From a virus (Duplodnaviria > Heunggongvirae > Uroviricota > Caudoviricetes): a stretch of DNA of 64,000 nt. Position 1 is the first letter of the stretch, and each line of letters opens with the position of its first letter. The DNA is taken from IMG/VR virus record IMGVR_UViG_3300035682_000015. One strand, given 5' to 3'. The notes beneath the pieces were generated by a model that was not told the origin of the DNA, ran no database searches, and saw nothing but the letters and a program-made list of their open reading frames with translations. Positions 1 through 64,000 of the stretch are shown one piece after another. The position numbers were made by a program, and so were the translations under genes.

Positions 1-162
1 GATAGAAGTGGGGAAAAGGGTAAGTTTCTACAATTAAGAAATGATACTCAACCACCATATATTAATAGTAGATTACAGAGAGAAATCCCGGAAGAAGAAC
101 CTATTGTTGAAAGAGATGGGGTAATAAAAAGATTATTAAAAAAATTAAAATTAAAATTATGA
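1..162 (+). CDS. 3' end of upstream gene (partial), hypothetical
   Basis: Frame 1 is open from window edge to TGA 160-162, overlapping next start (ATGA). Confidence 0.4.
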   Translation, partial: DRSGEKGKFLQLRNDTQPPYINSRLQREIPEEEPIVERDGVIKRLLKKLKLKL

Positions 163-368
163 ATATGCAATTATTAAAGTTTAATAGTACGGACAAAACA
201 GCGGTACTTAAAGATGAATTTGGTGGGGATGAAATAATATATTTCAAAAATGTTCCGACCGTAAAAGTGGAAAATGGGTATTACGAGGTAATGCAAAAAA
301 CAGAAACAGGTGTAATACCTGTGTTAAGAGTACCAATAGCGAATACAAATATGTTAATTTTGAAATAA
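159..368 (+). CDS. hypothetical small protein
   Basis: ATG ORF 69 aa, start overlaps upstream stop. Confidence 0.4.
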   Translation: MNMQLLKFNSTDKTAVLKDEFGGDEIIYFKNVPTVKVENGYYEVMQKTETGVIPVLRVPIANTNMLILK

Positions 369-370
369 TA

Positions 371-1003
371 TTAAATATTTTTCCAAGTAATTTTATTGAT
401 TATTTTCCATATACAAGGTTTTTTAACATTATATTTAATTGCCAGTTCATCATAAGTAATTTCACCCTTATTGTAATCATTTCTAATTTCTTTTACGATT
501 GATTCAGTGAGTTTGGAATTACTATTATTTTCACCAGAACTGCTCAACTGAAATTTTTTAATAGTTTCTTTAGAATGGTTAAAACCTTTGTGATTTATTG
601 ACATTTTTTCTCGACTACTTTCACTATGTTTTTTACCAAACATTGGGTTATTCTTACCGGAAACATTATGATGGTTTTGTGATATTTTTAATCTATGTTC
701 GGGTGTTAATTTTTTATTTAAGAAAAAATTATTAGTAGACCCACCATCACCACCTTCACTTATATTATAACCTATATTTTTATTGGTTGAATTATATTGT
801 TTTATCCAATATTTTTCTCGTTCAGATAATTCGGATTTGGTTTTACAATATTCTAGAATTTCTCTTGTAAAATTATATTTACCATTTTTTTTTATAGATT
901 GTTTTAATATTTTACCGGAACCTAAATATGTTTTAGATTCTCTAACTAATTTACCTATGTAAATTTTACCATTAAGATTATTTGTTGTTTTATATATGAA
1001 CAT
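371..1003 (-). CDS. GIY-YIG homing endonuclease
   Basis: Internal Met start MFIYKTTNNLNGKIYIGK...; GIY..YIG motif, R/E/N catalytic core, NUMOD-like repeats (NPMFGKKHSE). The ORF-track N-terminal extension is low-complexity and probably not translated. Confidence 0.8.
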   Translation of the reverse strand: MFIYKTTNNLNGKIYIGKLVRESKTYLGSGKILKQSIKKNGKYNFTREILEYCKTKSELSEREKYWIKQYNSTNKNIGYNISEGGDGGSTNNFFLNKKLTPEHRLKISQNHHNVSGKNNPMFGKKHSESSREKMSINHKGFNHSKETIKKFQLSSSGENNSNSKLTESIVKEIRNDYNKGEITYDELAIKYNVKKPCIWKIINKITWKNI

Positions 1004-1084
1004 AATTTTACACGACTTAATTGAAGATATATTAGATAAATATAAAAAATAGTTGAAAAGTTTTGTTTTTAATAAAAAAAAAAT

Positions 1085-1092
1085 TATCTTTG
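1085..1092 (+). promoter_or_regulatory. Bacteroidetes-type -7 promoter element TATCTTTG
   Basis: TAnnTTTG consensus 25 nt upstream of ATG 1118. Confidence 0.5.
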
Positions 1093-1117
1093 TGTTATAA
1101 TTAAAAAAATTAAAATT

Positions 1118-1687
1118 ATGAATTATGTAGATTGGTGTATAGAACAACACCGCAAAACGAATCATCAATACGACCTCTACCTTCCGTATGAATTTCACCT
1201 ACGAATGGTGAATAACGTATGTGAAGATTTCCAACATTTATTGGATGATACCAAAGATTATTTTACGGGAGAACCATATCGTGGTCCAATGCAAAACCAA
1301 GTAACTTTAAAAGATGCTTGCCGTAAAGCTAGTTTTGGTCACGACCTTATAGAGGACACAAGAGTGTCTTACAACGATGTTAAAACTGAGTTGGGTGAAG
1401 AAGCCGCAGATATTATCTACGCAGTTACCAACGACAAAGGTAAGAATCGTAAAGAGAGAGCGGGAGATAAATACTACGAAGGTATTAGGAATACTCCGGG
1501 AGCTGTGTTTGTAAAACTATGTGATAGAATTGCTAACGTTCAGTATGGTAAGATGACTAAATCCCGTATGTTTGAGCAATATAAAAATGAGAATCCTGAG
1601 TTCATCCGTCAGTTGGGTTACGATATTAATGAGTATAATGTATATGGAGATATGTTCCATTATTTGAATAATTTATTTAGAAATTAA
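1118..1687 (+). CDS. RelA/SpoT-family HD-domain hydrolase (small alarmone hydrolase-like)
   Basis: Motifs HDLIEDT, LGEEAADIIYAVTN and KLCDRIANVQY parallel SpoT hydrolase motifs HDVIEDT / FGxxVAxLVEGVTK / KLADRLHNMRT. Confidence 0.6.
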   Translation: MNYVDWCIEQHRKTNHQYDLYLPYEFHLRMVNNVCEDFQHLLDDTKDYFTGEPYRGPMQNQVTLKDACRKASFGHDLIEDTRVSYNDVKTELGEEAADIIYAVTNDKGKNRKERAGDKYYEGIRNTPGAVFVKLCDRIANVQYGKMTKSRMFEQYKNENPEFIRQLGYDINEYNVYGDMFHYLNNLFRN

Positions 1688-1691
1688 AAAT

Positions 1692-1922
1692 ATGAAAAGT
1701 TTATTAAAATTTATGGGAGTTCTAATCGGACTCTTCACTTGGGTAGAATTGATTAAGTTATCATTCTACCTTATGAAACTATCTAATACCTTTGTGTTTT
1801 ATGGTGGCGTTTTATTGTTGGCGTTGGTAACGGTTGGACCAATAGTCTATTTTGGGGATAATATTGTTATGTTTTTACGTAATATGAAAGGTGTTTTCTT
1901 TGATAAAGAAAAAAAAGATTAA
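1692..1922 (+). CDS. small membrane protein
   Basis: 76 aa, two hydrophobic helices. Confidence 0.45.
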   Translation: MKSLLKFMGVLIGLFTWVELIKLSFYLMKLSNTFVFYGGVLLLALVTVGPIVYFGDNIVMFLRNMKGVFFDKEKKD

Positions 1923-1950
1923 AAAAGTTTGTGTATTAAAAAAAATGGTA

Positions 1951-1958
1951 TATCTTTG
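1951..1958 (+). promoter_or_regulatory. -7 promoter element TATCTTTG
   Basis: upstream of 1996. Confidence 0.45.
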
Positions 1959-1995
1959 TACCCAATTAAAAAAGTAATAATTAAAATAGAAAAAA

Positions 1996-2853
1996 ATGAA
2001 AAGAATTTTAGTAGTTGTTAGTGTAGTGTTATTGTTAATTTTTGGAGTGTCTTCTTGTAAAATTGCTGATTCAGCTGAAGTTGCTTTAGTGGTAGACCAA
2101 ATTGGAACCAACAAGGGTGTTCCCAATATAGAGATGGCCTCGGGATTTATCTTTTATTTCCCCCCAACACAGGATGTGTTTATGTATCCAACATCAGTTC
2201 AACACAAAGTATGGTCGGCAGAATCAAACGAGGATTCCCCAACGGATGAACATATTGATGTAACATCTGCGGATGGTGCGACATTCGGATTAGATGTATC
2301 GATTAACTTACAATTACAGAGAGCGAGAGCGTCCGAGTTATTTATTAAGTATAGAGTTGATATGGAGGACTTAATTAATACAAGAGTAAGAACTATTGTT
2401 AGAAAAGAATTATTAGACAACGCTGTTAATTTTGCGTCAGATAGTTTATTACAACATAGAAATGTATATGAGGCGAATGTGACTAAAACATTAACCGTGT
2501 CGTTAGAGAAAGAAGGGTTCACATTAAATAACATCGCAATCCTTAAAATGGCGTTACCGGCTTCGTATAAGGCAGCTATTGAGAGAAAGATTGCTGTTCT
2601 TCAGGAGACAGCAACCATTATATCTCAAACAAAACAAGCGGAACAAACGGCACTTAAGAAAGTGGCTTTGGCTAAGGGTAACTTTGAAGCGGCACAATAC
2701 GACGCTAAGACAAAGGAAATTTTATCTCAACCTAAATTGTTAGAATTGTATAGAGCGGAGACCGAAAGAATAAGAGCGACAAATGGTACATCAGAATACG
2801 GACAGAATAATGTCTTTGGTTCGGCTCAGGGAATATTGTTAAATAGAAAATAA
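1996..2853 (+). CDS. SPFH/band-7 (prohibitin/stomatin-like) membrane protein
   Basis: N-terminal TM/signal; C-terminal coiled region typical of band-7/HflK family (ALPASYKAAIERKIAVLQE...). Confidence 0.65.
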   Translation: MKRILVVVSVVLLLIFGVSSCKIADSAEVALVVDQIGTNKGVPNIEMASGFIFYFPPTQDVFMYPTSVQHKVWSAESNEDSPTDEHIDVTSADGATFGLDVSINLQLQRARASELFIKYRVDMEDLINTRVRTIVRKELLDNAVNFASDSLLQHRNVYEANVTKTLTVSLEKEGFTLNNIAILKMALPASYKAAIERKIAVLQETATIISQTKQAEQTALKKVALAKGNFEAAQYDAKTKEILSQPKLLELYRAETERIRATNGTSEYGQNNVFGSAQGILLNRK

Positions 2854-2862
2854 TATAAAATT

Positions 2863-3228
2863 ATGACAGTATTATTAGTGGTTTTAGGTTTTGTATTATT
2901 CGTAGGAATTTTATGGGACATAGTTGGTATGTGTATTGTTGGGTTTCCAACATCAGATGAAAAAATCTTAAACTTCCTTGAGGAAATTAAGAATAATAAT
3001 CCACAAGATGAGGGTTATGATAGTGAATTTAGTAAATCTATTTCACATATGTATAAAACAAAGATTCTTGATGAGACAATGATTTATACTTTTGGTAAAA
3101 GTTATATATCAAAGTCACCCCAAGGTGTTAGTTATAAATGGTATGTTGATGGTTTAGGTGTGGTGCCAAGATGGTACAAATCACATTCGGAGATTGAGAA
3201 ATTATATAATGAATTAAAAAATAACTAA
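2863..3228 (+). CDS. membrane protein, paralog pair member
   Basis: N-terminal TM; paralogous to 3231-3584 (FLEEIKNNNP / VPRWYKSHSEIEKLY). Confidence 0.55.
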   Translation: MTVLLVVLGFVLFVGILWDIVGMCIVGFPTSDEKILNFLEEIKNNNPQDEGYDSEFSKSISHMYKTKILDETMIYTFGKSYISKSPQGVSYKWYVDGLGVVPRWYKSHSEIEKLYNELKNN

Positions 3229-3230
3229 TT

Positions 3231-3584
3231 ATGGTAGGATTAATAGTATTTTTGGTTTTAGGTTTTGTGTTTTTTTTAGGTACTGAAATTGCCTTGATAA
3301 GTACAACAGGTTTACCCCCAAAAGACAAGGATGTTTTGGAATTCCTTGAGAAAGTTAGAAAGAGTAATCCGGAACTTACAGATGGGGCAAAACCAGAATC
3401 TATGATTTGGTCAAGTGGTAATCCATATATTTCAACATCTTTAAAGAGTTGTTTAATTGGGTGTTACATTAGTGATGTTGGTGGAATACCGAGATGGTAT
3501 AAATCGTATGGTGAGATTCAAAAACTATATATTGAGTTGGGTGCAAAAGGTGGTAAAACAAAAAGAGAAATGTTAGGGTTATGA
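3231..3584 (+). CDS. membrane protein, paralog pair member
   Basis: Tandem paralog of 2863-3228. Confidence 0.55.
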   Translation: MVGLIVFLVLGFVFFLGTEIALISTTGLPPKDKDVLEFLEKVRKSNPELTDGAKPESMIWSSGNPYISTSLKSCLIGCYISDVGGIPRWYKSYGEIQKLYIELGAKGGKTKREMLGL

Positions 3585-4126
3585 GATTAAATAAAAATTC
3601 AGTTAGTTCAAGATTATATAAATGGTTTTATGGTGTTAGTGAGTGGAAAGGGTTACCAAACAACCTTTGTCCTTACTTTTGGCGAGTAGTTCTAATGTAC
3701 GTTACAATCATTCCTTACACGTTATTCTCAATCCCGGTGGTTGTTTATGATATGTTTGATAAAGGATATGATAATGGGGATAGAAAGACCGGTGAGAGAT
3801 TAGGTATTAGTTTTGGGGTTTATTTTGCCTTATGGTTATTGGTTGCGGTTATAACAACAATTGTTGGACTATTCGTAAAAATTGAACCAAAAAGTTTTTG
3901 GGAATTCACTCAACTTTTAGGTTATTTGATTTGGTTTATAGCAATTATTGTTGGTGCGGTTGAAGGGTTTAAATATTTGAGAGAATATTCAACAACAGAT
4001 AAAGGTTATTGGGACTATACCCAAGACAAATGGGTTGTTAAGAAAGCTAAGGTTAATCTAACCACAGAGTTTATCAAAGCTAAGTATAATAAGTATTGTC
4101 CTAAAATTGATTGGTATAAGGAGTAA
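3581..4126 (+). CDS. multi-pass membrane protein
   Basis: ATGA overlap with upstream; several hydrophobic helices. Confidence 0.55.
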   Translation: MRLNKNSVSSRLYKWFYGVSEWKGLPNNLCPYFWRVVLMYVTIIPYTLFSIPVVVYDMFDKGYDNGDRKTGERLGISFGVYFALWLLVAVITTIVGLFVKIEPKSFWEFTQLLGYLIWFIAIIVGAVEGFKYLREYSTTDKGYWDYTQDKWVVKKAKVNLTTEFIKAKYNKYCPKIDWYKE

Positions 4127-4428
4127 TGGTTGGTGTTAAATCTTTTAGAAAAATATTGAAACGTCAATATCCTGAATATTATGATAGAATAAGTGTTAGT
4201 ATTAATCAGTATTCAAATTACTCACAATTTCTTGGTGTGGATGGTAGAATGAGAGAGGAACTTAATTATAATTTAAAAGTTACTGAAGTTAGGATTTCAT
4301 TTCCCGGAAATTCAGGTAATCTTTATCCCGACATTAGTTCTTTTATAAGGATTATTTGGGGTGGAAAAGTCGATGTGATGGCAACATTTGATTCTTGTGG
4401 AACTAATCATTTCGAATTTAAAATATAA
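4126..4428 (+). CDS. hypothetical protein
   Basis: TAATG coupling; followed by terminator. Confidence 0.5.
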   Translation: MVGVKSFRKILKRQYPEYYDRISVSINQYSNYSQFLGVDGRMREELNYNLKVTEVRISFPGNSGNLYPDISSFIRIIWGGKVDVMATFDSCGTNHFEFKI

Positions 4429-4460
4429 AAAAAACCCCCATTAAGTTGGGGGTTTTTTAT
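4428..4460 (+). terminator. intrinsic terminator
   Basis: CCCCCA-ttaagt-TGGGGG hairpin + T-run. Confidence 0.7.
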
Positions 4461-4481
4461 TTGTAAGATATTTATATAGGT

Positions 4482-6086
4482 ATGAAATTAATTGAAAGTA
4501 TAAAACAAATCATTTCGGAGGCATCCAAGAAACAAATCTTAATGGATAAGATTAGGTTTAACGAGGAGAATGCTGACTTATTGGATACAATTTGTGGTCC
4601 ATTATCTGTTTGGATGGGAAATAAGTTTATTGATTTTTATTCAAAACGTTTAGAATCAGTACTCCCAGAATATGAAAACGAAAAAGATTATAGAAAGGCT
4701 GTGATTAGAAACCTTAATAACAATTTTGCGATTAATTCACATAGACAAGATATTGTATCAATAATGGATTGGATTAGAGTTGGTTTGAATGGTAATTTAG
4801 GTGAAAATAAAGAATTAAATTTAAATGAATTACATCATAAATCAAAAGAATGGCGCGATAGTTTAGAGATTGGTCAAGGTACTATTAACTATAAAGAAGA
4901 AAATCCAACTATATTAGATTTTACTGATGAGGACGGGAATGGATTCTATTGGGCGGATTTGAATACAAAGAACTCATCAGAGGAATGTGATAGGATGGGG
5001 CATTGTGGAAGAAGTTCTTATGGATATCTTTATTCATTAAGACAAAATATCCCTATTAATAACAAATATAAATTAAACAAATCGGTTCTAACTGCGGCAA
5101 TCGGTGAGGATGGTATTTTGTATCAATTAAAGGGTGTTAAAAACTCTAAACCAAAAGATGAATATCATCAATATATTCTTCCATTATTTTATGTGTTAGG
5201 TGGAGATGGTGAACAGGATGATTACTTGATTCAAGGATTTGGTAGTGAATACGCGTCAGACCAAGATTTTAAACTATCTGACCTACCGGAAGAAACAATC
5301 AAAGATTTATATCAAAACAGACCGGAGTTATTCTCATCAAGAACTATGCAGAGATTGTTAGGTAAGATGGGAATTGTGGATGTTCAACCACTCCCAACAA
5401 CATTTGTGTTAGAGGTTAGTCCGGATGATTTTAGTGATTATATTGATGGTGGAACTTACAGAACATATACCAATAGAACTACAGGGGTTAAAACAACAGT
5501 GAGTCTCTTTGTTGAGATAATGTCGGGTGATGCTTGGGACTTATGGAGTCAAGATAATTACGAAGATTTTGGGGGTTATTTCCAATATACAATAGACAAC
5601 CCAACAGAAGAAAAATTATGGTCAATTGTTAGAGGTTTTGCTCAGAGAGATGGTATTGAATTAGATGAGAATTTAGGTTTGGAAGATGCTATTGATGAAG
5701 TAGATAGTAATGGTGAAATTAAACTAGCGATTGGTAGTGCTATAAGTGATGCTGATGCTAACGATTATGTTGACCACTTACAAGATGAAATAAAATCGGC
5801 TTTAGAGTTTTACGGTAATGTTTATGAATTTAATGATACCGGAGCCAAAATACAAGTTGATTTAAGTAATTTTGTTAATATTGATGACGAAGAAATTGAT
5901 GAGATGTTTGAAAACAATATGAATAGAGATGGTAGTTATAATTTAGAGGGTGTTTTAAATGAATTATTATCTGAAGATATGGTTGAAAAACCTGATTTTG
6001 ACCCCGATGACCGCTGGTACCCTTCACCTGATTCTAGTGTTGTAAATGAAAATGTGAGATACAGATTAGATGATATTAGTATATGA
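4482..6086 (+). CDS. large acidic hypothetical protein
   Basis: 534 aa; preceded by terminator + GATATTTATA motif. Confidence 0.6.
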   Translation: MKLIESIKQIISEASKKQILMDKIRFNEENADLLDTICGPLSVWMGNKFIDFYSKRLESVLPEYENEKDYRKAVIRNLNNNFAINSHRQDIVSIMDWIRVGLNGNLGENKELNLNELHHKSKEWRDSLEIGQGTINYKEENPTILDFTDEDGNGFYWADLNTKNSSEECDRMGHCGRSSYGYLYSLRQNIPINNKYKLNKSVLTAAIGEDGILYQLKGVKNSKPKDEYHQYILPLFYVLGGDGEQDDYLIQGFGSEYASDQDFKLSDLPEETIKDLYQNRPELFSSRTMQRLLGKMGIVDVQPLPTTFVLEVSPDDFSDYIDGGTYRTYTNRTTGVKTTVSLFVEIMSGDAWDLWSQDNYEDFGGYFQYTIDNPTEEKLWSIVRGFAQRDGIELDENLGLEDAIDEVDSNGEIKLAIGSAISDADANDYVDHLQDEIKSALEFYGNVYEFNDTGAKIQVDLSNFVNIDDEEIDEMFENNMNRDGSYNLEGVLNELLSEDMVEKPDFDPDDRWYPSPDSSVVNENVRYRLDDISI

Positions 6087-6793
6087 ATTTAAGTAAAGAT
6101 TTAACGATAGTAATACCCTGCAAAAACGAGGGGTTAATCATAAAGAAAACTTTGGGGTTAATAAACCTGCAAAACAATATCAAAGGTGTAAATATTATTG
6201 TTGCCGATTCTTCTAATGACGATGGTTTTACACAAAAATGTATATTAAACTCGTCCAATACTAATATCAATGTAAAGATTGTTAAAGGTGGGTTCCCTGC
6301 TGAGGCCAGAAACAACGGAACCAAAAAGATAAAAACACCTTATGTTTTATTTTTGGATGCTGACATATACCTTAATGATTATGATTTGTTAAAAGATATG
6401 GTTGAGGTTATGAAAGAAAATGATTATCATTTATCGACAACTAAAATGAGAACTGACGATGGTGATTACAATTATGTATATAAATCATTTGATGTTATCC
6501 AATACTTAACCAAATTCTCCACACCATTTGCGGTCGGTGGATTTATGTTATTTAATTTAGAAATATTCAATTCATTGGGTGGGTTTAATCCGGATGACAA
6601 GTTCGCTGAGGATTATCATTTAAGTTCAAAAATAAAACCAAATAAATTTTATGTGTCAGACAAAATTGTTTATACCACATCAAGACGATTTAAGAACAAA
6701 GGTTTATTCTATATGGTTAAGATGATGATTAAATCTTGGTTTAATAGAAATAACGATGAGTTCTTTACAAAGGAACATAATTACTGGACATAA
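6083..6793 (+). CDS. family-2 glycosyltransferase
   Basis: IVIPCKNEG ... DADIYL (DxD) GT-A signature. Confidence 0.7.
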   Translation: MNLSKDLTIVIPCKNEGLIIKKTLGLINLQNNIKGVNIIVADSSNDDGFTQKCILNSSNTNINVKIVKGGFPAEARNNGTKKIKTPYVLFLDADIYLNDYDLLKDMVEVMKENDYHLSTTKMRTDDGDYNYVYKSFDVIQYLTKFSTPFAVGGFMLFNLEIFNSLGGFNPDDKFAEDYHLSSKIKPNKFYVSDKIVYTTSRRFKNKGLFYMVKMMIKSWFNRNNDEFFTKEHNYWT

Positions 6794-7512
6794 TGAAATA
6801 CAAAACAATAATTCTATCAGACATTCACTTGGGTTCCAAATCAAGTAGAGCCAACGATGTTATAGAATTTCTTGAAAACAACACCACAGAGACCTTAATT
6901 TTGAATGGGGATATCGTTGATGGTTGGGCTCTTAAAAGAGGTGGTAAATGGACTGAAAGTCACACCAAAGTATTAAGGAAGATAATGAAGATGAGTGAGA
7001 AGGGAGTGAATGTTATTTGGATTAGAGGAAATCACGATGAGTTCCTAAAAGATTTCATCCCATTCCAATTATCCAATCTAACAATCACGGAGGATTATAC
7101 CTTTACATCACTTGATGGTCGTAAGATGTATGTGTTTCACGGAGATGTGTTAGATGTGTTTATTACCAAAGCAAAATGGTTGGCTCACATCGGTTCGATA
7201 GGTTATGATATAGCGTTATGGATGAATAGAGTGTACAACAAATATCGTGAGACGAGAGGGTTACCTTATTATTCCATCTCTAAAGATATAAAGAATGGTG
7301 TTAAGAAAGCGGTTAACTTTATTAATGATTTTGAAGAGAATGCTGTGTTATTGAGTAAGAAAAAAGGATGTGATGTTGCTGTATGTGGCCACATTCATCA
7401 ACCGGAACTTAAAGAGAATTATATGAATAGTGGTGATTGGTGTGAGAATTGTACAGCTCTTGTTGAGACAAAAAAAGGTGTGTGGGAAGTTATTGAGTTT
7501 CACAAAAAATAA
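6793..7512 (+). CDS. calcineurin-like metallophosphoesterase, LpxH-like topology
   Basis: DIHLG, GDIVDGW, GNHDE, HGD, GHIH, NSGDW motifs in the order seen in UDP-2,3-diacylglucosamine hydrolase. Confidence 0.6.
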   Translation: MKYKTIILSDIHLGSKSSRANDVIEFLENNTTETLILNGDIVDGWALKRGGKWTESHTKVLRKIMKMSEKGVNVIWIRGNHDEFLKDFIPFQLSNLTITEDYTFTSLDGRKMYVFHGDVLDVFITKAKWLAHIGSIGYDIALWMNRVYNKYRETRGLPYYSISKDIKNGVKKAVNFINDFEENAVLLSKKKGCDVAVCGHIHQPELKENYMNSGDWCENCTALVETKKGVWEVIEFHKK

Positions 7513-7513
7513 A

Positions 7514-7636
7514 ATGAAAAAGAAAGATTATATGGAGATGGAAAAAGAATATAAAAAAGGAACAAAAATGTTAATAATTATGTTTATAATGATTGTTATT
7601 GGAGCATTAGTAATAAATTATTGTAATGGAATATAA
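7514..7636 (+). CDS. small membrane peptide
   Basis: 40 aa hydrophobic ORF after stop of 6793-7512. Confidence 0.3.
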   Translation: MKKKDYMEMEKEYKKGTKMLIIMFIMIVIGALVINYCNGI

Positions 7637-7814
7637 AATTAATTCGGAAGAGAAAACTATCACAATATTTAATAGTGAGGGAAAGGTTGATGAGATTAAA
7701 TCATTGATGAAACTATTCCCCAATTATACACTAATCACGGGACAACCAAAGAAAGAATGTGTTTGTAACCCATCTAAAGGTGGTGATGGGATTTGTAAAT
7801 GTGAAAAAAAATGA
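7626..7814 (+). CDS. small Cys-rich protein
   Basis: 62 aa; CVCNPSKGGDGICKCEKK C-terminus. Confidence 0.4.
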   Translation: MEYKINSEEKTITIFNSEGKVDEIKSLMKLFPNYTLITGQPKKECVCNPSKGGDGICKCEKK

Positions 7815-7845
7815 CCCTAAGAGTTGAATTCTTAGGGTTTTTTAT
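7813..7845 (+). terminator. intrinsic terminator
   Basis: CCCTAAG-loop-CTTAGGG + T-run, followed by TATATTTG-N4-ATG. Confidence 0.6.
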
Positions 7846-7858
7846 TTATATTTGTGCT

Positions 7859-8005
7859 ATGGATAATTTAAAAAAGTTTATAATAAAAAGAAAGTATGAC
7901 CTTTTGGCTGTGGTTAGTATTATTTTAATGATTTCAATTAATGTTATATTTGCAGTCCCGGCAATTATTTTTCTTATAATCGGAGAAAGTAAAACAAAAC
8001 ATTAA
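7859..8005 (+). CDS. small membrane peptide
   Basis: ATG 4 nt after TATATTTG (7847-7854). Confidence 0.4.
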   Translation: MDNLKKFIIKRKYDLLAVVSIILMISINVIFAVPAIIFLIIGESKTKH

Positions 8006-8526
8006 TGGGTAAGTTATTACCTACCCCATATCCCGGACAATCGATGGAAGAATACCGGAAACAATTAATTAATTTCCAAAACAACTATTGGAACTTTTTA
8101 AAACCATCAAAAGGTGGAAGTAAGTTTATACCACTACCTCCTGAACATTTAAAACCAAAAGAAATGAGACCAAACATTATTCCTGCCGTTGTGGCATCAA
8201 ACAAAAGAAAAAACGAAACAAAAAGAATGTCAAGAAAATTAAGTGAGCACGTTGAAGATGAATTATTCAACAAAGAAAAAAGAACAATTGTGGAACCAAA
8301 AATTAAAAAAGTAGTACCTAAACCACCACAATCAGAACCAAGAGTAATTAAAGAAGGTGAGCAACCGGTCAAAAAGAAAAAACCATACTACAGAAAGAAA
8401 TACTCAACACCGAAACTTGTTGAGGTTATTGTTCCGGAACCTGTTGAACAACATTTGTTTATTAAAGGGTTGATAATTGGTACTGTACTAACGGCTATTA
8501 TTAGTCATCTAATTTATTCAATATAA
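8005..8526 (+). CDS. lysine-rich tail-anchored membrane protein
   Basis: K/P-rich with single C-terminal TM. Confidence 0.5.
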   Translation: MGKLLPTPYPGQSMEEYRKQLINFQNNYWNFLKPSKGGSKFIPLPPEHLKPKEMRPNIIPAVVASNKRKNETKRMSRKLSEHVEDELFNKEKRTIVEPKIKKVVPKPPQSEPRVIKEGEQPVKKKKPYYRKKYSTPKLVEVIVPEPVEQHLFIKGLIIGTVLTAIISHLIYSI

Positions 8527-8527
8527 A

Positions 8528-8917
8528 ATGAAAAAACTATTATTAGTATTAGCGTTATTTTTAACAACATTAGTGTTCTCTCAGGAGAAACCATTCTTAA
8601 TGAGAGCGGAAACATTCCAAGCAGGGGTGGTTGATAATAAGGGGAATGTTGTGTGGGATAAATCTACAATTAGAAATTGTAATATTTTAATTAAGTTAGA
8701 GGATAGTAAAGTGACCATTTATTCAAAAACATCACAAGTTTATAATGTGATTACAATTGTAACAAAAAGTGATGAAGGAAATCAATGGTGTTGTCTTGAT
8801 GATAAAGGGGTTCGTTGTAATATCTATTTTATGCCGTTAAAAAATAACCCGGATAAATTAACATTGGGTGTTGAATATAGTGATTATGTTTGGTACTATA
8901 TTTGTAAAGAGAATTAA
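8528..8917 (+). CDS. secreted protein (signal peptide)
   Basis: N-terminal signal-like MKKLLLVLALFLTTLVFS. Confidence 0.55.
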   Translation: MKKLLLVLALFLTTLVFSQEKPFLMRAETFQAGVVDNKGNVVWDKSTIRNCNILIKLEDSKVTIYSKTSQVYNVITIVTKSDEGNQWCCLDDKGVRCNIYFMPLKNNPDKLTLGVEYSDYVWYYICKEN

Positions 8918-9547
8918 TATGTGGGAATATATTTTAATTAGTATTTTTGTAATCTTAGGGTTAGGGTCTTGGTTATTTATAATGTCGGAGTTACTTAAAA
9001 ATATTGTTAGACGATTAAAAGAAAGAAAAAAATAGGAAAACTTATCAAAATTGATGATAAATCAAAATAGATAACTATTTATGCGATGAAGATGTTTTAA
9101 TCTTCCCTAATCTATAAGTAATCTCAACAAAAATGAATTTCATTGCACCTGCCGCAATTCTCGTGATTTTAGTATCACTTGTTCTTTATTTAGTAAAGAA
9201 AACCCCTAAACAAATAGTTCAAGAGGAAGTGGTTATTGAACCACCGGTCAAGAAGAAAAGAGTGTATAAAAAGAAAACAAAAAAGGAATAATGGAAACAT
9301 TAGACCCTTCTGTTCCACTACCAATATTATTTGGTGTGATTTGTGTGTTAATGTTAATAGTGATAAAAGATGAGTTTAAAAAAGATAAAAATAAAAGTTA
9401 AATTATTGTTTGTGTTCTTCGGATGGTGTATATTAGATATACGAGAGAACTATAATGATATGAAATCTCGTTATCTTTTGGAAACGGACCCTGAACTATT
9501 AGAAATTCAGGAACATATTAAAGAATTAATGAAAAAGAAATAAAATT

Positions 9548-9578
9548 AACCCCCATTTAAACGATGGGGTTTTTTATT
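9548..9578 (+). terminator. intrinsic terminator
   Basis: CCCCAT-loop-ATGGGG + T-run. Confidence 0.65.
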
Positions 9579-9598
9579 TTTGTGATATATTTATAGAA

Positions 9599-9967
9599 AT
9601 GGAAATTAAAATTAGTCAGGAACGTTTAAAATATTTTGAAGATTTCATTTTTAATAGTTTTTATATTGATAATGAAGATTTATCTAAATGTTTTCACCCT
9701 CAAATGGGTTATATTAAATTTTTAACTCCTGGAACAAGACGAGATTTAATTGCTCAATATGATAAACAGTATAATTATATTACAGTATTTGATGATAAAT
9801 TATATGAATTAGTTAATCGTTGGGTTGGTTCTCGTACCATTTATGATTTAATTAAAGAAGATTTAATTAGGAGAGTTTTTAAGGTATATACCGAAAAATA
9901 TAAAGGAATATATAAAAAAGAACCAAAGGAGGTTAAGTTTGTTGATAAAGATTTTAATAAAGTTTAA
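9599..9967 (+). CDS. hypothetical protein
   Basis: 122 aa ATG ORF after terminator/ATATTTATA motif. Confidence 0.5.
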   Translation: MEIKISQERLKYFEDFIFNSFYIDNEDLSKCFHPQMGYIKFLTPGTRRDLIAQYDKQYNYITVFDDKLYELVNRWVGSRTIYDLIKEDLIRRVFKVYTEKYKGIYKKEPKEVKFVDKDFNKV

Positions 9968-9985
9968 TAATAAATGAAAAAAAAA

Positions 9986-10012
9986 TGAAGAAGTGTTTGG
10001 CACTTCTTTTTT
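9986..10012 (+). terminator. intrinsic terminator
   Basis: GAAGTG-loop-CACTTC + T-run, followed by TATATTTG-N4-ATG. Confidence 0.55.
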
Positions 10013-10030
10013 TATGCCTATATTTGTGCT

Positions 10031-10552
10031 ATGGAAATGGACTTTACAAAATACTCGGTAGAAGAATTAAGAGAACTTCAAAACAAGATTGGTTATTATT
10101 TACAAACTCGTAATGATGATTTTGTTTATATCTGTGAGATTAGGTCGTATGGTAAAAATTGGGTGAATAAATACACCAATGAACTTGCTGTGAATGATTT
10201 GTGTGCTGATTACGATGGTTATGATGGTATCGTGGATGTATATACAACCAATCCGGATGCAGATATTAATAACTACGGTGAGGTTAATTACATCAAATCG
10301 GATGAACAATACCGTAAGTGGAAAGATAGTGAGAAATTAATATCTTCAATAAAAAGTGCTGAGGAGAGGTTGGCAAAATGGAAAGATAGAGATAACATTC
10401 CATTCCATTCAAGACCAACCTTTGCTCCGATGTGGACAGAACAAGATATTCTTGGGTGGAGAAATGAATTAGAAACCATTGGTGAGTATGAAAAACCTAC
10501 ATCAATTAAAAAAAGTGAAGAGTATGAAGAATCTGACTATGAAGGAGATTAA
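10031..10552 (+). CDS. hypothetical acidic protein
   Basis: 173 aa. Confidence 0.5.
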   Translation: MEMDFTKYSVEELRELQNKIGYYLQTRNDDFVYICEIRSYGKNWVNKYTNELAVNDLCADYDGYDGIVDVYTTNPDADINNYGEVNYIKSDEQYRKWKDSEKLISSIKSAEERLAKWKDRDNIPFHSRPTFAPMWTEQDILGWRNELETIGEYEKPTSIKKSEEYEESDYEGD

Positions 10553-10886
10553 CAAGAAATATGTTAATCGTATTATTGAGTCATTAGAGAATGACAAAGA
10601 ACTTTGGACAAGAGAAGTTATGTGCGGGATGGATGGATGTTTTGTCGATTATTATAGTCCAAAATATCCAACAAAAAATGGGGAAACTTTATCATTTTCT
10701 GATAGGGACTACGTTAGTGCTTATATTGATGGTAAATTTGCGTGGGAAATTCCATTTTGGATGTATCACAATCCATTTAGTGATTCGTCAAGACAATTAA
10801 GAAGAGCAATGGATACGATGAGAGTATATCTTAATGATAAAGATGACCAAGAACATAAAAATAAATTAACAGATTCAATTGAATAA
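10539..10886 (+). CDS. hypothetical protein
   Basis: ATG MKEINKK in frame with ORF 10479; 14-nt overlap. Confidence 0.45.
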   Translation: MKEINKKYVNRIIESLENDKELWTREVMCGMDGCFVDYYSPKYPTKNGETLSFSDRDYVSAYIDGKFAWEIPFWMYHNPFSDSSRQLRRAMDTMRVYLNDKDDQEHKNKLTDSIE

Positions 10887-10887
10887 T

Positions 10888-11634
10888 ATGAAAAAAATTA
10901 AACTTATAAAGTTGTACCCGGGGAGTCCTAATAATTTAGGTATTACATTAACACCTAAAGTGGATATAGATAATAATGATGCCAATAACTTCTATTGGGA
11001 AGGGAGTTGGTTTAATCCAAATCATTATCCTGAATTTTGGGAAGAAGTTGTTGAATTGAATTACGAAATAGTTGCTATGAAAACTCTTATGGGTACTGTT
11101 TTAGAATATGAAGATGGTGTTTGTGTTAAGAGGTCAGATACTAATTGTCCAAGTACAACAAATATATTACAGGTCACTCTCCGTGGAAATAAAAGTACTA
11201 TTTACTCAGTTAAACGTCTATCAGATGGTGAGGTATTCACAATAACCAATAAGGTTCAATTTATGGATACAAAAAGTGTTAACGGGTTTATCACTAAGTT
11301 TGAAATTGTTAATGATAGAATACTTGTTAGTTATGGTAATCAAACATCTAATTTAGATTCACTTGTTTTAGTAAAATTAGTAACATTCAAAACTGAAGAT
11401 GGTGTTGATGTGTTTGAGGGGGGTAAAGTGTGGTATGTTAGAAAAGATTTGACATATAACAATTCTTTTATTGTTAGTAATAATTGTTTTGTTGCTGGTG
11501 AGAATTTATATTTCTCAAAAAAAGAATTGATGAAAAATTATATTAGATTAAATACTCGTTGTTTAAGTTTAAATGATGTTTTGCGTAATACTTTAAATGA
11601 GTTAGATAGAATATCGTATAAAAGAGTGAAATAA
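10888..11634 (+). CDS. hypothetical protein
   Basis: ATG MKKIKLIK; ORF-track start 10879 is TTG. Confidence 0.55.
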   Translation: MKKIKLIKLYPGSPNNLGITLTPKVDIDNNDANNFYWEGSWFNPNHYPEFWEEVVELNYEIVAMKTLMGTVLEYEDGVCVKRSDTNCPSTTNILQVTLRGNKSTIYSVKRLSDGEVFTITNKVQFMDTKSVNGFITKFEIVNDRILVSYGNQTSNLDSLVLVKLVTFKTEDGVDVFEGGKVWYVRKDLTYNNSFIVSNNCFVAGENLYFSKKELMKNYIRLNTRCLSLNDVLRNTLNELDRISYKRVK

Positions 11635-11635
11635 T

Positions 11636-11836
11636 ATGTGGGTGGAAACTAAAATAGTGATGGATGGTGGTTACCAAGAGGCAATCATCTCACAAAATGA
11701 GACACAAAACGCGATTGTCTTAAAAATCGTTGAGGTGGAAGAGCCGGGTTCGGCAAGATTGTATATGTCTTACGATGAGGCGTTACGATTAGCAAATGAG
11801 TTAATAGATTTTGTAAGTAAAAATAGAAATAAATAA
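11636..11836 (+). CDS. hypothetical small protein
   Basis: 66 aa. Confidence 0.45.
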   Translation: MWVETKIVMDGGYQEAIISQNETQNAIVLKIVEVEEPGSARLYMSYDEALRLANELIDFVSKNRNK

Positions 11837-12156
11837 TGAAAGAAGAAATTAAAAGAATTGGGAGATTACCCAATAGTGTGAAGTTTTGGAATGGGTTGGT
11901 GTTAGTTGGTTTAATCGTTACCGGAGTATTAAGTTTAGATATTCTTTCGGTTGTGTTGGCAATAATATCGATTGCTGCTTTAGCGATGTTTATTGATGGT
12001 ATGGGTAGAGAAACTGATGATTATTTGGATAATCATATATGGATATATTTTGCACCATTAACTTGGGGTTTATATATCCTCGCTTTGATTGTTATTGGTT
12101 GTTATAAACTTTATGAGGGAACAATAGTTAAGTTTAATAATTGGTTAAATAAATAA
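11836..12156 (+). CDS. membrane protein
   Basis: TAATG coupling; three TM helices. Confidence 0.5.
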   Translation: MKEEIKRIGRLPNSVKFWNGLVLVGLIVTGVLSLDILSVVLAIISIAALAMFIDGMGRETDDYLDNHIWIYFAPLTWGLYILALIVIGCYKLYEGTIVKFNNWLNK

Positions 12157-12159
12157 GGT

Positions 12160-12495
12160 ATGGAAAAGAAATTAGGAAAAATTGAAGAAGTTCGTTTTGG
12201 TCTTGGTGGATATCAAGGTGCGATGTTAGGACTTCACGTTACATTAGGTAACGGAAGTTGGGGTGTTGGTGATTCAAAATGTAATTGGGACGCTGAACAA
12301 ATAATTTGGACCGAAAATACCCAATGGACTGAAGAAGATAGAGACGGATGGTATTCTGGGATTATGAGATATGTTTCAAAGTTACTATCAGAAGCCAAAG
12401 TGGATTCTGTTGATAAATTAAAAGGAAAACCTGTTGAGGTTACTTTTGATGGGAATCAGTTGAAGAGTTGGAGAATACTAACTGAAGTACTATAA
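12160..12495 (+). CDS. hypothetical protein
   Basis: 111 aa, followed by terminator. Confidence 0.5.
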   Translation: MEKKLGKIEEVRFGLGGYQGAMLGLHVTLGNGSWGVGDSKCNWDAEQIIWTENTQWTEEDRDGWYSGIMRYVSKLLSEAKVDSVDKLKGKPVEVTFDGNQLKSWRILTEVL

Positions 12496-12499
12496 AATA

Positions 12500-12528
12500 A
12501 ACCCCCATTCAACGTGGGGGTTTTTAAT
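12500..12528 (+). terminator. intrinsic terminator
   Basis: CCCCCA-loop-TGGGGG + T-run. Confidence 0.7.
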
Positions 12529-12547
12529 TTGTAAGATATTTATAATT

Positions 12548-12745
12548 ATGAAGTTAATAATTACAGAGTCACAATATAAAACCATCAACGAGATGATTAA
12601 TCTTGATATTAAAGTTGGGGACACCATTATGGGTGGAAAGTTTAAGAATAAAAAGGTTGTTGTGAAGACAATCGGTAAGAATGAAAAGGGTGATATTACT
12701 ATAAATGGTAAGCCGTTGTTACGTTTTAGAATTATAGAAAAATGA
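12548..12745 (+). CDS. MKIIITESQ-leader family protein
   Basis: N-terminus MKLIITESQYKTINEM. Confidence 0.5.
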   Translation: MKLIITESQYKTINEMINLDIKVGDTIMGGKFKNKKVVVKTIGKNEKGDITINGKPLLRFRIIEK

Positions 12746-13071
12746 GAATAATAATTAAAGAAAATAAAAGAGATAAAATAGCCAAGAAGATATTAACTGA
12801 TGAGTTCTCCGGTATGTATGAAGATGTTAATTATATAACAGATTCAAGGGGGGAACACAAAGCAATTGAATATCGTAATGGTAATGGTGTTATTATGATT
12901 TATGGTGATAGAAATGAATCTTTATATATTTGTGAAGATATTACAAATCCCCTTAGAGTATTAACATATACGCCACAACAACTTAAAAATGTTATTGGTG
13001 AATGGTTCTCAGAGTTTTTTGAGTTACCCGTTGAAAATGTTCATCACGTAAATAAAGAGAAATTAAACTAA
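12742..13071 (+). CDS. hypothetical protein
   Basis: ATGA overlap; MRIIIKENKRDKIAKKIL. Confidence 0.5.
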   Translation: MRIIIKENKRDKIAKKILTDEFSGMYEDVNYITDSRGEHKAIEYRNGNGVIMIYGDRNESLYICEDITNPLRVLTYTPQQLKNVIGEWFSEFFELPVENVHHVNKEKLN

Positions 13072-13072
13072 T

Positions 13073-13390
13073 ATGAAAATTTTAATAACAGAAAGTAAAT
13101 TAGAGAGAGTTGCCATTAATTGGTTGAACGATAACTATGGTAATTTGGAACCATATGAAACTAAAGAGTTTCCTGGGTTAATTCTTTACTTAGAAGGTAG
13201 AACAGTAATTATTGAATATAATAAAAAAAATAAAGATGTTTATGTGAATTATGAAAAGATTTGGAAGTTTTTTAAATCCTATTTTAGTTTGGAAAATGAA
13301 CAAATTCAACATTTAATAAAGATGTGGATAGAGGAGAATTACAAATTAAAAGTAAAATCTGCGTCTTATAATAATGTGTATTTACCATAA
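13073..13390 (+). CDS. family-C paralog (MKIxITESK...WLxxNYG...YNKKNG)
   Basis: Paralogous to 20176, 20554 and 49405 genes. Confidence 0.55.
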   Translation: MKILITESKLERVAINWLNDNYGNLEPYETKEFPGLILYLEGRTVIIEYNKKNKDVYVNYEKIWKFFKSYFSLENEQIQHLIKMWIEENYKLKVKSASYNNVYLP

Positions 13391-13391
13391 T

Positions 13392-13790
13392 ATGATAGAG
13401 TTAATAAAAAGAGTATTAAGAGAAGAAATAGAGACCAAGACAAAAGTTTTGGTCTATATCTATTTTTGTGACTACAAAGATGAGAACTTTAGGGAGTATG
13501 TTGATAGATTTAGAAATATGGATATTGATTTTTGGGTTAAACCGAGCAAAGGGCATCACAAAGGGTTCTCCATTCAATCTATATTAGATACTGATGATAT
13601 GTATGAGGCCAAACACATTTCAAGGGACATTTCCCGTGAATTTGATGATGATATATTAATTGTGTTATCAAAACAAAGAGTAACCAATATAGAACCTGTG
13701 GGTGAGAATAATGAAGATGTGTTTGTTAAACCCGGAAGAAAGTTTGATGAGTTGGTTTATAAAGGTAAGAAAGGGATTTATGTAATATGA
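13392..13790 (+). CDS. hypothetical protein
   Basis: Start at MIELIKRVLREE after upstream stop. Confidence 0.5.
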   Translation: MIELIKRVLREEIETKTKVLVYIYFCDYKDENFREYVDRFRNMDIDFWVKPSKGHHKGFSIQSILDTDDMYEAKHISRDISREFDDDILIVLSKQRVTNIEPVGENNEDVFVKPGRKFDELVYKGKKGIYVI

Positions 13791-14368
13791 AAGATTTAAT
13801 TAAAAAGATATTGAGAGAGGAAGTTCAGAAGAGATTTACAAAATCTAATCAAACTTTTGAAAAAATTATTATTAGACATATGGAGAATTTAATCTCTAAT
13901 ACAACAAGAGTTGTTGTGCCACCGGAAGATAATTATGGTAATTATGGGGAAGAATGGTGTAAAGATGGTAAAGCTGTTATTGATGTTAGATATAATTTTT
14001 TTGGTGAAGAAAAATTTGGTTCAGGTAGTTTATTTATTGCGGAAGATGAGGTTAATTTCTTATTCAAAATGTTACGGGTTAGAAAGTCTTATATTCTTAA
14101 TGTAATAACGGAATGGTATGATGATAAATATGCAACAAAGTTTGGACAAGAAACCAATCATCCGGAGTTTGAGATTGATAAAACAATTGAAACAGACAGT
14201 CCTCGTAAATGTTATCAGATGGTTAATACTGATAATTTGAGTAGAGATATGATGATTGATTATATTGATACTCAAACTTCATATAGTACTGAGGAAATAG
14301 AAGAAATGAATGATGAGGAATTAATAAAAACATACATAAGAGTTTATAATATCCAATTAAATAAGTAA
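13787..14368 (+). CDS. hypothetical protein
   Basis: ATGA overlap; MKDLIKKILREE leader. Confidence 0.5.
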   Translation: MKDLIKKILREEVQKRFTKSNQTFEKIIIRHMENLISNTTRVVVPPEDNYGNYGEEWCKDGKAVIDVRYNFFGEEKFGSGSLFIAEDEVNFLFKMLRVRKSYILNVITEWYDDKYATKFGQETNHPEFEIDKTIETDSPRKCYQMVNTDNLSRDMMIDYIDTQTSYSTEEIEEMNDEELIKTYIRVYNIQLNK

Positions 14369-14436
14369 TGAAATATATTACCAATCACCACAAGATAAAC
14401 CCCAATATACTAGGTTTATCCTACCACAAAAGGTAA

Positions 14437-14733
14437 TTACGACATATTCTTCAACACAGCTTCCAACATGGAGATAGATATCTTATCTTGTTTGGATTTC
14501 ACAGATTTTTTATTAAGATATTCCAACGACTCAATCATCTCTTGTTTCTTATCCATAGGTTTAAAAGGTGAGTTTGGAACGTTGATAGGTTGTTTAACAA
14601 CTTCCATAGGTTTATCCTTATAGATGATAGTGGTGGATTCACCAATCATTGCCATAATATCCTGAGCAGTTTTCTCCACTATAGATTTAACTAATTTCTT
14701 ATATTCCTTCTTGGTTAATTTTATTTTTTTCAT
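14437..14733 (-). CDS. hypothetical protein
   Basis: Real ATG at 14733 (MKKIKLTKKEYKK); track start 14763 is TTG. Confidence 0.5.
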   Translation of the reverse strand: MKKIKLTKKEYKKLVKSIVEKTAQDIMAMIGESTTIIYKDKPMEVVKQPINVPNSPFKPMDKKQEMIESLEYLNKKSVKSKQDKISISMLEAVLKNMS

Positions 14734-14734
14734 A

Positions 14735-14899
14735 TTATTTAAACATTGGTGTAAAGTATTCAATTAGATATTTTGCGTAATTAGTTAAAAACTCATTACC
14801 ATCAAAGATGAATGTTTCTTTAGAATTATTCACAGCGTTTTGATATTCGTTTTTTAATCTTGAGAATGTTGGTAAATCAACTGACATAGTATTTGACAT
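14735..14899 (-). CDS. hypothetical small protein
   Basis: 54 aa, 1 nt upstream of next gene; rc TATCTTTG at 14923-14930. Confidence 0.35.
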   Translation of the reverse strand: MSNTMSVDLPTFSRLKNEYQNAVNNSKETFIFDGNEFLTNYAKYLIEYFTPMFK

Positions 14900-14997
14900 A
14901 ACGGTTTATTTTAATTAGAGTACAAAGATACACTAATATTTTAACTTACCAAATTATTTGACAAAATAATTCATTATGTCTATTATTGTGAGGTAAA

Positions 14998-15573
14998 ATG
15001 ATTGATATGAAATTAAACGAACAATTAACAAAAATTAAATCAATGATGGGAATCAATGAAAACAAACAATCTTATCCATACTCTTGTGCTATGTTATACT
15101 TTAACCCGGATTCGGTTACAGAACTACATAGTAAAATAAACCCGGAGGACCTATACACAGAAGAAGATGGGTTTGGTTTAGAACCGGAATCACACTGTAC
15201 GTTACTATACGGATTACACGATAATGAGGTTGATATTGAAGATATTATTAACGTAATAAACAAATACTCTTACACAAATTGTAAGGCACATAACCTATCT
15301 TGTTTTAACAATCCAAAGTATGATGTGTTAAAATATGATATAATGGGGGATAATCTAAGTGAAACTAATGAGGAGTTAAAACAATTCCCATTCACAAGTG
15401 ATTACCCGGACTATCACGCCCATATGACCGTGGCATATCTTAAACCGGGTAAAGGTAATCATTATATTAATATGTTGGGTGATGAATACAAAGAAATGGT
15501 AATGACACCTCAACACGCTGTGTATTCAAGAACTGATGGTACCAAACACAAAATACCGGTTAGGTTTACATAA
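14998..15573 (+). CDS. 2H phosphoesterase superfamily protein (LigT/Acb1-like)
   Basis: Two H-x-T-x motifs 76 aa apart: HCTLLYGL (aa 66) and HMTVAYL (aa 142), matching HxTLxFxG / HxT[LV]A of LigT-type 2H enzymes. Confidence 0.55.
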   Translation: MIDMKLNEQLTKIKSMMGINENKQSYPYSCAMLYFNPDSVTELHSKINPEDLYTEEDGFGLEPESHCTLLYGLHDNEVDIEDIINVINKYSYTNCKAHNLSCFNNPKYDVLKYDIMGDNLSETNEELKQFPFTSDYPDYHAHMTVAYLKPGKGNHYINMLGDEYKEMVMTPQHAVYSRTDGTKHKIPVRFT

Positions 15574-15646
15574 CAATCTAACTCAGATTTACAATTCGGG
15601 TAATACCTGAGGAGTAGGAGTGACGGTCAGGAAAGACTGACAACTT

Positions 15647-15799
15647 GGTCAAGTGGCGAAAATGGTAGACGATAAGCACAGTGCGTGTGTGAGAGTTGTG
15701 ATGTAAGCTGGGGTGTACAACCCGGAGATTCCAATTATGGATTCAGTGGCGAACGCAAATAGCCATTAACTCGTACAGGTTCGAATCCTGTCTTGACCA
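15647..15799 (+). tRNA. tRNA gene with ~65-nt insertion (candidate intron); type-II (Leu-like) D-arm; anticodon unassigned
   Basis: Perfect 7-bp acceptor stem GGTCAAG/CTTGACC. T-arm ACAGG-TTCGAAT-CCTGT. D-loop GGCGAAAATGGTAGACG. Discriminator A. 153 nt total. Confidence 0.55.
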
Positions 15800-15839
15800 C
15801 AAATATATAAAAAAAGTTTGGATATATAAAAAATAGTAT

Positions 15840-15847
15840 TATCTTTG
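15840..15847 (+). promoter_or_regulatory. -7 promoter element TATCTTTG (copy 1 of duplicated 47-nt promoter unit)
   Basis: Identical unit at 16246-16292. Confidence 0.5.
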
Positions 15848-15874
15848 TGCTCAATATTAATTAAAAAAAAGACT

Positions 15875-16252
15875 ATGACAAAAACTCAGGAATATTTGAA
15901 AAACAAAAAAATACAAGAAATGGGTTTACCTAAATTGTATGTTGTTAAATCTTCCCCTGATGGGGTTGAAAAACCTATTGAGAGACAGGTTGTTGAAATC
16001 GAAGAAAATGTTGCGTTTAGAGGTAAAGAAAGATTACCGATTGACCGATACAAAGTTGAAAATGGTTATCCTTATGAAATAGATTTTCTTAGAGGTGAAA
16101 ACACTACAAAAGAAGATGGATACGGTTCAGGGATAGGTGATTTATGGGGTTGGTCGTATTTTTCAACCTTTTTAGAAGAAGAGGCTAAGATGTATTACAA
16201 CTTAGAGTTAAGTAGAGTTCAAAAAAAATATAATAAAAGTTTAACTATATAA
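15875..16252 (+). CDS. hypothetical protein
   Basis: ATG MTKTQEY; track start is TTG inside promoter. Confidence 0.5.
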   Translation: MTKTQEYLKNKKIQEMGLPKLYVVKSSPDGVEKPIERQVVEIEENVAFRGKERLPIDRYKVENGYPYEIDFLRGENTTKEDGYGSGIGDLWGWSYFSTFLEEEAKMYYNLELSRVQKKYNKSLTI

Positions 16253-16262
16253 AAAATAGTAT

Positions 16263-16270
16263 TATCTTTG
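16263..16270 (+). promoter_or_regulatory. -7 promoter element TATCTTTG (copy 2)
   Basis: Duplicate of 15823-15870. Confidence 0.5.
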
Positions 16271-16299
16271 TGCTCAATATTAATTAAAAAAAGAAAATT

Positions 16300-16815
16300 A
16301 TGATTTCAGAAGGTCAGTTTTTAGTGGGTTTGTTGATTGTGTTGACATTTGGTTTAACGTTTTTATTTAGAAAACTTGATAGTGATGGGGGTGTTCCTTG
16401 GTTATTATCGTCACTATTATCATTTTTTGCGTCGTGTCTATTGATTATTATAATCTTTTTCACAGTTAGATGGATAGATTCAAATGAAACTGAGTATTAC
16501 TCACGAAGAGCTAACATCACATCAATAAAGAATAATGATGAGGTTGGTGGCCATTTTATGTTGGGTTGTGGTAATATTGAACAAACGGAGTATTACTATT
16601 ACTATTACAAATCAGTAGATGGTTATGTGAGAGGTAAAAAACCGGTTAATAACACCTTCATTGTTGAGGATAGTTCAGTTAGACCACACGTTGAGGTTAA
16701 TATGACACATTTTGAATCAAAATCGGGGTTATTCACATATCACGATGAGGAAAATGAGAAATACAAAATAGTGGTACCAAAAGGTACTGTTGTTAATAAA
16801 TTTGAGGTATATTAA
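16300..16815 (+). CDS. membrane-anchored hypothetical protein
   Basis: N-terminal TM helices; C-terminus VVNKFEVY recurs as remnants downstream. Confidence 0.5.
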   Translation: MISEGQFLVGLLIVLTFGLTFLFRKLDSDGGVPWLLSSLLSFFASCLLIIIIFFTVRWIDSNETEYYSRRANITSIKNNDEVGGHFMLGCGNIEQTEYYYYYYKSVDGYVRGKKPVNNTFIVEDSSVRPHVEVNMTHFESKSGLFTYHDEENEKYKIVVPKGTVVNKFEVY

Positions 16816-16963
16816 TTATGATAGAAGATAAGATTGAAACATTTAAAAACAAATAACATGAAACAAACAAATATTGAACCACAATTAATTCCCTTAAAAG
16901 ATTTGATAAAAGAGTGGAAAAAAATAAAAGAATGGTTTAGTAAATTTAAAAAGAAATAAAGAT

Positions 16964-17410
16964 ATGAAACAAACAAAATTTGATATAGTTAAAGATGAAA
17001 AAGAAATAATAGATATTTTTAAATGGATTTCAAACAATAAATATGATGGTGAATATCCTAATTTTCAATTGCAAGGAACTTCTGAAAATATTAAATTACA
17101 TTTTCAAACATTTTTTGGTGAAAAAGAATTTGTAATAGATGATTGGTTAATTGATGGGGTTAAATACATTATGGAAGTTTATGGATATAAGTATAGTACA
17201 AACATAAAACCAATTAGTATTTCATTCAAAATTGATAATCCTAATTATGATGTGATTAATGACTTGATAAATGACTATGAAGGTGTTACTGTAGGTGGTA
17301 AATTACTTAAGAACTCAAATAAAAAAATAGTAAAATGTAAAACTTTTGATAAAATTGAAAAGGTTTTAAACTTAAAAGTTAGTAAATTATCTATTAAAAT
17401 ATCAAAATAA
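16964..17410 (+). CDS. hypothetical protein
   Basis: 148 aa. Confidence 0.5.
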   Translation: MKQTKFDIVKDEKEIIDIFKWISNNKYDGEYPNFQLQGTSENIKLHFQTFFGEKEFVIDDWLIDGVKYIMEVYGYKYSTNIKPISISFKIDNPNYDVINDLINDYEGVTVGGKLLKNSNKKIVKCKTFDKIEKVLNLKVSKLSIKISK

Positions 17411-17445
17411 ATACGCAAAAAAAAACAATTATAAAAAAATAAATT

Positions 17446-17712
17446 ATGAATATATTAGATATTGAAAAATTAAAACAACTTATATCAAGAACTGATATAA
17501 GTGGTAACGATAAGGTAAAATGGCTTACAGACTTTATAGATGGTAGAGAATTTCATCAACAAGAAAGAAGTTATAGTGAGGAAGAAGTATTTAGATTAAC
17601 ATTAGAAGCTTTAGACTTAGGAATGAGAATCAGGCAAGACCAATTAAATGGTTATTCTGAAAAATCTGGTAAAGAATTACATGAAGAATGGTTTGAACAA
17701 TTTAAAAAATAA
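17446..17712 (+). CDS. stand-alone C-module protein (QQERSYSEEE...WFEQFKK)
   Basis: Same module as C-termini of 28226, 29076, 30037 and 31280 genes. Confidence 0.5.
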   Translation: MNILDIEKLKQLISRTDISGNDKVKWLTDFIDGREFHQQERSYSEEEVFRLTLEALDLGMRIRQDQLNGYSEKSGKELHEEWFEQFKK

Positions 17713-17749
17713 AAATTATGGTGGTAAATACAATTGAGGTATATTAATT

Positions 17750-17965
17750 ATGATAGAAGATAAGATTGGGGGTCTAAATGATTCCGAAATTAACTTTCTA
17801 AAAGATTTTGGTACAGACCCTGTGTTAAGAAAGTTTATGACATCTGAAGAAATTAAGGTTTCAAATAAATTAGTTAAGAAAGGATTGATGGAAAAAGGAA
17901 TGTCTGACGATAAAAAGTCAAATGTTGTTTATTATGTTGATTCATTTATATATACAAGATTATGA
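17750..17965 (+). CDS. hypothetical small protein
   Basis: 71 aa. Confidence 0.4.
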   Translation: MIEDKIGGLNDSEINFLKDFGTDPVLRKFMTSEEIKVSNKLVKKGLMEKGMSDDKKSNVVYYVDSFIYTRL

Positions 17966-18054
17966 TAGTAAATACAATTGAATTCCCAACACCAATAGGG
18001 GTAAAATGTAATATGATGCCGTTCTATGGCAATACGAAGGTAGATAAAATTAAA

Positions 18055-18085
18055 CAAAGGAGATGTAACATTCTCCTTTTTTTTA
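18055..18085 (+). terminator. intrinsic terminator
   Basis: AGGAGA-loop-TCTCCT + T8, then TATATTTATATATATG start. Confidence 0.55.
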
Positions 18086-18096
18086 TATTTATATAT

Positions 18097-18594
18097 ATGA
18101 ATTTACAAGAGAATATAATTAGAATACAGGAAATGATGGGGATTATCTCTGAGGCTAAATCTTCATATACTGTATCTCAGATAAAGAAGGGGTTAAATAA
18201 GTCAGAAAACGACAAAGATATAACAATTAATACGAGTATTGATAATGTTATAGATAATATTGACCAATTTGAGTTTGAGATTGGTTCTGTAGAATCATTT
18301 TTAGATGATGAGAACAGTTTCACATCGGATTCGTTGGTGGATAAACTTATATCTTACGTCAAAGATAAGAATTTAAATATTGATATATCTAAATTGATTG
18401 AGTACAACAATTATAGAAAGGAGTACGATAAGAATGATGATAAAGTGTTTGAACTTTTATATAACACACACCCTGATGATGACTATTCAGAGGAGATAGA
18501 TAGGTTACGTGATAGAAATGATGAGTTATATAAGTATTTTGATTTACTAAAACAGGAAACCTTAAAGATTAAACAAGAGATTATTAATTTATAA
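18097..18594 (+). CDS. MNLQENI-leader family protein
   Basis: MNLQENIIRIQEMMGIISE. Confidence 0.5.
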   Translation: MNLQENIIRIQEMMGIISEAKSSYTVSQIKKGLNKSENDKDITINTSIDNVIDNIDQFEFEIGSVESFLDDENSFTSDSLVDKLISYVKDKNLNIDISKLIEYNNYRKEYDKNDDKVFELLYNTHPDDDYSEEIDRLRDRNDELYKYFDLLKQETLKIKQEIINL

Positions 18595-19364
18595 TGAATT
18601 TACAAGAAGATATACAGAGAATAAGACAGATGATGATTTCGGAAGAAATGGTTCAATCTGATGCGTGGAAATCAATCAAGAAAACATTAGACATTCTTAA
18701 AAAGAAAAAGAAAGTTTTAATCTTAAGTTGTTCCAATAGATATAATTGGGATGAGAAAAACCTTGACATACCAAAATCAAAGATGATTGCAATGTATCTT
18801 AACGATGAGTTAAAAAACTCAGTGTTAATTGATGTTTCCGAACTTAATATTGTTCCTTGTGAGGGGAATGTGTCGAGAAAAGACGGGAACAGTTGTGGTT
18901 TATTAAAAGCGATGCTCAAAGATAAGAAAAAGAATCCATCCGGTGACCATAGATGTTGGGCGAGTTATAACAATCCAAAGGATGAGTTATGGAAGATATC
19001 TAAGGAGTTATTTGAATCTGATGCTGTTGTATTCTTTAGTTCCGTAAGATGGGGACAGACCAATATGTTTTATCAGAATTTAATTGAGAGATTGACTTGG
19101 ATTGAGAACAGACACGCAACCTTGGGTGAATCAAATCTTGTTAAAGATATTGAGACAGGATTCATTTGTGTTGGACAGAATTGGAATGGTGAGAATGTGA
19201 CTGAAACACAGAAAGAAGTTCATAGGTTCTACGGATTCAAACCAAATAATGATTTATATTGGAATTGGCAATACACCAAGAATGTGAACGATGAAACCCA
19301 AAAATCATATAAGGATTCACACAAGAAATTTATCAAAGATACTAAATTATCTGATACCAAATAA
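18594..19364 (+). CDS. MNLQE-leader protein with flavodoxin-like/NADPH-FMN reductase-like fold
   Basis: KVLILSCSNR ... AVVFFSSVRWGQTNMFYQNLIER pattern resembles flavodoxin_2 family; weak. Confidence 0.4.
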   Translation: MNLQEDIQRIRQMMISEEMVQSDAWKSIKKTLDILKKKKKVLILSCSNRYNWDEKNLDIPKSKMIAMYLNDELKNSVLIDVSELNIVPCEGNVSRKDGNSCGLLKAMLKDKKKNPSGDHRCWASYNNPKDELWKISKELFESDAVVFFSSVRWGQTNMFYQNLIERLTWIENRHATLGESNLVKDIETGFICVGQNWNGENVTETQKEVHRFYGFKPNNDLYWNWQYTKNVNDETQKSYKDSHKKFIKDTKLSDTK

Positions 19365-19365
19365 T

Positions 19366-19800
19366 ATGAACTTACAAGAAAACATAGATAGAATACAAAT
19401 AATGATGGGAATTATCACAGAAAACAAGACAATTCAAAAAATGGTTGATGAGTTAGGTTTGGTAACGGCTATCAAATATTATGGGGGTTTTGATAATTTC
19501 ATTAAACATTATAGATTTCCACCTAAGGAGGAGATTCTTAATTTAATTAAGAAAGTATTCAAGGATTCAAAGACAAATGAATTTTATGATACAAATATTA
19601 ATATTTTAAATAGAAGAGATGATGAGGTGGATATTGTCAGTGTATTTCATCCTGATTCAATGTTTTTTGAGACCTACGAAACATTGGATGGTAGATTAAT
19701 AAAATTAAAAACAGAAAAAACAGTTAGATATGAGGATTTACCGGAGAATATTCTTAATAGAGTATTTTATGATATAATAAGATTGTCTGAAAAAAAATAA
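19366..19800 (+). CDS. MNLQENI-leader family protein
   Basis: MNLQENIDRIQIMMGIITE. Confidence 0.5.
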   Translation: MNLQENIDRIQIMMGIITENKTIQKMVDELGLVTAIKYYGGFDNFIKHYRFPPKEEILNLIKKVFKDSKTNEFYDTNINILNRRDDEVDIVSVFHPDSMFFETYETLDGRLIKLKTEKTVRYEDLPENILNRVFYDIIRLSEKK

Positions 19801-19806
19801 AACAAT

Positions 19807-20157
19807 ATGGACTTACGAGAGAACATAAGAACAGTATTAAGGGAGGAAACCAAAGTAGATTTAACTCGAGCAATACAAAGATTATTAAATGTGTTTGTTG
19901 ATAACCACAAAGACATTCTTTGTAGGGTTGAGGTTATCCATCCAAATAAGAGAATCAAACTACCGGAACATATGTATGACCACGAACACTACGCGGTTTA
20001 TTTCTATTTCATCGGGGGATATGGTAGTGTTAATTGGCCTGCCACCCGAGAGGTTTTGGATAAGTTTGATAAATTAATGAATGAAGCGTGGGGTTTGGTA
20101 TATAATTACACAAATCAAACAATAGATGTTTTTGCTAAACACGTAAAAGAATGTTAA
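19807..20157 (+). CDS. hypothetical protein
   Basis: MDLRENIRTVLREE leader variant. Confidence 0.5.
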   Translation: MDLRENIRTVLREETKVDLTRAIQRLLNVFVDNHKDILCRVEVIHPNKRIKLPEHMYDHEHYAVYFYFIGGYGSVNWPATREVLDKFDKLMNEAWGLVYNYTNQTIDVFAKHVKEC

Positions 20158-20175
20158 AACCTTATAAACGGGGGA

Positions 20176-20529
20176 TTAATTAATATGATATTTAGTGAGA
20201 TGATACTTACCACACTCATTACAATGCCAAGTAGTATATGTAACTTCTGTAACGTGTTGATTATAATTTTCTTCAATCCAAGGTATAAAGATTTTATTCA
20301 AGTCGTGACTATCAACACTAAATATAGAAACTAAAAATTGTTGTAGTTCATCATCCTCTATTGTGACAATACCGTAATCGTTACGAAATGTAAAAATGGT
20401 TGTCCCGTCTTTTTTTTTATAGTAAACTATTCCGTGACTATTCTCCATTCCAATTAAATCACCATAGTTATCGTCTAACCATTTAATAACAATATTGTTT
20501 CTTCTATTCTCTGTTAGTATTATTTTCAT
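20176..20529 (-). CDS. family-C paralog
   Basis: MKIILTENRRNNIVIKWLDDNYGDL. Confidence 0.55.
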   Translation of the reverse strand: MKIILTENRRNNIVIKWLDDNYGDLIGMENSHGIVYYKKKDGTTIFTFRNDYGIVTIEDDELQQFLVSIFSVDSHDLNKIFIPWIEENYNQHVTEVTYTTWHCNECGKYHLTKYHIN

Positions 20530-20553
20530 ATTATCTTAATTTTTAATGTTCCT

Positions 20554-20877
20554 TCACCCCCAATTTGATAACTCAGTAGTAGAAAGTATTCTTGTTACTC
20601 TTAAATTGTAACGTTCCTCCACCCATACCTTTGTTAAACTCTCAATTTGTTGGTTAGACATACTAAACATACGTTCAAAAAATGACCAAATTTCTTCATA
20701 AGTCACATAAACATACCCATTTTTTTTATTGTAATCAAAAATTATTTCTTCACCTTTTCGGTAAAAAATGTGGTTAGGAAATTTTTTTGGTTCATATGGT
20801 TTCAAATCACCATAGTTATTGTCTAACCATTTAATGGCGACTTTTTCTATTTTACTCTCAGTTATTATTACTTTCAT
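20554..20877 (-). CDS. family-C paralog
   Basis: MKVIITESKIEKVAIKWLDNNYG...YNKKNGYVYV; rc TATCTTTG at 20895-20902. Confidence 0.55.
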   Translation of the reverse strand: MKVIITESKIEKVAIKWLDNNYGDLKPYEPKKFPNHIFYRKGEEIIFDYNKKNGYVYVTYEEIWSFFERMFSMSNQQIESLTKVWVEERYNLRVTRILSTTELSNWG

Positions 20878-20960
20878 ATCAAATAAATATCTAACAAAGA
20901 TAAAACATTTTATTGATTATATGGGGGAAATTATATATTATTATAATAAAATTAAATACT

Positions 20961-21590
20961 ATGGAATTAATAGAATCGTTACAGTGGAGATATGCCACCA
21001 AGAAAATGAATGGGGATAAAATCCCACAAGATAAATTAGATAGAATCTTAGAGGCAACAAGATTGGCTCCGAGTTCATATGGGCTAACACCTTATCAGGT
21101 AATCGTGGTAGAGGACCAAGACTTAAAGGAACAATTGGTGGGAGCGTGTTATAACCAAACACAACTAAAAGATTCATCGGCTGTATTGGTATTCGCGGTG
21201 TGGGATACAATAGATGAAAATGAGGTGGAGTATTACATTAAGACTATGGCATTAGAAAGAAATATCCCGGTAGAAGTATTAAATGATTTCAAAGGAATGA
21301 TGTTAGGGACATTATCTAATATGACAGAGGAACAAAAAACTATATGGGCACAGAAACAAACGTATATAGGATTAGGATTCTCATTAGTGGCATCAGCAGT
21401 AGAAGGAATAGACTCTACTCCAATGGAGGGATTTGTACCATCACAGGTGGATGAGATATTAGGACTAAAAGAATTAGGGTTAAAGTCCACATTAGTTCTT
21501 ACGTTAGGATATAGAGATACAGAAGGAGATTCACTATCTACTATGAAGAAAATAAGAAGAGATGGTGAGAATTTCTTTATAAGAAAATAA
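20961..21590 (+). CDS. NAD(P)H nitroreductase family protein
   Basis: RYATKKM..DKIP..LDRILEATRLAPSS.GLTPYQVIVV nitroreductase N-terminal signature. Confidence 0.75.
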   Translation: MELIESLQWRYATKKMNGDKIPQDKLDRILEATRLAPSSYGLTPYQVIVVEDQDLKEQLVGACYNQTQLKDSSAVLVFAVWDTIDENEVEYYIKTMALERNIPVEVLNDFKGMMLGTLSNMTEEQKTIWAQKQTYIGLGFSLVASAVEGIDSTPMEGFVPSQVDEILGLKELGLKSTLVLTLGYRDTEGDSLSTMKKIRRDGENFFIRK

Positions 21591-21603
21591 TAGATACTAA
21601 TAA

Positions 21604-21630
21604 CCTCACCAATTAAAGGTGGGGTTTTTT
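21604..21630 (+). terminator. intrinsic terminator
   Basis: CCTCACC-loop-GGTGGGG + T-run. Confidence 0.65.
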
Positions 21631-21866
21631 ATTATAAGATAAAATACTAAACGATAAATCTATTCGTTCATAGTCCTACGTTCCACTCCGGAATTCACTC
21701 ATAGTTTCATCCTTTACTATTTTCTGTATATATTATAATTGTTTTACTCACCGTATATACATTTTACTTTTTACTATACATAGTAAAATAACAATATGTT
21801 CATAATTATTTTTGTTTCAGTGTTCATTTTTACTAATTTACCTATATTTATAATAAAAGATAAGTT

Positions 21867-22373
21867 ATGATTAATTGTACAAAATGTGGGGAAAATAAAG
21901 ATGAGTGTTATTTCAGACCAAGACCAACATTAAAAAGGGGGTTTCAATCTTGGTGTAAAGAGTGTGAATATAAACAAAATCGTCAAAGATATATACCAAA
22001 AGAACGAATTAAAAACGATATAAATCCTGATGAGGTAAAACTATTGGCAAAGAAACGAATGTTAAAACATAGATATTCATTAGAGTATGATGAATATAAT
22101 CAAATGTATAATAATCAAAATGGGGAATGTCTTATATGTGGGGTTAAAAAAAAATTAGGTAGTTCTAAAGGTTTATTAGTAGACCATTGTCATAACTCTA
22201 ATAAAGTTAGAGGATTACTATGTAGTAATTGTAATTCAGGGTTAGGTAAATTTATGGATAACACAAATATACTATTAAAAGCAATTAACTACCTTAATAA
22301 AACAATCCCCCCATTTAATGTGGGGACATTCTGTCCCCCCGTACAGAGTGGGACTTATGAGGGACACGATTAG
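21867..22373 (+). CDS. HNH endonuclease
   Basis: CxxC...LVDHCHNSNKVRGLLCSNCN HNH/EndoVII motif; N-terminal Cys4 zinc ribbon. Confidence 0.75.
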   Translation: MINCTKCGENKDECYFRPRPTLKRGFQSWCKECEYKQNRQRYIPKERIKNDINPDEVKLLAKKRMLKHRYSLEYDEYNQMYNNQNGECLICGVKKKLGSSKGLLVDHCHNSNKVRGLLCSNCNSGLGKFMDNTNILLKAINYLNKTIPPFNVGTFCPPVQSGTYEGHD

Positions 22374-22955
22374 TAATCCGGTATGGTGTTCATTTGTAGT
22401 TATATGTTCATTTGCAATGAACATTCTCATATTTTGAACTTAAACGGGATGTTATGGTAAGTTATGTTTTGTATCAGTGTAGTCAGTTTAAAACTCACAT
22501 GAGTGATACAAATAATAACTTTTAATGGTATTTTGTGTCTCTGTGGTGTCCCATATATAAACAATTTAGTTCGTTGATTAGTGGTCAATTATATACCCCT
22601 GACGGGTCGTTGAAGTAATCCTTCTAACACCTAACGGTTCCAACGCGTCACTAACCATTACTTACATAATTTACTGGGAAACGTATATAGTAAAATAATT
22701 GGTCCTGAGAGTACCTACAGAGGGGAAAAAGTGACTCTACACTATACTTAGACACAATAATGGTGGGAAAAAGTGGTAACAAAGGGTAATGTCCTACACC
22801 TAAAAGGGGGAAAAAGGATTATCCCCAATGAAGAAAGAGACTGACATTTTGTCAAAATCAAGAATTTTAACATAAAAAGTTATTAACAATTCCCCCTGAC
22901 AGTGTTGATAAGTCAATTGTTGATAACTATATTTAGAAAAAGTTATTAACAATAT

Positions 22956-23303
22956 ATGTACTTAGAATCATTTACCTCAAAGTATTCCGGTGAACCTTCA
23001 TACTTATCGGGTTTTACCCCCACTGTCACTATGTCACTTCCTTCGGTTGGTCTATCGACAGATAACACTTATATCGTGGATTACGGTATAGGAGAGTGTG
23101 TTTATTCCTATCAGAGGATGGGAAAAAGAATCAAGCAGGATGTCCTTCAACTAATCAAATGTGATATGTGGAAGGTTATAACTGTAATTAACGAAGAGTC
23201 CCCACTGAATGAGGGGGATTACAAGGACCTGAATATGGAAATCCGGAACCATTCTCTACAGTGTGTTACTGATTTTATAAATCGTAGGGGTCTTTCTGAC
23301 TAA
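22956..23303 (+). CDS. hypothetical protein of island
   Basis: 115 aa ORF starting right after repeat set. Confidence 0.3.
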   Translation: MYLESFTSKYSGEPSYLSGFTPTVTMSLPSVGLSTDNTYIVDYGIGECVYSYQRMGKRIKQDVLQLIKCDMWKVITVINEESPLNEGDYKDLNMEIRNHSLQCVTDFINRRGLSD

Positions 23304-23684
23304 TATGTTTTCTCCACCACTTAGAGAGGATACTATCCGGAGATAGAGTGGGGATAAGAAGTGCCTCAATGATAACAAAACATAACAGGATAAAGGTCAG
23401 ACATAGTAGAACAATAATAATAATCATAGTTTAATTATTTAAGGGTTACCGGTGGTTATCACCGTCAATCCCCAAAGATATGAATAAATTATGACATTAT
23501 CAAACAATCCCCCATTTATTTGAGAATAGTTATTAACCTATAGGATAAAGTACTGAGGGTGAGATGATTATTCGTAATGAAATCCCCATTCTACTGAGAA
23601 TACTAATGATTCCGGGGATAATCCCACCCCCAAGATGGGGGAAATTAAACGATTCTTAATGAAACCCCCAATCTACTGAGAATA

Positions 23685-24380
23685 ATGGGGGAATTAAAAA
23701 TAAAGTACTTACTCCGATTATCATATTCTCAAAGAATGGGGATTTATATTAAATATAAAGCAGGTTGGAGTCTACTCTTCCACCACTCGGTACGCCCCCA
23801 TCCGGACTATCTACCGGTAATGTGGTACAAAGATATAACAAATAATCTACACCACCAAATAAAATGGGGAAAGATTATTAATTATTATTTCAATATATTT
23901 ATATGTATGATAGAGACAAAACCTAAAGATATAACCCCAATCAAAAGAAAGGGGATAGATATGACCGTTAAAGGTCTACAAAAGAAATACCCATTCATAA
24001 TAGGATATAAGGATGATACAACAACTCAATATATATCATTACACTACATTGATTTAATAATAGACCTCAACAAACTATCTGAGTATGCGGATGTCCCGGT
24101 TAACCCATATTGGGAATCATATGTACTTGCGAACCCCCAATACGAAAAAGTATATGCCTTATGGTCCTATTTAGAATTCCCCAATAATGATTTGTTTGGG
24201 GATATTAAAGACCATCCCGGATATATAATACAACAGAAGGTAGTAGAGGACCTCGAATTTATATACTCACACCTACCATCTCAACTAACACTACACTATA
24301 CTCCCAAATCAACTTTCTTCCCCGATGACCCACCAACTTATACCGTGAGATTAAAACCTAACGCATATCTAATGAGGTAA
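23685..24380 (+). CDS. hypothetical protein of island (candidate initiator; start uncertain)
   Basis: 231 aa ORF; stop is immediately followed by 3x23-bp iterons. Confidence 0.35.
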   Translation: MGELKIKYLLRLSYSQRMGIYIKYKAGWSLLFHHSVRPHPDYLPVMWYKDITNNLHHQIKWGKIINYYFNIFICMIETKPKDITPIKRKGIDMTVKGLQKKYPFIIGYKDDTTTQYISLHYIDLIIDLNKLSEYADVPVNPYWESYVLANPQYEKVYALWSYLEFPNNDLFGDIKDHPGYIIQQKVVEDLEFIYSHLPSQLTLHYTPKSTFFPDDPPTYTVRLKPNAYLMR

Positions 24381-24449
24381 CACTCCCGTTGGTTGGTCTC
24401 TGACACTCCCGTTGGTTGGTCTCTGACACTCCCGTTGGTTGGTCTCTGA
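24381..24449 (+). repeat. 3 perfect tandem copies of 23-bp unit CACTCCCGTTGGTTGGTCTCTGA
   Basis: Read directly: copies at 24381, 24404, 24427. Confidence 0.9.
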
Positions 24450-24558
24450 CACCATGTCATGTTAATAACTTTGTTGATAACTTTTTACCTTAACTTATTA
24501 ACAATGTCATACTGTCATGTTGATAAGTTTTTTTGGATATGTCAAATATACCCCCACT

Positions 24559-24589
24559 CCCCCCATCTTTTACCGGGGGGTTTTTTTTT
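24559..24589 (+). terminator. intrinsic terminator
   Basis: CCCCCC-loop-GGGGGG + T9. Confidence 0.5.
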
Positions 24590-24846
24590 AACCCCTCCCC
24601 TAAACACCCCCCATACCCCCTCCCTATCCCCCGTGGGGGTATCCCCCCTCCCCTCCCTCCCCCTTATATAACCCAAATAGGGGGGATAATCCTCTCGATG
24701 ACGTGTATGGGGGAAAAAAACTTTATATGAAAATCGTTTTAAAATTTCTAAAAAAATTTTTGGAAAAAATCCCCCGGTATAAATGGGGTGGTCAAATAGT
24801 GAAAAAAAATTTTTGGAAAAAAATTGATTGTAAAAGGGGAATATCT

Positions 24847-24854
24847 TATCTTTG
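24847..24854 (+). promoter_or_regulatory. -7 promoter element TATCTTTG
   Basis: upstream of 24913. Confidence 0.45.
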
Positions 24855-24912
24855 TTGACTATGGAAAAGATATATTCAATTTGTGGGAATAAAAAACCGA
24901 AAGAAAAGTAAT

Positions 24913-25401
24913 ATGATGATAAGTAAATTAAAGATGTTAAAGATTGGGGAGACCTTGAAGGATTTTAAGTGTTTGGTTTCAAGATTTAATGAGGTAAAGG
25001 GTGATAGAATATTATTGAGGGAGTTCTGTTTAAGAAATAGAAATCCCATATGGGATTTAACGGGTATAAATTATTTCAAGACCGGATTAAAATCTGAGGG
25101 ATTGATTCGGGATGGGGGTAAGAAAAAGGATGACCATTATATTCAAAGGTCTTTATGTATGGAGATTATCTTTAAGGAATTGAATGCTAACCCGGATATG
25201 AATGTTGATGAATTTATTGAATTACTTCGTAAGTATTCATCTACAGTTCAATTGACGGAAGAGGAACATAAGAAAATAACATTATATACGAGGAATACTG
25301 ATATTATGAATTATACGGCTTATGGTGATGTTGGTATAATTGTTAAAGGTCTTAAGGAGATTATTAATTCTACCCCCGCTTATGTAGTTGGGGGTTTGTG
25401 A
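24913..25401 (+). CDS. hypothetical protein
   Basis: ATG MMISKLK; track start is GTG. Confidence 0.5.
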   Translation: MMISKLKMLKIGETLKDFKCLVSRFNEVKGDRILLREFCLRNRNPIWDLTGINYFKTGLKSEGLIRDGGKKKDDHYIQRSLCMEIIFKELNANPDMNVDEFIELLRKYSSTVQLTEEEHKKITLYTRNTDIMNYTAYGDVGIIVKGLKEIINSTPAYVVGGL

Positions 25402-25402
25402 A

Positions 25403-25449
25403 CCCGAACTCCCTCCGGTCGGGATTCAATCCCCCCGCCCCCTTTTTTT
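25403..25449 (+). repeat. conserved C-rich post-gene element, copy 1
   Basis: AACCCnnACTCCCTCCGGTCG..ATTCAA.CCCCCCGCCCCC-T7 shared with 26877 and 33227. Confidence 0.7.
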
Positions 25450-25473
25450 ATGAAAATTAATATATTTATTAGT

Positions 25474-26067
25474 ATGAAAAATTTGTTAAACGAAGAGATT
25501 GGTAAAATTAAAAAAATGATGGGTATATCTCATAAACCAATCAACTTACCTTATCACGAACATCTTATTGAAATTTATTCTGATATTCCCACCGAAATTA
25601 CTGAAAACTCTGAGGTTGATGATAGATATATTGTTATAAATAAAATTAAACATAACGATTTTATTCATAGTCCAAAATTATTTTTGAAGTCTATTAGAAA
25701 ATCATCTCGTGGTGAGATGTTAACCGAATATTCTTTGGAAGAATTGGAGGATATGTTAACATTTAAGTTGGATGGTTATGATATTGGTTATGCTTTGAAG
25801 AAAGGTGATGGTGATGAGTATAATGAAATTGTGTCTGTTTTCAATAATTCGGGAATTAAAGGTATTGGTGATGCGTTAATTAAGTCAGCAATTAAAAATG
25901 GTGGTCGTTATTTGGACCATTATGATGGATTTCTAAGTGGTTTTTACTCCAAACACGGGTTTGAGGAGTATAAACGAGATAAATTTGACCCCCAATATGA
26001 CCCAAACGGTGAATTTAGAGATAAATACGGAGAATCTGATATTATCTATAGAAAATACAACACTTAA
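25474..26067 (+). CDS. GNAT-family acetyltransferase-like protein
   Basis: Motif A-like NSGIKGIGDALIKSAIKNG and GFYSKHGFEEY; weak. Confidence 0.4.
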   Translation: MKNLLNEEIGKIKKMMGISHKPINLPYHEHLIEIYSDIPTEITENSEVDDRYIVINKIKHNDFIHSPKLFLKSIRKSSRGEMLTEYSLEELEDMLTFKLDGYDIGYALKKGDGDEYNEIVSVFNNSGIKGIGDALIKSAIKNGGRYLDHYDGFLSGFYSKHGFEEYKRDKFDPQYDPNGEFRDKYGESDIIYRKYNT

Positions 26068-26105
26068 TAATTGTTTTTGATGTTAATTTATCTTATTATT
26101 TTAAT

Positions 26106-26876
26106 ATGAACGTATTAACAAACACTTTATTGGGGAACGATGTAATCATTGACATAATTGAAGGTCAAATGATTCTACATATTCCACATTCAAAAACAGA
26201 AATACCATTTTATGATGGATTTAATATGAATTATATTGAAAATGAGACCAAATTATTGGTTGATTTTGCTACTGATAAAATTTTTGACATCCCTAATGTC
26301 GAATCTCTAACTTTTGAGTATAATAGAATATTTTGTGACGTTGAAAGATTGGACGATAATGATGAACCATTATTTAATCTTGGTAGAGGTTTTTTTTATA
26401 CCAAAACTGATGACGGAAAAGACCTTAGAGTGTTAGATGATATGGTGAAAAAAAAGATTAAAGAAGAATTTTATGATATTCACCATAATAAATTGAATCA
26501 AATGGTTGAATATAGGTTGAATGAGTATGGTTGTGCAGTAATTATTGATTGTCATTCGTTTAGTGATATCCCATTTATAACTGATTTAGATAAAAGTGAG
26601 GTTAGACCGGACATTTGTTTAGGTGTTGATGATTTTCACACACCAAAATGGTTAATTAATCAAATTAAATCATATTTTGAATATCATAATTTATCTGTTA
26701 AAATAAATTCCCCGTACTCAGGGACAATAATTCCATTAAAATATTATAATAAAAACAAAAATGTTATTGGAATTATGATTGAGGTGAATCGAAAACTTTA
26801 TATGGATGAATTTATTGTTGATGATAATAAGGTTGATGAATTAAATTCTATTATTAAAAAATCTTTATTCATATAA
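26106..26876 (+). CDS. N-formylglutamate amidohydrolase-like zinc amidohydrolase
   Basis: HIPHS...IP and IIDCHS motifs reminiscent of FGase family; weak. Confidence 0.35.
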   Translation: MNVLTNTLLGNDVIIDIIEGQMILHIPHSKTEIPFYDGFNMNYIENETKLLVDFATDKIFDIPNVESLTFEYNRIFCDVERLDDNDEPLFNLGRGFFYTKTDDGKDLRVLDDMVKKKIKEEFYDIHHNKLNQMVEYRLNEYGCAVIIDCHSFSDIPFITDLDKSEVRPDICLGVDDFHTPKWLINQIKSYFEYHNLSVKINSPYSGTIIPLKYYNKNKNVIGIMIEVNRKLYMDEFIVDDNKVDELNSIIKKSLFI

Positions 26877-26923
26877 CCCGGACTCGTTTCACTCGTATTC
26901 AAATCCCCCCGCCCCCTTTTTTT
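26877..26923 (+). repeat. conserved C-rich post-gene element, copy 2
   Basis: see 25403. Confidence 0.7.
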
Positions 26924-26956
26924 TGGATAATATTTGGTGGAATGAAATGTTTGTAT

Positions 26957-26964
26957 TATCTTTG
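26957..26964 (+). promoter_or_regulatory. -7 promoter element TATCTTTG (duplicated unit AATGAAATGTTTGT.TTATCTTTGT also at 27509)
   Basis: direct read. Confidence 0.5.
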
Positions 26965-26982
26965 TTCTTTAAATTTTATAAA

Positions 26983-27495
26983 ATGGTTGATTATCAAACT
27001 TACGAAGAATTACCTAAACGGATTCAATACTATGTGAACTCAATAAAAGAAACGGGTTATGACGATATTAGAAGTTTTCAATTCCCTTGTAAATATTTTG
27101 GGGGTAATTCTTTTGGATGTAGTATTTGGATTGATGCTGAAGAAATGGTAAAAGGTCTCATTCCTTACCGAGGTGTGATTCAAAATATGATAACGAATAG
27201 TTTAACAAAAAATATATTCAATATTGGGTATTTGCATATTTCTGTTCATTATAAAAACAAACAACAGTTGGGTAAGAAATTCCTCCCGGAATTAAAAAAA
27301 CGATTAAAGGAATCTCTTGCCGGTAAATATATTCATTCTGTTCGTTTTGATGAAAACTCTCGTAACAATGACCCCGAAGTTTTTGTTGTGTTAAGACGTG
27401 ATAACGATATTGAAACTTGGGGTATTGTGAAAAATATTCTTGAGGATTTCAAAATTGAAAAAGGTTATCCTAATTTGTATGTTAAAATTTCTTAA
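26983..27495 (+). CDS. hypothetical protein
   Basis: ATG MVDYQTYEEL 18 nt after motif. Confidence 0.5.
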   Translation: MVDYQTYEELPKRIQYYVNSIKETGYDDIRSFQFPCKYFGGNSFGCSIWIDAEEMVKGLIPYRGVIQNMITNSLTKNIFNIGYLHISVHYKNKQQLGKKFLPELKKRLKESLAGKYIHSVRFDENSRNNDPEVFVVLRRDNDIETWGIVKNILEDFKIEKGYPNLYVKIS

Positions 27496-27546
27496 TATTT
27501 GGCCGTATGAAATGTTTGTTATATCTTTGTCGGAAATAAATTGATT

Positions 27547-27690
27547 ATGAGAGATAGAATAAAAAAATGGTGGAATAGGACTTGGTCCAATTGGGAGGTT
27601 GATACTAAGAGTAAGTGGTATTTTTATATTATACTTAAGAGAACATCCAACGATGGTTTAATCCAATTTAAAAAAATAAAAACTGGGGTA
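27547..27690 (+). CDS. small basic protein
   Basis: 47 aa; ATGA overlap with next. Confidence 0.3.
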
Positions 27691-28217
27691 TGAAAAACAT
27701 TTATTTAATTCCGACAGATAAACGGACTCGATTACATTATGACCACACCGGTTTATTTTTATCTCACCATTATCAGGTAAGTAAGGAGATTAATTCAATT
27801 GTTGAAGGCAGATATATCTACATTACATCGGATGAATACATTGGGTTGAATTGGTATATTGATGGTGGCTGGGTAAGAAAGGGTGTTATTGATGATAAGG
27901 ATTATTGGTCTGTTAGAAAGGATTATAAAAAAATCGTTATAACCAATGACCCCAAGTTAATTAAGGATGGCGTTCAGGATATTGGGGACGGTGTGATGGA
28001 TTGGTTCATTGAGAACCCCACCTGTGAATACTTCAATATTGAACAGTACAATTCATATGGGATTGATAATTGGAAGTACTTGGTAACTCTTCCAACGGAT
28101 AAGATTGACTTTGAAAAGGAGTTATCTAAATGGGGTTACAATAAGGGTAATTCAATTGACGTTGAGATTTTGGTTAATGAGATACTTCCAAAATTATTTG
28201 AACAATTTAAAAAATAA
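27690..28217 (+). CDS. modular paralog 1 (N-module MKNIYLIPTDK + diverged central module)
   Basis: Tandem array member. Confidence 0.55.
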   Translation: MKNIYLIPTDKRTRLHYDHTGLFLSHHYQVSKEINSIVEGRYIYITSDEYIGLNWYIDGGWVRKGVIDDKDYWSVRKDYKKIVITNDPKLIKDGVQDIGDGVMDWFIENPTCEYFNIEQYNSYGIDNWKYLVTLPTDKIDFEKELSKWGYNKGNSIDVEILVNEILPKLFEQFKK

Positions 28218-28225
28218 ATAAGATT

Positions 28226-29071
28226 ATGAAAAACATACACGTATTAGGAACAGATAAACCAACTTTTTTACATAAAAGTACAAAAACAGGTATTTTAATG
28301 AAATCATCCGCTTGTATTAATGATATGAAACAAGCACAAGGAATGAACATTTACATCACTTCTGATGAAATAGTTACAAAATATTCAAATGGTTTGTATT
28401 TTATTGATATTTACACAAACACAAGACATATATTTTCACCGATTTATATTAATAAAGATACTATTGCTTTTGGAAAATTTCACACATATATGAATGATGG
28501 TGGTATGTGTAAAAAAATCATCCTAACAACAGACCAAGACTTAATCAAAAATGGTGTACAAGCTATTGATGATGAGTTTTTAGAATGGTTTGTTAAAAAT
28601 CCAAGTTGTGAAAAAATTAGAACTTATTTGACTAAAGTTTTACAAAGTGGTAATCCAACATTTTATAAAGATGATTACAGAATAATCATTCCAAAAGAAG
28701 AACATAAATGTACTTGTGAAAATGGACACCCATATAACAATCTTTGTTGTAAAATACATGGTAAATTCATAAAAGAAGAACCTAAACAAAAATATAAAGA
28801 CTGTAATGGCAATTTAACAGATTGTACTTGTATAGAAGATACTATTGAAATGAAACAAGAAACACTTGAAGAAGTAAGAGATTTATCATATTATAAAGCT
28901 AATGCTGAAGAAGATTATTTAGCAGTTCCAATAAGCGTATTGAGATATATTTCTCAATTAGAGCAACAAGAAAGAAGTTATAGTGAGGAAGATTTAGAAG
29001 TAGCTTATTTTGAAGGTAGAGAAGGATTATATTCATTCAATGATTGGTTTGAACAATTTAAAAAGAAATAA
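28226..29071 (+). CDS. modular paralog 2 (N + central + Cys-rich insert + C-module)
   Basis: MKNIHVLGTDK ... ILTTDQDLIKNGVQAIDDEFLEWFVKNPSCE ... QQERSYSEED..WFEQFKKK. Confidence 0.55.
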   Translation: MKNIHVLGTDKPTFLHKSTKTGILMKSSACINDMKQAQGMNIYITSDEIVTKYSNGLYFIDIYTNTRHIFSPIYINKDTIAFGKFHTYMNDGGMCKKIILTTDQDLIKNGVQAIDDEFLEWFVKNPSCEKIRTYLTKVLQSGNPTFYKDDYRIIIPKEEHKCTCENGHPYNNLCCKIHGKFIKEEPKQKYKDCNGNLTDCTCIEDTIEMKQETLEEVRDLSYYKANAEEDYLAVPISVLRYISQLEQQERSYSEEDLEVAYFEGREGLYSFNDWFEQFKKK

Positions 29072-29075
29072 AATT

Positions 29076-30035
29076 ATGAAAAACATACACATTTTACCAA
29101 CAGATAAACCAAGTAGGTTATGGATGACTAAATTAGGTAATCTAACAAGATGCCACGATATAAAACCTATTAAAGAAGCATTAGGAAATAATGTAAATAA
29201 CTACATCACTTCTGATGAAGAAATTAAAGAAGGAAATTGGTTTGTAAAACCTAAATATTCAAAAGCAATTAAAATTGGATATGAGATTAGTCAAGCTGAT
29301 TCATCTTTTTTTGGAGGGTATGGTTATGATTGGACTGATTGTAAAAAAATCATCTTAACAACAGACCAAGACTTAATCAAAGACGGTGTACAAGCTATTG
29401 ATGATGAGTTTTTAGAATGGTTTGTTAAAAATCCAAGTTGTGAGTTTGTTGAATTGAATAGAAACTATAATCGGGGTAATGGAAAATATTATTACAAAAT
29501 CATCATTCCAAAAGAAGAAGCTAAACAATTATTTACAGACTACCCAATTATTGAATTAGGTGATGACGAATTTAAAGAAGCACCAATAAGAGAATGTGAA
29601 TTACTTTCTTTTGATGATGATGATAATAAGTACTGCTATGTAAAAGTAGGAGGTATTGAAAAAGAAATTAAACGTTGTTATATATACCCACAAAAAGGTA
29701 GATGCGGTGACGTTAATTGTGTTTCAATTAAAGAAATAAAAGAGTTGTTAAAAGAAGAACCTAAACAAGATGCTATTGAATATTCATTAAATGCTTTTAA
29801 AGTTCCAAAAGAATATTTTGGAAAACAAGAAACACTTGGAGAAGCATTATCTGAACATATAAAAGATATAAAATATCCTACTCTAATACAATGTGCTAAA
29901 TTTGGTGCTAAATGGCAACAACAGAGAAGTTATAGTGAGGAAGAAGTTTTAGACTTATTACAAGATTTTGCTAATGACTTATCTGATAATGTAATTAATA
30001 TTAAATTTTGGTTTGAAAAATTTAAAAACAAATAA
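29076..30035 (+). CDS. modular paralog 3
   Basis: MKNIHILPTDKPSRL; central module 97% nt-identical to paralog 2. Confidence 0.55.
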   Translation: MKNIHILPTDKPSRLWMTKLGNLTRCHDIKPIKEALGNNVNNYITSDEEIKEGNWFVKPKYSKAIKIGYEISQADSSFFGGYGYDWTDCKKIILTTDQDLIKDGVQAIDDEFLEWFVKNPSCEFVELNRNYNRGNGKYYYKIIIPKEEAKQLFTDYPIIELGDDEFKEAPIRECELLSFDDDDNKYCYVKVGGIEKEIKRCYIYPQKGRCGDVNCVSIKEIKELLKEEPKQDAIEYSLNAFKVPKEYFGKQETLGEALSEHIKDIKYPTLIQCAKFGAKWQQQRSYSEEEVLDLLQDFANDLSDNVINIKFWFEKFKNK

Positions 30036-30036
30036 G

Positions 30037-30261
30037 ATGAAAGAAACACTTGAAGAAGCTGCTGAAAGAAGATTTCCAAGTAAAACGGAAATGTACGATG
30101 TTTTTATTGAAGGCTCTAAATGGCAACAAGAACAAGACAAGAATAAGTATAGTGAGGAAGATATGCACAATTTAATGGATGAATACCAAAATTGGTTATT
30201 TAATACTAATACCGTAGTATTAACTTTTAGAGAATGGTTTGAACAATTTAAAAACAAATAA
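30037..30261 (+). CDS. stand-alone C-module protein
   Basis: KWQQEQDKNKYSEEDM...WFEQFKNK. Confidence 0.45.
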   Translation: MKETLEEAAERRFPSKTEMYDVFIEGSKWQQEQDKNKYSEEDMHNLMDEYQNWLFNTNTVVLTFREWFEQFKNK

Positions 30262-30265
30262 AATT

Positions 30266-31276
30266 ATGAAAAACGTACACGTACTACCAACAGATAAAAC
30301 GAGTAGGTTAGTTTTAGATGTAAACAATAATTTAGCATTAGCCTTTAATAAATCTATTGAAGAAAATGCGCTGTATAAAAGAACCATCTACATCACTAAT
30401 GATGAAGAAATTAAAGAAAATACCAATGTAAAAGACAAATGGGTAATTTCTGAATATGGTTTTGTTGTAAAAGCAGATAGGATTGAAAACAATTACCTTA
30501 TACACTCAACTGGAGGTTCTAATTTTTTACATCATTATAAATTTATAATTATGACAACAGACCCTCAACTTATTCAAGATGGTGTACAACCTATTGATGA
30601 TGAGTTTTTAGAATTTATAGTTAAGAATCCAAGTTGTGAGTGGGTTGAGGTTGACAAAAATTGGAATTACCCATTAGATAAAAGTTGGGAATATAAATTA
30701 AGAATCATTCCAAAAGAAGAACCTAAACAACTATTTACAAAAGGAGATAAAGTATTGTTTACAGGAAAAATGTTAGATGAAAATGTTGTTGATAAAGTAG
30801 TAACAGTATTTTATACATTAGGTAGAGGAGAGATAGATGATATGTCAGATATAATGGATGAATACACTCACGTTTATAGAGTTTGGAATAAAGATTTAAA
30901 ACACACTTCAAAAGAAGAACCATTAAGTTTTGAAGAATTTAGAAAAATTGCTTCTAAAGAATTACTTGAAAAATTTGATACTGATTGTTTAGAATATTCA
31001 GAAGATGGAGATTTTGATAATTACTTTTACGCTAATTGTAAATATTGGGAAAGTAAACTAAAAGAAGAACCTAAACAAGAATTTGGTTATACTACTAAGA
31101 TGGGTGTTGAGGTTAAGGATGAGATGGTTAGACCACTTATGGTTCCAAAGAAATATTTTGGTGAGGTGGAACATCCGGATTATAGTTCAGTGTTTGATTT
31201 TTTATCCGATAAGGATTACTTAACAGACAAACGAGAAGTTATTGAGAAAGAATTTAAAGAATATTTAAAAAAATAA
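30266..31276 (+). CDS. modular paralog 4
   Basis: MKNVHVLPTDKTSRL; PKEEPKQ linkers x2. Confidence 0.55.
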   Translation: MKNVHVLPTDKTSRLVLDVNNNLALAFNKSIEENALYKRTIYITNDEEIKENTNVKDKWVISEYGFVVKADRIENNYLIHSTGGSNFLHHYKFIIMTTDPQLIQDGVQPIDDEFLEFIVKNPSCEWVEVDKNWNYPLDKSWEYKLRIIPKEEPKQLFTKGDKVLFTGKMLDENVVDKVVTVFYTLGRGEIDDMSDIMDEYTHVYRVWNKDLKHTSKEEPLSFEEFRKIASKELLEKFDTDCLEYSEDGDFDNYFYANCKYWESKLKEEPKQEFGYTTKMGVEVKDEMVRPLMVPKKYFGEVEHPDYSSVFDFLSDKDYLTDKREVIEKEFKEYLKK

Positions 31277-31279
31277 AAT

Positions 31280-31753
31280 ATGAGTAAATGTTATGACAAC
31301 CCCGAGTTTGACGACCAAGAACCTGAAACACAAAATACATGGAAACAATCTATACCAAAAGACAATTTTGACAATGCTTTGGAAAGTTTCAAGGAATCGT
31401 TAATTAAGAAGTGTGACCCCACCCTTAGTGAGAAGTTGGAAAAGGTTGTCTCTAAGGAACCAAGTAAGTTTTGGTCCGAGAGTGATGAGAGGGTTAGAAT
31501 TAAAGAAGAGAAAAAACTTAGAGAGGCGTTTGATGAAATATACGACTCAATTGATTTTAGAGAATTTGACTTTGCGTCGTTTAAGTTGGGAGTTAAATGG
31601 GGACAACAACAAGACGAGAATAAGTATAGTGAGGAAGATATGAGAGATGCTCATCAAATGGGTGCTATTTTTGCTTATGGAAAAAAGGAAGTAACAAGAG
31701 AGGATAGAGTAAAACATTTTGAGGGATGGTTTAATCAAATTAAAAATAAATAA
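31280..31753 (+). CDS. protein with C-module
   Basis: KWGQQQDENKYSEEDM...WFNQIKNK. Confidence 0.5.
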   Translation: MSKCYDNPEFDDQEPETQNTWKQSIPKDNFDNALESFKESLIKKCDPTLSEKLEKVVSKEPSKFWSESDERVRIKEEKKLREAFDEIYDSIDFREFDFASFKLGVKWGQQQDENKYSEEDMRDAHQMGAIFAYGKKEVTREDRVKHFEGWFNQIKNK

Positions 31754-32367
31754 TGGAGTATTGTGAATTACCTAAGGATTCGTTATTAACGAAACTACCC
31801 AATTTTAATTATGTTGGTGAGGATAAGAAGAGATTGAATGTTGTAATTGCCGGTGGTGCTGTCCGGGATAGTTTATTTGGTGACGATTATAGTGATATCG
31901 ACATATTTGGTCTTACCAAAGGTGAATTAGATTCATTTGTGGAGATAAATCTGTCAAAATCACAAGGATATAAGATGGTTTATTTCAACGAGAACCTAAG
32001 AACTTACAGAAAAGGGAAGATTAAGGTTCAAATTATCTACCGAGAGTACGAAAAACTAACAGATATTATTGATTTGTTTGATTTTACCGTATGTCAGTTT
32101 ATGTATGACGGTGAAAAGGTCATTTGTAACCCCTCCGGAATACTAGATGTTCATCATAAGAGGATTATTATCAACCATTTGGAACCTTTATTTGTTTTTG
32201 ATTCGTTAAGACGGGTTCAAAAGTACGTTCAGAAGGGATATACTATCTGTAATGGGGGAATTAAGGACATTTTGGACAAATGTCGGGAATTAACACAGGA
32301 ACAATACGACGAAAACGTAGAATTTTACCCAAATACTGAGGAATATAGGATAATTAGGTTCGATTAA
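31753..32367 (+). CDS. polymerase-beta-type nucleotidyltransferase, CCA/poly(A)-polymerase head-domain-like
   Basis: VVIAGGAVRDSLFGDDYSDIDIF matches the hGGxVRD...DhDh signature of tRNA nucleotidyltransferase/PcnB head domain. Confidence 0.55.
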   Translation: MEYCELPKDSLLTKLPNFNYVGEDKKRLNVVIAGGAVRDSLFGDDYSDIDIFGLTKGELDSFVEINLSKSQGYKMVYFNENLRTYRKGKIKVQIIYREYEKLTDIIDLFDFTVCQFMYDGEKVICNPSGILDVHHKRIIINHLEPLFVFDSLRRVQKYVQKGYTICNGGIKDILDKCRELTQEQYDENVEFYPNTEEYRIIRFD

Positions 32368-32385
32368 AATTAAAAAAAATAAGAT

Positions 32386-32556
32386 ATGAAAACAATTTTG
32401 TGGTTTATAGTTAGTCATTTGGTGTTATATGTGTTGGGAAGTTTTATTGCTTGGGATTTGAACCCTTTGAATTGGTGGTTATTCACCTCATCCTTTGGTA
32501 GGGTGTTGTTTGTTATTATTGAATTGTTTTGGATTGGTAATTCTTTGAGTGATTAA
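32386..32556 (+). CDS. small membrane peptide
   Basis: 56 aa, two hydrophobic segments. Confidence 0.3.
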   Translation: MKTILWFIVSHLVLYVLGSFIAWDLNPLNWWLFTSSFGRVLFVIIELFWIGNSLSD

Positions 32557-32595
32557 CCCTTTTTTATTTCAAAATAATTTATTATACTTGTTACT

Positions 32596-33000
32596 ATGGA
32601 AATAGAAGAATCAAAATTAACGACTGAGGAGATTAGACAATTATATGATAATGCCTTCAAAAGAGAGATTGTGTTACCTGAAACATATAAACTTGTGATA
32701 TCAAAAATGTGTTCTGAGATTGAAGAGGTTTTGGTTCAGGGTTATGATACTACCACGGTATATAATCCAAATAATTTTGAACCGATGAAGAGATTTTTGG
32801 TAAATGTTAATATTCGATTTAAACCGGAATGTGCCATTTCTGGAAATAAGAAAAAATATGAAGAACAATTAAACAATTATTTCACAATGACTTTTGGTAG
32901 TCAGATTGATTTTATTAAGTTCAGTGTTCTATCATTCATTATCCCTCCCGAGAAGAGTAATGAAGATAAATTTTTTGAATTGTTTGGTATAAATAAATAA
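32596..33000 (+). CDS. hypothetical protein
   Basis: 134 aa. Confidence 0.5.
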   Translation: MEIEESKLTTEEIRQLYDNAFKREIVLPETYKLVISKMCSEIEEVLVQGYDTTTVYNPNNFEPMKRFLVNVNIRFKPECAISGNKKKYEEQLNNYFTMTFGSQIDFIKFSVLSFIIPPEKSNEDKFFELFGINK

Positions 33001-33009
33001 ATAAATATT

Positions 33010-33225
33010 ATGAGTGAATTAGTTAATGTCGGTAAGACAATGAAGGGAACCTATCAACAAATTTGTGATGGAGGATTTTTGACCCAATTCCCGGGGTCAG
33101 AGTTTAGAAATGAATCCAAGATAACAGGATTCGGTGATGTGTATGTTAAAAGTGATTTGGTTCAAACTTTTAATGAATTGAAAGAACAAATGACTGAGGC
33201 TAACGGAAGTTTCCCCATTTTGTAA
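33010..33225 (+). CDS. hypothetical small protein
   Basis: 71 aa, followed by C-rich element. Confidence 0.45.
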   Translation: MSELVNVGKTMKGTYQQICDGGFLTQFPGSEFRNESKITGFGDVYVKSDLVQTFNELKEQMTEANGSFPIL

Positions 33226-33226
33226 C

Positions 33227-33277
33227 CCATACTCCCTCCGGTCGATTTCAAACCCCCTCTCCTTTTTTGGTGTTGGG
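33227..33277 (+). repeat. conserved C-rich post-gene element, copy 3
   Basis: see 25403. Confidence 0.65.
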
Positions 33278-33291
33278 GGATATTTATTTAT

Positions 33292-33609
33292 ATGGGTAAG
33301 AAGAAACAAATCGTGTTTAAGTATTTTGATATAATATATTCCAGTTATAAGAAACATGGGAGACGGTCAATAAATATGAAATCACCTCACGTTCTATTTG
33401 AATATATGGATGATAATGGTCGTACCGCTTTTGATTATGACACAGAAAGAGAATCAATACAATTTGATTATGGTGATTTTTACACCGCCCAAAAAATGTT
33501 TGGGGTTTCTATACCTGATTTGGTGGATATCTGTAAAGAATATGTTGCCAATAAATTTGATATACCTAAAGCAGCCAATTCAAGTTTTCTTCCTAAAAGA
33601 TTAAATTAA
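33292..33609 (+). CDS. family-D paralog (xVFKYFD...)
   Basis: Paralogous to 35799 and 37192 genes; preceded by TGGGGGATATTTATTTATATG. Confidence 0.5.
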   Translation: MGKKKQIVFKYFDIIYSSYKKHGRRSINMKSPHVLFEYMDDNGRTAFDYDTERESIQFDYGDFYTAQKMFGVSIPDLVDICKEYVANKFDIPKAANSSFLPKRLN

Positions 33610-33610
33610 T

Positions 33611-33976
33611 ATGAAACTAATAATAACAGAAAATAAATTTAAGAGTTTAATAAATCGGGTGGTAGGATATGATTTGTCCGACCATATTGAGATGATTACC
33701 AATTGGATTGAATTGGGTTCCGAAGGTCAAAAATTATTTACAGATGGTAGAGATGAGCTTAGATGGTTACTTAATAATTTTGGTCCGATGTATTTATTTA
33801 CAATTGATGATAAAAAGTATCTTGTACAAAATCAAAATAAGGAATATGGTTGGTTAATTTTAAGTTATGAGAAAAATAGGAGAATTAATGAAGATGATTT
33901 TCTAAAAATTCTTGGTATTCGTTCATTGGGAATTGATTTTTTAAATAAAATAATCAATGAATTTGTTGAAGAATGA
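33611..33976 (+). CDS. MKIIITE-leader family protein
   Basis: MKLIITENKFKSLINRVVG. Confidence 0.5.
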   Translation: MKLIITENKFKSLINRVVGYDLSDHIEMITNWIELGSEGQKLFTDGRDELRWLLNNFGPMYLFTIDDKKYLVQNQNKEYGWLILSYEKNRRINEDDFLKILGIRSLGIDFLNKIINEFVEE

Positions 33977-34293
33977 AAATACTAATAACTGAGAGACAGA
34001 GTAAATTATTAATGGAGAATTTACCGCCAGGAATCCGTAGAAGGTATAATTATAATACGATTAAAGACCATTTGGATTTTACCGTTATAGAGTCCATTAG
34101 CCCTTGTGATTATTTTGGTTCAAGTTATTTTATTACTGAGATGTGTAATATGATTACGAATGATTTAATTGAGGATTTTGAAGATGAAACCCAACAAATT
34201 TTGACCTCAAAAGTTAAAGATAATATGTATTATTTTATTGTTGATAATTTTGCGGACTATCTTCAAGATATTTACGATAAACAATGCCAATAA
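33973..34293 (+). CDS. MKIIITE-leader family protein
   Basis: MKILITERQSKLLMENL. Confidence 0.5.
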   Translation: MKILITERQSKLLMENLPPGIRRRYNYNTIKDHLDFTVIESISPCDYFGSSYFITEMCNMITNDLIEDFEDETQQILTSKVKDNMYYFIVDNFADYLQDIYDKQCQ

Positions 34294-34319
34294 CCATATA
34301 TTTATATTAAACAATTAAA

Positions 34320-34784
34320 ATGAAAAAAATTATAAAATTAACGGAATCTGATTTAAGAAATATTGTGATGAGAATCATTAACGAACAATTTGATTCTGAA
34401 TACTACGACATTATTTTGGATTTATATAACGAAGTTGGGCTTGAGGGTATGACTGATGAAGAAATTAAATATCTGAAAAGTGGTGGTGAGAGCAATGTCC
34501 CTGAAAGATTTTTGGGTGGTGATTTAAATATTGATTTTGATGACGAATCGGAAGGCGATTATGATGGTCTTGATAGATTCAAAGAAATTATGGATGGTTT
34601 CAATCATAAGATTGTCGATACCGCTCCGGATGGTAAGTTAAGAGTTGTCTTTAAAGAAAGACCTGAGATATTAGAGAAACTTAAAGGTGTGGTTTCCGAA
34701 TCATCAATTGAAGTTAGACAAGGTCATATAATTATTCTTGTTCCTGAGAATTGGACTGATGATATCTTTGGAGAAGAAATATAA
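34320..34784 (+). CDS. acidic protein with LTESDLRNI leader
   Basis: MKKIIKLTESDLRNIVMRIINEQ, same leader as 59994-60230. Confidence 0.5.
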   Translation: MKKIIKLTESDLRNIVMRIINEQFDSEYYDIILDLYNEVGLEGMTDEEIKYLKSGGESNVPERFLGGDLNIDFDDESEGDYDGLDRFKEIMDGFNHKIVDTAPDGKLRVVFKERPEILEKLKGVVSESSIEVRQGHIIILVPENWTDDIFGEEI

Positions 34785-34805
34785 ACATACAAATAAATAA
34801 AAATT

Positions 34806-35201
34806 ATGAATAGAAGTTTTAGTAAAATTAGACACATACAAGAATCCAACATGAGATTGGAACAAAGAATGTTATCGGAACAAGTGACACCAACAACCAC
34901 AAGTGCAGCAACACCTACGATGAACATTACGACAACACCGGCTAAATCTCCAATGTTTGGAACACCTGAACAAAGAGCTGCAGCCAAAGCTAAACGAGAT
35001 ACTCAAGCTCAAAAAAATGAGGCAGCATTTGTAAAGGCGGCTCAAGATGCTGGAATGACAAGAGAAGAATATTCTGATTGGTTAGATAAAGAAAATAAAA
35101 AACCAACTTTAGGTCAAGCTAATCTTAACGATACAGGGAGAAAAGTAAGAAATAATAATCCCCCACCTTGTAAAAGAGGTAAATGTACCGGAGAGAATTA
35201 A
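34806..35201 (+). CDS. hypothetical T/P/A-rich protein
   Basis: 131 aa; locally higher GC. Confidence 0.4.
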   Translation: MNRSFSKIRHIQESNMRLEQRMLSEQVTPTTTSAATPTMNITTTPAKSPMFGTPEQRAAAKAKRDTQAQKNEAAFVKAAQDAGMTREEYSDWLDKENKKPTLGQANLNDTGRKVRNNNPPPCKRGKCTGEN

Positions 35202-35216
35202 GATAGTTAAATTATA

Positions 35217-35243
35217 ACCCCACCTTGACAGTGGGGTTTTTTA
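35217..35243 (+). terminator. intrinsic terminator
   Basis: CCCCAC-loop-GTGGGG + T-run. Confidence 0.65.
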
Positions 35244-35272
35244 TTTGTATCTTTATCTAAAACTTATACATT

Positions 35273-35455
35273 ATGTCAAAACATTATCAGGTAGATTATT
35301 ATTTAATCTATGAAGGAGGGGGTAAAGCGTCTCAATCAACAACACTAATTATGGAATCAGACTCTGATTCGGAAGCAATTAGAAAAATTAAAGGTAAGAA
35401 TAATTTAACATCCAATGTTAAAGAAATTCAAATAATTAAAATAAAAAAATCTTAA
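35273..35455 (+). CDS. hypothetical small protein
   Basis: 60 aa. Confidence 0.35.
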   Translation: MSKHYQVDYYLIYEGGGKASQSTTLIMESDSDSEAIRKIKGKNNLTSNVKEIQIIKIKKS

Positions 35456-35459
35456 CATT

Positions 35460-35744
35460 ATGTCAGAACAAACACCAAAAACAATTGCTGTATTCGCTAC
35501 AGAATATTATGAAACATCAATCACCCGAGAACCGGTAGAATTAAACCTTGATGACTATCCTGAATTGGAAGGTATGACAACACAAGAAGCTATTGATTAT
35601 GTTGAATCAAATGCCTGGGAAATGGCCTCATCAAATCCTGATATGTATGAATCATTGGGAGAAGAGTTAAATGATATGGATATTCGTAGAGATAAAATCA
35701 CGAATGAAACCCAAGAAATCAATGCTGTCGATAAAATGTTTTAA
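35460..35744 (+). CDS. acidic small protein
   Basis: 94 aa. Confidence 0.45.
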   Translation: MSEQTPKTIAVFATEYYETSITREPVELNLDDYPELEGMTTQEAIDYVESNAWEMASSNPDMYESLGEELNDMDIRRDKITNETQEINAVDKMF

Positions 35745-35749
35745 TAAAA

Positions 35750-35786
35750 AAATCCCCAATTATTTTTTAGTTGGGGATTTTTTTAT
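35750..35786 (+). terminator. intrinsic terminator
   Basis: TCCCCAA-loop-TTGGGGA + T7. Confidence 0.65.
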
Positions 35787-35798
35787 TATCTTTGTCGA

Positions 35799-36059
35799 AT
35801 GAAAAAATGGGTGTTCAAATATTTTGATACGTTTTGTTATGGGGAACTAATTGAGGATGAAAAAGACCCTAATTGGACTAAACCAAATTCGTCTTATGAA
35901 GGATTTGGATATTCAATAGATGCAAAATATGTTTTTTACAATCAGTCATTGGAAAATATCGTTTTTTCTATGTTTTGTGTTGGAAGGACTGATTTTAAAA
36001 AATATTTGGGTGAGTGGTTTGAAAGTAGATATGATTTACCGGTATCGTTGGTTTTGTAA
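35799..36059 (+). CDS. family-D paralog
   Basis: MKKWVFKYFD; TATCTTTG 4 nt upstream (leaderless class). Confidence 0.5.
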   Translation: MKKWVFKYFDTFCYGELIEDEKDPNWTKPNSSYEGFGYSIDAKYVFYNQSLENIVFSMFCVGRTDFKKYLGEWFESRYDLPVSLVL

Positions 36060-36076
36060 TTAAAAAAGTTAGAAAT

Positions 36077-36505
36077 ATGAAAAAAGTATTAGTGTTATTA
36101 ATGTTAGGGTTTTTAATAGGTTGTCAAGGAATTCCACCGGACAAAGATTTACATAGTGAAAAAATTTATCTAAGACAATTGGTAAATCGTAATGTAACGG
36201 AAACCCACACATCAGGTATGTTCTTTTTGGTTGCTGGTTCAATGAGTTCTGACACTGAAACTTCTACGGTTGTAAAACTTATGGGTGAGGTTAAAGGGGA
36301 ATATCGGTTTATGCAATTTGATTTTACAAAAGTTAGAATCAGAATTGATAATAAGGTGACCACTCCGTATATTGTTTTGAATTACAATAATCGTGATGTT
36401 GTAGAAACTGATTACCTATTAAAATATCCGTATTATATTGAGAGTATTACCATCGTATGTCCGGAACAATATCTACCTGAGAAATTATTACCAATTCAAA
36501 TATAA
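36077..36505 (+). CDS. lipoprotein
   Basis: Signal + lipobox LIGC. Confidence 0.55.
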   Translation: MKKVLVLLMLGFLIGCQGIPPDKDLHSEKIYLRQLVNRNVTETHTSGMFFLVAGSMSSDTETSTVVKLMGEVKGEYRFMQFDFTKVRIRIDNKVTTPYIVLNYNNRDVVETDYLLKYPYYIESITIVCPEQYLPEKLLPIQI

Positions 36506-36511
36506 AACAAA

Positions 36512-36790
36512 ATGGATGAATTAACAGTCGCGGTAACGTATAGACGAGAAGATAAAAAAAATTATTTTGATATCGCTTTTCCAAAGGGTCAAGAGTTAAT
36601 CTCCGTTAAGGAAGCTACGATGATATTGGCGGCCGGGATGTCTTTATTGATTAAAGCCGGGCATAAAAAAGGTGATGTTAAAGATTATGAAATGTTAGAG
36701 ATGATAGTTGGTTATTTAAATAGTGAGTTTGTTTCTACTGATTCATTTGAGGATGCTACCATTCAACCAAATACATTGAGAGATGAATAA
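36512..36790 (+). CDS. hypothetical protein
   Basis: 92 aa. Confidence 0.45.
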   Translation: MDELTVAVTYRREDKKNYFDIAFPKGQELISVKEATMILAAGMSLLIKAGHKKGDVKDYEMLEMIVGYLNSEFVSTDSFEDATIQPNTLRDE

Positions 36791-37199
36791 TTATCAAGTT
36801 CATAAAGTAGATGCGACCAGATTTAAGGATTTTATAAAACTTAGGGTACATTTCCAACAAAAGGTTATGTTTCTTAAAACTTTGATACAACATAATTCTC
36901 GATATAAAGGTGGTGATACAATTAAAACTCATTCTTGTAATCAAAATTTATTTGACAACAGTAACCAACATTTATTGGATATGTATTATTTCTTTGACGA
37001 TACATTAGAAAAGAACATTGTTATTATTGAATGTTGTGAAATATTAACTAATTTAAAATTTATCCCAAAAACGACGGAACCAAATGAAGAGGGTCAATTT
37101 GGGACAATAGAATTTGTTCTAGTTAATGAATGTTCGGAAGAAGACATTCAAAATTATAAAAATGGACTCGGATGTATAATAGAAATTGTTTATGACTGA
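36783..37199 (+). CDS. hypothetical protein
   Basis: 138 aa. Confidence 0.5.
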   Translation: MNNYQVHKVDATRFKDFIKLRVHFQQKVMFLKTLIQHNSRYKGGDTIKTHSCNQNLFDNSNQHLLDMYYFFDDTLEKNIVIIECCEILTNLKFIPKTTEPNEEGQFGTIEFVLVNECSEEDIQNYKNGLGCIIEIVYD

Positions 37200-37434
37200 T
37201 AAAAAAGAAAAAATCGTTATTAAGTATATGGATTTCGCCTATGGTGATAGAGAAACATATGAAAGTGAAAAGTCTATTGGAATTAACGGTGTTTGTGTTT
37301 ATTACAAAAATCTCAAGCAAGTTGGTTTTATAGGTGAGATTCATTTAAATTTATCTAGCCGCTTTGGTGTGGGAAGATATCAACCGACCATGACTAAATG
37401 GTTCTCAGAAAAATATAATTTAGAAGTTATCTAA
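37192..37434 (+). CDS. family-D paralog
   Basis: ATG MTDKKEKIVIKYMDF; track start 37186 is TTG. Confidence 0.5.
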   Translation: MTDKKEKIVIKYMDFAYGDRETYESEKSIGINGVCVYYKNLKQVGFIGEIHLNLSSRFGVGRYQPTMTKWFSEKYNLEVI

Positions 37435-37473
37435 ACCTCCAGTTTCTTTTTAGATTGGGGGATATTTATTTAT

Positions 37474-37971
37474 ATGAAACTTATTATAACTGAAAAACAA
37501 GAAGAACTATTAAAGGATTATTTGACCGAAGGTGAGAATAAACCAACCAATCCGGCACTTTGGTCACAATGTTTATCTTGGGCAAGGTCTAAATACAAAG
37601 TATGTCCAAGTGCGTATTGTAATGGTGCTGCTGCCAAACGATATAAATCAAAAGGTGGTGGTTGGAAAAAGAAACCTAAAAACGAATCTGTTAATGAAGA
37701 CCTCAAAAGATGGTTTAAAGAGAAATGGGTTGATGTGAGTAAGAAAGTTGATGGGAAACACCCACCTTGTGGAAGAAAGGATGCTGACGGAAAGTCATAT
37801 CCAAAATGTCGTCCATCAAAAAAGGTTTCATCTGAAACACCAAAGGTGGCTTCCTCATATGATAAGGATGAGAAGAAATCTATGACCCAACAAAAGAGAA
37901 GAGCGGAAAAGAAAGACCCAAAAGTGGGAACCGGAAATAAACCAACAATGACACACTACGAAAAAAAATGA
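37474..37971 (+). CDS. MKIIITE-leader family, basic Lys-rich protein
   Basis: MKLIITEKQEELLKDYL. Confidence 0.5.
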   Translation: MKLIITEKQEELLKDYLTEGENKPTNPALWSQCLSWARSKYKVCPSAYCNGAAAKRYKSKGGGWKKKPKNESVNEDLKRWFKEKWVDVSKKVDGKHPPCGRKDADGKSYPKCRPSKKVSSETPKVASSYDKDEKKSMTQQKRRAEKKDPKVGTGNKPTMTHYEKK

Positions 37972-38339
37972 AAATAATAATATCAGAATCACAATATAAC
38001 AAACTATTCAATGAATTAGACGATAGTTTCTATGGTTCAGTTGAGGAGACCGACTTTGTTGTTGGTGACTTAATAAATGAAGCTGAATATCAGGGACGTA
38101 AAGTTCAACTTGGTAAAATTATGCAAGGTGATGTAAAAAAATCGAAAGTGTATGTTAAGAACGACAAAGGAAAAGTTGTTAAGGTAAATTTTGGTTTTGG
38201 TGGAAAATCTGCTCACGGAAAACGAATGGTAATTAAGAAAAATAATCCAGCGAGAAGAAAATCGTTTAGAGCAAGAATGAATTGTGATAATCCGGGGCCA
38301 AGATGGAAAGCGAGATATTGGGCTTGCAGGACGTGGTAG
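37968..38339 (+). CDS. MKIIITE-leader family protein
   Basis: MKIIISESQYNKLFNEL. Confidence 0.5.
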   Translation: MKIIISESQYNKLFNELDDSFYGSVEETDFVVGDLINEAEYQGRKVQLGKIMQGDVKKSKVYVKNDKGKVVKVNFGFGGKSAHGKRMVIKKNNPARRKSFRARMNCDNPGPRWKARYWACRTW

Positions 38340-38361
38340 TAAAAACAATTGTGAAAATATA

Positions 38362-38763
38362 ATGAATATAGAAGACGAAATATCAATAAGAATTATTGAT
38401 AAGTATATGAACACACTTGGTAATAAACTAATAAATAAAATGACTTGTTCTGATGTGAAATATAATTTCAGTGTTAGGATTGTTAATTTATATAAGGGTG
38501 AGGAGCGTTGGGATTTTTCAGATAGTTGGAGAAATAGTTACGATTATGTTGTTGTTATTGATTCCGAAATTCCGGTTTCCCGGGTTGTATGTAATGAATA
38601 TAAGGAAAAATATCTGAAGGATGAAGTTGCGATTAGTTATCCGTTATTGTGGGCGTTTGTTCCGGTGATGAAAGAAGAATTAAAAAAATATTTAAGTGTT
38701 GATTTAGATAGTGTTTCGTTTGGTAAAGCCGGTATACATTTTAATAATTACAAAAAATTATAA
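38362..38763 (+). CDS. hypothetical protein
   Basis: ATG MNIEDEISIR. Confidence 0.45.
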   Translation: MNIEDEISIRIIDKYMNTLGNKLINKMTCSDVKYNFSVRIVNLYKGEERWDFSDSWRNSYDYVVVIDSEIPVSRVVCNEYKEKYLKDEVAISYPLLWAFVPVMKEELKKYLSVDLDSVSFGKAGIHFNNYKKL

Positions 38764-38790
38764 TAATATACTTATATATAAATCATTATT

Positions 38791-38907
38791 ATGTCTAAAT
38801 CAAAAAAAATAGGGAAACCTAAAAAAAACAGAGTGAATGTTGTTAAGAAATTAAAAATAATGAATAAAAACAACGAAATTCTTTCAAGATTAAAATCAGA
38901 AATGTAA
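38791..38907 (+). CDS. small basic protein
   Basis: 38 aa. Confidence 0.3.
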   Translation: MSKSKKIGKPKKNRVNVVKKLKIMNKNNEILSRLKSEM

Positions 38908-38909
38908 AA

Positions 38910-38941
38910 ATTAACCCCATCCTAATCGGTGGGGTTTTTTG
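38910..38941. terminator. bidirectional intrinsic terminator
   Basis: CCCCATC-loop-GGTGGGG with A-run/T-run flanks; overlaps stop of minus gene. Confidence 0.65.
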
Positions 38942-39944
38942 TTCCATATTTAATTATGATTTCAGTTGTTTCTTTTTGTCTTGAACCACTAATATAAGTT
39001 CTGGATATTTTAACACCTTCATCTATAACCTCATCAATTTGAGGACCCCACTTAATATATATGAGATTGGTTTTTGGGTCGGTATATCCGGCTGCCACAG
39101 TTTCTTTAACACCATTCTCAATCACATCATCAATCATTTTGGGAACACTATTGGTTTCATTTTCTTCCAACCAATCAAGAACACCAACAAGGTCACCATC
39201 TTCACCGGGTGTTTTTGTTTCTTTAACACCATTTTTAATCACACCAGCAATTCTTCCTTTGTGGTGATATACATCATCGTGAGTTTCTATTACACCCTTG
39301 TCAATCACTTTATCAACTATATCTCCACCTACATATTGACGTGGGTGAGAAGTTTTTACACCATTTCCGAGAACCTCATCAATGTCTCCTGTATATTCAC
39401 GAGATTGTAAGGGTGAAATTATTTTAACACCATTTTGTAGGACATCTTCAGCTAAAGTAGAACCACCTACAAAGGCAAAAATGGTTTCCTTCACACCATT
39501 TTCAAGAGTATCATCAACTGATAAGATTCTTTTATCACCCCAATAATTGGTGTTCTTTACCCCATTTTCAATAGTATCCTCAACCGACCAATCCGTTTTC
39601 ATATGAGCCATTTTAGTTTTTTTCACACCATTTTCAAGAGTGTCCTCAAATTGTTGTTTTCTATCCCGGGCATCTCTAAAGAGTGTAACATAAGTTAACT
39701 CTTTATTTATAATATTATCTTCCACCCATTTGGTGATGAGGTGTTGGTTCTGAACGCAATCCAACGAAGCGTAAGCAAAAATACTTTTGAAGAAGTTGTA
39801 ATTATACCATAGAGTTTTATTCTCAGTTAGTTCAATCATCCATTGTTTGGACTCAGTAAAGATTAACCAAGTGGAACCATTATGGGTATAAGTGTCCACC
39901 CCTTTAGTAAATTCATTAATTAATTTATTTATAATTCTTTCCAT
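38922..39944 (-). CDS. repeat protein with ~9 copies of D[TV][LI]ENGVK[EK]T unit
   Basis: Internal ~28-aa repeats read in translation. Confidence 0.6.
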   Translation of the reverse strand: MERIINKLINEFTKGVDTYTHNGSTWLIFTESKQWMIELTENKTLWYNYNFFKSIFAYASLDCVQNQHLITKWVEDNIINKELTYVTLFRDARDRKQQFEDTLENGVKKTKMAHMKTDWSVEDTIENGVKNTNYWGDKRILSVDDTLENGVKETIFAFVGGSTLAEDVLQNGVKIISPLQSREYTGDIDEVLGNGVKTSHPRQYVGGDIVDKVIDKGVIETHDDVYHHKGRIAGVIKNGVKETKTPGEDGDLVGVLDWLEENETNSVPKMIDDVIENGVKETVAAGYTDPKTNLIYIKWGPQIDEVIDEGVKISRTYISGSRQKETTEIIIKYGTKNPTD

Positions 39945-40000
39945 AGAACAAAGATAATAAAACTATTTCTTATCATCAAATAATAAATTATATTTTTTAA

Positions 40001-40297
40001 ATGAAGAGATTGGTTATAGTAAGAAAAGTTTTTGAGATATTATATCCTGATTTAACGGTAATTGTTCGATATAATAAAAAACGATATGTTGAAATAATAT
40101 TGAAAAATGTTAAACAAATGTCTGTCGATGGCACAACTTATAAAGTTATATTATTAATTCCCGGTAAAGATAGTTTGGTTTTAGAAGATTTTGTATCTAA
40201 GTTATTTGCATATTGTTCCATAATAAATGAGGATAATTGTATTATAAAATATTTGGATAAAAAAGGTTCTCGACAAATAACAAAAAAATTAGAATAG
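40001..40297 (+). CDS. hypothetical protein
   Basis: 98 aa. Confidence 0.45.
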   Translation: MKRLVIVRKVFEILYPDLTVIVRYNKKRYVEIILKNVKQMSVDGTTYKVILLIPGKDSLVLEDFVSKLFAYCSIINEDNCIIKYLDKKGSRQITKKLE

Positions 40298-40336
40298 GTT
40301 ATTGATTGGTAAATAAGTTTTATTTATGATTATCAC

Positions 40337-40519
40337 ATGGAAGAAATTAAAATCACAAGAACTATTAAGTTCGCGGACAAAAAATGTATTATGAAACCTA
40401 TGGATGGTGAGACCGGTTTGACTGAAACTTGGAACACCCACCCAAATGTTGATAATCCAAGGGATGTGTTTATGAAACACGAAGGAACCACGTATTATTT
40501 AGTTTCGTCTAAAGAATAA
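40337..40519 (+). CDS. hypothetical small protein
   Basis: 60 aa. Confidence 0.4.
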   Translation: MEEIKITRTIKFADKKCIMKPMDGETGLTETWNTHPNVDNPRDVFMKHEGTTYYLVSSKE

Positions 40520-40523
40520 TTTT

Positions 40524-40552
40524 AACCCCCAGTTAATTTTGGGGGTTTTTTA
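40524..40552 (+). terminator. intrinsic terminator
   Basis: ACCCCC-loop-GGGGGT + T-run. Confidence 0.7.
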
Positions 40553-40565
40553 ATTTAATGTAATT

Positions 40566-41060
40566 ATGAAATTTATTATTTGTTTATTGTTTTGTTGTCT
40601 TGGGTATTCCCAATTACCAACAAATATTGTTATTGGGGATTCTCAAACTCCATATGTTGATTTAAATTCAAAAAAAGTTGTGAAAGTTGTTGGTCTATGG
40701 AAAAAAGGTATTCGCGTCCCAGAGCTTACCAAAATGATTAAGAGACATAATGTCTCACCAATAATTCAAAATGTTTTTTTGTGTATTGGAACCAACGACC
40801 TTTATTATAGAAATGGTGTTGAGAAATTATTTAATTCCATTTGTGTTACATTCCCAAATGCGAAGATTTACGTCATCCAAGGTTCTTGGGGTTGGGGAAA
40901 TCTTAGACACACCAGATATGGTAAAGTTAAAAAATATTACAAACGATACGAGGAATTGGGTGGAACCATAATTGAACCTCCAATTGGAAAAGGTGACCCC
41001 CACCATAACTCTCCGGTGTATAAGAAAATTGGGGAAGTCATTGATAATATGTTATTGTAA
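40566..41060 (+). CDS. secreted SGNH/GDSL hydrolase
   Basis: Signal peptide; blocks IGDSQT, GTND, DPHHN. Confidence 0.65.
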   Translation: MKFIICLLFCCLGYSQLPTNIVIGDSQTPYVDLNSKKVVKVVGLWKKGIRVPELTKMIKRHNVSPIIQNVFLCIGTNDLYYRNGVEKLFNSICVTFPNAKIYVIQGSWGWGNLRHTRYGKVKKYYKRYEELGGTIIEPPIGKGDPHHNSPVYKKIGEVIDNMLL

Positions 41061-41073
41061 TATATTTATTGAT

Positions 41074-41460
41074 ATGAAAATAATAATAACGGAGAGTAAA
41101 TTAAATCAGGCGGTCATTGATTACCTGAACAAAACATACGACACCAATAACATTGGTTGGGAATATGGTATTGATGATTGGGGTAATGAAGTGGATTACG
41201 CAATAAAGTTTTATCAAGGTGATTATGATGAAGACGATACCTTATTTAGATGGTATGGTGAAGATTATTGGGGTAGTGAAGAATCTGAAAGTTATTCGGA
41301 TAAACTTTGTCAAGAAAAAAAAGATAAATCACCAATATTATACTTTGAAGATGATGTTATTTTAAGAACTTTGAACGGGTATTTCGGTAATAATTGGAAA
41401 CAACCATTTATTGAATGGTTTTGGGATAAATTCCATGTTCCTGTCAAAACAATAGAGTAG
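41074..41460 (+). CDS. MKIIITE-leader family acidic protein
   Basis: MKIIITESKLNQAVIDYL; track start 40972 is TTG. Confidence 0.5.
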   Translation: MKIIITESKLNQAVIDYLNKTYDTNNIGWEYGIDDWGNEVDYAIKFYQGDYDEDDTLFRWYGEDYWGSEESESYSDKLCQEKKDKSPILYFEDDVILRTLNGYFGNNWKQPFIEWFWDKFHVPVKTIE

Positions 41461-41812
41461 TGGAAAATATTTAACAAAACACCCTTTTTAGTGGAAAAAA
41501 ACGTCTATTTTAAAGATTTTTTTAATTTTTAATGGAAAATACCTTACATTTGTAATATGATATACCTTATTCTTTATTTTAATATTGGTCTTATACTCTC
41601 ATTACTTTTTTTTATACTGATGAGTATTTCAGAACAAGACATAACTTTTAACGACATTCTTGTTGTTATATTTTTATGGCCTTTAGTAATTTATTATATA
41701 ATCACCGAACACTTTTAAAAATTTGAGATATTTATAAAAACTAGTATATTATTTTACTAGTTTTTATATTAAATAATTCATTATTAATAGTTTAAAAATA
41801 TCAAGACCCAAA

Positions 41813-41840
41813 TTCCCTCCTTACCGGAGGGTTTTTTATT
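41813..41840 (+). terminator. intrinsic terminator
   Basis: CCCTCC-loop-GGAGGG + T-run. Confidence 0.65.
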
Positions 41841-41859
41841 TATACAGATATTTATAATT

Positions 41860-42978
41860 ATGAAAATTAGAATTAAAGAATCTCAATATACTAAATTGAA
41901 TGAAGCCGTAGGTGTTCCAACTAACATTGTTTCAGTTGCACAACAATTATTTGACAAAATGATGATGGAGCTTAAACCAACATCTGATTTACAAACTCAA
42001 TTTAAAAAAACAATTATATTAAAAGGTGATTTCCAAATTAACGATTATAAATTTAAGAAGATAAAATTATCCTTCAACATTGAAGATATTAATGATTATA
42101 GTTTTGATGGGGTTAAAAAACCTAAAGTATTGGTAAATGGTATGACCCACCACGGGAAGGTTGAGATAAACGCTAAATTTAATTATGAAAGAACTCAAGA
42201 CATAAATAATGTGGTGTTATCAATCACTTTTGCCGTTGATTATGGTGTAACCACTCAGGACGTTATTGATGAGTTTAATAAAGAAAGAGTTGTTATGGTT
42301 TCAAGTTTGGCTCACGAACTAAAACACGCATATGATGAATCTGTTAACCCAATAGTTAAAACACCTGAAAGAGTTGAATATCATATTGGTTCTCAAAGAA
42401 GGTTCGGAAATATACCCCCATTAAATAAATTGTTAAATTATATGTATTTTGCTCACACCACAGAAAACTTGGTAAGAGCAACTGAGTTATATGCCGCCTT
42501 AGAAGAGAGTGGGATTACAAAGAAAGATTTTTATAAGTTCATAACAAACCACAGAGTCTATGTTGCGTATAAAGAGGGTTCCGAATTAACTTATGAAGGG
42601 TTGAGGGAAGAATTAAAATTAATTATCCCCCAAATAAAACAAACTTTTGATGATAATGATATGGATTATCCGGATAATGTAACCGACGATGAAATGGTTG
42701 ATTTAACATTACAACAATATTTTAAAACACTATTACAGTGGAGAGGAGGATTAATGAAAGATTTTTTAACTAACGACTTTATGGAAAATATGTTTGGATT
42801 CAGAGGTGCAAAACAAAGGTATTTTGATAAATATTTAAATAAAATAACTAGATTTGGTACTGATTATGAAAAATTCTTTAGATATGAAATTAATCAAACA
42901 AGAAACATTTGTCTTAAGATGATGAAAAAACTAAGTAAAATATATTCCTTAATAAAAGATGAAAACCCCCAACAATAA
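41860..42978 (+). CDS. MKIRIKESQ-leader large protein
   Basis: 372 aa. Confidence 0.55.
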   Translation: MKIRIKESQYTKLNEAVGVPTNIVSVAQQLFDKMMMELKPTSDLQTQFKKTIILKGDFQINDYKFKKIKLSFNIEDINDYSFDGVKKPKVLVNGMTHHGKVEINAKFNYERTQDINNVVLSITFAVDYGVTTQDVIDEFNKERVVMVSSLAHELKHAYDESVNPIVKTPERVEYHIGSQRRFGNIPPLNKLLNYMYFAHTTENLVRATELYAALEESGITKKDFYKFITNHRVYVAYKEGSELTYEGLREELKLIIPQIKQTFDDNDMDYPDNVTDDEMVDLTLQQYFKTLLQWRGGLMKDFLTNDFMENMFGFRGAKQRYFDKYLNKITRFGTDYEKFFRYEINQTRNICLKMMKKLSKIYSLIKDENPQQ

Positions 42979-42994
42979 TTGGGGGTTTTTTTTT
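42964..42994. terminator. bidirectional intrinsic terminator
   Basis: CCCCCAA-loop-TTGGGGG + T9. Confidence 0.7.
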
Positions 42995-43334
42995 AGATTG
43001 AGATTGAATCTATGGTTTTAAAATTACCATTTTTGTAATTATCTTGAGGTGTTGGTTCTCCTACTTGTAGTTCACCTTCAAAATAGTTTTGATAAGAACC
43101 CCAATATTCTTCCATTGACCCGTTTTTTAATTCATACAATGCGTCTTGTGTTTCCTCATCAAACGATGGTTCGCCTTCTCCGTCAACCCATTCATCCAAA
43201 TTTTCAGAGATGTATTGTAAAAAGTCTTCTTCTGTTTCTCCCTTGAAGTTAGGGAATTTTTCGCTATCCAACTCTACCGGAGTGTTTGCGTTGTGGGAGG
43301 TGTAATACTCCGTTTTTCTAAAATGTGATTTCAT
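42993..43334 (-). CDS. acidic hypothetical protein
   Basis: 113 aa. Confidence 0.5.
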   Translation of the reverse strand: MKSHFRKTEYYTSHNANTPVELDSEKFPNFKGETEEDFLQYISENLDEWVDGEGEPSFDEETQDALYELKNGSMEEYWGSYQNYFEGELQVGEPTPQDNYKNGNFKTIDSISI

Positions 43335-43353
43335 AATTGTTTTTTATAATGGT

Positions 43354-43878
43354 TTAATTTTCTTCTACACTTCTTTCATCCATCACCTCACGATAACCTT
43401 CATATAAAGAATCTCGAAGTTCGTATAGACCGTCATACATTTCATCCATATAATCATCGTCCTGAAACATTTTATCATATTCAAACTCTTCATAATTTTC
43501 AATATCATCGTAGTTCTCAGCATATACAAATGCTCCAAGTGGGTCGTAACCTTCGTCTTCATAAGTACCATATATTACAACATCTCCACCAATAACCTCA
43601 ACTATCTTTTGAAAATACTCTGTCGGGACTGACCAAGCAGTTTCAAGAATCAAATCTATCGTTTCTCGATATTCTAAATCTTCACACTCAATCTCTAAAA
43701 ATGTTGACCCAACATTTAACAACATCCAATCTTTATCAATCTCTTTAAAGTCGGTTCCGTATAATGTGTTGACGTGATTTAATAGGTCGTCAGATTTTTC
43801 AAATAACTCAACAAATTTTTTGTGTGTTTCTTCGTTAAGGCCGCCAACCTTAACATAACTTGTCATTGTGTTTGCCAT
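43354..43878 (-). CDS. acidic hypothetical protein
   Basis: 174 aa. Confidence 0.5.
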   Translation of the reverse strand: MANTMTSYVKVGGLNEETHKKFVELFEKSDDLLNHVNTLYGTDFKEIDKDWMLLNVGSTFLEIECEDLEYRETIDLILETAWSVPTEYFQKIVEVIGGDVVIYGTYEDEGYDPLGAFVYAENYDDIENYEEFEYDKMFQDDDYMDEMYDGLYELRDSLYEGYREVMDERSVEEN

Positions 43879-43882
43879 CGTA

Positions 43883-44209
43883 TTAAGATTTAAATTTTTC
43901 TCCTTTTATTTTAACCCATTCCAAATCACCATCCAAGATTAATACATCACTATGTGATGGGACATCTTTAGTGTTTTCTTCGGTGTGTTCATTATCATCA
44001 CCAACAGATTCAATAACCTTAACGAAATCAGTTCCTTTCTCATCGATTGTAATTTTCCATTCACCGTCGTAAAAAAATGACCCTTTGGTTCCTGAGGGAG
44101 TTTTGAATTTAATAGGTTCCCTGTCGGCTGAGTAAGCCTCAACCTCATCAATAATTTGTCCGTCAATTTCTATCAAATCATCGGATGCTCCGTAAATTCT
44201 TGTAATCAT
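43883..44209 (-). CDS. hypothetical protein
   Basis: 108 aa. Confidence 0.5.
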   Translation of the reverse strand: MITRIYGASDDLIEIDGQIIDEVEAYSADREPIKFKTPSGTKGSFFYDGEWKITIDEKGTDFVKVIESVGDDNEHTEENTKDVPSHSDVLILDGDLEWVKIKGEKFKS

Positions 44210-44319
44210 ATTATCGTTTTTTATTTAAGTATAAATAAAAAAATAAATAAAAACAATACCACCGGAAGTAAAACTATGATTTTACATAATTTGTTGATAT
44301 TTATAATAAAAGATAAGTT

Positions 44320-45219
44320 ATGAATACATTTATTTATGGGTTAGTCAGTAAAGAATCACCTAATGAAATTAGATATATTGGGAAATCGGATAATCCTTCT
44401 TATAGATTGAAAAGACATATATATTTAACAAAATACTCGGTTAAAAAAAATAAAAATTTAACACATAAAGATTATTGGATAATTAAAAACAATTATGATA
44501 TTGATTTTATTATCCTTGAAGAGTGTGATAATTTATTATGGAGTGAAAAAGAAAAAGAATATATCTTAAAACACACAAATTTGACAAACACTTCGTCGGG
44601 TGGGTTAGGTGGTTGTGGAATAACTTATAAAATGACTTATGATGAAACTAAATCTTGGATTCAAAAAAATTTAAAAATTAAATCAAAATCAGATTGGTAT
44701 CGTCAAATTAAAACACTTAAATTGCCTGATTATATTTGTAAATATCCCGACCAATCCTACGAAAAAAGAGGTTGGATTAGTTGGATTGATTTTTTGGGGT
44801 CAAATAATAAATTTGATAATGATGTTACCTATATTTCATATGATGAGGCAAAATTTAAATTACGTAATTTTAAATTTAAATGTTCCGAAGATTATCGGAA
44901 ACATCATAGAAATGGGTTAATCCCGTTTGATGTTCCGTTAAAACCTTTCAGATATTATGGTAAAAGGGGGTGGGTTAGTTGGTCAAATTATTTGAGTAAT
45001 AATAAGGTTACCAATATTGATAAAAAATTTGTTTCTTTTGATGAATTTATTAAAATAGTTAAAAAACTTGACATTAAAAGTGGTTATCAGTATAAAAAAA
45101 TAGATAAAACGATTAGAGATAAATATTGTCTTCCCTCAGTCCCATCAACACAATACAAAAATGAGGGTTGGAATGGTTGGGGGTTTAAAGTAAAAAAGTC
45201 CGGAAAACCGGACTTTTAA
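44320..45219 (+). CDS. GIY-YIG-type homing endonuclease-like protein
   Basis: IYGLVSKESPNEIRYIGKSDNPSYRLKRH GIY-YIG N-terminus; repeated KRGW[IV]SW DNA-binding-like modules. Confidence 0.6.
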   Translation: MNTFIYGLVSKESPNEIRYIGKSDNPSYRLKRHIYLTKYSVKKNKNLTHKDYWIIKNNYDIDFIILEECDNLLWSEKEKEYILKHTNLTNTSSGGLGGCGITYKMTYDETKSWIQKNLKIKSKSDWYRQIKTLKLPDYICKYPDQSYEKRGWISWIDFLGSNNKFDNDVTYISYDEAKFKLRNFKFKCSEDYRKHHRNGLIPFDVPLKPFRYYGKRGWVSWSNYLSNNKVTNIDKKFVSFDEFIKIVKKLDIKSGYQYKKIDKTIRDKYCLPSVPSTQYKNEGWNGWGFKVKKSGKPDF

Positions 45220-45220
45220 T

Positions 45221-45958
45221 TTATTTATTGTAAATTTCTTTTGAATAGTAATCTTCAAAACCTTCCATCATTTGACTGATTGAGGGACTATTTTCTAAAC
45301 CAATAATGTTATCAATTAATCCAATTTCTTTTGATTCTTCAGAGTTAAACCATTTATCTCGTCTTGAAATTTCATAAATCTCATCAAAAGTTTTATCACA
45401 ATTTTGAGATAATATTTTGAATAACATATAGTTATATTTTTCGGCTTCCATATGACTTATACGAGTATCTTGGATATTCCCCGATGTCCCATAACTTACA
45501 AAATGAGTCATAACTTTAGAAAAAATTAATGAATTTCTTTTACCTTTAGCTCCCGAAGACAATAATATTGAACCCATAGATGCACACATTCCAAGATTAG
45601 TTGTTGAAACATCTGCTTTAACATAATTCATAACATCTCTTATACCAAGTCCCATCATCACTGACCCACCAGGACTATTTAAGTAAAGACTAATATCTTT
45701 TTTATCTGTGGTGTCTAAAAAAATTAATTGTGCTTGGATAATATCACCCATTCTATCATCTACAGGTCCTGATGCCCAAACAATTCTATCAAGAATTAAT
45801 CTTGAAAAAATATCCATCTGAGTTGCTCTCATTTCTCGTTCTTCCAAAATATACGGGGTTAATGAATTTTCCATATGTTTTTGGTAGTAATCTAAATTAA
45901 GTCCTGAAATACCTCTGTCGCTCATTGCGAACTTTTTAAAATCGTTTCCGTAATTCAT
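45221..45958 (-). CDS. clpP: ClpP-family serine protease
   Basis: Ser-His-Asp triad context: GMCASMG, KVMTHFVSYGTSGNIQD, RRDKWFNSEESKEIGLID. Confidence 0.8.
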   Translation of the reverse strand: MNYGNDFKKFAMSDRGISGLNLDYYQKHMENSLTPYILEEREMRATQMDIFSRLILDRIVWASGPVDDRMGDIIQAQLIFLDTTDKKDISLYLNSPGGSVMMGLGIRDVMNYVKADVSTTNLGMCASMGSILLSSGAKGKRNSLIFSKVMTHFVSYGTSGNIQDTRISHMEAEKYNYMLFKILSQNCDKTFDEIYEISRRDKWFNSEESKEIGLIDNIIGLENSPSISQMMEGFEDYYSKEIYNK

Positions 45959-46182
45959 TATGCTTTTTGTTTGGTTGGAACTAACGTTAATGCTTTTGCC
46001 ACGGCAGCATCTTTTGATTTTAATCCTTTCTCAACAAGTTTCCCTGATTTGAAGATACAATAATCATAAGACATCGTGTATCCGTGTTTTTTTGTTGTGT
46101 CCGGTTTAGACATGATTTTAACATAAATGTCATAAAGACCTGCTTTAACAACATATTTCCCTTTCGTGTTTAATTTTCCCAT
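45958..46182 (-). CDS. hypothetical protein translationally coupled to clpP
   Basis: TAATG overlap; rc TATCTTTG 30 nt upstream (46213-46220). Confidence 0.5.
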   Translation of the reverse strand: MGKLNTKGKYVVKAGLYDIYVKIMSKPDTTKKHGYTMSYDYCIFKSGKLVEKGLKSKDAAVAKALTLVPTKQKA

Positions 46183-46281
46183 TTTTAAATGTTTTAGATT
46201 ATTATTATTCGACAAAGATATACAAAAAATCTTATTACAACAACTTTTTATTAAAAATATTTTTCTTATATTTGTATTGTT

Positions 46282-46512
46282 ATGGAACAGAAAAAGTTTG
46301 AAAGAATATTATATGGTTTATTTCCCAATCTTAAAATTATAGATTATAAATTATGGGAAAGATATGAAGTTGATGAAAATGGTGAATTTATAAAACCAAA
46401 TTCTCCTGCAATATTTGTTGAGGTGACTGGTGAAATTGAACCGGGTGTTAATATTGGTGAGCATATAACTCGTATGACGGGGTTAGAAGTTATTATAGAT
46501 AAATTTAATTAA
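46282..46512 (+). CDS. hypothetical small protein
   Basis: TATATTTG 7 nt upstream. Confidence 0.45.
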   Translation: MEQKKFERILYGLFPNLKIIDYKLWERYEVDENGEFIKPNSPAIFVEVTGEIEPGVNIGEHITRMTGLEVIIDKFN

Positions 46513-46539
46513 AAAATTGTGAGATTAAAATAAATATTA

Positions 46540-46547
46540 TATCTTTG
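46540..46547 (+). promoter_or_regulatory. -7 promoter element TATCTTTG
   Basis: 19 nt upstream of 46567. Confidence 0.45.
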
Positions 46548-46566
46548 CTGAATAAAATTAAAAAAT

Positions 46567-46770
46567 ATGGGTAACACAAAAATAACAATTGAGCTTAGTG
46601 ATAAGCAACAAGAAAAATACGATAAATGGATTTTAACCATTAAAAGTTTATATGGTAAATACGGAAATATGACTTGGTCGGTTTCCGACTGTGGTATTGG
46701 ACAAACAATTAAAGTCTATAATGACTTAACTAAATTAACCTTAGATTTAACTGACGTAGATGAGTGGTAA
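46567..46770 (+). CDS. hypothetical small protein
   Basis: 67 aa. Confidence 0.45.
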   Translation: MGNTKITIELSDKQQEKYDKWILTIKSLYGKYGNMTWSVSDCGIGQTIKVYNDLTKLTLDLTDVDEW

Positions 46771-46928
46771 AAAGAATAGTTTTAACGATATGATTATTGG
46801 ACATTCAATGAAACACGACAAGTCCCACAATTGTCATATGATATCACCCGAGAAAAGAGGTGGTCTGTGGGAAACAAAAGAAGAAACTAAATGTATTGGT
46901 AGAAAACAATTTGAAAACAACAATTAAA

Positions 46929-47132
46929 ATGGAACAAACAGAATTAGAATTTGTGTGCTTTATGAGAGGTACATCCGGGTCGTTTAGAACGAATTTATTT
47001 CAAACAATTTTTAGTGCTGATATTGAAAATTTAACTAAATTGTCGTTAGGATTTCCTAACGAGGTTGAAGTGGTTTATAGATATAGAAACGAAGAGGGTT
47101 ATTGGCAAAAATTATTAAAAAAATTAGAATAA
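46929..47132 (+). CDS. hypothetical small protein
   Basis: ATG MEQTELEF. Confidence 0.4.
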   Translation: MEQTELEFVCFMRGTSGSFRTNLFQTIFSADIENLTKLSLGFPNEVEVVYRYRNEEGYWQKLLKKLE

Positions 47133-47135
47133 GAT

Positions 47136-47312
47136 GAAAAAATCAGTAATATTCTTAATTTTTGGGTTCATGGGGTCATTATTAGGTATATATTTGGAAT
47201 GTATCACTATTGTTACGATAGGTGTGGTAATTCAATTATATTCCATAATTGTAAAACTTAGAGAAAATGATATGGGATTAAAAAGAAAAACAATAGAAGA
47301 TAAATTATGAAA
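47136..47312 (+). CDS. small membrane peptide
   Basis: 58 aa hydrophobic. Confidence 0.3.
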
Positions 47313-47741
47313 AAAATACTATTAATGTTCCTAATTGGAACGATGACGATGTTCTCACAAACAATAAAAGTGAGAGGTGTAACATTATCTTACGATAAGG
47401 TTAAAAAAATAATGACTTTAACTACAACGCCCAAAATTATGTATACCAACGATATTGATATGGATGTGAAGATTGAGATACATAAAGAGTTTGCTCTTAA
47501 AATGACGATTGGTGGTGTTAATTATTCTGTAACTGAAGCATTTTTTGAACATTCAGGTCACGTAAGAGAAATGGGTTGGTCATTTATAACATATAAATCA
47601 GGTGGGTGTAAGGAGATTAAGAAAAATTATGTTTTTCAATTTACGAGTGTTGAACCGGGTGAGTATATTTTGACAGTAAGTAACGTATGTAACGATAAAT
47701 ATGTAACTAACGAACAAACAATGTCAATTCAAATTAATTAA
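47307..47741 (+). CDS. secreted protein
   Basis: Signal peptide MKKILLMFLIGTMTMFSQ. Confidence 0.5.
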   Translation: MKKILLMFLIGTMTMFSQTIKVRGVTLSYDKVKKIMTLTTTPKIMYTNDIDMDVKIEIHKEFALKMTIGGVNYSVTEAFFEHSGHVREMGWSFITYKSGGCKEIKKNYVFQFTSVEPGEYILTVSNVCNDKYVTNEQTMSIQIN

Positions 47742-47742
47742 G

Positions 47743-48405
47743 ATGGATAACGCAATTTACGAATATATAAAAAATGGGATAACCATTAATGGTGACCCGG
47801 TTGGTGGATATCAAGTATTCACAATCCCAACCCAACATTTTAAAATTGATTCTTTACATCAATTAACTCCGGAAACTTTTGAAAGGGAAATTCAAAAACA
47901 AAAAGAACACGATGAATTAACTTCCGAGATATTCAAAGAAGTTCAAAAAGAAATTGACCAAGAGATTGTAAACCAATTACGTGGTGGTGAACCTAATCCT
48001 GATATCATTCCGATGAATACAAACGATAGATTGTATAAGAATTATTTGGTTTATGTTATTGAGGGTGTTAAAAACGGATTTGATAGGATAAAAGGTTATT
48101 TAGATGGATGTTTAGTTGAGTTTGATGGGTATTATGAACATTTCACAAACCCATCTTTTCAATACGGATTTAGACCCTTAACACAAGAAGAGTTCATTAA
48201 TAAGTTATTATTTGATGATGACTTCTACCAAAAGTGGGGTGAGAATTGTTGTAAGGAATTGACTTACGAGGAAAGATATAAAATATGGTTCAGTAAAAAC
48301 TATGAAACCGGATTTGAATATGACGACGAAAAAATGATTACTATTATTGACTTTGATAACTCATATTGGACACCAACACCAAAAAGAAAATTAAAATGGA
48401 ATTAA
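47743..48405 (+). CDS. hypothetical protein carrying ThyA-insert-like motif
   Basis: PLTQEEFINKLLFDDDFYQKWGEN. Confidence 0.5.
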   Translation: MDNAIYEYIKNGITINGDPVGGYQVFTIPTQHFKIDSLHQLTPETFEREIQKQKEHDELTSEIFKEVQKEIDQEIVNQLRGGEPNPDIIPMNTNDRLYKNYLVYVIEGVKNGFDRIKGYLDGCLVEFDGYYEHFTNPSFQYGFRPLTQEEFINKLLFDDDFYQKWGENCCKELTYEERYKIWFSKNYETGFEYDDEKMITIIDFDNSYWTPTPKRKLKWN

Positions 48406-48983
48406 GTGTGATGGAAAGGTATGTAGCATTCATCTGTAATGAACTACCAAAAACGAGAAGAGTATTATTAAATCCCCCACCTCCAATGGAGAACGGAGAG
48501 TATGGATATAAGAGAATGAGTAAAATCGGACCTCACGTTTATATGTCTGTGGAAATTGAGATTGTTGAAAAATACACTCGTTCTGCTAAGTTATGTGTCA
48601 AATTTGAGGATTATCAAATGAACGATATATTCTATATGTCCCGTCATAAGGGGCCGGATAAACTATTGGAGGAAATTGACAAGAAGATTGATAAGATTGT
48701 TAATAGAACTTTGATTGATGATGGAAGACAGGAGTGGGTGAGAGAACAATATAAAATCAAGAGTGATGATTTCAAAAGTAAATTTAAGTTATTACTACCG
48801 GAAATTGATTTGTTTAGTAATTTGTATAAGAGATACGAACTTAATTGGATGAAGGAGAATCCCCCATTTTCAGGTCCATATACTGATGTGTGTTTAACTA
48901 AACAAGAATTTATTGATAAGTTAAGAGACGACAAGGAGTTTAACAAAGTGTGGGGTGGTAACAGAGAAAATATTTTAGAATAA
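48396..48983 (+). CDS. hypothetical protein carrying ThyA-insert-like motif
   Basis: CLTKQEFIDKLRDDKEFNKVWGGN. Confidence 0.5.
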   Translation: MELSVMERYVAFICNELPKTRRVLLNPPPPMENGEYGYKRMSKIGPHVYMSVEIEIVEKYTRSAKLCVKFEDYQMNDIFYMSRHKGPDKLLEEIDKKIDKIVNRTLIDDGRQEWVREQYKIKSDDFKSKFKLLLPEIDLFSNLYKRYELNWMKENPPFSGPYTDVCLTKQEFIDKLRDDKEFNKVWGGNRENILE

Positions 48984-49174
48984 TGTATATTATAGTTTGG
49001 AGAAATAGTCACCGGGAACCTTTTTTAGATACGGATTCTCGTAGTTTTTTGGAGTCGTATTATAGTTACGAGGAGGCTAAGGCTGCTGCCGAAGAAATTG
49101 TTAAAAACGAAAATGAGGGGGAACAAAGTCCCTGGTATTTTGATTATAAAATTTATGAAGAATCAAATGGATAA
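48983..49174 (+). CDS. hypothetical small protein
   Basis: TAATG coupling. Confidence 0.4.
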   Translation: MYIIVWRNSHREPFLDTDSRSFLESYYSYEEAKAAAEEIVKNENEGEQSPWYFDYKIYEESNG

Positions 49175-49412
49175 AGAAAAATTTATTGAAAAAGTAATTG
49201 AAAATGTTAAACACCTAACGGGAAAAATTATTGAATTTATACCTATGGAATTTAACGTTGGTATGTTTATAATAATTGATGGTGTTTCTAAGGGTTTAAC
49301 TAATTCAGTTTTACGTGATTATAAAAACACTATCGATTATTATGAAATAGATATTATCACGGATTTTAGTAATATGATTATTAAAGAATTTAATTTGAAA
49401 TCAAATGACTAA
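49167..49412 (+). CDS. hypothetical small protein
   Basis: ATG MDKEKFIEK overlapping upstream stop. Confidence 0.4.
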   Translation: MDKEKFIEKVIENVKHLTGKIIEFIPMEFNVGMFIIIDGVSKGLTNSVLRDYKNTIDYYEIDIITDFSNMIIKEFNLKSND

Positions 49413-50010
49413 ATTAGAGAATCTTTGTATTAAGTGGTTGAATGAAAATTTTAACCCTATGGAACCATTCATTATGGAAGAATACCCTGATTATATTTTT
49501 CATATGAAAGATGGGAAATGTATTTTACAATACAATAAAAAAAATGGGTATGTTTATGTGAGTTATAGAGAAATTTGGAAATTTTTTGAATCCTATTTTA
49601 GTATGTCTAACCAACAAATTAAGGACATTACAAAGATATGGGTGGAGGAATACTACAAAGTGGGGGTAACAACAACTAAATTACATGAGAGAATTGGAAG
49701 AAGAATGGTGGAGGAACACTACAAAATGGGGGTGACAACAACTTTTGGTTTGGATAGATTGAATTACAGTAAGGTGGAGGAACACTACAAAATGGGGGTA
49801 ACAACAACTGGATTAATCCATCAACACCACCTAAGTCAGGTGGAGGAACACTACAAAATGAGGGTAACAACAACACTATCTGATTTTGGTAACGCAACTC
49901 TACCGGTGGAGAAACAATACAAAGAAATTCAAACAACCAACAACCAATTACAATTTTACTCTGAAAAGGATGTTGAAGAATTATATGAACAAAAAACAAA
50001 TGGAAAATAA
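49405..50010 (+). CDS. family-C paralog with C-terminal 22-aa tandem repeats (VEEHYKMGVTTT)
   Basis: N-terminal domain paralogous to 13073 and 20554 genes. Confidence 0.55.
   Translation: MTKLENLCIKWLNENFNPMEPFIMEEYPDYIFHMKDGKCILQYNKKNGYVYVSYREIWKFFESYFSMSNQQIKDITKIWVEEYYKVGVTTTKLHERIGRRMVEEHYKMGVTTTFGLDRLNYSKVEEHYKMGVTTTGLIHQHHLSQVEEHYKMRVTTTLSDFGNATLPVEKQYKEIQTTNNQLQFYSEKDVEELYEQKTNGK
49642..49941 (+). repeat. 66-bp tandem repeat, 4 good copies + 1 degenerate
   Basis: Unit starts at 49642, 49708, 49774, 49840, 49906. Confidence 0.85.
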
Positions 50011-50401
50011 ATACGAAGACAGAACGATTAAACTAAATGAATTATCTGAAGGTGATGAGTTTATTGGTAAATGGTCTCCCACAAAAATTAGATACTTAAA
50101 AAATTTAGGTGGGGATAGACATTTATTAAAGGATGTTGAAACCGGACGAGAATGGGAAGTTCCTCACGGAAGATTTCCTTCGTTTAAGAAAATAACAACA
50201 TTCATAAATGAACCAATTGAAACTATTTTGGAAAAACCTGACCTTAATAGTTGGAAATATTATTCAAAATTACTATCTTTATCGGAAAAGATATATTTGG
50301 AGATGTTTGGTGAGCCAAAATCTCACACAGAATGGGCGGATAGTATCAATAAAATAGGGAGAATAAACAGATTAATAATAAAACACGCAAATGGCAACTA
50401 A
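49985..50401 (+). CDS. hypothetical protein
   Basis: ATG MNKKQMENKYED; alternative ATG at 50000. Confidence 0.45.
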   Translation: MNKKQMENKYEDRTIKLNELSEGDEFIGKWSPTKIRYLKNLGGDRHLLKDVETGREWEVPHGRFPSFKKITTFINEPIETILEKPDLNSWKYYSKLLSLSEKIYLEMFGEPKSHTEWADSINKIGRINRLIIKHANGN

Positions 50402-50708
50402 AAAAGAAAAAAAAGTTAGAGAAAAGATTGATTTGGACCACGATACCCTTATGGATTTATGGGATAATGTTAATTATAAAGGTGATAGTCACGAATTAAA
50501 CGGTGAGAAATATACTCACGTAGATAAAATAAACACATCTGATAAGTCAGATGGTGATTCTTGGGATTATATTGTACAAAGAAAATCTGATGGAAAACAT
50601 TTCAAATTTAATGTTTGGGATGCAGGTTCACATAATGGTTATGTCTTTGAAGATAAGTTCTTAGAAGAAGTATTTCCTAAAACAGTTACAACAACCAAAT
50701 ATAAATAA
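50391..50708 (+). CDS. hypothetical protein
   Basis: 105 aa. Confidence 0.5.
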   Translation: MATKKEKKVREKIDLDHDTLMDLWDNVNYKGDSHELNGEKYTHVDKINTSDKSDGDSWDYIVQRKSDGKHFKFNVWDAGSHNGYVFEDKFLEEVFPKTVTTTKYK

Positions 50709-50709
50709 A

Positions 50710-51213
50710 ATGGCGAAATACGATAATAAAAACAGAAAACCCCATTTAGGGTTACTAAATTTTGAAGGGGATACATTCAGAGCATACAAACTTGGTGTCT
50801 CTGATTACGTAATTGTGGATGACCAACACGAGATAATTGAGATGACCAACACAAAAGGTATCATCTACATTATGAATGGTGGTAAATCTTTAACAACAAG
50901 TTATGGTAGAACATATACCATTCCAAATGAACATAAAGATGCGAGACCAACTGACGAAAAGTTAAGAATTTTCTTGGGATTGGATTCTTTAGAAGATGAG
51001 GAAGATGATTTGGAACTTTGGGAATCAGTTCAGTACAGAATGGATGAAGAAGGATTTGACTATTGTTTTGAAAGTTATAGTCATTGGGATGAAATCAAAG
51101 ATGAAGAGTTCCACCGATTAAGATTGGGATTCTTACAATCTATGGAAGACCTTAGAAATTATATTAATAAAAAAGTTGAAGAAGGTAGAGAAAAAGAATT
51201 GGATGGAGAATAA
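50710..51213 (+). CDS. hypothetical acidic protein
   Basis: 167 aa. Confidence 0.5.
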   Translation: MAKYDNKNRKPHLGLLNFEGDTFRAYKLGVSDYVIVDDQHEIIEMTNTKGIIYIMNGGKSLTTSYGRTYTIPNEHKDARPTDEKLRIFLGLDSLEDEEDDLELWESVQYRMDEEGFDYCFESYSHWDEIKDEEFHRLRLGFLQSMEDLRNYINKKVEEGREKELDGE

Positions 51214-51496
51214 CAATCATAAATACAATACAAGAATCCCCCCAGAAATGAAGGGAAAATATAAACAACTTGATGAGGTTTATAATGATTGGAATGATTT
51301 TTTTGACAAATATGCTGATGGTAAAAGACAAAATAATGGAATAATCTCATATTTTTTGGGGTCATCAAATGAAGTTACGTTATTTTGGTTTGAAGGTGAA
51401 GAATTTCCATTTGCTTACGTTTTTAGTAGTGGGATTTATGAAATTAATGGTGAATATAAACGAGGATATAGATTTTATTTAAAAGATGGAGAGTAA
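51203..51496 (+). CDS. hypothetical protein
   Basis: ATG MENNNHKYN. Confidence 0.45.
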   Translation: MENNNHKYNTRIPPEMKGKYKQLDEVYNDWNDFFDKYADGKRQNNGIISYFLGSSNEVTLFWFEGEEFPFAYVFSSGIYEINGEYKRGYRFYLKDGE

Positions 51497-51788
51497 AGAA
51501 TATAATTTTAGATGTACCTATAAGAAAGGTGAACATCGTTGTAACGGAAGTCACCTTTTTGAATTGAACGATTCTATTTTACCGTTACTATCATATTATA
51601 TGATTTTCAGAGGTAACTTAACTATTGATAAGGAAATGGTGTTATCTGAAATGAAAGAGTTTGAAACTTATCTTGATGAATTATACCTTGATAATGAAAG
51701 TAAAGGTGGTGAAATATTTATACATTTCACCACAATTGATATACAAGCCGAATTAATACATTCCTTTGTGGATAAAAAATATGAATAA
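51486..51788 (+). CDS. hypothetical protein
   Basis: 100 aa. Confidence 0.45.
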   Translation: MESKEYNFRCTYKKGEHRCNGSHLFELNDSILPLLSYYMIFRGNLTIDKEMVLSEMKEFETYLDELYLDNESKGGEIFIHFTTIDIQAELIHSFVDKKYE

Positions 51789-51927
51789 ACCGGAAATAAT
51801 TGACGATGAATTATGGGACCATTACAGTGGGTTACCAAATCCAATGTGGTATCAACGTAATAAAGAATTAGAGGATGAAGAAGAAGATACAAGTGATAGT
51901 GATGATACTGAAGTTACTACTGAATAA
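51781..51927 (+). CDS. small acidic protein
   Basis: 48 aa. Confidence 0.3.
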   Translation: MNKPEIIDDELWDHYSGLPNPMWYQRNKELEDEEEDTSDSDDTEVTTE

Positions 51928-51951
51928 AATAAAACGAAAAAGAAAAAGTAT

Positions 51952-52125
51952 ATGGGACTTATAAATAATCTTTATGCTGTGTATGAAAAATCACCGGCAC
52001 ACGGGAGCAAAGAACATAATGTAATTTTGGCTCCTTTCAAAACTAAAGAAGAGGCAGAACAAAACAGAATTAAATACGGTTATAACACCGATAATTATTA
52101 CGTAGATATTTTGAAATATGAATAA
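51952..52125 (+). CDS. hypothetical small protein
   Basis: 57 aa, stop overlaps thyA start. Confidence 0.3.
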   Translation: MGLINNLYAVYEKSPAHGSKEHNVILAPFKTKEEAEQNRIKYGYNTDNYYVDILKYE

Positions 52126-53266
52126 ACTAGATAAACAATACACAGACCTTCTCCAAGACATTCTTGACAACGGAGTAACAAAACAAGACAGAACAGGTAC
52201 AGGGACAATCTCAGTATTCGGAAGACAAATACGTCACGATATGAAAGATGGTTTTCCTCTTTTGACTACAAAGAAAATGCCATTCAAAACAATCGTAACA
52301 GAACTTCTTTGGTTCTTACGAGGAGATACCAACATTAAGTTTTTGGTTGATAATAATTGTCATATTTGGGATGGTGATTGCTACAAATCTTATAAACAAA
52401 GTATTTTAGAATCCTTTGATAGATTATCAAATGACCCCGTAATAGATGCGATGCCACCTAGAATATTAACACAAGAAGAATTCACCAACAAAATCAAAAC
52501 AGATGATGAGTTTGCTAAGAAGTGGGGTGAGTTAGGTCCTGTGTACGGTAAGCAATGGAGAAAGTGGGGTTATGATAGTGATAAATGGAGAGAAGACTAT
52601 AACAAATTACAATTTGGTTCTAAAGAAGAAATTGAACACCTTAGTAAAAAAGGTATAGACCAAATCACAAACCTAATCAACGACCTTAAAACAAATCCAG
52701 ACTCAAGACGATTGATGGTTAATGCTTGGAATGTTGGAGAATTAGACCAAATGGTTCTTCCACCTTGTCATTATGGATTTCAAGTTTATACAAGAGAGTT
52801 GAGTTTAGATGATAGAAAAGATATTTGGAATAAAAACAATTTCAGTCAAGATATGTCGTGGCATAATATGGAAGAACACGATATTATGGATTTACTAAAC
52901 GATAATGACATCCCAAAACGAGCAATCTCTTTAATGTTTAATATGAGGTCAAATGATGTTCCATTAGGGCTTCCATTTAATATATCATCTTATGGTTTAT
53001 TATTAGAAATTATTGGGAAAATGGTTAATATGATACCTGACGAATTAATTACTAATTTAGGTGATGCTCATATCTATAAAAACCAAGTAGATGGTGTTAA
53101 AGAACAATTAACAAGGAAACCATTTGAATTACCTAAATTAGTTATGTCTAACCAAATTAATTTTAATGAAAGTGTTGCTGAATTTTTGAATAGTTGTCTA
53201 ATAACTGATTTTATTGTTGAAAATTATCAATCACATCCAACCATAAAAATGCCATTATCTAACTAG
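52118..53266 (+). CDS. thyA: thymidylate synthase family (ThyA, long-insert type); possibly pyrimidine hydroxymethylase
   Basis: DRTGTGT, ELLWFLRGDTN, LGPVYGKQWR, LPPCHYGFQ (catalytic Cys), DVPLGLPFNISSYG; L. casei-like small-domain insert plus extra ~35-aa insert. Confidence 0.8.
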   Translation: MNKLDKQYTDLLQDILDNGVTKQDRTGTGTISVFGRQIRHDMKDGFPLLTTKKMPFKTIVTELLWFLRGDTNIKFLVDNNCHIWDGDCYKSYKQSILESFDRLSNDPVIDAMPPRILTQEEFTNKIKTDDEFAKKWGELGPVYGKQWRKWGYDSDKWREDYNKLQFGSKEEIEHLSKKGIDQITNLINDLKTNPDSRRLMVNAWNVGELDQMVLPPCHYGFQVYTRELSLDDRKDIWNKNNFSQDMSWHNMEEHDIMDLLNDNDIPKRAISLMFNMRSNDVPLGLPFNISSYGLLLEIIGKMVNMIPDELITNLGDAHIYKNQVDGVKEQLTRKPFELPKLVMSNQINFNESVAEFLNSCLITDFIVENYQSHPTIKMPLSN

Positions 53267-53322
53267 TTTTTTCATAATTTTATGATATTTATATTAAAGA
53301 GTAATCCTTAAACTAAATCAAT

Positions 53323-54153
53323 ATGAAAAAGTTTTTAATCTATGAAATAAAAAACAATATAAATGGTAAATCTTATATTGGACAATATAGTGGTGAGTCA
53401 TTTGAAAAGTATTTTGGAAGTGGAAAATTAATTAAGTTATCAATAAAAAAATATGGGTTAGAAAATTTTTCTAAAACAATTTTAGAAGAGTGCTTTAATA
53501 AAAATGAATTGAATGAAAAAGAAATTTTTTGGATAGATAAATTAAAAACTATTGAAAATGGTTATAATTTGACTGAAGGTGGAACAGGGGGTGATTTGTC
53601 TGAATTTATAAAGTATGGTGAGAATTGGGTTGAAAAACAAAGAATCTCCACAAAAAAATATTGGGACAATCTAACTGAAGATGAAAGAAAAAAAAGAAGT
53701 GAAATTGTTTCAGGTGAAAAAAATGGGATGTATGGTAAAGATGGATTTTGGAAGGGTAAAAAAATACCAATAGATATTATTAAAAAGTCATTGGAGAATA
53801 GAAGAAGTTACGATAAAGAACAAAACCCAAATTGGAAAGGTGGTGTTACATATGTTTATTGTGAATGTGGTAAAAGAATAGGTTATGGTCACATTCATTG
53901 TAACAAATGTAGACCTAGAACTAAAAACAATAATCCATTTTATGGGAAACAACATTCCGAAGAGACTAAAAAAAAATTAAGTGAAAAAAGGAAAGGGGTA
54001 AAACCAACAAATATGAAACCGGTAATGATTGATAATATTATTTATGAAAGTTTGGCGGAAGCGTCAAATATACTTAAAATTCCAATGGTTACAATTCGTT
54101 GGAGAGTGAAAAGTAATAATGAAAAATTTAATAATTACCAATATAAAGAATAA
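53323..54153 (+). CDS. GIY-YIG homing endonuclease
   Basis: IYEIKNNINGKSYIGQ ... NGYNLTEGGTGG; NUMOD-like repeats; Cys4 zinc finger CECGKRIGYGHIHCNKCR. Confidence 0.75.
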   Translation: MKKFLIYEIKNNINGKSYIGQYSGESFEKYFGSGKLIKLSIKKYGLENFSKTILEECFNKNELNEKEIFWIDKLKTIENGYNLTEGGTGGDLSEFIKYGENWVEKQRISTKKYWDNLTEDERKKRSEIVSGEKNGMYGKDGFWKGKKIPIDIIKKSLENRRSYDKEQNPNWKGGVTYVYCECGKRIGYGHIHCNKCRPRTKNNNPFYGKQHSEETKKKLSEKRKGVKPTNMKPVMIDNIIYESLAEASNILKIPMVTIRWRVKSNNEKFNNYQYKE

Positions 54154-54156
54154 AAA

Positions 54157-54393
54157 ATGTTAATACATATTCAGACACAGGAATTGGAAAAAGAATTCAT
54201 AAATCCGGTTAAAAATGGGTTTGTGTCTCATCCGGCGATTGATTACCAAACAAATGCCATCCACGCACAATACGAAGGAAAAGATGTGATAATCTTTAAC
54301 TTCAAAAAGTATGGGTGGTTAAACGATAATAGATTTAACACCTACAACCTATCATTAGGACCGGCAGGTATAACAATTGAAATAATATTATGA
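54157..54393 (+). CDS. hypothetical small protein
   Basis: 78 aa. Confidence 0.4.
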   Translation: MLIHIQTQELEKEFINPVKNGFVSHPAIDYQTNAIHAQYEGKDVIIFNFKKYGWLNDNRFNTYNLSLGPAGITIEIIL

Positions 54394-54593
54394 CTATAAC
54401 ACAAATAACGACATCGACTTTTGAATATAATGATGAAAAATATAGTGTATGTACCCGAAGATTTATAGATTTTAATGATTTTCAAAATTACTTGGAAAGA
54501 AATCGTAAATTAGGTAAAACAAAATTATTCATTCATTCCATATTTACATTACCTGAACAAACAGAAATTTGGATTAAATACCAACTAATATAA
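54390..54593 (+). CDS. hypothetical small protein
   Basis: ATGA overlap. Confidence 0.4.
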   Translation: MTITQITTSTFEYNDEKYSVCTRRFIDFNDFQNYLERNRKLGKTKLFIHSIFTLPEQTEIWIKYQLI

Positions 54594-54598
54594 ATATT

Positions 54599-54802
54599 AT
54601 GAAAAGTCCATTAACCGGAAAAGAAATGAAATTAATGTCGGAACCATCCACATTAAATTACAGAGGAAAACAATACAATGTGAATCACCACTTCTACCTA
54701 TGTGAATTAACAAACGAACAATTCACAACAACAGAGTTAGATGAACAAAATTTAGACGAATTATATAAACAAGTAGAAAATGAACGAAGCAACAGAATTT
54801 GA
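54599..54802 (+). CDS. hypothetical small protein
   Basis: 67 aa. Confidence 0.4.
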   Translation: MKSPLTGKEMKLMSEPSTLNYRGKQYNVNHHFYLCELTNEQFTTTELDEQNLDELYKQVENERSNRI

Positions 54803-54971
54803 GATGATGAGGTCACTCCATACATTATGGATGAAAGGTTTGATAACTTGGGACCAAGTTGAGGAATTATTAGTGGCAAGTATCCAATTAGAACTAACAT
54901 TCTTAAATAAGGATGAATTTACGGCAGAAACATTAGATGGAAAAACAAAATATAGACTCGGAGAACAATAA
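54780..54971 (+). CDS. hypothetical small protein
   Basis: 63 aa. Confidence 0.35.
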   Translation: MNEATEFEMMRSLHTLWMKGLITWDQVEELLVASIQLELTFLNKDEFTAETLDGKTKYRLGEQ

Positions 54972-55293
54972 TTACTTTAAGAAAAATAAAGTAAAAATTA
55001 ATAAAATTGTTAAGGAATATAAGAGTGCAACACCAAAAGAAATTTGGGTGGGTGTAAGAGATAATTTTACCTTTGGGTTCTTAGGTGCTACCTTAGTTGT
55101 TTTCATCTCTACACGTACCGATATTGCGGTATTCTTAGATTATTTAGTATATTATTTCTTTATGGGTAAGATTGTTAATAGAACAAAATATGTGACTGAT
55201 TTGGGTAAATTAATTGTGTTTCCATTACCATCTGCTTTAGGAGCGTTCACCGGATACAAATTAAGTTATATTTTATTACACTTTATTAAATAA
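54937..55293 (+). CDS. membrane protein (start uncertain)
   Basis: Hydrophobic helices; overlaps upstream ORF by 35 nt. Confidence 0.35.
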   Translation: MEKQNIDSENNNYFKKNKVKINKIVKEYKSATPKEIWVGVRDNFTFGFLGATLVVFISTRTDIAVFLDYLVYYFFMGKIVNRTKYVTDLGKLIVFPLPSALGAFTGYKLSYILLHFIK

Positions 55294-55295
55294 AA

Positions 55296-55322
55296 AAACC
55301 GACATATGTCGGTTTTGTTGTT
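55296..55322. terminator. bidirectional intrinsic terminator
   Basis: AACCGACAT-ATGTCGGTT palindrome, A7/T-run flanks. Confidence 0.7.
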
Positions 55323-55925
55323 TTAAGCGATTTCTGATTTATTGATTGGGTGTGGTTTTGGGGAATGACCGGAAACATATCCTTGAGTTACTTTACGTAA
55401 TAAATCTTTAGTACCCCATTTTGAATTTATAACTGCATCGGATAATTGAGATAAACCTACATCATTTTTTAGTCCATCGATAATATTATAATATCCGTAT
55501 TTATCTCTACCATTTTTAAGAGTTTTACAGGTTGCTTCAATACCTTCTTCCGGAGTTGAATAATTTTTAACACCTACGGAAGTATTACTAATATTTGTTG
55601 CTCCAGGCATTTTCATAGTAGTATTGAATGGGTTGTTTTTTGCTTTACCACCTTCAGCTTGTCTCCAAGCGTACATAAATAACATATTATTTTTAGTTGG
55701 TTCAGCACCTAAACATTTTAAAACTGATTTATAAAAATCGTCATCAGTTGTTGTTATGTTATTTGAAGTGTTATCGTCATCATCATTAAACTTGCCTGTT
55801 TTTAACATATTGGATATTTTATCGGTTAATCCTTTAAAAATATCATCGGCCCCCTGTTCATTAATATTATATAATAATTTAATGTGGTTTTTATCTTCTT
55901 CTGTTATTAAAATTTTCTTAGACAT
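55323..55925 (-). CDS. hypothetical protein with KILITEED leader
   Basis: MSKKILITEEDKNHIKLLYNINEQ. Confidence 0.5.
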   Translation of the reverse strand: MSKKILITEEDKNHIKLLYNINEQGADDIFKGLTDKISNMLKTGKFNDDDDNTSNNITTTDDDFYKSVLKCLGAEPTKNNMLFMYAWRQAEGGKAKNNPFNTTMKMPGATNISNTSVGVKNYSTPEEGIEATCKTLKNGRDKYGYYNIIDGLKNDVGLSQLSDAVINSKWGTKDLLRKVTQGYVSGHSPKPHPINKSEIA

Positions 55926-55976
55926 ATAAAATTTAGTTTATTATAAATACTAACAAATTTTAATATATTTATAAAT

Positions 55977-56366
55977 ATGAAAGTAATAGTTAAACATATT
56001 GATTCTGATGTTCCAAAAGAGAATTATAAATTCTTTAATGACTTCATCAAATACTTACAAAAACTGTATCCATTAAAAAATGATATAACGATTAAGTTTG
56101 TTGGTGAAAGAGTTGGTAATATGACAACAGGTCAAAGAAATGATAAAGATGAGTTATTAATTTTATCTAAGGGTAGAATGAATAGGGACATTTTAAGAAC
56201 ACTTGCCCACGAATGGGTTCACGAATATCAAAGAACAATTTTAAAACGTAATCAAGGTCCTGATATTGGTGGTAAGAATGAAGATGAAGCGAATTCTGAA
56301 TCCGGAGCAATTATTAAAAAATATGAAAAGAAATATCCAAAAGACGAAAAAAAGATGTATAAATAA
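55977..56366 (+). CDS. putative HExxH zinc metallopeptidase-like protein
   Basis: LAHEWVHEY motif; weak. Confidence 0.35.
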   Translation: MKVIVKHIDSDVPKENYKFFNDFIKYLQKLYPLKNDITIKFVGERVGNMTTGQRNDKDELLILSKGRMNRDILRTLAHEWVHEYQRTILKRNQGPDIGGKNEDEANSESGAIIKKYEKKYPKDEKKMYK

Positions 56367-56369
56367 AAA

Positions 56370-56392
56370 AAGGGACAATTAAGTCCCTTTTT
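56370..56392. terminator. bidirectional intrinsic terminator
   Basis: AGGGAC-aattaa-GTCCCT with A/T flanks. Confidence 0.65.
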
Positions 56393-56394
56393 AA

Positions 56395-56823
56395 TTATTC
56401 AGAAATTTCAATAACTTCTAAATCAAATATAAGATTTTTACCGGCTAACGGATGATTTGCGTCTAATGTGACAGTTTCATCATTCACGGCAACGACTTGA
56501 ACATTAACGGGCCCTTGAGGTCCCATACCTTGTAAAGATTCACCAACTTGAATTCCTTCAGGAACATTAGTTTTTGGAACTTCATTGATAAATTCAGGTT
56601 TTGGCTCACCGTAAGCGTCTTCCACAGAAATCTCAACAGTTTTTTTATCACCTTCAGACATATCAATTAATCCTGATTCAAATCCTTTAATAAGTTGTCC
56701 TAAACCTAGTTCAACTTCTAATGGTTCTCTACCTTCAGCGATTGATGTATCAAAAATTGTTCCGTCTTCTAATCTACCTGTGTAATGTACTTTTACTTTA
56801 CTTGTTGTTTCTACTTTTTTCAT
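56395..56823 (-). CDS. FKBP-type peptidyl-prolyl cis-trans isomerase (SlyD/FkpB-like)
   Basis: VKVHYTGRLEDGTIFDTS ... IKGFESGLIDMSEGDKKTVEI ... YGEPKPEF. Confidence 0.8.
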   Translation of the reverse strand: MKKVETTSKVKVHYTGRLEDGTIFDTSIAEGREPLEVELGLGQLIKGFESGLIDMSEGDKKTVEISVEDAYGEPKPEFINEVPKTNVPEGIQVGESLQGMGPQGPVNVQVVAVNDETVTLDANHPLAGKNLIFDLEVIEISE

Positions 56824-56943
56824 AAAATTAAATGTTTTAGATAATTATAAGATTAATAAAAATAAAAATCAAACCATATTGATTAAAAAACAAAATATTA
56901 CTATAATTATTAGTAATTAACCCCCTAAAACTTTTATATTATT

Positions 56944-57138
56944 ATGTCAAACGAAGAACACGTTGAGGAAATGTACTATTTCGCACATATTTCAGGAGTA
57001 TTCAGAGAATTCTCAAATGAAGTAACTAAAATTAGAAATAATGACCCAAAAATTAATTTTTCTACGGTCGTCCAGGAAGTGTTTGAAAGTTTTACGACAG
57101 AAGGTTTAATTCAATCTGATTTACATTTATTTATTTAA
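56944..57138 (+). CDS. hypothetical small protein
   Basis: 64 aa. Confidence 0.4.
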   Translation: MSNEEHVEEMYYFAHISGVFREFSNEVTKIRNNDPKINFSTVVQEVFESFTTEGLIQSDLHLFI

Positions 57139-57400
57139 CATCGATTGAGTGACTTATGTTAATATTTTCTCTAAGTCCCGTATATTTCCAACTCTCCATC
57201 ACTAAAAGAATTAATCCATCAGGGAAAAAATCTTCACATAATTCAGGGTCGGTTGTAAGTAATTTACAATCGATTGTGAAACATTTATTATTGGTTGAGT
57301 ATTTGATAAAATTAATAACAACTTGGCTACCTTCACCAAATAAGGTTTCCATCTCATCTTTTCGTAAATTGTTTATGTAAAATTGAACTGACCTTTTCAT
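57131..57400 (-). CDS. hypothetical protein
   Basis: ATG MKRSVQFY; track start is TTG. Confidence 0.45.
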   Translation of the reverse strand: MKRSVQFYINNLRKDEMETLFGEGSQVVINFIKYSTNNKCFTIDCKLLTTDPELCEDFFPDGLILLVMESWKYTGLRENINISHSIDVK

Positions 57401-57486
57401 ATTGTTAAATATAAGATTAAATAATGGTAATTTCAATTGAAAATTTGATTTAACCAAATTAATGATTTATTCTTAAAGAAAAAACT

Positions 57487-57747
57487 ATGTATTTAAATGT
57501 AATTTTAACAATTTTCGTGATTGTCCAAGTGGTGACAATAGTATTAATTTATAAATGGTGGAAAAAATATGGAAGAAAACTTTTCACATCATTTACTGAA
57601 ATAAAAAAAAGTTTTCCATCTCAAATGATGAATTCTGTTAGTAAAGATGGTATTAAAAACCCTAATTTATTCGCAAATATCCCGGACATGAGTGAAATGA
57701 TGAAACAATTAGAGTCTATGACTAAAAATATGGGTAAATTCAAATAA
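57487..57747 (+). CDS. membrane-anchored small protein
   Basis: N-terminal TM. Confidence 0.45.
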   Translation: MYLNVILTIFVIVQVVTIVLIYKWWKKYGRKLFTSFTEIKKSFPSQMMNSVSKDGIKNPNLFANIPDMSEMMKQLESMTKNMGKFK

Positions 57748-57959
57748 TGGACGTATATCAAATTCACCAGGAGTTCAATTGGGTTAATAAGGTCTTATTT
57801 TCATCCCAAACTGATAAACATATAGAATGTTGTATTAATTTATTCAATAATTTTATGAATAAATGGAGTTTTGAGATGACTCAAGATTTAAAAATAAATT
57901 TTAATCGAGATTTTAATGAAAATTATTTGTCTCATAAAGAAAAATTACTATCTTTGTAA
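57747..57959 (+). CDS. hypothetical small protein
   Basis: TAATG coupling. Confidence 0.4.
   Translation: MDVYQIHQEFNWVNKVLFSSQTDKHIECCINLFNNFMNKWSFEMTQDLKINFNRDFNENYLSHKEKLLSL
57949..57956 (+). promoter_or_regulatory. -7 promoter element TATCTTTG
   Basis: 16 nt upstream of ATG 57973. Confidence 0.45.
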
Positions 57960-57972
57960 AAAAATATTAGAA

Positions 57973-58620
57973 ATGGAACCAGAAAAAGACATATTCGACG
58001 AATGGGCGGAAAAATCTGAAAAAAAATCGTGGATTGTACGAAAAATACAGTTTATTCCGTTGTGGTGGAATCACGATGGTAGATATTACCACAAATACAT
58101 CAAACAAGGTGTGAAGAACCTAATTTATTGGTTCCCAATTATATGGAAAGACCGAAATTGGGATAGTCATTATATCTTTGAGATTATGAAACATAAATTA
58201 TCAGGACAAGCTGAATATATTGGTCGTAGAGACTTACATACTCGAGCTCAAGAAGATGTAAAAAGAATGAAATTGTGCGTAAAATTGATGGGGTTAGTTC
58301 AAGATGAATTTTATTCAGGCGAATACACTGACTATCATAATACAAAACATTGGTTTGAACCCGTACCGGGAAAAGAAGGGTATAGTTCTTGGGAATCACG
58401 ATTATTAGAAGAAAACTTCGATGACTACTTTAAAAAATATCCACGAATTTATAAAAGAGTCTTAAATGGTGAAGGTATTTTTTCATTAGAAGACCACGAT
58501 AACGTCAGTACCGATAAAAAACAAAGAATTGCTATGAATATCGGACATATTAACCACGATAGAGCTCGAAAATTGTTATTCAATATTATGAGTGATAATA
58601 TTGAAAAATGGTGGGATTGA
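57973..58620 (+). CDS. hypothetical protein
   Basis: ATG MEPEKDIFDEW. Confidence 0.5.
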   Translation: MEPEKDIFDEWAEKSEKKSWIVRKIQFIPLWWNHDGRYYHKYIKQGVKNLIYWFPIIWKDRNWDSHYIFEIMKHKLSGQAEYIGRRDLHTRAQEDVKRMKLCVKLMGLVQDEFYSGEYTDYHNTKHWFEPVPGKEGYSSWESRLLEENFDDYFKKYPRIYKRVLNGEGIFSLEDHDNVSTDKKQRIAMNIGHINHDRARKLLFNIMSDNIEKWWD

Positions 58621-58925
58621 GCGAAAACACAAAAGGACATTCAACAAGACACAAGGCTAAAGAATGGCCACTAACAAATAAAGAAAATATGAAAAATTAT
58701 GTGGTAGGGATTTTAAGTTTGTTTGAAAACGACTTACAATTATTTAAAGTTGAAGCTGAAGACAAATATGAAGCTTTGAAAAAAGGAATGGTAGATTATA
58801 CTTCGGAAGAGTATAAACAAGATGAAATTGAATTTCAAAATGGTGACGTATGTCCCCCAAATTTTAAATCATTAACTGATTACTATTCCGTAGGAGAATT
58901 AATGACAAATGTTATAGAAATCTAA
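58608..58925 (+). CDS. hypothetical protein
   Basis: 105 aa. Confidence 0.45.
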   Translation: MVGLSENTKGHSTRHKAKEWPLTNKENMKNYVVGILSLFENDLQLFKVEAEDKYEALKKGMVDYTSEEYKQDEIEFQNGDVCPPNFKSLTDYYSVGELMTNVIEI

Positions 58926-58935
58926 GATTTTTTAT

Positions 58936-58943
58936 TATCTTTG
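58936..58943 (+). promoter_or_regulatory. -7 promoter element TATCTTTG
   Basis: 17 nt upstream of 58961. Confidence 0.45.
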
Positions 58944-58960
58944 TAAAAAAAATAGAAATT

Positions 58961-59653
58961 ATGAAAGTGACTTTTTTATCTGATACGCACAATAAACACA
59001 AACAAGTGACGGCCGATTTACCGGGAGGTGATTTGTTAGTTCATAGTGGAGACATTTCTTCTATGGGTTACGAACACGAAATCAGAGAGTTCTGTAAGTG
59101 GTTTAACAACATAGAAGGTTACACTCACAAGGTATTTATTGCTGGAAATCACGATTGGGGTTTTCAAGACAACGTTGATAAGGTAAAAGAAATATTAGAT
59201 TTCTACTCCGGAATCACATATCTTCAGGATAGTGAATTGGTAATCAAAGTTGGTGATGAGAGAGAAGTAAAAATCTATGGTAGCCCTTGGCAACCTTGGT
59301 TTTACGATTGGGCATTTAATTTACCTAAAAATGGTTTTGGGTTAGCTAGTAAATGGGAAGGAATCCCTGATGATACCGACATCTTACTTACCCACGGACC
59401 AGCATTTGGAATATTAGATACTGTTGATGGTAGAAGACACGACAACTTAGGTTGTGAGTTATTAGTTGAAAGATTAGAGAGATTGAATGTTAAACTTCAT
59501 AATGTTGGTCACATCCATACCGGATATGGTTACGTTAGAAAAGGAGATACCCACCACTTTAATTCTGCGGTGTTAGATGAGAGATACATCTACACTCAAA
59601 AACCAATGACTATTGATTGGAATCCGGAAACAAACGAAGTTGAGTTTGTGTAA
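58961..59653 (+). CDS. calcineurin-like metallophosphoesterase
   Basis: LSDTH, GDLLVHSGDI, GNHDWG, THGP, GHIHTGYG motifs. Confidence 0.65.
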   Translation: MKVTFLSDTHNKHKQVTADLPGGDLLVHSGDISSMGYEHEIREFCKWFNNIEGYTHKVFIAGNHDWGFQDNVDKVKEILDFYSGITYLQDSELVIKVGDEREVKIYGSPWQPWFYDWAFNLPKNGFGLASKWEGIPDDTDILLTHGPAFGILDTVDGRRHDNLGCELLVERLERLNVKLHNVGHIHTGYGYVRKGDTHHFNSAVLDERYIYTQKPMTIDWNPETNEVEFV

Positions 59654-59662
59654 TAATAAAAC

Positions 59663-59690
59663 CCCTACTGAAGAGTGGGGGTTTTATTTT
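59663..59690. terminator. bidirectional intrinsic terminator
   Basis: CCCCTACT-gaag-AGTGGGGG. Confidence 0.65.
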
Positions 59691-59992
59691 GTTTTAATTG
59701 ATATTGTGTTACCAGTGACGTATTCTATTGTATATTCGTCCGGTGTTAAATAATACGTTTTATAATAGTATTCTTGAATTAATTCTTTTAATTTTTCATC
59801 CATTTCATACCCATCATCAAATTTATGTCTTTGGTATTTTTGTATTAAATCATAAAATTCATCACTAACACATCTTGTTCTTTGTTTCCATTGGCCAACA
59901 ATTCGTTTATAAACGTGAAATGTTACTTGAGTTGGACAGGTTTCGTATCTACCAATTTTTTCATATTGGTCTTCAGTAATAATTATTTTCAT
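59684..59992 (-). CDS. MKIIITE-leader family protein
   Basis: MKIIITEDQYEKIGRYE. Confidence 0.5.
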   Translation of the reverse strand: MKIIITEDQYEKIGRYETCPTQVTFHVYKRIVGQWKQRTRCVSDEFYDLIQKYQRHKFDDGYEMDEKLKELIQEYYYKTYYLTPDEYTIEYVTGNTISIKTK

Positions 59993-59993
59993 A

Positions 59994-60230
59994 TTACAAA
60001 TTTTGCCAAACCACTTGTGGTATTTTAGTCCATACTTCGTCAGAACCTTCTTTTTTTAAGTGCGGTAATGTTTTGATATATTTATGAATAAATTTTGGAC
60101 CTCTTTCAATTCTTTTAATCATAGATTCCCGTCTATATAATTGGTCAGGTTTATAATGGTCTTGTTCAGAAATAACTCTTCTAATAATGTTGGTTAAATC
60201 TGATTCGGTTAATCTTACTATTTTTTTCAT
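59994..60230 (-). CDS. LTESDL-leader small protein
   Basis: MKKIVRLTESDLTNIIRRVISEQ. Confidence 0.5.
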   Translation of the reverse strand: MKKIVRLTESDLTNIIRRVISEQDHYKPDQLYRRESMIKRIERGPKFIHKYIKTLPHLKKEGSDEVWTKIPQVVWQNL

Positions 60231-60255
60231 AATGATAAATATTAACTAAAATAAA

Positions 60256-60287
60256 AAACCCCACATTTACGGTGGGGGTTTTTATTA
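60256..60287. terminator. bidirectional intrinsic terminator
   Basis: CCCCAC-atttac-GGTGGGGG. Confidence 0.65.
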
Positions 60288-60473
60288 TCCATTCATAATC
60301 TGTTGTAATTGACCCATAATTCTTTGTTGTTGTTCTAAAAGTTTGTTTATTTTAGATTGTTGTTCTTGGTTTAGGTCAATATTCTCCCCTTTAATTGAGG
60401 CGATTTCATTAGCAATTCTATCGAAACCATACGTTAGATTGTTGTACTGTTGGGCTTTTTGTTCTTCGTTCAT
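60285..60473 (-). CDS. coiled-coil small protein
   Basis: 62 aa Q-rich. Confidence 0.4.
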   Translation of the reverse strand: MNEEQKAQQYNNLTYGFDRIANEIASIKGENIDLNQEQQSKINKLLEQQQRIMGQLQQIMNG

Positions 60474-60598
60474 ATTTTAATTATAAATAGATTAATAAAA
60501 AAGTAAAACATATTGACTTTTTATCTCAATATAGTATATTTATTACCAATGAACCGATATGAATTATACACGCCGAACAATTATATTACTGAAAAGTA

Positions 60599-60632
60599 AG
60601 TCCCTATTTTATTTTAGGGACTTTTTTTTGCC
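60599..60632 (+). terminator. orphan intrinsic terminator after 16-codon mini-ORF
   Basis: AGTCCCTA-loop-TAGGGACT + T8 in divergent intergenic region. Confidence 0.5.
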
Positions 60633-60666
60633 CATATGTTAAAAATTAAAATTAAATATAAAAACC

Positions 60667-61497
60667 ATGAAAAACACAAAAACTTACCACGAGTTGGTAC
60701 AAAAATTAAGAACGTTCTTCGTAAATAAGAACTTTATTGAGGTTCCGACCCAATCAAGATTATCTATTTTAGCTGCTTGTGAAAACCCACACTCAGTAAA
60801 AACCTTTGAATATGGGGGTGAAATTTGGCCATTACCACAAACCGGGCAAATGTGGTTAGAATTGGAATTATTGAAGAATCCTGAATGGGATGGAGTGTTC
60901 TGTATTTCAACATCATATAGAGAAGAGAAAAATCCAATCCCGGGTCGTCACGAATTAATCTTTCCCATGTTTGAATTTGAATCAAAGGGCGGTATGCTTC
61001 ATTTACTCGTATTAGAACGTGAATTATTACAATATTTAGGTTTCTCAGAACCAGTTCCCGTAGATTACGAACAAGTTTGTAAAGAATATGGAGATGTTTC
61101 TATTTTAGAAGATGAACACGAATCGAGAATGTGGAAAGAAAAAAGTGAGGTTATATCATTACAAAACTTTCCAATTAGAACAAACCCATTTTGGAATATG
61201 AAACACGATTCAGATAACATCTTCAATAAGGTTGACGTAATCCTTTTTGGTCAAGAAACTATTGGTTCTGCTGAAAGAAGTTGTGATGTTGAAAAGATGC
61301 GAGAGATGTTCTATACAATTGAAGGTGGTGGTTACTCTCAGAAATTATTTGAATTATTTGGAAAAGATAGAGTTGAGAAAGAATTAAAAGAATTCTTATC
61401 TTTGGACTTTTTCCCAAGATTCGGAGCCGGAATTGGTTTAACAAGATTGGCAAGAGCTTATGAATTAAATCAAAAAGTTTTGGAAGTTATAGAATAA
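60667..61497 (+). CDS. class-II aminoacyl-tRNA synthetase catalytic-core paralog (EpmA/GenX- or AsnA-like), no anticodon-binding domain
   Basis: Motif 1 FFVNKNFIEVPTQ; motif 2 YREEKNPIPGRHELIFPMFEFE; motif 3 RFGAGIGLTRLARAY. Confidence 0.6.
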   Translation: MKNTKTYHELVQKLRTFFVNKNFIEVPTQSRLSILAACENPHSVKTFEYGGEIWPLPQTGQMWLELELLKNPEWDGVFCISTSYREEKNPIPGRHELIFPMFEFESKGGMLHLLVLERELLQYLGFSEPVPVDYEQVCKEYGDVSILEDEHESRMWKEKSEVISLQNFPIRTNPFWNMKHDSDNIFNKVDVILFGQETIGSAERSCDVEKMREMFYTIEGGGYSQKLFELFGKDRVEKELKEFLSLDFFPRFGAGIGLTRLARAYELNQKVLEVIE

Positions 61498-61502
61498 TTT
61501 AT

Positions 61503-61510
61503 TACCTTTG
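61503..61510 (+). promoter_or_regulatory. -7 promoter element TACCTTTG, 4 nt from ATG (leaderless class)
   Basis: direct read. Confidence 0.4.
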
Positions 61511-61514
61511 TCCT

Positions 61515-61697
61515 ATGAGTAAAGTGGTAAAAGAATTAGGAAAAAAGTGGGAACAGATTTATGATGACCCCGATGAAACAGTTATTTGGAGATATGATAC
61601 TTCAAAAAGTAAATTTGGACCTTATGAGGTCGAAATAAAATACAAACGACCAGTGGTTAGAACCAAGAAAGTCACAAGAAAGGTTACTGTAAAGTAA
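61515..61697 (+). CDS. small basic protein
   Basis: 60 aa. Confidence 0.4.
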   Translation: MSKVVKELGKKWEQIYDDPDETVIWRYDTSKSKFGPYEVEIKYKRPVVRTKKVTRKVTVK

Positions 61698-61781
61698 CCT
61701 TTTTCGTTTTTAATACTAACAAATACACAAATAAATTTTACAATATTTATTATAATATAAACAATTGTAAAATTAAAAATT

Positions 61782-62600
61782 ATGTTATTAAAAATAGGGT
61801 CGACAGGTGATGACGTAAAAAAACTACAAACAAAACTAGGGGCAACACCTGATGGAACTTTTGGTCCTGGTACAGATAAATTGGTGAAAGAATGGCAAGC
61901 CAAAAATGGATTAACCGCTGACGGACTTGTTGGTGATGGAACTTGGATAAAAATGTTTGGTTCGGTAATTAAAGAAGATGTTATAATACCTTCTTCAGGG
62001 AATTTAAAATTGGAAAAATTAAAAGGACATATCCCGGATTCCGTTATTACTCAAATTCCTGAAGTTGCTTCTAAATTTGGTATTACTAGTAATTTAAGAC
62101 TGGCTCACTTCTTGTCACAGGCTAGTCACGAATCAGGGGGTTTTAAAGCGGTTCAAGAAAATGTGAATTATTCGTCGGATGGTCTTAAAAAAATATTCCC
62201 AAAATATTTCCCTGGTAACTTATCAGAATCTTACGCTAGAAATCCTGAAAAAATCGCATCTCGTGTTTATGGTGGTAGAATGGGTAATGGTGATGAAGCA
62301 TCAAAAGAAGGTTATAAATTTCGTGGAAGAGGATTTTTACAAACCACAGGTAAAGAAAACTACACAAAATTTACAAAATTTATTGGTGAAGATTGTGTTA
62401 GTAATCCAGACCTTGTGGCGACAAAATATCCATTGGCATCTGCGGCATTTTTCTTTACATCAAACAGTCTTTGGTCTATTTGTGATAAAGGAGCGACAAC
62501 TGATGTTGTGACTCAATTAACTAAGAGAATAAATGGTGGGACAATAGGGTTAGACCAACGAATTAAAGAGTTTAATGAATTTTATAACTTATTGAAGTAA
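61782..62600 (+). CDS. endolysin: PG-binding domain + GH19-like muramidase/chitinase domain
   Basis: N-term LQTKLGATPDGTFGPGTDKLVKEWQAKNGLTADGLVGDGTW; C-term AHFLSQASHESGG ... YGGRMGNGD ... FRGRGFLQTTGKENY. Confidence 0.8.
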   Translation: MLLKIGSTGDDVKKLQTKLGATPDGTFGPGTDKLVKEWQAKNGLTADGLVGDGTWIKMFGSVIKEDVIIPSSGNLKLEKLKGHIPDSVITQIPEVASKFGITSNLRLAHFLSQASHESGGFKAVQENVNYSSDGLKKIFPKYFPGNLSESYARNPEKIASRVYGGRMGNGDEASKEGYKFRGRGFLQTTGKENYTKFTKFIGEDCVSNPDLVATKYPLASAAFFFTSNSLWSICDKGATTDVVTQLTKRINGGTIGLDQRIKEFNEFYNLLK

Positions 62601-62610
62601 CTTACTTATT

Positions 62611-62886
62611 ATGGAAAAAAAAGAAAATACGGGAGGAATAACGGATACTTTTTTTAATAAATTAAAGGAACAATCATTTACCATTATATTATTGGTGGGG
62701 ATTATGTATTATCAAAATATGACCTTTAACAATCAACTTGTTGAGTATAAAAAAATGATTGATGATAAAGAAACATTAATTTTAAAACTCACTGACGACG
62801 AAAGACAGAGATTAATTGAAAGAACTGAATATTTATTAGAACAACGTGATAAGTATGTTGAGGAATTAATAAATAATAATAAATAA
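62611..62886 (+). CDS. membrane protein downstream of endolysin (holin/spanin candidate)
   Basis: Single TM then coiled-coil. Confidence 0.4.
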   Translation: MEKKENTGGITDTFFNKLKEQSFTIILLVGIMYYQNMTFNNQLVEYKKMIDDKETLILKLTDDERQRLIERTEYLLEQRDKYVEELINNNK

Positions 62887-62889
62887 AAA

Positions 62890-63327
62890 ATGAATAAGAA
62901 ATTAATTAATGAAGATATTGCAAATATGAAATATCTTTTTGGGTATAAGGCTGGTAGAGTTATTTCAGAACAAGATTTTGATTATACTACCGACGATTAT
63001 TTGGATACTGAAATAGATGAAAGTGGTTTACCTGAAAGATTAGTGAAACATATGGATAGTGATAAGATTGTTGGAACCCACAAACACGGAATAGGTTTTA
63101 CCCCAAATCGTCACGGAGAAGAATTAGGTTTTGACATCCATTTAACAGATATACCACACGAAACTAAATTTGGTGGTGTTGAAGTTGGTGATTTTGATGA
63201 AGAAATGGAAGAAGGTTATGGATACGACGATGTTGATGAAACTAACCCTGATGATTTTGAAGACGATACTTTTGGGGATTTTGATTTAAGTAAATTAGGT
63301 CTTGATGACGAAGATGAAGAATATTAA
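62890..63327 (+). CDS. acidic hypothetical protein
   Basis: 145 aa D/E-rich C-terminus. Confidence 0.45.
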   Translation: MNKKLINEDIANMKYLFGYKAGRVISEQDFDYTTDDYLDTEIDESGLPERLVKHMDSDKIVGTHKHGIGFTPNRHGEELGFDIHLTDIPHETKFGGVEVGDFDEEMEEGYGYDDVDETNPDDFEDDTFGDFDLSKLGLDDEDEEY

Positions 63328-63331
63328 TATA

Positions 63332-63358
63332 AAAACCCCCAATTAAGGGGGTTTTTAA
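63332..63358. terminator. bidirectional intrinsic terminator
   Basis: CCCCC-aattaa-GGGGG with A5/T5 flanks. Confidence 0.7.
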
Positions 63359-63360
63359 TT

Positions 63361-63957
63361 TTAAGATAAGTCCTTCGACATATTGATTGCTGCTTGTAAA
63401 GCTTCAGGATTATTCTCAATTACTTTATGACCTCGTTTAGTATAAGGCATTACATAAGATATTCCGGATTTTACCATCCATTTTTTATCTAAGTCATCAC
63501 TTTCATCAAATAATTTGTCGTATTTTTGTTTCCAGCCAACCCATTCCCACTCTTCGTAGTCCTCTTCTTTTGGTTTATAAGATGGGTCAAATAATCTATC
63601 ACCAATTTTAAATGTTTGTCCCCCTCTGTGGGTGTATCCGTGATATCCGGCAATAAATTGTTGGTCGGGATACATATCATTGTATTCAATAATTGTTGCA
63701 ACTCCGTGGGGGTATTCATCATTCACCACCATATTGTTTTGATAATACCACCAACCTATCTCAATATCTCCAATATATTCACCCGTCTTTGATAAAAATG
63801 AATTAGGTAATTCATGTTCATTTTCATCCCCAAATGTATGATTTTTAATGATTCCACCAGTATATTTTTGAATTTTATAAACGCATTCGGGATTAACAAC
63901 CCATCCGGCAGATGTTCTAACTGGTGTAATTCTTGAAACAAGTTTTGTAAAACCCAA
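63361..63957 (-). CDS. hypothetical protein (probable TTG start)
   Basis: 198 aa; no in-frame ATG near 5' end. Confidence 0.4.
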   Translation of the reverse strand: MGFTKLVSRITPVRTSAGWVVNPECVYKIQKYTGGIIKNHTFGDENEHELPNSFLSKTGEYIGDIEIGWWYYQNNMVVNDEYPHGVATIIEYNDMYPDQQFIAGYHGYTHRGGQTFKIGDRLFDPSYKPKEEDYEEWEWVGWKQKYDKLFDESDDLDKKWMVKSGISYVMPYTKRGHKVIENNPEALQAAINMSKDLS

Positions 63958-64000
63958 ATTTAAGTGAATTTTGTTTAATTTATCTTTTCCGGTGTATTCT

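Follow-up and report, generated by a model that had tools for sequence, protein, structure and literature searches.

In Neisseria pilE/pilS and Borrelia vlsE, variable cassettes lying between DNA-conserved blocks are switched at high frequency within a clone, with silent copies as donors. The Bro-N and KilA-N multigene families of large DNA viruses reportedly combine a conserved N-terminal domain with variable C-terminal parts and occur in several copies per genome, also as stand-alone domains. The T4-type IP locus and the hyperplastic regions are said to be small accessory gene clusters linked to counter-defence; their genes have a 5′ end in common, the intergenic junctions are conserved and the content varies between related phages. 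Homing endonucleases of the I-TevI type consist of a conserved N-domain and a small C-domain joined by a linker that carries a Zn-finger-like insert; they are found sporadically, between genes, in some related phages only. In the gp38 adhesins of T-even tail fibres, short conserved glycine-rich motifs separate hypervariable segments, exchanges in or near the motifs produce chimeras, and a large pool of segments is common to many phages (Trojet et al. 2011, PMC3157838; also Tetart et al. 1996/1998).

The locus described here lies in a window of 64,000 nt (the whole stretch of viral DNA that was analysed, IMGVR_UViG_3300035682_000015). It is a six-gene tandem expansion, together with one dispersed C-module-only gene, of a very large phage-specific family. 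The array comprises six consecutive genes on the plus strand, G1 to G6, spanning 27690-31753 (Table 1), as the preliminary description had it, and the gene lengths are identical in public gene calls on identical contigs. The decayed C-module end upstream of the array is the mark of an older unit junction. A gene for a Gad2-like nucleotidyltransferase lies 3′ of G6.

Table 1 Features of the array and of related elements in the window (nt, counted from its first letter)
Feature	Position	Strand	Description
Dispersed stand-alone C-module gene	17446-17712	+	88 aa
Decayed remnant of C-module 3′ end	27644-27682	+	WF.QFKKK-stop; just 5′ of G1
G1	27690-28217	+	175 aa; N-domain and short FEQFKK tail
G1 parts	block A 27690-27734; V2 27735-27815; block B 27816-27857; V1 27858-27929; block C 27930-28028		
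G2	28226-29071	+	281 aa; N-domain, Cys-rich middle (28709-28843), C-module (28844-29068)
G2 parts	V2 28271-28348; V1 28391-28513; block C 28514-28612		
G3	29076-30035	+	319 aa; N-domain, X domain (29520-29741), C-module (29811-30032)
G3 parts	V2 29121-29198; V1 29241-29345; block C 29346-29444		
G4	30037-30261	+	74 aa; C-module alone
G5	30266-31276	+	336 aa; N-domain, two middle modules (30734-31114), degenerate tail EFKEYLKK
G5 parts	V2 30311-30385; V1 30428-30538; block C 30539-30640		
G6	31280-31753	+	157 aa; unique N-terminal extension, then C-module (31508-31750)
Conserved gene junctions (repeat comparison)	28192-28270; 29042-29120; 30232-30310	+	
KEEPKQ linker motif AAAGAAGAACCTAAACAA, 18 nt	28772-28789; 29511-29528; 29751-29768; 30713-30730; 31061-31078	+	
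I-TevI-like homing endonuclease	53323-54153		pI 9.48

The family has two conserved domains, an N-domain of ~125 aa and a helical C-module of ~75 aa. The preliminary description had seen three shuffled cassettes, an N-module, a central module and a C-module. Chance cannot account for the repeats, which are genuine, but the first two cassettes are the conserved ends of one domain, since they always occur together, in G1, G2, G3 and G5 as well as in 214 of 217 relatives; the other three relatives are N-terminally truncated ORFs. The N-domain mixes strands and helices and has three framework blocks (MKNIHxLPTDKPSRL, NIYITSDEEIKEGDW and KKIILTTDQDLIKDGVQAIDDEFLEWFVKNPSCE), between which sit the hypervariable segments V2 and V1. 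Two further variable stretches lie in the C-module, whose motifs are KQETLEEA, GAKWQQERxYSEEEV and WFEQFKKK. K/E/P-rich linkers (IIPKEEPKQ) connect the two domains, and some members have small optional middle domains. No C-module is detectable by HMM in G1 and G5, which have only their short tails; the stand-alone C-modules (G4 and the dispersed gene) were recovered by both BLASTP and HMM. The X domain of G3 has a homolog in the stand-alone gp418 of phage PA5oct, and KEEP linkers lie between the middle modules of G5. Architectures among relatives are N-C, N-X-C, N-N-C, N-N-N, X-C and C alone.

In the predicted models, which are moderately confident (pLDDT 65 and 71), the framework blocks coincide exactly with conserved secondary-structure elements; at this confidence, the lack of a fold match is weak evidence for a new fold. 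Residues 3-8 of the N-domain are modelled as a strand, which argues weakly against a cleaved leader of the T4 IP type. The conserved part at the T4 IP locus is a short capsid-targeting peptide, whereas here it is the ~125-aa domain and the C-module.

This family was previously unannotated and is very large: it comprises 8,093 clusters at 50% identity (E<=1e-3), 3,445 of them with E<=1e-30. The C-module profile matches >7,800 proteins, the top matches being stand-alone proteins of 70-160 aa. At least 406 IMG/VR loci carry the family. Among 185,579 species genomes only 12 loci were found, all on MAG contigs, roughly half of which bear the label Flavobacterium, Flavobacteriales or Sediminibacterium. 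The distribution is phage-only, and the carriers are uncultured phages, probably of freshwater Bacteroidota. Nothing in Pfam-A, PHROGs v4, NCBIfam or PADLOC matched the N-domain, C-module or middle modules above curated cut-offs, and PDB held no match to the family. Scanned singly, 41 N-domains and 35 C-modules gave only DUF3666 (6/41, best E-value 5e-4), which G2 matches at 18.6 bits, below the 25-bit cut-off. A match to phrog_15656 (E 6e-6) spans 63 aa of G3 only, and the BFVD matches are all uncharacterised phage proteins. Searched with tblastn, 50,697 phage records yielded nothing but hypothetical proteins from Cellulophaga and Bacteroides phages and the X domain in PA5oct. Homologs in cultured phages are phi38:1 gp027 and phi17:2 gp143.

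The framework is conserved as DNA and the variable segments are not. Mean DNA identity is 0.81 for the framework, 0.55 for V1 and 0.59 for V2, against 0.53 for shuffled sequence, and the ~81% of the framework includes synonymous sites and holds between phages that share nothing else. Where amino acids are identical, the codons are identical at 65/72 positions between G2 and G3 (38 expected from observed codon usage), 43/53 between G2 and G5 (27 expected) and 62/77 between G3 and G5 (40.5 expected; P<1e-5 in each case). Over 4,413 pairs from viral contigs without flank similarity, the fraction is 0.807 (0.56 expected). This excess extends to 4-fold sites (A 0.97, T 0.86-0.97, S 0.90-0.96). G1 is an old, diverged paralog: its identical-codon count against the others equals the expectation, and its synonymous sites are saturated. 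The divergence of the former central block is graded, as had been noticed; ~104 nt at 28508-28611 are 97% identical to 29340-29443, 78% to 30536-30639 and 65% to 27924-28027.

Blocks, linkers and stop/start junctions are DNA-conserved among G2, G3, G5 and otherwise unrelated phages. Each gene junction runs from a C-module tail through the stop codon and AATT to ATG AAA AAC. A 43-mer of the junction occurs at 29048 without mismatch and at 30238 with one (0 expected in 100 shuffles). The preliminary description had listed a third such junction, which lies at 28197, holds an indel and does not fit the 43-mer (76% identity over 79 nt); its junction positions were off by 1-2 nt. It had also overlooked the linker AAAGAAGAACCTAAACAA, whose five copies all lie within the array (0.01 expected).

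Conservation at synonymous sites could also stem from selection on the DNA or RNA itself. The blocks would then be functional nucleic-acid elements, such as recombination, regulatory or packaging-related sites or RNA structures, and the constraint on the protein framework would be secondary. Their synonymous sites are indeed conserved across phages without other DNA similarity, and the DNA-conserved junction extends from the stop codon across the spacer into the start codon of the next gene. However, we found no Rfam match, and promoter-like and terminator-like sites do not exceed chance. The blocks fall on predicted secondary-structure elements, and G1 retains the protein framework with randomised codons, so the protein is conserved there without the DNA sequence. 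We therefore hold this explanation to be improbable.

Comparison of relatives showed that the variable segments are exchanged as cassettes, with breakpoints within the framework blocks. Apart from a clean replacement of V1 (106 nt vs 45 nt), genes from loci L027 and L052 share 97-100% identity. Between L034 and L035, V2, V1, the segment after the N-domain and one variable stretch of the C-module are replaced, with flanks 93-100% identical. In another protein (P0005), the first half of the C-module is G3-like and the second half G4-like. The 147 unique N-domains hold 91 V2 types and 120 V1 types; a single V2 type is paired with 30 different V1 types, and 19/20 multi-member V1 clusters are paired with more than one V2 type, although some of these combinations could be metagenome-assembler chimeras formed at the conserved blocks. 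The conserved junctions are also the places at which whole genes have been acquired or lost, merged or divided. The moving units are the V segments, the optional middle domains and whole genes, and not three conserved cassettes as first described.

An ordinary tandem duplication of a two-domain protein, in which the V segments are drifted loops and the blocks reflect purifying selection and AT-rich codon bias, would need no special recombination. The paralogs are only 31-35% identical as proteins, G1 looks like an old duplicate with its saturated synonymous sites, the array is stable in its population, and codon usage for K, D, E and Q is strongly biased. Nevertheless, the codon excess surpasses what codon usage predicts, 4-fold sites included, the V1 swap between L027 and L052 took place in a nearly identical background, and identical V1 cassettes sit on differing frameworks. 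The lengths of the V segments vary by tens of residues, and their identity is at random level beside framework that is 85-97% identical. Codon excess, V1 swap, V1 assortment and V divergence largely refute duplication without recombination, and we give this account little credence. Nor does the array look like the target of a diversity-generating retroelement (DGR), whose hallmarks are a neighbouring reverse transcriptase and a near-identical template copy of the variable region that departs from it at adenines. Neither those window ORFs that were scanned nor the gene lists of identical contigs gave a Pfam match to a reverse transcriptase, and the repeats in the window are the conserved blocks, not the variable segments; the V segments are unalignable and differ so much in length that adenine substitution cannot produce them.

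The preliminary description had proposed a recombining cassette locus or hypervariable accessory family. Comparison between genomes supports the hypervariable accessory family, with recombination at module boundaries, but gives no support to active rearrangement of the locus. Of 24 contigs read that carry G3, five loci from separate assemblies were compared, and the 5.5-kb array shows 100% identity throughout them (the other 19 were flagged as similar places). As the population carrying the array is clonal overall, this identity speaks only against rearrangements that would show in consensus assemblies; the rate of exchange is evolutionary and not visible within the population. The array resembles pilE/pilS and vlsE in its cassettes between conserved blocks and in having paralogs as possible donors, but all copies are intact genes and no variation was seen among these five loci. 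Gene order does differ between related phages, which carry family members in different numbers, at different positions and in different orientations. In 66/79 relative loci only one N gene lies within ~10 kb, so an array is not required for the family to diversify.

This mobility could also suggest a new free-standing selfish nuclease gene, akin to homing endonucleases, with the acidic N core (T-D, S-D-E-E, T-T-D-x-D) as a metal-dependent site. The inserts, Zn-ribbon-like middle domains and C-module would then recognise DNA targets, and the DNA identity across phages would reflect horizontal spread. The genes are free-standing, intergenic and sporadic, with several copies in some genomes. In L024 one of them occupies precisely the interval from a stop codon to the following start codon, and it is absent from L044; in the related phage L012, the array is at another site on the opposite strand, and an N-domain gene takes the place of the dispersed C-module gene, beside a homolog of the window gene at 17962-18594. 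The layout is I-TevI-like (Cys-rich inserts in a linker between a conserved N-domain and a small helical C-domain), D47, E48 and T95-T96-D97 are retained even in distant relatives from Cellulophaga phages, and there is one natural fusion, N-N-NUMOD4-HNH-AP2. However, no Pfam nuclease family matched the 41 members scanned at E<=1, GIY-YIG, HNH, LAGLIDADG, PD-(D/E)xK and EDxHD domains included; the only HNH is an extra fused domain (P0051), a fusion seen in 1/120 proteins that looks as if a homing endonuclease gene had inserted itself at the IIIP linker, and not like two partners with a joint function. As indirect evidence against a DNA-binding nuclease, the proteins are acidic (median pI 5.04), whereas the I-TevI-like protein and Endo VII of the window have pI values of 9.48 and 9.16, and internal cassette swapping is untypical of homing endonuclease genes. 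A nuclease thus seems unlikely. The acidic proteins are also not DNA-binding in character, unlike the Bro-N and KilA-N families; their variation is concentrated in inserts within the domain, and no Pfam match to Bro-N, KilA-N or ANT was found in the family.

The evolutionary pattern of the family is well documented by these comparisons and is like that of T-even gp38. This likeness, together with a similar size range and a distant structural relative in Tenacibaculum phage PTm1, which has head fibres, could point to virion-associated host-recognition or decoration proteins, analogous to gp38 or head fibres, whose inserts bind cell-surface receptors. However, family members lie in long runs of small early-type genes, among genes for RNA repair and nucleotide metabolism; the neighbours encode RNA ligase, polynucleotide kinase, phosphatases and homing endonucleases, and structural genes adjoined them in none of the eight contexts examined. 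PHROGs gave no tail-fibre or adhesin match, the tblastn search revealed no gp38 homology, and no distal tail-fibre neighbourhood was seen. There is no sequence or fold relation to gp38, and tandem arrays, stand-alone C-modules and fusion or splitting at stop/start junctions set the family apart from it; C-modules of 74 aa and fused N-N-N proteins fit an adhesin poorly. A virion role thus appears very improbable.

The reading that we favour, and consider reasonably probable, is an accessory family of the early region whose binding specificity varies and whose members evolve by recombining at conserved blocks. Through homologous recombination or gene conversion, either among the paralogs of a genome or with co-infecting phages, the framework would be kept homogeneous, and a pool of inserts that is both old and diverse would be re-assorted. 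The tandem array may provide several specificities simultaneously as well as local donor sequences, and the conserved N core and C-module would supply a common activity or docking surface. The weakest step is the function: searches of the family gave no known domain, no fold match and no informative fusion partner, and the proteins would be non-structural, probably early, with inserts that set binding specificity in conflict between phage and host or between phages, for instance in anti-defence, host takeover or exclusion.

More tentatively, and with considerable doubt, the family could be a hitherto unrecognised scaffold whose binding specificity can be programmed and which lytic Bacteroidota phages employ in intracellular conflict such as anti-defence or exclusion, with the blocks, linkers and junctions as recombination joints for a shared insert pool. 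If so, the joints would be kept DNA-identical by second-order selection or constant exchange, and thousands of insert cassettes common to the phage metapopulation would be re-assorted through them. The family would then parallel adhesin shuffling, but with non-structural proteins and possibly with a new protein fold.

The genomic context by itself suggests early expression of family members. The transcriptome paper on phage phi38:1 numbers its genes differently from RefSeq (PMC5335546).

G1 to G6 encode members of a large, unannotated, phage-specific family of two-domain proteins with internal hypervariable inserts. Profile HMMs built from the window copies found the N-domain (~125 aa) only in G1, G2, G3, and G5 and the helical C-module (~75 aa) only in G2, G3, G4, G6, and a dispersed ORF; the two stand-alone C-modules reported in the preliminary description (G4 and the dispersed ORF) were both recovered. 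However, its division of the remainder into an N-module and a central module that shuffle separately does not hold, as both halves were present in 100 of 100 N-domain ORFs of viral loci. Of 117 database proteins, 114 likewise had both; the remaining three are N-terminally truncated. To judge from these sequences, the two supposed cassettes are conserved blocks of a single domain, one being its first and the other its last. Multiple alignment of this N framework gives block A (MKNIHxLPTDKPSRL), block B (NIYITSDEEIKEGDW), and block C (KKIILTTDQDLIKDGVQAIDDEFLEWFVKNPSCE), where variable segment V2 separates A from B and V1 separates B from C. A conserved linker, YKIIIPKEEPKQ, follows the N-domain, and then come optional small middle modules: a Cys-rich stretch in G2, two further modules in G5, and in G3 a ~74-aa domain that is 36-39% identical to the 101-aa gp418. 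The latter is a stand-alone hypothetical gene of PA5oct-like Pseudomonas jumbo phages, located in PA5oct in the early/long-terminal-repeat region. Small free-standing phage domains have evidently been taken up as beads between N and C.

The C-module is itself a mosaic, reading KQETLEEA, variable, GAKWQQERxYSEEEV, variable, WFEQFKKK; the likeness of the G1 and G5 tails to it is limited to its last 6-8 residues. Among the top 120 homologs, the usual layout is N-C, with N-X-C, N-N-C, N-N-N, X-C (X being the middle domain of G3), and N alone also found. Fused N-N(-N) proteins, such as the database relatives P0035 and P0022, retain an internal MKNIH at every unit boundary, and tandem genes therefore fuse or split at the junction.

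Features of the array, the window, and related loci (window coordinates unless a locus is named)
Feature	Coordinates	Strand	Detail
G1	27690-28217	+	175 aa
G2	28226-29071	+	281 aa
G3	29076-30035	+	319 aa
G4	30037-30261	+	74 aa
G5	30266-31276	+	336 aa
G6	31280-31753	+	157 aa
Dispersed C-module ORF	17446-17712		
Middle domain of G3	29520-29741		residues 149-222
Central-block repeat, reference copy	28508-28611		104 nt
Central-block repeat	29340-29443		97% identical
Central-block repeat	30536-30639		78% identical
Central-block repeat	27924-28027		65% identical
ORF upstream of G1	27541-27693	+	
Decayed C-module end	27644-27682		3' end of upstream ORF
G1/G2 junction	28197-28240		
G2/G3 junction	29048-29090		
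G4/G5 junction	30238-30280		
Nucleotidyltransferase-like gene	31753-32367	+	directly after G6
Copy of this gene in L010	15424-16063		80% DNA identity
gp418 gene (L100)	1998-2303		
RNA-repair set and family gene (L101)	1934-8852		
RNA-repair set and family gene (L103)	4019-9170		
RNA-repair set and family gene (L104)	1634-7357		Cellulophaga phage phi38:1
Thymidylate synthase region	52118-54153	+	synthase, 382 aa
Homing endonuclease	53323-54153		I-TevI-type GIY-YIG
ORF of L012	13601-13942		
Window match to this ORF	20176-20877	-	
Window match to this ORF	13073-13390	+	
Window match to this ORF	49405-50010	+	
Aminoacyl-tRNA synthetase core protein	60667-61497	+	276 aa

The array is tightly packed, with 1-8 nt between genes and the G6 stop codon overlapping the start of the next gene, and the gene lengths are the same in the gene calls of identical public contigs. 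A repeat finder reproduced both the ~97% identity of the central blocks of G2 and G3 and the graded divergence of the other copies. The description of conserved junctions stands in part: 79-nt copies are 76-90% identical, and the quoted 43-mer is present at 29048 and 30238 (0 expected in shuffles), but the first junction has an indel. An 18-nt motif, AAAGAAGAACCTAAACAA (KEEPKQ), had been overlooked; it occurs five times, only within G2, G3, and G5, against an expectation of 0.01. Upstream of G1, the 3' end of a small ORF carries a decayed C-module end (GATGGTTTAATCCAATTTAAAAAAATAAAA), which looks like the relic of an older unit junction heading the array. At the G1/G2 and G2/G3 junctions, worked by hand, the downstream ATG is in frame -1 relative to the upstream gene, and that frame stays open through the A-rich junction (TTTAAAAAGAAATAAAATTATG); with equal spacing, the G4/G5 junction should behave in the same way. 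Programmed -1 frameshifting appears unlikely, the junction being short and no slippery heptamer of canonical form lying in phase.

At the DNA level, conservation across phages extends to framework, linkers, and junctions. Identical codons were counted where the amino acid is identical and compared with the expectation from codon usage. Within the array, G2-G3 (65/72 identical codons, 38 expected), G2-G5 (43/53, 27 expected), and G3-G5 (62/77, 40.5 expected) show an excess, each with P<1e-5. The G1 pairs are at expectation (28/49 with G2, 25.5 expected; 27/51 with G3, 27 expected; 26/48 with G5, 24.9 expected), and the protein framework therefore tolerates synonymous change. The excess in the other pairs points to a recent DNA ancestry common to the blocks of G2, G3, and G5, despite variable segments that cannot be aligned. 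Across 4,413 N-domain pairs from different viral contigs whose flanks show no detectable similarity, 80.7% of codons at identical residues are identical versus 56% expected, and four-fold sites share the excess across the family (A 0.97, T 0.86-0.97, S 0.90-0.96). Framework DNA identity is 81% over 2,775 pairs and reaches 85-92% in 1,312 pairs; it is 55% in V1 and 59% in V2, compared with 53% for shuffled sequence (95th percentile, 62%). Selection may act on the DNA or RNA of the conserved blocks themselves, but G1 shows the protein without need of the DNA sequence. The G1 evidence is compatible with a recombination-promoting role, which the blocks may have.

Cassettes and whole genes have also been exchanged at these DNA-conserved sequences. 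The genes of loci L027 and L052 are 97-100% identical over their full length except for V1: one has a segment of 106 nt and the other an unrelated segment of 45 nt, with breakpoints at EEIKEGD and KKIILTTD. Between L034 and L035, V2, V1, the post-N segment, and one variable stretch of the C-module have been replaced, with flanks 93-100% identical. Among 147 unique N-domains there are 91 V2 types and 120 V1 types; a single V2 type is paired with 30 different V1 types, 19 of the 20 multi-member V1 clusters contain more than one V2 type, and the V1 of G3 was found elsewhere on an unrelated V2. The C-module of the relative P0005 is G3-like in its first half and G4-like in its second. Some combinations in metagenome contigs could be assembler chimeras at conserved blocks. 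The variants are genuine as sequences, and so is the window array, which different pipelines assembled identically.

Whole genes move as well. In L012, a related phage whose backbone proteins are mostly 58-92% identical to those of the window, a similar array is flanked by homologs of the window genes at 20961-21590 and 14998-15573 and runs on the strand opposite to both, and the site of the window array is empty. An extra N gene of L012 adjoins the homolog of 17962-18594, at the position taken in the window by the dispersed C-only ORF. (The two minus-strand genes of the window at 20.2-20.9 kb occupy the spot of the L012 array.) In L024, one family gene fits precisely between the stop codon of one gene and the start codon of the next, with nothing there in L044. 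One N gene within ~10 kb is the rule (66/79 viral loci); 13/79 hold between two and four, frequently alongside C genes that stand alone, and the window, with four N and five C copies, is at the high end. These V1 swaps, the assortment of cassettes, and the gene moves between related phages support the proposal of a recombining, hypervariable accessory family. Plain duplication and drift is contradicted by the codon excess and by the swaps.

Hypervariability within the phage's own population was not seen. A look-up of the G3 protein covered 24 contigs carrying it; five loci from separate assemblies were compared, 19 being flagged as similar places, and all five were 100.000% identical to the window over 27001-32500. 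The phage as a whole is almost clonal there (identity of 99.86-100% over 10-21 kb), which rules out rearrangement visible in consensus assemblies and has little bearing on relative rates. One of these contigs, L004, has one mismatch in 10.7 kb, and the sole structural difference is a 23-nt indel in L002 near 20.9 kb, near the start of a nitroreductase-like gene.

Judged by its distribution, this is a family of viruses. Database relatives of G3 number more than 8,000, with a Pfam domain in none among the matches listed; an exhaustive profile search of 1.84 billion representatives gave 8,093 clusters (50% identity) at E<=1e-3 and 3,445 at E<=1e-30. The C-module profile alone retrieved more than 7,800 proteins, the best being stand-alone proteins of 70-160 aa. 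At least 406 IMG/VR loci carry the family, on contigs of 4-309 kb, compared with 12 loci in 185,579 species genomes, all on MAG contigs and about half labelled Flavobacterium, Flavobacteriales, or Sediminibacterium. The window has ~30% GC and phage markers (thymidylate synthase, I-TevI-type homing endonuclease, endolysin, endonuclease VII). The locus had no blastn match in cultured phages, and tblastn with a consensus query gave weak matches only to Cellulophaga and Bacteroides phages. Two Cellulophaga proteins, phi38:1 gp027 and phi17:2 gp143, were confirmed by the N profile as distant relatives, retaining the motifs LPT, LT.DE..GDW, and ATTD together with a C-terminus of the form 'YS..E ... 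W.xEN'; Foldseek against viral models added a distant relative in Tenacibaculum phage PTm1. With such homologs in cultured phages, the question is testable. We found no earlier description of the family in the literature.

Searches of Pfam, PHROGs, NCBIfam, and PADLOC gave nothing above threshold for all seven window proteins, nor did 41 N-domains and 35 C-modules scanned singly against curated libraries. BFVD matches were uncharacterised relatives only, and among PDB sequences the sole profile match was a chance one of 21 residues to DprA (E 0.12). AlphaFold gave pLDDT 65 for the N-domain alone and 71 for full-length G3 with 143 sequences (N core 80-92, C-module 73-88, middle domain 55-66); the predicted N core mixes strand and helix, with conserved T/S-D residues at strand ends, and the predicted C-module has four helices. 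A new selfish nuclease family would fit the pattern of gene presence and absence, but two findings speak against it: no nuclease signal was seen, and the proteins are acidic (median pI 5.04) compared with pI 9.2-9.5 for the window's own DNA-cutting enzymes. The layout resembles that of I-TevI-type endonucleases, but what defines those enzymes was not found here. Longer members lacked Pfam domains except for one HNH fusion, the sole informative one (P0051, N-N-NUMOD4-HNH-AP2), which looks like a homing endonuclease gene in place of linker and C-module. A diversity-generating retroelement was rejected (no reverse transcriptase among the window ORFs scanned or in the gene tables of identical contigs; variable segments differ in length), as was an RNA element at the locus (no Rfam match). 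No tRNA genes were found in the whole 64-kb window, and promoter and terminator scans were at chance level.

In the eight contexts examined, family genes belong to long stretches of small unknown genes that all point the same way, among which genes for RNA ligase or RtcB, polynucleotide kinase, metallophosphatases, thioredoxin, and homing endonucleases are scattered; none had structural genes nearby, which contradicts a virion adhesin. In three independent phage lineages, an RNA-repair set (metallophosphatase, AAA_33 kinase, and RNA ligase, or RtcB and a NinI-like phosphatase) is followed by a few small genes and then, further downstream, by a family gene; no such set adjoins the window array. 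The RNA ligase gene of L101 is interrupted by a GIY-YIG homing endonuclease gene. Directly after G6, with its ATG overlapping the stop codon, is a gene for a nucleotidyltransferase-like protein that is labelled PF26128 (Gad2) in a precomputed table and also matches phrog_1614 and phrog_4400; a separate Pfam scan gave no match. Gad2 is an anti-Gabija family. L010, a related phage locus, has a copy of this gene ~4.4 kb downstream of its family array.

The genetics of this family is clear and unusual in scale. We propose that the conserved blocks are sites of homologous recombination or gene conversion, which would homogenise the framework and re-assort an old pool of inserts, between paralogs as well as between co-infecting phages, and that a tandem array would offer several specificities together with local donors. 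More tentatively, the proteins might be early-region binders without a structural role, the inserts of which determine specificity in conflicts between phage and host or between phages. To our knowledge, host-recognition proteins are the only phage proteins for which the swapping of hypervariable segments at conserved motifs is well documented; here, the same block-and-cassette design occurs in apparently non-structural early-region genes of a 'dark-matter' family. In design, the family comes closest to the gp38 adhesin of T-even phages, in which conserved glycine-rich motifs separate hypervariable segments and exchanges occur in or near those motifs (PMC3157838), although it belongs neither to gp38 nor to any curated family tested. 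Its genomic behaviour is similar to that of the T4 internal-protein and hyperplastic loci and of the Bro/KilA-N multigene families. If the inserts set binding specificity against host defences or rival phages, the family would be a major front, so far unexplored, in the arms race between phages and their hosts among aquatic Bacteroidota. The family could be a natural scaffold displaying variable loops, and its synonymous-site conservation across otherwise unrelated phages offers a clean system for studying gene flow and concerted evolution in environmental phages.

Elsewhere in the window, the thymidylate synthase spans 382 aa versus 266 Pfam model positions (~100 extra residues) and is directly followed by the homing endonuclease, which has NUMOD3, Zn finger, and DNA-binding domains. 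One ORF of L012 matches three window ORFs with 49-68% identity, so that at least one more dispersed paralog family is present in the window. A further gene encodes a class II aminoacyl-tRNA synthetase core (PF00152, E 6e-14; phrog_29758, E 2e-94).

Follow-up and report, generated by a model that had tools for sequence, protein, structure and literature searches.

A short in-frame DNA joint at the module borders of a hypervariable phage protein family and its probable role in module exchange

Introduction

Why should one and the same 18-nt sequence be kept at the points where the modules of a phage protein family meet, and is it the DNA or the encoded peptide that is being kept? The question is raised by a 64-kb window of phage DNA (the whole stretch that was analysed), in which the 18-mer AAAGAAGAACCTAAACAA is found exactly four times on the + strand and once more with a single mismatch (CCT to GCT). 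These are the positions given in the original prediction, and the search returned no further match with up to two mismatches in the 64 kb. All five copies are in frame, encode KEEPKQ or KEEAKQ and sit in G2, G3 and G5, three of the six tandem paralogues of the array at 27690-31753 (Table 1). The view that such a set is not expected by chance also holds, with a chance expectation of 0.01 matches and with five or more reached in none of 100 dinucleotide-preserving shuffles.

Phage proteins are known as mosaics, and to our knowledge sequence features that enable in-frame domain exchange have been documented for only a few virion proteins. The reading favoured here, to which we give a probability of roughly 0.7, is that the 18-mer is the DNA of an inter-module linker, ...YKIIIP-KEEPKQ-ETLEEA..., and would act as a site of in-frame module exchange. 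What sets this locus apart is the reuse of one short joint at every module border of a family whose N-domain comprises ~5,000 clusters at 50% identity, together with natural before-and-after evidence of exchange at the resolution of a single joint and a statistical signature of the DNA, not the encoded peptide, being kept.

The array and its family

The genes of the family follow a common order, in which an N-domain ending in ...YKIIIP is followed by optional middle modules and by a C-domain that begins ETLEEA, the 18-mer joining them. There are 0-4 middle modules per gene, many of them Cys-rich peptides of 18-45 aa. In the window the N-domain of G1 is recognised with an HMM E-value of 2e-30, and an identical gene call is present on a public contig; the C-domains of G4 and G6 give 6e-21 and 1.4e-9, and G5 has no canonical C-domain. 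The partial genes, G1 (N-only) and the C-only genes G4 and 17446-17712, each have their own ATG and stop. The middle modules are widely shared: each of those in the window is also found elsewhere, next to other neighbours and with KEEPKQ-like linkers on both sides. Thus Ma and Mb of G2, both Cys-rich, reappear in other company in P0005, P0056, P0003, P0013 and P0106, and M1 of G3 (74 aa) is found in 29 other proteins, with at least eight different downstream partners among the 14 listed. M2 of G3 (18 aa) is followed by a full KEEPKQ in P0049, P0104 and P0062, as opposed to the half-joint of G3 itself. Module maps and HSP ends agree with the earlier placing of the 18-mer at module borders, and the peptide contexts then quoted (IPKEEPKQLFT, LKEEPKQEFGY) are correct. 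The degenerate joint copies, the AAACAA half-joints and the C-domain-only G4, which begins at the joint, had been passed over.

Table 1 Genes, joints and junction block, with positions in the 64-kb window
Feature	Position	Strand	Description
C-domain gene outside the array	17446..17712	+	88 aa, free-standing; C-domain HMM E 8e-10
G1	27690..28217	+	175 aa; N-domain only, without KEEPKQ joint; C-terminus ...LFEQFKK
G2	28226..29071	+	281 aa; N-domain, KEEHKC, Ma, 18-mer, Mb, KQ half-joint, C-domain
Degenerate joint	28694..28711	+	AAAGAAGAACATAAATGT (KEEHKC); post-N joint, end of G2 N-domain
Exact 18-mer	28772..28789	+	Between Ma and Mb of G2 (FI-KEEPKQ-KYKDC)
Half-joint	28853..28858	+	AAACAA (KQ), directly 5' of G2 C-domain start ETLEEV
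Gene-junction block	29042..29120	+	WFEQFKKK, stop, AATT, ATG AAA AAC ATA CAC...PTDKP
G3	29076..30035	+	319 aa; N-domain, KEEAKQ, M1, 18-mer, M2, KQ half-joint, C-domain
One-mismatch joint	29511..29528	+	KEEAKQ, end of G3 N-domain
Exact 18-mer	29751..29768	+	M1/M2 border of G3
Half-joint	29823..29828	+	AAACAA (KQ), 5' of ETLGEA in G3
G4	30037..30261	+	74 aa; free-standing C-domain, MK-ETLEEA...WFEQFKNK, begins at joint
G5	30266..31276	+	336 aa; N-domain, 18-mer, M1, KEEPLS, M2, 18-mer, M3
Exact 18-mer	30713..30730	+	End of G5 N-domain
Degenerate joint	30911..30928	+	AAAGAAGAACCATTAAGT (KEEPLS), left border of G5 M2
Exact 18-mer	31061..31078	+	Right border of G5 M2
G6	31280..31753	+	157 aa; unrelated N-terminal part and C-domain (...KWGQQQDENKYSEEDM...WFNQIKNK)

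Outside the window, 50 of 80 related viral loci contain the 18-mer with at most one mismatch, on the gene strand every time. Exactly this 18-mer encodes 24 of the 28 KEEPKQ peptides of the family, and 27 of the 28 use CCT for Pro. Among the first 118 IMG/VR loci listed, 54 of 125 exact matches adjoin family domains. In an AlphaFold model the joints fall outside the confidently folded N- and C-domains. The members of the N-domain family are all unannotated and all come from uncultured phages. Searches of G1-G6 against Pfam and PHROGs gave nothing above threshold, the array had no blastn match among 50,697 records of isolated phages, and a full-text literature search on family motifs such as KEEPKQ found no paper; with tblastn the M1 module alone was matched, in Pseudomonas jumbo phages. 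Hypervariability and gene neighbourhood hint at a possible accessory or host-interaction role for these proteins; a gene annotated as Gad2 is adjacent to the array.

Partner switching at the joint

If modules are exchanged at the joint, then stretches of high identity between related genes should begin or end there, a test set out in the original prediction. In the assembled sequences that were compared they do. From related loci, 35 blastn HSPs terminate at 28708 within the degenerate joint of G2, 61 exactly at 29528, the end of the post-N joint of G3, and 44 at 30730, the end of that of G5, while HSPs to L079, L116 and L167 begin at 28850-28857, around the G2 half-joint. The most direct cases are those where one gene changes partner across a single joint. 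For instance, a module of L126/L196, which were assembled from two samples, matches G5 (30909-31080) at 97.7%, the next module matches G3 (29749-29829) at 97.5%, and the two tracts share nothing but the joint. In L200 a G3-like N-domain (93.4%) is followed by M2 of G5 (30909-31082, 99.4%) and then by Mb of G2 (28770-28877, 95.4%), the last two HSPs again having only the joint in common. L126 and L200 are independently assembled metagenomic genes, and their high-identity tracts to G5 both begin at 30909 and end at 31080 and 31082, respectively; P0003 was called in two samples, its DNA being read from one of them (L200). Outside these modules, which are 95-99% identical, protein identity in the genes concerned falls to 35-55%.

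The same pattern extends through the family. In about 10 deduplicated family pairs one joint flank reaches 85% identity or more while the other stays below 50%, and no family pair reaches 85% on both. Against the G3 joint at 29751, for example, the left flank of L119 is 89% identical and the right flank 44%. Two paralogues on the L167 contig share a tract of ~140 nt, 87-100% identical, which ends right after the joint. The joint is present in both partners of every observed switch, and the suggestion that the same 18-mer would be met at breakpoints in related phages is borne out by L126/L196, by L200 and by its occurrence in the 50 loci. The clear breakpoints are those between phages and those between the L167 paralogues; among the window's own paralogues no high-identity tract ends at the 18-mer. 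The earlier reading of the copies as recombination or template-switch sites, or as footprints of gene conversion, is supported by this partner switching; homology-driven crossing-over, template switching and gene conversion look alike in sequence.

On these comparisons the 18-mer shares its behaviour as a joint with several other conserved blocks of the family. A 97% identical tract between G2 and G3 (28508-28611) stops at the NPSCE block, and the gene start, ITSDEE, the NPSCE block and the gene end likewise bound exchanged segments. The block that spans the junction of G2 and G3 is repeated at 28192-28270 and 30232-30310 (repeat family D2, 76-90% identity), many HSPs span 29035-29087, and the WFEQFK block of the gene end has a neutral-like substitution pattern. 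This gene-junction block is probably a second kind of joint.

Conservation as DNA and as peptide

Given the peptide KEEPKQ and the window's own codon usage, the probability of this particular 18-mer is 0.065, because CCT represents only 26% of Pro codons, and the probability that four independently drawn copies have identical codons is 1.8e-4. Nucleotide identity therefore goes beyond what a conserved peptide and codon bias provide. The peptide itself is permissive, with residue variants at almost every position (Q, E, N, T, V or L at position 1; A, S, H, F, T, V or Q at position 4; K, P, L, D or E at position 6). The variants of the joint comprise 9 synonymous and 66 nonsynonymous changes, a synonymous share of 12% against a neutral expectation of 16% that ignores transition and AT bias (p = 0.88). 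In the core blocks the synonymous share is 98% for IILTTD, 83% for WFVKNP, 80% for KNPSCE, 74% for DDEFLE and 65% for YSEEEV (all p < 1e-13). Synonymous drift is seen in most core blocks but not in the joint or the gene end, and the joint is exact in 24 of 76 copies compared with 2/59 to 7/73 in the three most-drifting core blocks. By its pattern of substitution the joint is conserved as DNA and not as peptide. Equal codon-level conservation in all conserved motifs is ruled out by the synonymous/nonsynonymous control. Copies are identical in 35% of comparisons within a locus and in 12% between loci (permutation p = 0.004), in a test influenced by the four copies of the window itself.

Proposed mechanism and its alternatives

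How might such a joint work? Each module border holds a copy of ~18 nt in one reading frame, and with same-frame copies at every border recombination would be able to swap, insert or delete whole modules without a frameshift. Exchange at the joints would leave the folded units uncut. The recombining copies may be paralogues of one genome or belong to co-infecting relatives, and repeated exchange would homogenise them in a form of concerted evolution; we propose this repeated exchange as the reason why all three codon positions of the joint are conserved despite the freedom of its amino acids. We infer that the short homology itself promotes crossovers, probably through a phage recombination system that acts on short homology. 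For homologous recombination of the RecA type, 18 nt is a short stretch.

Selection alone would also concentrate breakpoints at domain borders. Recombination might strike at random or illegitimately, with only in-frame products of intact domains surviving and the 18-mer being no more than a tolerated, inherited flexible linker. The joints do fall between folded units, and degenerate or short linkers such as KDKQ, KENYKQ and the KQ half-joints occur, so a viable protein does not need the full 18-mer. A tolerated linker, however, should drift, and the joint is more often exact than most conserved blocks, its variants have no synonymous excess, the minority codon CCT is kept at non-homologous positions in 27 of 28 cases and both partners carry the joint in every observed switch, all of which makes selection alone an unlikely account. 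Function in the peptide is a still weaker candidate. KEEPKQ could be a docking motif, repeated since every module would require its own, or it could be recognised or processed, for example by a protease freeing modules from a polyprotein, and its presence on both sides of every module, many of them Cys-rich and of 18-45 aa, gives a layout that resembles multi-core peptide precursors with their repeated recognition sequences. Against this, single-residue variants occur at almost every position without a synonymous excess, no protease or maturation gene was identified beside the array, and the identical codons would be left unexplained.

About as improbable as peptide function is that a dedicated nuclease or recombinase, such as a homing endonuclease, targets the 18-mer or an extended joint and makes breaks that would stimulate local exchange. 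It is the DNA of the joint that is conserved, an HNH endonuclease (NUMOD4 and HNH_3) begins right after YKIIIP, at the joint position, in P0051, and the phage of the window encodes an I-TevI-like GIY-YIG endonuclease. The fusion is nevertheless a single example, no endonuclease gene lies in or beside the window array, and other conserved blocks behave alike, which fits general homology better than one site. That there was no exchange at all, the repeats being ancient internal duplications, chance identities of codon bias or chimeras of assembly, is the least credible of these accounts. The genome is AT-rich, AAA, GAA and CAA are preferred codons, and the related sequences, from which all of the comparative evidence for exchange is drawn, are metagenome assemblies. 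Chance, however, would provide 0.01 copies and identical codons with P = 1.8e-4, and near-identical modules lie in strongly diverged genes. Chimerism is countered by the two samples behind L126/L196, by the calling of P0003 in two, by the presence of the identical window array on 24 contigs and by a shared stretch of 18-24 nt that is below assembler k-mer sizes.

Comparison with known systems

In-frame module exchange at the joint appears to have its closest analogues in the conserved motifs of the T-even phage adhesins. Glycine-rich motifs (GRMs) separate the hypervariable segments of gp38, and gp37 has 'His boxes' (Tetart et al. 1996/1998, as cited in PMC3157838). In the adhesins as here, hypervariable segments are interspersed with short, strictly conserved motifs that keep the reading frame, and there is in-frame reassortment, of specificity determinants in the adhesins. 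In the present family conserved in-frame motifs alternate with non-homologous segments, as module maps and HSP ends at block ends reveal, and natural chimeras have their exchange points in or next to the motif (L126, L200, L167 and the flank test). Sequence or fold similarity to the gp38/gp37 adhesins was not found. The gp38 GRMs are the structural core of one domain and essential as peptide, whereas the joint is an inter-domain linker with free amino acids that brackets unrelated whole modules, 0-4 in number. The genes here are tandem, multi-copy and early or accessory, unlike the virion adhesin gp38, and their exchange is known from natural sequences, whereas gp38 recombinants were made experimentally.

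The PeSL (promoter-early stem-loop) cassettes of T4-type phages are likewise short conserved sequences scattered in hyperplastic regions of large phages, with modular shuffling by recombination between copies, but they are intergenic, regulatory and move whole genes (PMC2839356, PMC4122927), while the 18-mer lies in frame within ORFs and transfers parts of proteins. A PeSL consists of a sigma-70-like promoter and a terminator stem-loop. A PeSL-like element was rejected, the array not being enriched in promoter-like (28 against 32.5 expected) or terminator-like sites (1 against 1.7). Polymorphic toxins have demarcation motifs (VENN in CdiA, PxxxxDPxGL in Rhs) and orphan modules. The likeness is in the motif at the border of constant and exchangeable parts and in nearby partial genes, here G1 and G4, that could be donors; the differences are several joints per gene, stackable modules, no secretion context and no homology. 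Polymorphic toxins have a variable C-terminal toxin domain with the cognate immunity gene after it; searches of G1-G6 gave no toxin or immunity domain, and the genes after the modules are further paralogues. Cassettes of Borrelia vlsE are flanked by 17-bp direct repeats, and Neisseria pilE/pilS have mini-cassettes. As there, short direct repeats of similar length flank coding cassettes among tandem partial copies. Those systems employ one expression site, silent donors that lack promoter and start, and unidirectional conversion within one genome, with variants arising inside a clonal population, whereas here every paralogue carries a start and a stop of its own and the exchanges documented mostly link different phage genomes.

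A diversity-generating retroelement (DGR) does not fit the locus. The repeats at 27000-32500 are conserved family blocks and not template/variable repeat pairs of the DGR kind, which differ mainly at adenines, and no reverse transcriptase was found among the 16 window ORFs scanned against Pfam. The variable segments are non-homologous replacements (13-35% amino-acid identity) and not point-mutated copies, which renders dN/dS on those of the N-domain meaningless. Target-site duplication of a transposon-like kind was also discarded, the modules being heterogeneous, without transposase and always bracketed by one family-wide sequence.

Could the joint be more than a historical by-product? One possible, though doubtful, answer is that selection maintains it as a recombination signal, as part of a system for combinatorial diversification in large freshwater phages. 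Arrays of N-only, C-only, module-bearing and complete genes would then recombine at 18-nt joints, with the conserved stop/start junction as a further recombination point, and exchange during replication or co-infection would keep producing new in-frame assortments of modules in a protein with an accessory or host-interaction role. Such a system, if true, would parallel cassette-based antigenic variation in a virus, with whole protein modules as its units. The joint offers a concrete, testable case of second-order selection for recombinability or of concerted evolution of micro-homology, and phage engineering could borrow from it a natural "Lego" standard for swapping modules in frame. The family, very large, hypervariable and located in an accessory region, is also a candidate for involvement in phage-host conflict. 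In G6, IKEEKKL at ~31503 is possibly a further degenerate joint.

A repeated joint in an array of modular genes

Four exact copies of the 18-mer AAAGAAGAACCTAAACAA are found on the + strand of the 64-kb window, together with a fifth copy in which a single mismatch turns CCT into GCT, all at the positions originally reported; no further match with up to two mismatches was found in the window, where shuffling would lead one to expect 0.01 matches. Every copy is read in frame, as KEEPKQ or KEEAKQ. The copies, referred to here as the joint, lie in an array in which six paralogous + strand genes (G1-G6) follow one another head to tail with gaps of only 1-8 nt, and public contigs that encode an identical G3 protein carry the same G1-G6 gene calls.

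Two domains emerge from a protein alignment and HMM searches: an N-domain of about 145 aa (MKNIHVLPTDKPSRL ... YITSDEEIKEG ... KKIILTTDQDLIKDGVQAIDDEFLEWFVKNPSCE ... YKIIIP) and a helical C-domain, about 70 aa long (ETLEEA ... GAKWQQERSYSEEE ... WFEQFKKK). Between them, G2, G3 and G5 hold small, unrelated middle modules. The 18-mer or a decayed form of it is present at every border between N-domain, module and C-domain. No Shine-Dalgarno-like sequence was seen ahead of the array ATGs (for example AAATAAAATTATG), and promoter- or terminator-like sites are not enriched across 27690-31753; together with the narrow gaps, these features are compatible with co-transcription and with a host that makes no use of Shine-Dalgarno sequences. 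The window has further pieces of the family. The 50-aa ORF at 27541-27693, upstream of G1, ends in NDGLIQFKKIK; its DNA shares 72% identity with the WFEQFKKK gene-end block, and it looks like a decayed family gene end overlapping the G1 start. Outside the array, the C-domain also forms a free-standing 88-aa gene at 17446-17712 (...QQERSYSEEEV...EEWFEQFKK), and a 41-aa ORF at 16834-16959 ends in KEWFSKFKKK.

Genes and joints of the array in the window
Feature	Position	Strand	Content
G1	27690-28217	+	N-domain
G2	28226-29071	+	N-domain, middle modules, C-domain
G3	29076-30035	+	N-domain, middle modules, C-domain
G4	30037-30261	+	C-domain gene beginning exactly at joint (MK-ETLEEA)
G5	30266-31276	+	N-domain, middle modules
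G6	31280-31753	+	C-domain
Exact 18-mer	28772, 29751, 30713, 31061	+	
18-mer with one mismatch	29511		
Decayed joint	28694-28711		KEEHKC
Decayed joint	30911-30928		KEEPLS
Half-joints	28853, 29823		AAACAA, directly ahead of ETLEE/ETLGE
Stop/start junction block	28192-28270		
Stop/start junction block	29042-29120		
Stop/start junction block	30232-30310		

Identity tracts at the joint

The comparison drew on 80 related viral loci and on loci from an IMG/VR scan for the exact 18-mer; among the first 118 IMG/VR loci listed, 54 of 125 exact instances adjoin family domains. A search for the 18-mer in related phages had been set beforehand as a test, and 50 of these 80 loci contain it with up to one mismatch, in every case on the gene strand, with proteins only 33-55% identical. 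The other part of the test was whether blocks of identity start or stop at the 18-mer, and in several cases they do. The ends of blastn HSPs pile up at the 3' ends of the joints that close the N-domain (61 at 29528, 44 at 30730 and 35 at 28708). In L126 and L196, related loci assembled from two different samples, the order is N-domain, KEEPLS, a module that matches G5 30909-31080 at 97.7%, a joint reading KEEFKQ, and a module that matches G3 29749-29829 at 97.5%; the switch from G5 to G3 identity falls inside the joint, and on their outer sides the two tracts end at the KEEPLS joint and at the KQ half-joint. A third locus, L200, has four stretches that match the window: the N-domain matches G3 at 93.4% identity across 391 nt and runs into a private variable segment, after which come G5 30909-31082 at 99.4% and G2 28770-28877 at 95.4%, the last two HSPs sharing only L200 1379-1402, which is the joint. 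The encoded protein, P0003, was called in two samples, with the DNA read from L200 only. Thus, the same G5 module has three right-hand partners via the 18-mer in three genomes.

In 169 deduplicated joint instances there are 21 pairs with at least one 45-nt flank that is at least 85% identical; about ten of the family pairs combine one high flank with another below 50%, and both flanks are high in five pairs, all of them from unrelated genes outside the family that only happen to contain the 18-mer. Within a single genome, two paralogs of locus L167 share a tract of about 140 nt (87-100% identical) that begins just past the NPSCE block and stops where the joint ends, beyond which identity falls to random. 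At the protein level every window module is found elsewhere with different neighbours and always with KEEPKQ-like linkers on both sides; the G3 module M1 occurs in 29 other proteins, with at least eight different downstream partners among the 14 listed. Between G3 and its ortholog in locus L119, pS is 0.33 in the conserved N-domain block, an ordinary synonymous divergence, and lower in M1 (0.195, dN/dS 0.32), while the variable N-domain segments are non-homologous, a pattern that is consistent with a mosaic history. In L126 (6650-6760) the chimeric gene terminates just past GKQ (GKQV*); behind it lie the out-of-frame remains of a C-domain end (...FEQFIKQFKNK*) and, after these, a separate C-domain gene. 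This arrangement is a sign of recent deletion or rearrangement at the half-joint.

Conservation of the joint as DNA

Is it the peptide or the nucleotide sequence that is kept at the joint? With the codon usage of the window, the probability of the 18-mer given KEEPKQ is 0.065 and that of four identical copies is 1.8e-4. The exact 18-mer underlies 24 of 28 KEEPKQ peptides in the family, and the Pro codon is CCT in 27 of the 28, against a 26% share of CCT among Pro codons. Since other family motifs show high codon conservation as well, a control on the synonymous share was needed, in which near-copies (up to two mismatches) of each conserved family 18-mer were deduplicated and their mismatches classified. 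Synonymous changes make up 98% in IILTTD, 83% in WFVKNP, 80% in KNPSCE, 74% in DDEFLE and 65% in YSEEEV, against a neutral expectation of 14-25% (p < 1e-13 for the excess), and most core blocks evolve in the manner of ordinary coding sequence under purifying selection; ITSDEE and DGVQAI gave no significant synonymous excess in this control. Changes in the joint are 9 synonymous and 66 nonsynonymous (12% versus 16% neutral, p = 0.88), with the gene end WFEQFK behaving similarly (9% versus 10%), and exact copies account for 24 of 76 at the joint versus 2/59 to 7/73 for the three most-drifting core blocks. Having no synonymous excess and more exact copies than these blocks, the joint is kept as nucleotide sequence and not as peptide. 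Identical copies are also commoner within one locus than between loci (35% versus 12%, permutation p = 0.004), half of the identical pairs coming from the window's own four copies.

The family and its other joints

A search with the G3 protein matched at least 8,000 clusters at 90% identity, of which nearly all those listed have no functional name and none has a Pfam domain for this family, and the N-domain alone matched 5,006 representatives of 50%-identity clusters (4,392 at E <= 1e-10). G1-G6 have no Pfam or PHROG assignment, and no relatives were found among 50,697 isolated phages apart from weak homologs of M1 in Pseudomonas jumbo phages. M1 (29526-29726, G3 residues 151-217) on its own matches hypothetical proteins of PA5oct, Ettore, Paride and Callisto (tblastn, 36-39% identity, best E 2e-5), and is therefore an independent domain that exists outside the family too.

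The canonical minimal protein consists of N-domain, IIPKEEPKQ, ETLEEA... and C-domain, and longer members have additional modules placed at the joint, with a further copy bracketing each of them. Allowing up to one amino-acid mismatch, the best 120 G3 matches have one joint in 58 proteins, two in 24, three in six and four in two. At least one copy occurs in 59% of 124 further diverse representatives, where 28 joints run into ETLE and about 50 other continuations are seen after the rest. In the AlphaFold model of G3 (mean pLDDT 69.7) the N-domain (residues 1-145), which is beta-rich, and the C-domain (251-319), which is helical, are confident, and both joints (146-151 and 226-231) fall outside them, where the sequence is coil or of low confidence.

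The 18-mer is the most striking of several joints because it recurs within genes. HSP ends also accumulate at the ends of other conserved blocks (28262, 28611 and 30418), and three variable N-domain segments reassort among proteins: P0003 has the first two in common with G3 at 100% but differs in the third, and G5's third segment is also in P0100, P0103 and P0117. Furthermore, a block of about 79 nt containing stop codon, 4-nt spacer and start codon (TGGTTTGAACAATTTAAAAA.AAATAA AATT ATGAAAAACATACAC...) is repeated at three window gene junctions, 76-90% conserved, and in many related loci. P0022, P0044 and P0056 each have two or three N-domains fused in one ORF, the fusion passing in the first two proteins through ...KE[EK]PKPLKKI[IT]MKNIH.... 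The whole family is one of conserved DNA anchors alternating with exchangeable segments.

Mechanism and comparison with known systems

The favoured reading, to which we give a probability of about 0.7, is that the joint provides a micro-homology through which modules would be reassorted in frame by recombination between paralogs of one genome or co-infecting relatives, with exchange at the joints homogenising the copies; that the homology itself causes the crossovers is what we infer. Selection alone, filtering random breakpoints, would leave the conservation of the joint at the DNA level unexplained, and the idea that KEEPKQ is a functional processing or docking peptide is unlikely in view of the free amino-acid variation in the joint, which contradicts it. 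That the joint is a nuclease target is suggested only by a single fusion, in which P0051 has two N-domains and then, exactly where the joint would stand, an HNH homing endonuclease (NUMOD4 + HNH_3) directly after YRYKIIIP, and by an I-TevI-like gene elsewhere in the window. Chance or an assembly artefact is unlikely, given the statistics, the recovery of L126/L196 from two samples and a joint shorter than assembler k-mers.

The proposed exchange has parallels in known systems. PeSL cassettes mediate a comparable shuffling, there of whole genes (PMC2839356), and no PeSL-like regulatory signal was found in the array. The conserved motifs of T-even adhesins belong to the structural core, whereas the joint is an inter-domain linker conserved as DNA and not as peptide; Pfam and PHROGs gave no homology between the G1-G6 family and these adhesins. 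Unlike both systems, the joint flanks whole, unrelated modules that vary in number, and it sits in a huge multi-copy non-structural family.

Genomic setting

The family genes form a hypervariable tandem array, set among small + strand genes in a large phage, with an FGase-like gene upstream and a gene recorded as Gad2-like immediately downstream; this setting suggests a putative accessory or host-interaction role for the family proteins. The gene directly after the array (31753-32367, 204 aa) has a nucleotidyltransferase-like GGAVRD...DID motif; the precomputed annotation of a public contig lists it as PF26128 Gad2 (anti-Gabija), a domain that hmmscan did not recover at E <= 1e-3. Elsewhere, at 52118-54153, a thymidylate synthase (PF00303, E 6e-94) carries an insertion, since it has 382 aa against a 266-position profile, and the very next gene encodes an I-TevI-like homing endonuclease, whose domains are GIY-YIG, I-TevI zinc finger, NUMOD3 and I-TevI DNA-binding. 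The pair recalls the T4 td/I-TevI association, although the endonuclease of the window is free-standing.

Follow-up and report, generated by a model that had tools for sequence, protein, structure and literature searches.

The window analyzed here, a stretch of 64,000 nucleotides from a virus of the class Caudoviricetes, contains a thymidylate synthase gene, thyA (52118–53266, 382 aa), and two small genes upstream of it, ORF1 (47743–48405, 220 aa) and ORF2 (48396–48983, 195 aa); these and all other features given below lie on the plus strand. An earlier note had reported that a peptide motif is common to the three, and all three ORFs are present at the coordinates given. ORF2 in fact begins with the ATG at 48396, and this start codon overlaps the stop of ORF1. 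A free-standing I-TevI-like GIY-YIG homing endonuclease gene, whose product has GIY-YIG, I-TevI zinc finger, NUMOD3 and I-TevI DNA-binding domains, lies 57 nt downstream of thyA (53323–54153), and no intron was found at the window thyA.

The thyA product is a long-form thymidylate synthase (PF00303, E=6e-94) whose catalytic apparatus is complete and which has three inserts specific to its lineage. Site 1, the small-domain insert (aa 84–138; 52367–52531), consists of the left anchor WDGDCYKSY, the cassette KQSILESFDRLSNDPVIDAMPPRI, and the right anchor LTQEEFTNKIKTDDEFAKKWGE. Site 2, or module B (aa 226–268; 52793–52921), consists of RELSLDDR, a cassette, and IPKR, and is located within the β-hairpin after the catalytic PPCH, immediately ahead of AISLMFNMRSND..PFNISSY. 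These two inserts are as the earlier note described them. Site 3 (aa 151–179; 52568–52654; GYDSDKWREDYNKLQFGSKEEIEHLSKKG), which was overlooked there, is hypervariable among ThyAs and is not shared with the satellite proteins described below.

The same note had raised the suspicion that this enzyme is a dUMP hydroxymethylase. In a wider form of this reading, the enzyme would be a dUMP (or dCMP) hydroxymethylase and ORF1 and ORF2 would be accessory subunits of thymine hypermodification. Hydroxymethylases do resemble ThyA closely, and immuto, a related cultured phage, has DNA modified by a different route, with 7-deazaguanine genes near its thyA. However, the window ThyA scores above the curated cut-offs of two thymidylate synthase equivalogs (NF002496, 326.8 versus 325; TIGR03284, 306 versus 108), and its closest solved relatives in the PDB are the canonical thymidylate synthases of E. 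faecalis, S. aureus, and L. casei. It keeps the motifs R(DRTG), Y(VYGKQWR), DSRR, PPCH, RS.D, PFN, and H/Y(GDAHIY) and a full-length C-terminus; the catalytic Cys and the Asn of PFNISSY are thus both in place, as had been claimed, and the retained Asn indicates that this is not a dCMP enzyme. Moreover, a scan of 20 of the larger ORFs in the window showed no hypermodification enzyme, and a second, insert-less type of ThyA is also accompanied by ORFs bearing the modules. The suspicion is not supported, and a hydroxymethylase is highly improbable here.

The motif of about 22 aa common to ThyA, ORF1, and ORF2 is the conserved right-hand anchor of the ThyA small-domain insert. By pairwise BLASTP, ORF1 144–167 is identical to ThyA 115–138 at 16 of 24 positions (E=5e-7), ORF2 to ThyA 117–137 at 11 of 21 (E=1e-4), and ORF1 to ORF2 at 16 of 35 (E=8e-5). 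When all window ORFs of at least 40 aa were scanned with an HMM of the 21-aa motif, only these three ORFs matched (E=1e-13, 4e-8, and 4e-13; next E=4.9). Sensitive profile comparison, set beforehand as a refutation test, was positive for ThyA-insert homology (hhalign, 96–99%), with a probability of 96.2% for the ORF1 family (E=2.6e-9) and 97.9% for the ORF2 family (E=6e-13) against the ThyA family. Being short and having many K, E, D, and F residues, the motif might owe its recurrence to chance or to composition, as an amphipathic charged helix encoded by an AT-rich genome, but the pairwise, HMM, and profile tests refute a chance resemblance, and flanking anchors together with whole cassettes of 20–55 aa match across families at 80–95% identity; the probability left to chance is negligible. 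Since the three copies in the window are only 53–67% identical in nucleotides, the likeness is at the protein level and does not reflect a recent DNA repeat.

Two modules can be defined. Module A, the small-domain segment of ThyA, is a variable cassette between the left anchor (G)D-x-Y-x-x-Y and the right anchor L-T-x-E-E-F-I-x-K-I-K-T-D-D-E-F-x-K-W-G. In module B, the insert in the β-hairpin after the catalytic Cys, the variable cassette lies between E-L-S-x-x-E-R and I-P-x-K/R, and a β-strand follows. The left anchor (L/C)YKxY is also common to ORF1 and ThyA, and ORF1 170–217 matches the second ThyA insert (BLASTP, E=0.012), so that the description of the small ORFs as otherwise not ThyA-like was too narrow. 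The suggestion that they are fragment-derived paralogs was essentially right for the C-terminal parts of ORF1 and ORF2. Neither ORF has a PF00303 or NCBIfam match, and DSRR, PPCH, and PFNI are all missing from both. ORF1 and ORF2 are conserved non-catalytic small proteins that carry transplanted ThyA peripheral insertion modules.

ORF1 is a fusion of an N-domain and a core-less copy of both modules. The N-domain (aa 1–59; 47743–47919; GYxVFTIPTQHF..L..LT..FE.EI) belongs to a family of thyA-linked ORFs of about 70 aa, which in distant relatives stand alone directly upstream of thyA, and it has no detectable relation to ThyA (hhalign probability 0.3%). It is followed by the left anchor DRLYKNY (48025–48045), the counterpart of GDCYKSY in ThyA; cassette 1 (LVYVIEGVKNGFDRIKGYLDGCLVEFDGYYEHFTNPSFQYGFRP, 48046–48177); the right anchor LTQEEFINKLLFDDDFYQKWGE (48178–48243), which is the motif spotted earlier; and module B (48256–48390), homologous to the second ThyA insert and composed of ELTYEERY and the cassette KIWFSKNYETG...YWTPTPKRK. 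Cassette 1 is of a type found in ORF2-family proteins of other phages, with 82–84% amino acid identity to P0124, P0137, and the ORF2s of L003 and L009–L011 and mainly synonymous nucleotide differences. The module B cassette type occurs inside ThyAs, both at site 2 (P0440, P0430, P0286, P0309) and at a fourth site (P0364, P0376, P0397). ORF1 has 371 homologues at 60–98% identity, with dN/dS of about 0.18–0.2, and no family match in Pfam, PHROG, NCBIfam, or PADLOC. A search of 1.84 billion representatives with the ORF1-family profile found 218 clusters, including N-domain-only ORFs, module-only ORFs, and ThyAs, the last retrieved through the module B segment and its cassette (E=1e-13 to 1e-9).

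ORF2 joins a conserved N-terminal domain of its own to a C-terminal copy of module A (48816–48959), with the left anchor SNLYKRY, the cassette ELNWMKENPPFSGPYTDVC, and the right anchor LTKQEFIDKLRDDKEFNKVWGG. This cassette type is also present in the ThyAs P0201 and P0205 (NWLKENPPFAGPYTDPC) and in ORF1 of L020. Like ORF1, ORF2 has no match to a known family. The 77 ORF2 homologues (dN/dS 0.10–0.16) include natural short forms of 135–144 aa from which precisely the module is missing; short-type ThyAs likewise have no module. Median dN/dS is 0.10–0.20 in the N-domains and anchors of the ORF1 and ORF2 families, and this purifying selection suggests that ORF1 and ORF2 are expressed.

Relatives also encode satellites of about 130 aa, which align to ThyA 86–139 plus 222–278 and skip the catalytic core. 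They match no known family. A single profile alignment to ThyA spans both segments (98.8%, E=1.4e-16). Their one precise architecture is kept across distant lineages, with up to four tandem intact copies.

The shared motif is merely the anchor of a variable cassette, and the cassettes are common to several gene families, a point that the earlier note had missed. Among about 130 related ThyAs, whose backbones have a median identity of 81%, there are 74 cassette types at site 1, 76 at site 2, and 83 at site 3 (the last among 134 sequences). Different types sit on backbones up to 97–99% identical, and the same type on backbones only 71–76% identical; the sites assort almost independently, the probability of the same type at site 2 given the same type at site 1 being 0.10. 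Conserved anchors bracket these variable blocks, and the same blocks are found at ThyA sites 1, 2, and 4 and in satellites, ORF1-family, and ORF2-family proteins across phages, for example in ThyA P0244 and ORF2-family P0167 (95% identity over 37 aa) and in the window ORF1 and ORF2-family P0137 (84% over 55 aa). After trimming of the anchors, 24 of 127 site-1, 20 of 129 site-2, and 6 of 26 site-4 ThyA cassettes recur in non-ThyA proteins; for site 3, one insert in 130 had a match outside ThyA, and that one was artefactual. The likeness between carriers begins at the left anchor and ends at ..KWG. Copies in different carriers differ mostly by synonymous changes (pS 0.59, pN 0.11, ratio 0.18), and each block is thus held under purifying selection. 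Rearranged forms occur as well: the ORF2 of L003 has a chimeric anchor, the ThyA P0409 contains a tandem duplication whose parts meet through site-4 and site-2 cassettes, and P0254 and P0210 have in-frame N-terminal duplications. Homology and cassette sharing between ThyA and the small proteins can be regarded as highly probable. The original observation was real and understated: hundreds of related phages have diverse, block-like cassettes shared with small neighbours, for which, like the core-less module proteins, no report was found in the libraries or literature searched.

The transfer of cassettes between carriers is old (pS about 0.6), and the same cassette was found in two carriers of one genome in 0 of 31 pairs, so that there is no sign of ongoing intragenomic gene conversion; the expectation by chance for such sharing is 0.28, with P(0)=0.76.

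Homing endonucleases dominate the thyA locus, which the earlier note also missed. Of 104 related thyA loci, 16 have an I-TevI-like gene where the window has it, downstream of thyA. In L029, a GIY-YIG gene splits thyA exactly at cassette 1, and no intron is present. In L020, L021, and L005, a short thyA and an endonuclease gene are flanked by 5′ and 3′ remnants of a long thyA; in L005, a 101-aa C-terminal thyA fragment has decayed to 63 aa. The relation of the endonucleases to rebuilding of the locus is one of association only. The thyA locus may have been cut and rebuilt repeatedly by such enzymes, and the satellites, as core-less "mini-ThyAs" made of modules A and B, are probably the result of a partial duplication of thyA and an internal deletion. 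This direction, from thyA to satellites, is suggested because the residues of the anchors have counterparts in the ThyA core that are present in insert-less enzymes. In the lineage of the window, one satellite would have been fused to the thyA-linked protein of about 70 aa to yield ORF1, and module A by itself would have been appended to another small protein to yield ORF2. Cassette blocks would then have moved by homologous recombination through their anchors, stimulated by endonuclease breaks. The unit of anchor, cassette, and anchor could instead be a selfish in-frame element that enters surface loops and small ORFs at the DNA level without benefit to the carrier: one module B cassette type is found at two ThyA sites (after FQVYTR and after EQIGR) and in satellites, and the ORF2 module is polymorphic for presence with clean boundaries. 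However, the anchors have no DNA-level conservation beyond coding need (dS about 0.8 among ORF1 orthologues, and the low nucleotide identity of the window copies), neither terminal repeats nor a transposition gene was identified with the unit, and every carrier is either thyA or a gene linked to it, a pattern that paralogous recombination fits better than transposition. A selfish element is accordingly quite improbable.

As for function, the modules would fold on their own as optional domains at the periphery and would present a surface like that of ThyA, and ORF1 and ORF2 most likely act not by catalysis but by binding the putative partner of the ThyA peripheral domain. This is the weakest step of the account, and the function so proposed for the modules is tentative; AlphaFold models are poor (pLDDT 63 and 54 for the two models). 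Candidates for this partner are ThyA and the components of the machinery for nucleotide synthesis or replication, and the earlier idea of a putative shared interaction module for a dNTP-synthesis complex is a plausible guess. A binding role alone does not account for the large number of cassette types. That diversity is the concern of another reading, in which ThyA presents the cassettes as a hypervariable surface for recognition, maintained in its diversity by frequency-dependent selection, and the satellites together with ORF1 and ORF2 serve as decoys or allele-specific poisons against a host factor recognising ThyA or a competing phage's ThyA. It agrees with diversity that is discrete and extreme (over 70 types at each site), with a conserved backbone and independently assorting sites, with the strong peptide-level conservation of each type, with the module being optional in every carrier, and with the constant difference of cassettes between carriers of one genome. 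However, zero sharing within a genome is what chance predicts, a decoy would be expected to match the cassette of its own ThyA and does not, and no defence or anti-defence family was matched; no host system directed against phage ThyA is known to us. Such an arms race is a minor possibility. Alternatively, the ORF1 and ORF2 tails and the satellites may be functionless leftovers of endonuclease-driven allele replacement that persist through harmlessness or the need for the unrelated N-terminal domains, with the cassettes constrained just by folding. Relics are evident in the decayed fragment of L005 and in the 5′ pieces next to thyA genes that have been replaced, the locus has a patchy complement of endonuclease genes, and the module is dispensable in the short forms of ORF2. 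Against this stand purifying selection on anchors (dN/dS about 0.2) and on cassettes in non-ThyA carriers (pN/pS 0.18 at pS 0.59), the precise, widely conserved satellite architecture with its tandem intact copies, and invariant residues of the ORF1 module region that ThyA does not have, such as CC in WGENCCEEL; leftovers without function are therefore unlikely. Homology, cassette sharing, and a binding role taken together provide the best explanation, which we consider somewhat probable overall.

Several known systems can be compared with this locus. The window site-1 segment aligns to the small domain of the long-form E. faecalis enzyme (..KFCDAILNDAEFAEKYGELG..) and to the S. aureus enzyme, and L. 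casei thymidylate synthase is also among the best full-length matches. The small domain of thymidylate synthase is a variable, flexible part beside the cofactor site (PMC6479881). Here, however, the small domain and two or three more loops hold dozens of discrete, exchangeable cassette types in one clade of close phage relatives, and the small-domain module is found also outside the enzyme, in separate small proteins; neither feature was reported in the literature searched. The window and its relatives resemble T4 td with I-TevI, B. mojavensis thyA with I-BmoI, and the free-standing Seg/Mob endonucleases and split genes of T4-like phages in the patchy distribution of an I-TevI-like gene beside thyA, in a split thyA (L029), and in allele replacements flanked by remnants, and endonuclease-driven gene conversion is a known behaviour of T4-like phages. 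In contrast to those systems, the window thyA and that of L029 have no intron, and we know of no report that such systems yield conserved, translated, core-less copies of surface inserts or a shared cassette pool. Cassette-type gene conversion systems such as Neisseria pilE/pilS and Borrelia vlsE also set variable blocks between conserved flanks, both in the main gene and in partial copies close by. The parallel is no more than an analogy. The partial copies here are intact ORFs under purifying selection, presumably translated, and the exchange is ancient (pS about 0.6) and between genomes rather than a programmed switching within one. Finally, ORF1, ORF2, and the satellites resemble pseudoenzymes and domain-fragment paralogues in being enzyme-derived and conserved with all catalytic residues lost. 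Pseudoenzymes usually keep the whole inactivated fold, whereas here just the lineage-specific peripheral inserts are kept, joined across a precise deletion of the core.

The C-terminal parts of two small ORFs of the window, ORF1 (47743-48405, 220 aa) and ORF2 (48396-48983, 195 aa), are homologous to inserts of the thymidylate synthase ThyA (382 aa) encoded on the plus strand at 52118-53266. The peptide motif that the earlier note had placed in all three proteins lies where it was described, far beyond chance expectation by BLASTP, a motif HMM and family profiles. Pairwise BLASTP gave E=5e-7 for ORF1 and ThyA, E=1e-4 for ORF2 and ThyA, and E=8e-5 for ORF1 and ORF2, and an HMM of the 21-aa motif matched exclusively these three proteins within the window. 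Sensitive profile comparison with the ThyA family (hhalign) was likewise positive, with a probability of 96% for the ORF1 family and 98% for the ORF2 family; the extension of these alignments into ORF1 69-97 and ORF2 85-130 is possibly overhang and was not relied on. A short left flank, (L/C)YKxY, is also common to the three proteins, and aa 170-217 of ORF1 resemble the second insert of ThyA. At the DNA level, the three motif copies are 53-67% identical, and therefore the homology is one of proteins rather than of a recent repeat; a DNA-level repeat or recent gene conversion in the window is unsupported for the same reason.

Few enzymes are as conserved or as well studied as thymidylate synthase. 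The window ThyA matches PF00303 at 314.5 bits (cut-off 24.3, E=6e-94). Among enzymes of solved structure, those closest to it are of the long form and come from E. faecalis, S. aureus and L. casei. According to the translation and its alignment to the E. faecalis and S. aureus enzymes, it keeps PPCH with the catalytic Cys-His, the Arg pair of DSRR contributed by the partner subunit, the R, S and D of RS.D, the Asn of PFN responsible for dUMP specificity, the Tyr of VYGKQWR and a full-length C-terminus; the catalytic Cys and the Asn of PFNISSY had already been read correctly in the first inspection. In dCMP hydroxymethylase of the T4 gp42 type, Asp replaces this pyrimidine-specifying Asn, and the window enzyme is ruled out as such an enzyme because the Asn is kept in PFNISSY. 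It had also been suspected that ThyA might be a dUMP hydroxymethylase serving a hypermodified-thymine pathway. However, it passes the cut-offs of two NCBIfam equivalog models for thymidylate synthase, TIGR03284 (306 against 108) and NF002496 (326.8 against 325), and a scan of 20 of the larger window ORFs revealed no candidate gene for 5-hmdU processing, so that the suspicion gained no support.

The motif is the right-hand anchor of module A, the insert of the ThyA small domain in which two anchors enclose a variable cassette; module B is the second insert, located in the beta-hairpin after the catalytic Cys. The small domain of thymidylate synthase is the variable and flexible part of the enzyme beside the cofactor site (PMC6479881). 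ThyA homologues, which are 55-100% identical and 354-513 aa long, have the same anchor-cassette layout as the ORF1 and ORF2 families; in what follows, L numbers denote related contigs and P numbers metagenomic proteins. At site 1 of ThyA, the conserved WDGDAYKNY and LTQEEFINKIKTDDEFAKKWGELG flank a segment of 18-129 aa that occurs in discrete, mutually unalignable types. The ORF2 cassette of the window, NWMKENPPFSGPYTDVC, recurs in the ThyAs P0201 and P0205 and in one ORF1 (L020), and the ORF1 cassette in ORF2-family proteins (P0124, P0137, L003, L009-L011); ThyA P0244 and ORF2-family protein P0167 share 37 aa at 95% identity, and NNP(A/D)YKAESVADLMGSQAGQLVKC is common to the ThyA of L011 and several ORF1s. 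In codon alignments, the similarity between carriers spans the left anchor to ..KWG, and the differences inside are mostly synonymous, with pS of 0.59 and pN of 0.11 for cassette copies in 15 cross-family pairs. These values show the cassettes to be old and, in either context, under purifying selection at the peptide level. The motif thus anchors block-like cassettes from a pool common to ThyA and several small-ORF families.

The size of this pool was estimated from ~130 non-identical long ThyAs, whose conserved backbones have a median identity of 81%, by single-linkage clustering of cassettes at 55% identity. Site 1, in the small domain, holds 74 types, and 24 of 127 cassettes, with anchors trimmed, also occur in non-ThyA proteins; the corresponding figures are 76 types and 20 of 129 for site 2, the beta-hairpin after PPCH, and 83 types and 1 of 130, an artefact, for site 3 after YGKQWRxW. 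Site 4, after EQIGR, is empty in most sequences and has 19 types, with 6 of 26 found in non-ThyA proteins. Different types sit on backbones that are up to 97-99% identical, and the same type on backbones just 71-76% identical. The sites assort almost independently, the probability of sharing the site 2 type given the same site 1 type being 0.10 against a baseline of 0.017, and some types occupy site 2 of one ThyA and site 4 of another. In the ThyA P0409, the segment from site 2 to site 4 is duplicated in tandem and in frame, joined through a common cassette, and P0254 and P0210 repeat their N-terminal ~100 aa in frame inside an insert. Carriers within one genome had the same cassette in 0 of 31 pairs, which says little, as the comparison is underpowered and chance expects 0.28.

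ORF1 and ORF2 lack the catalytic ThyA core: neither matches PF00303 or the NCBIfam models, DSRR, PPCH and PFNI are absent, and just the insert modules align. Searches of Pfam, PHROGs, NCBIfam, PADLOC and PDB sequences returned no significant match for either. One rival explanation regards such small module-bearing proteins as functionless relics. ORF1 has 371 homologues (60-98% identity) and ORF2 has 77, and among orthologues in related contigs the median dN/dS in ORF1 was ~0.18 over the N-domain and 0.2 over the anchor region, and in ORF2 it was 0.10-0.16, these DNA-based estimates covering a few dozen contigs. Both ORFs are real, conserved genes with non-catalytic products. The two families are laid out alike, with a conserved N-terminal part, then a segment unalignable within each family, then the conserved motif. 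Another rival would make the module a selfish in-frame element; it is precisely missing in natural ORF2 variants of 135-144 aa. The ORF1 stop overlaps the ORF2 start at 48385-48410 (..AAATGGAATTAAGT..), and in other contigs the two are fused as a single protein (P0168, P0173, P0323).

In more distant relatives, small proteins of 110-196 aa, here called satellites, carry both modules and no core. Their genes mostly lie 0.1-2 kb upstream of thyA, and L033 has as many as four of them in tandem. They have the architecture M.KEQQELLDEAYENY, cassette, EEFINKxKTDxEFSEKWG, LxIEERELSxEER, cassette, IPTKLITITYNDKTIESYE, and align to ThyA 86-139 and then 222-278 (hhalign probability 98.8%, E=1.4e-16), omitting residues 140-221, the catalytic core. 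The second cassette is common to different carriers as well, since ERNKWFQINLNGNNPLMKSDWKDYELDQQNIP of an L033 satellite matches ERNQWFQIHRNGNNPTMKSDWKDFELDQQNIP of the L036 ThyA. The family was defined in this analysis from an alignment, by a left anchor Y-x-x-Y, a cassette, EEFIxK..D.EF..KWG, E-L-(S/T)-x-x-E-R, a second cassette and P-T-(K/P)-(K/R). In many consecutive small ORFs of these regions (L033 2508-5446, L036 824-1277, L044 8986-10219, L046 9487-10210), the protein ends in ..IESYE and its stop codon overlaps the ATG of the following ORF, a conserved junction that may reflect translational coupling or a recombination boundary.

The C-terminal half of ORF1 belongs to the satellite family, every element being visible in aa 95-216, and the ORF1-family profile retrieves satellites at profile positions ~92-193 (e.g. 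P0337, E=1.6e-16). Among 1.84 billion representative proteins, this profile retrieved 218 clusters in three groups: N-domain-only ORFs of ~70 aa, module-only ORFs, and ThyAs matched through the tail cassette of ORF1. These sets show that in ORF1 two thyA-linked families, the N-domain and a module-bearing satellite, are fused; ORF2 consists of another N-terminal domain and module A. In ThyAs, the tail cassette (..ERYxIWFxNNYETGME..PTPKR) lies in the beta-hairpin of site 2 (P0440, P0430) or at the fourth site after EQIGR (P0364, P0376, P0397). The N-domain family forms a separate ORF abutting thyA in six contigs (L029, L033, L036, L044, L046, L047). On visual inspection, the ORF1 N-domain and the ~70-aa ORFs starting with MNxLDKQY like ThyA resembled a degenerate ThyA N-terminus; this reading was dropped at an hhalign probability of 0.3%, and the family has no detectable relationship to ThyA. 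Neither the N-domain family nor the satellites gave anything significant in Pfam, PHROGs, NCBIfam, PADLOC or PDB sequences, the PDB search reaching the E. faecalis small domain at only E=0.74. AlphaFold2 models had a mean pLDDT of 63 for ThyA (66-sequence alignment) and 54 for ORF1 (120 sequences), low confidence and too poor for a fold search or for placing the inserts. In ORF1, modules A and B are joined by a Cys pair in WGENCCEEL (aa 166-173, 48238-48261); over 120 homologues C170 is invariant and C169 at least 90% conserved, and ThyA and the satellites have no counterpart.

Homing endonuclease genes accompany thyA in this clade. An I-TevI-like gene with GIY-YIG, I-TevI zinc finger and I-TevI DNA-binding domains lies at 53323-54153, 57 nt downstream of the window thyA, and such a gene follows thyA at a distance of 19-67 nt in 16 of 104 loci, the window included. 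Upstream of ORF1 lies another GIY-YIG endonuclease-like ORF (44320-45219, plus strand), beside a ClpP-like protease gene (45221-45958, minus strand). The ClpP-like gene is conserved in the related contigs L003 and L005, again ~2 kb before ORF1. In L029 (10203-12287), thyA is interrupted precisely at cassette 1 by a 237-aa GIY-YIG/NUMOD1 gene, leaving ORFs of 108 and 340 aa; because Rfam detects no group I intron at this split, the thymidylate synthase of L029 may be truly split. Rfam finds no intron in the window either. In three further contigs (L020 13539-16081, L021 12837-15379, L005 11812-13661), remnants of the long thyA flank an endonuclease gene and a thyA of a second type that lacks the inserts (276-277 aa; NF002495 is its best NCBIfam model). 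The remnants are a 134-aa module ORF upstream in L020 and L021 and a C-terminal fragment downstream, of 101 aa in L020 and L021 and decayed to 63 aa in L005. The locus is thus associated with repeated break-and-repair, a plausible origin for partial copies and anchor recombination. Partial duplication and deletion of thyA at this endonuclease-active locus would have produced the satellites, cassettes would move by recombination through the anchors, and the modules might serve as optional domains at the periphery, lending each carrier a binding surface like that of ThyA.

The window is ~30% G+C, with the plus strand densely packed with small ORFs, and at least 596 thyA-like stretches of this phage clade are present in IMG/VR. 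Among cultured phages, the Flavobacterium phages vB_FspM_immuto (~160 kb) are its closest relatives, with DNA-level similarity limited to thyA (70-72% identity), which is also long there (423 aa). By tblastn of cultured phage genomes, the sole match to ORF1 or ORF2 is partial and comes from an uncultured-phage record, and therefore no isolate carries these genes. Just downstream of thyA, immuto (L001/L002, 8666-12978) has a 7-deazaguanine DNA-modification cluster (QueD, QueE, FolE, DpdA), and no counterpart was found among five larger window ORFs scanned at 54-64 kb. The window also encodes, at 49405-50010 on the plus strand, a 201-aa protein with four tandem ~18-aa repeats around (V)EEHYKMGVTTT, whose homologue in L007 (11487-12164) has the same repeats. 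Auxiliary genes unusual for a phage encode a class II aminoacyl-tRNA-synthetase-like protein (D/K/N type, 276 aa; 60667-61497), an N-formylglutamate amidohydrolase-like protein (26106-26876), a nitroreductase (20913-21590) and an SPFH/Band 7 protein (1996-2853).

Such sharing of cassettes is not described in the literature searched. The peripheral ThyA inserts of this clade behave as independent, selected and exchangeable modules, which also exist outside the enzyme in conserved small proteins, and this accounts for several small-ORF families labelled 'hypothetical' that lie close to thyA in metagenomes of aquatic phages. Loci ridden with homing endonucleases can thereby turn parts of an essential gene into new families of proteins. 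To our knowledge, no function has been assigned to the small domain of thymidylate synthase, and the partners of the free modules offer a concrete route to asking what it does. A bolder proposal is that ThyA, with three to four CDR-like loops from a large ancient pool of selected cassettes also displayed on satellites and shuffled by homing endonucleases, belongs to a system of intracellular recognition whose driving force is conflict with a host factor or rival phages, in which satellites would act, for example, as allele-specific decoys or poisons of ThyA. We consider this unlikely; if the diversity does reflect conflict, it would be an unusual arms race centred on an enzyme of nucleotide metabolism.

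Two known systems invite comparison. Targets of diversity-generating retroelements carry adenine substitutions relative to a template repeat and lie near a reverse transcriptase, whereas the ThyA cassettes are of varying length (18-129 aa at site 1) and their types are unalignable; a search of window ORFs, which was not exhaustive, found no reverse transcriptase, and the cassettes were rejected as a target of this kind. The other is the I-TevI system encoded in a group I intron, whose endonuclease domains are matched in the window gene. In that system, however, the endonuclease gene resides inside an intron of thyA, whereas the window has an unbroken thyA and a free-standing endonuclease gene.
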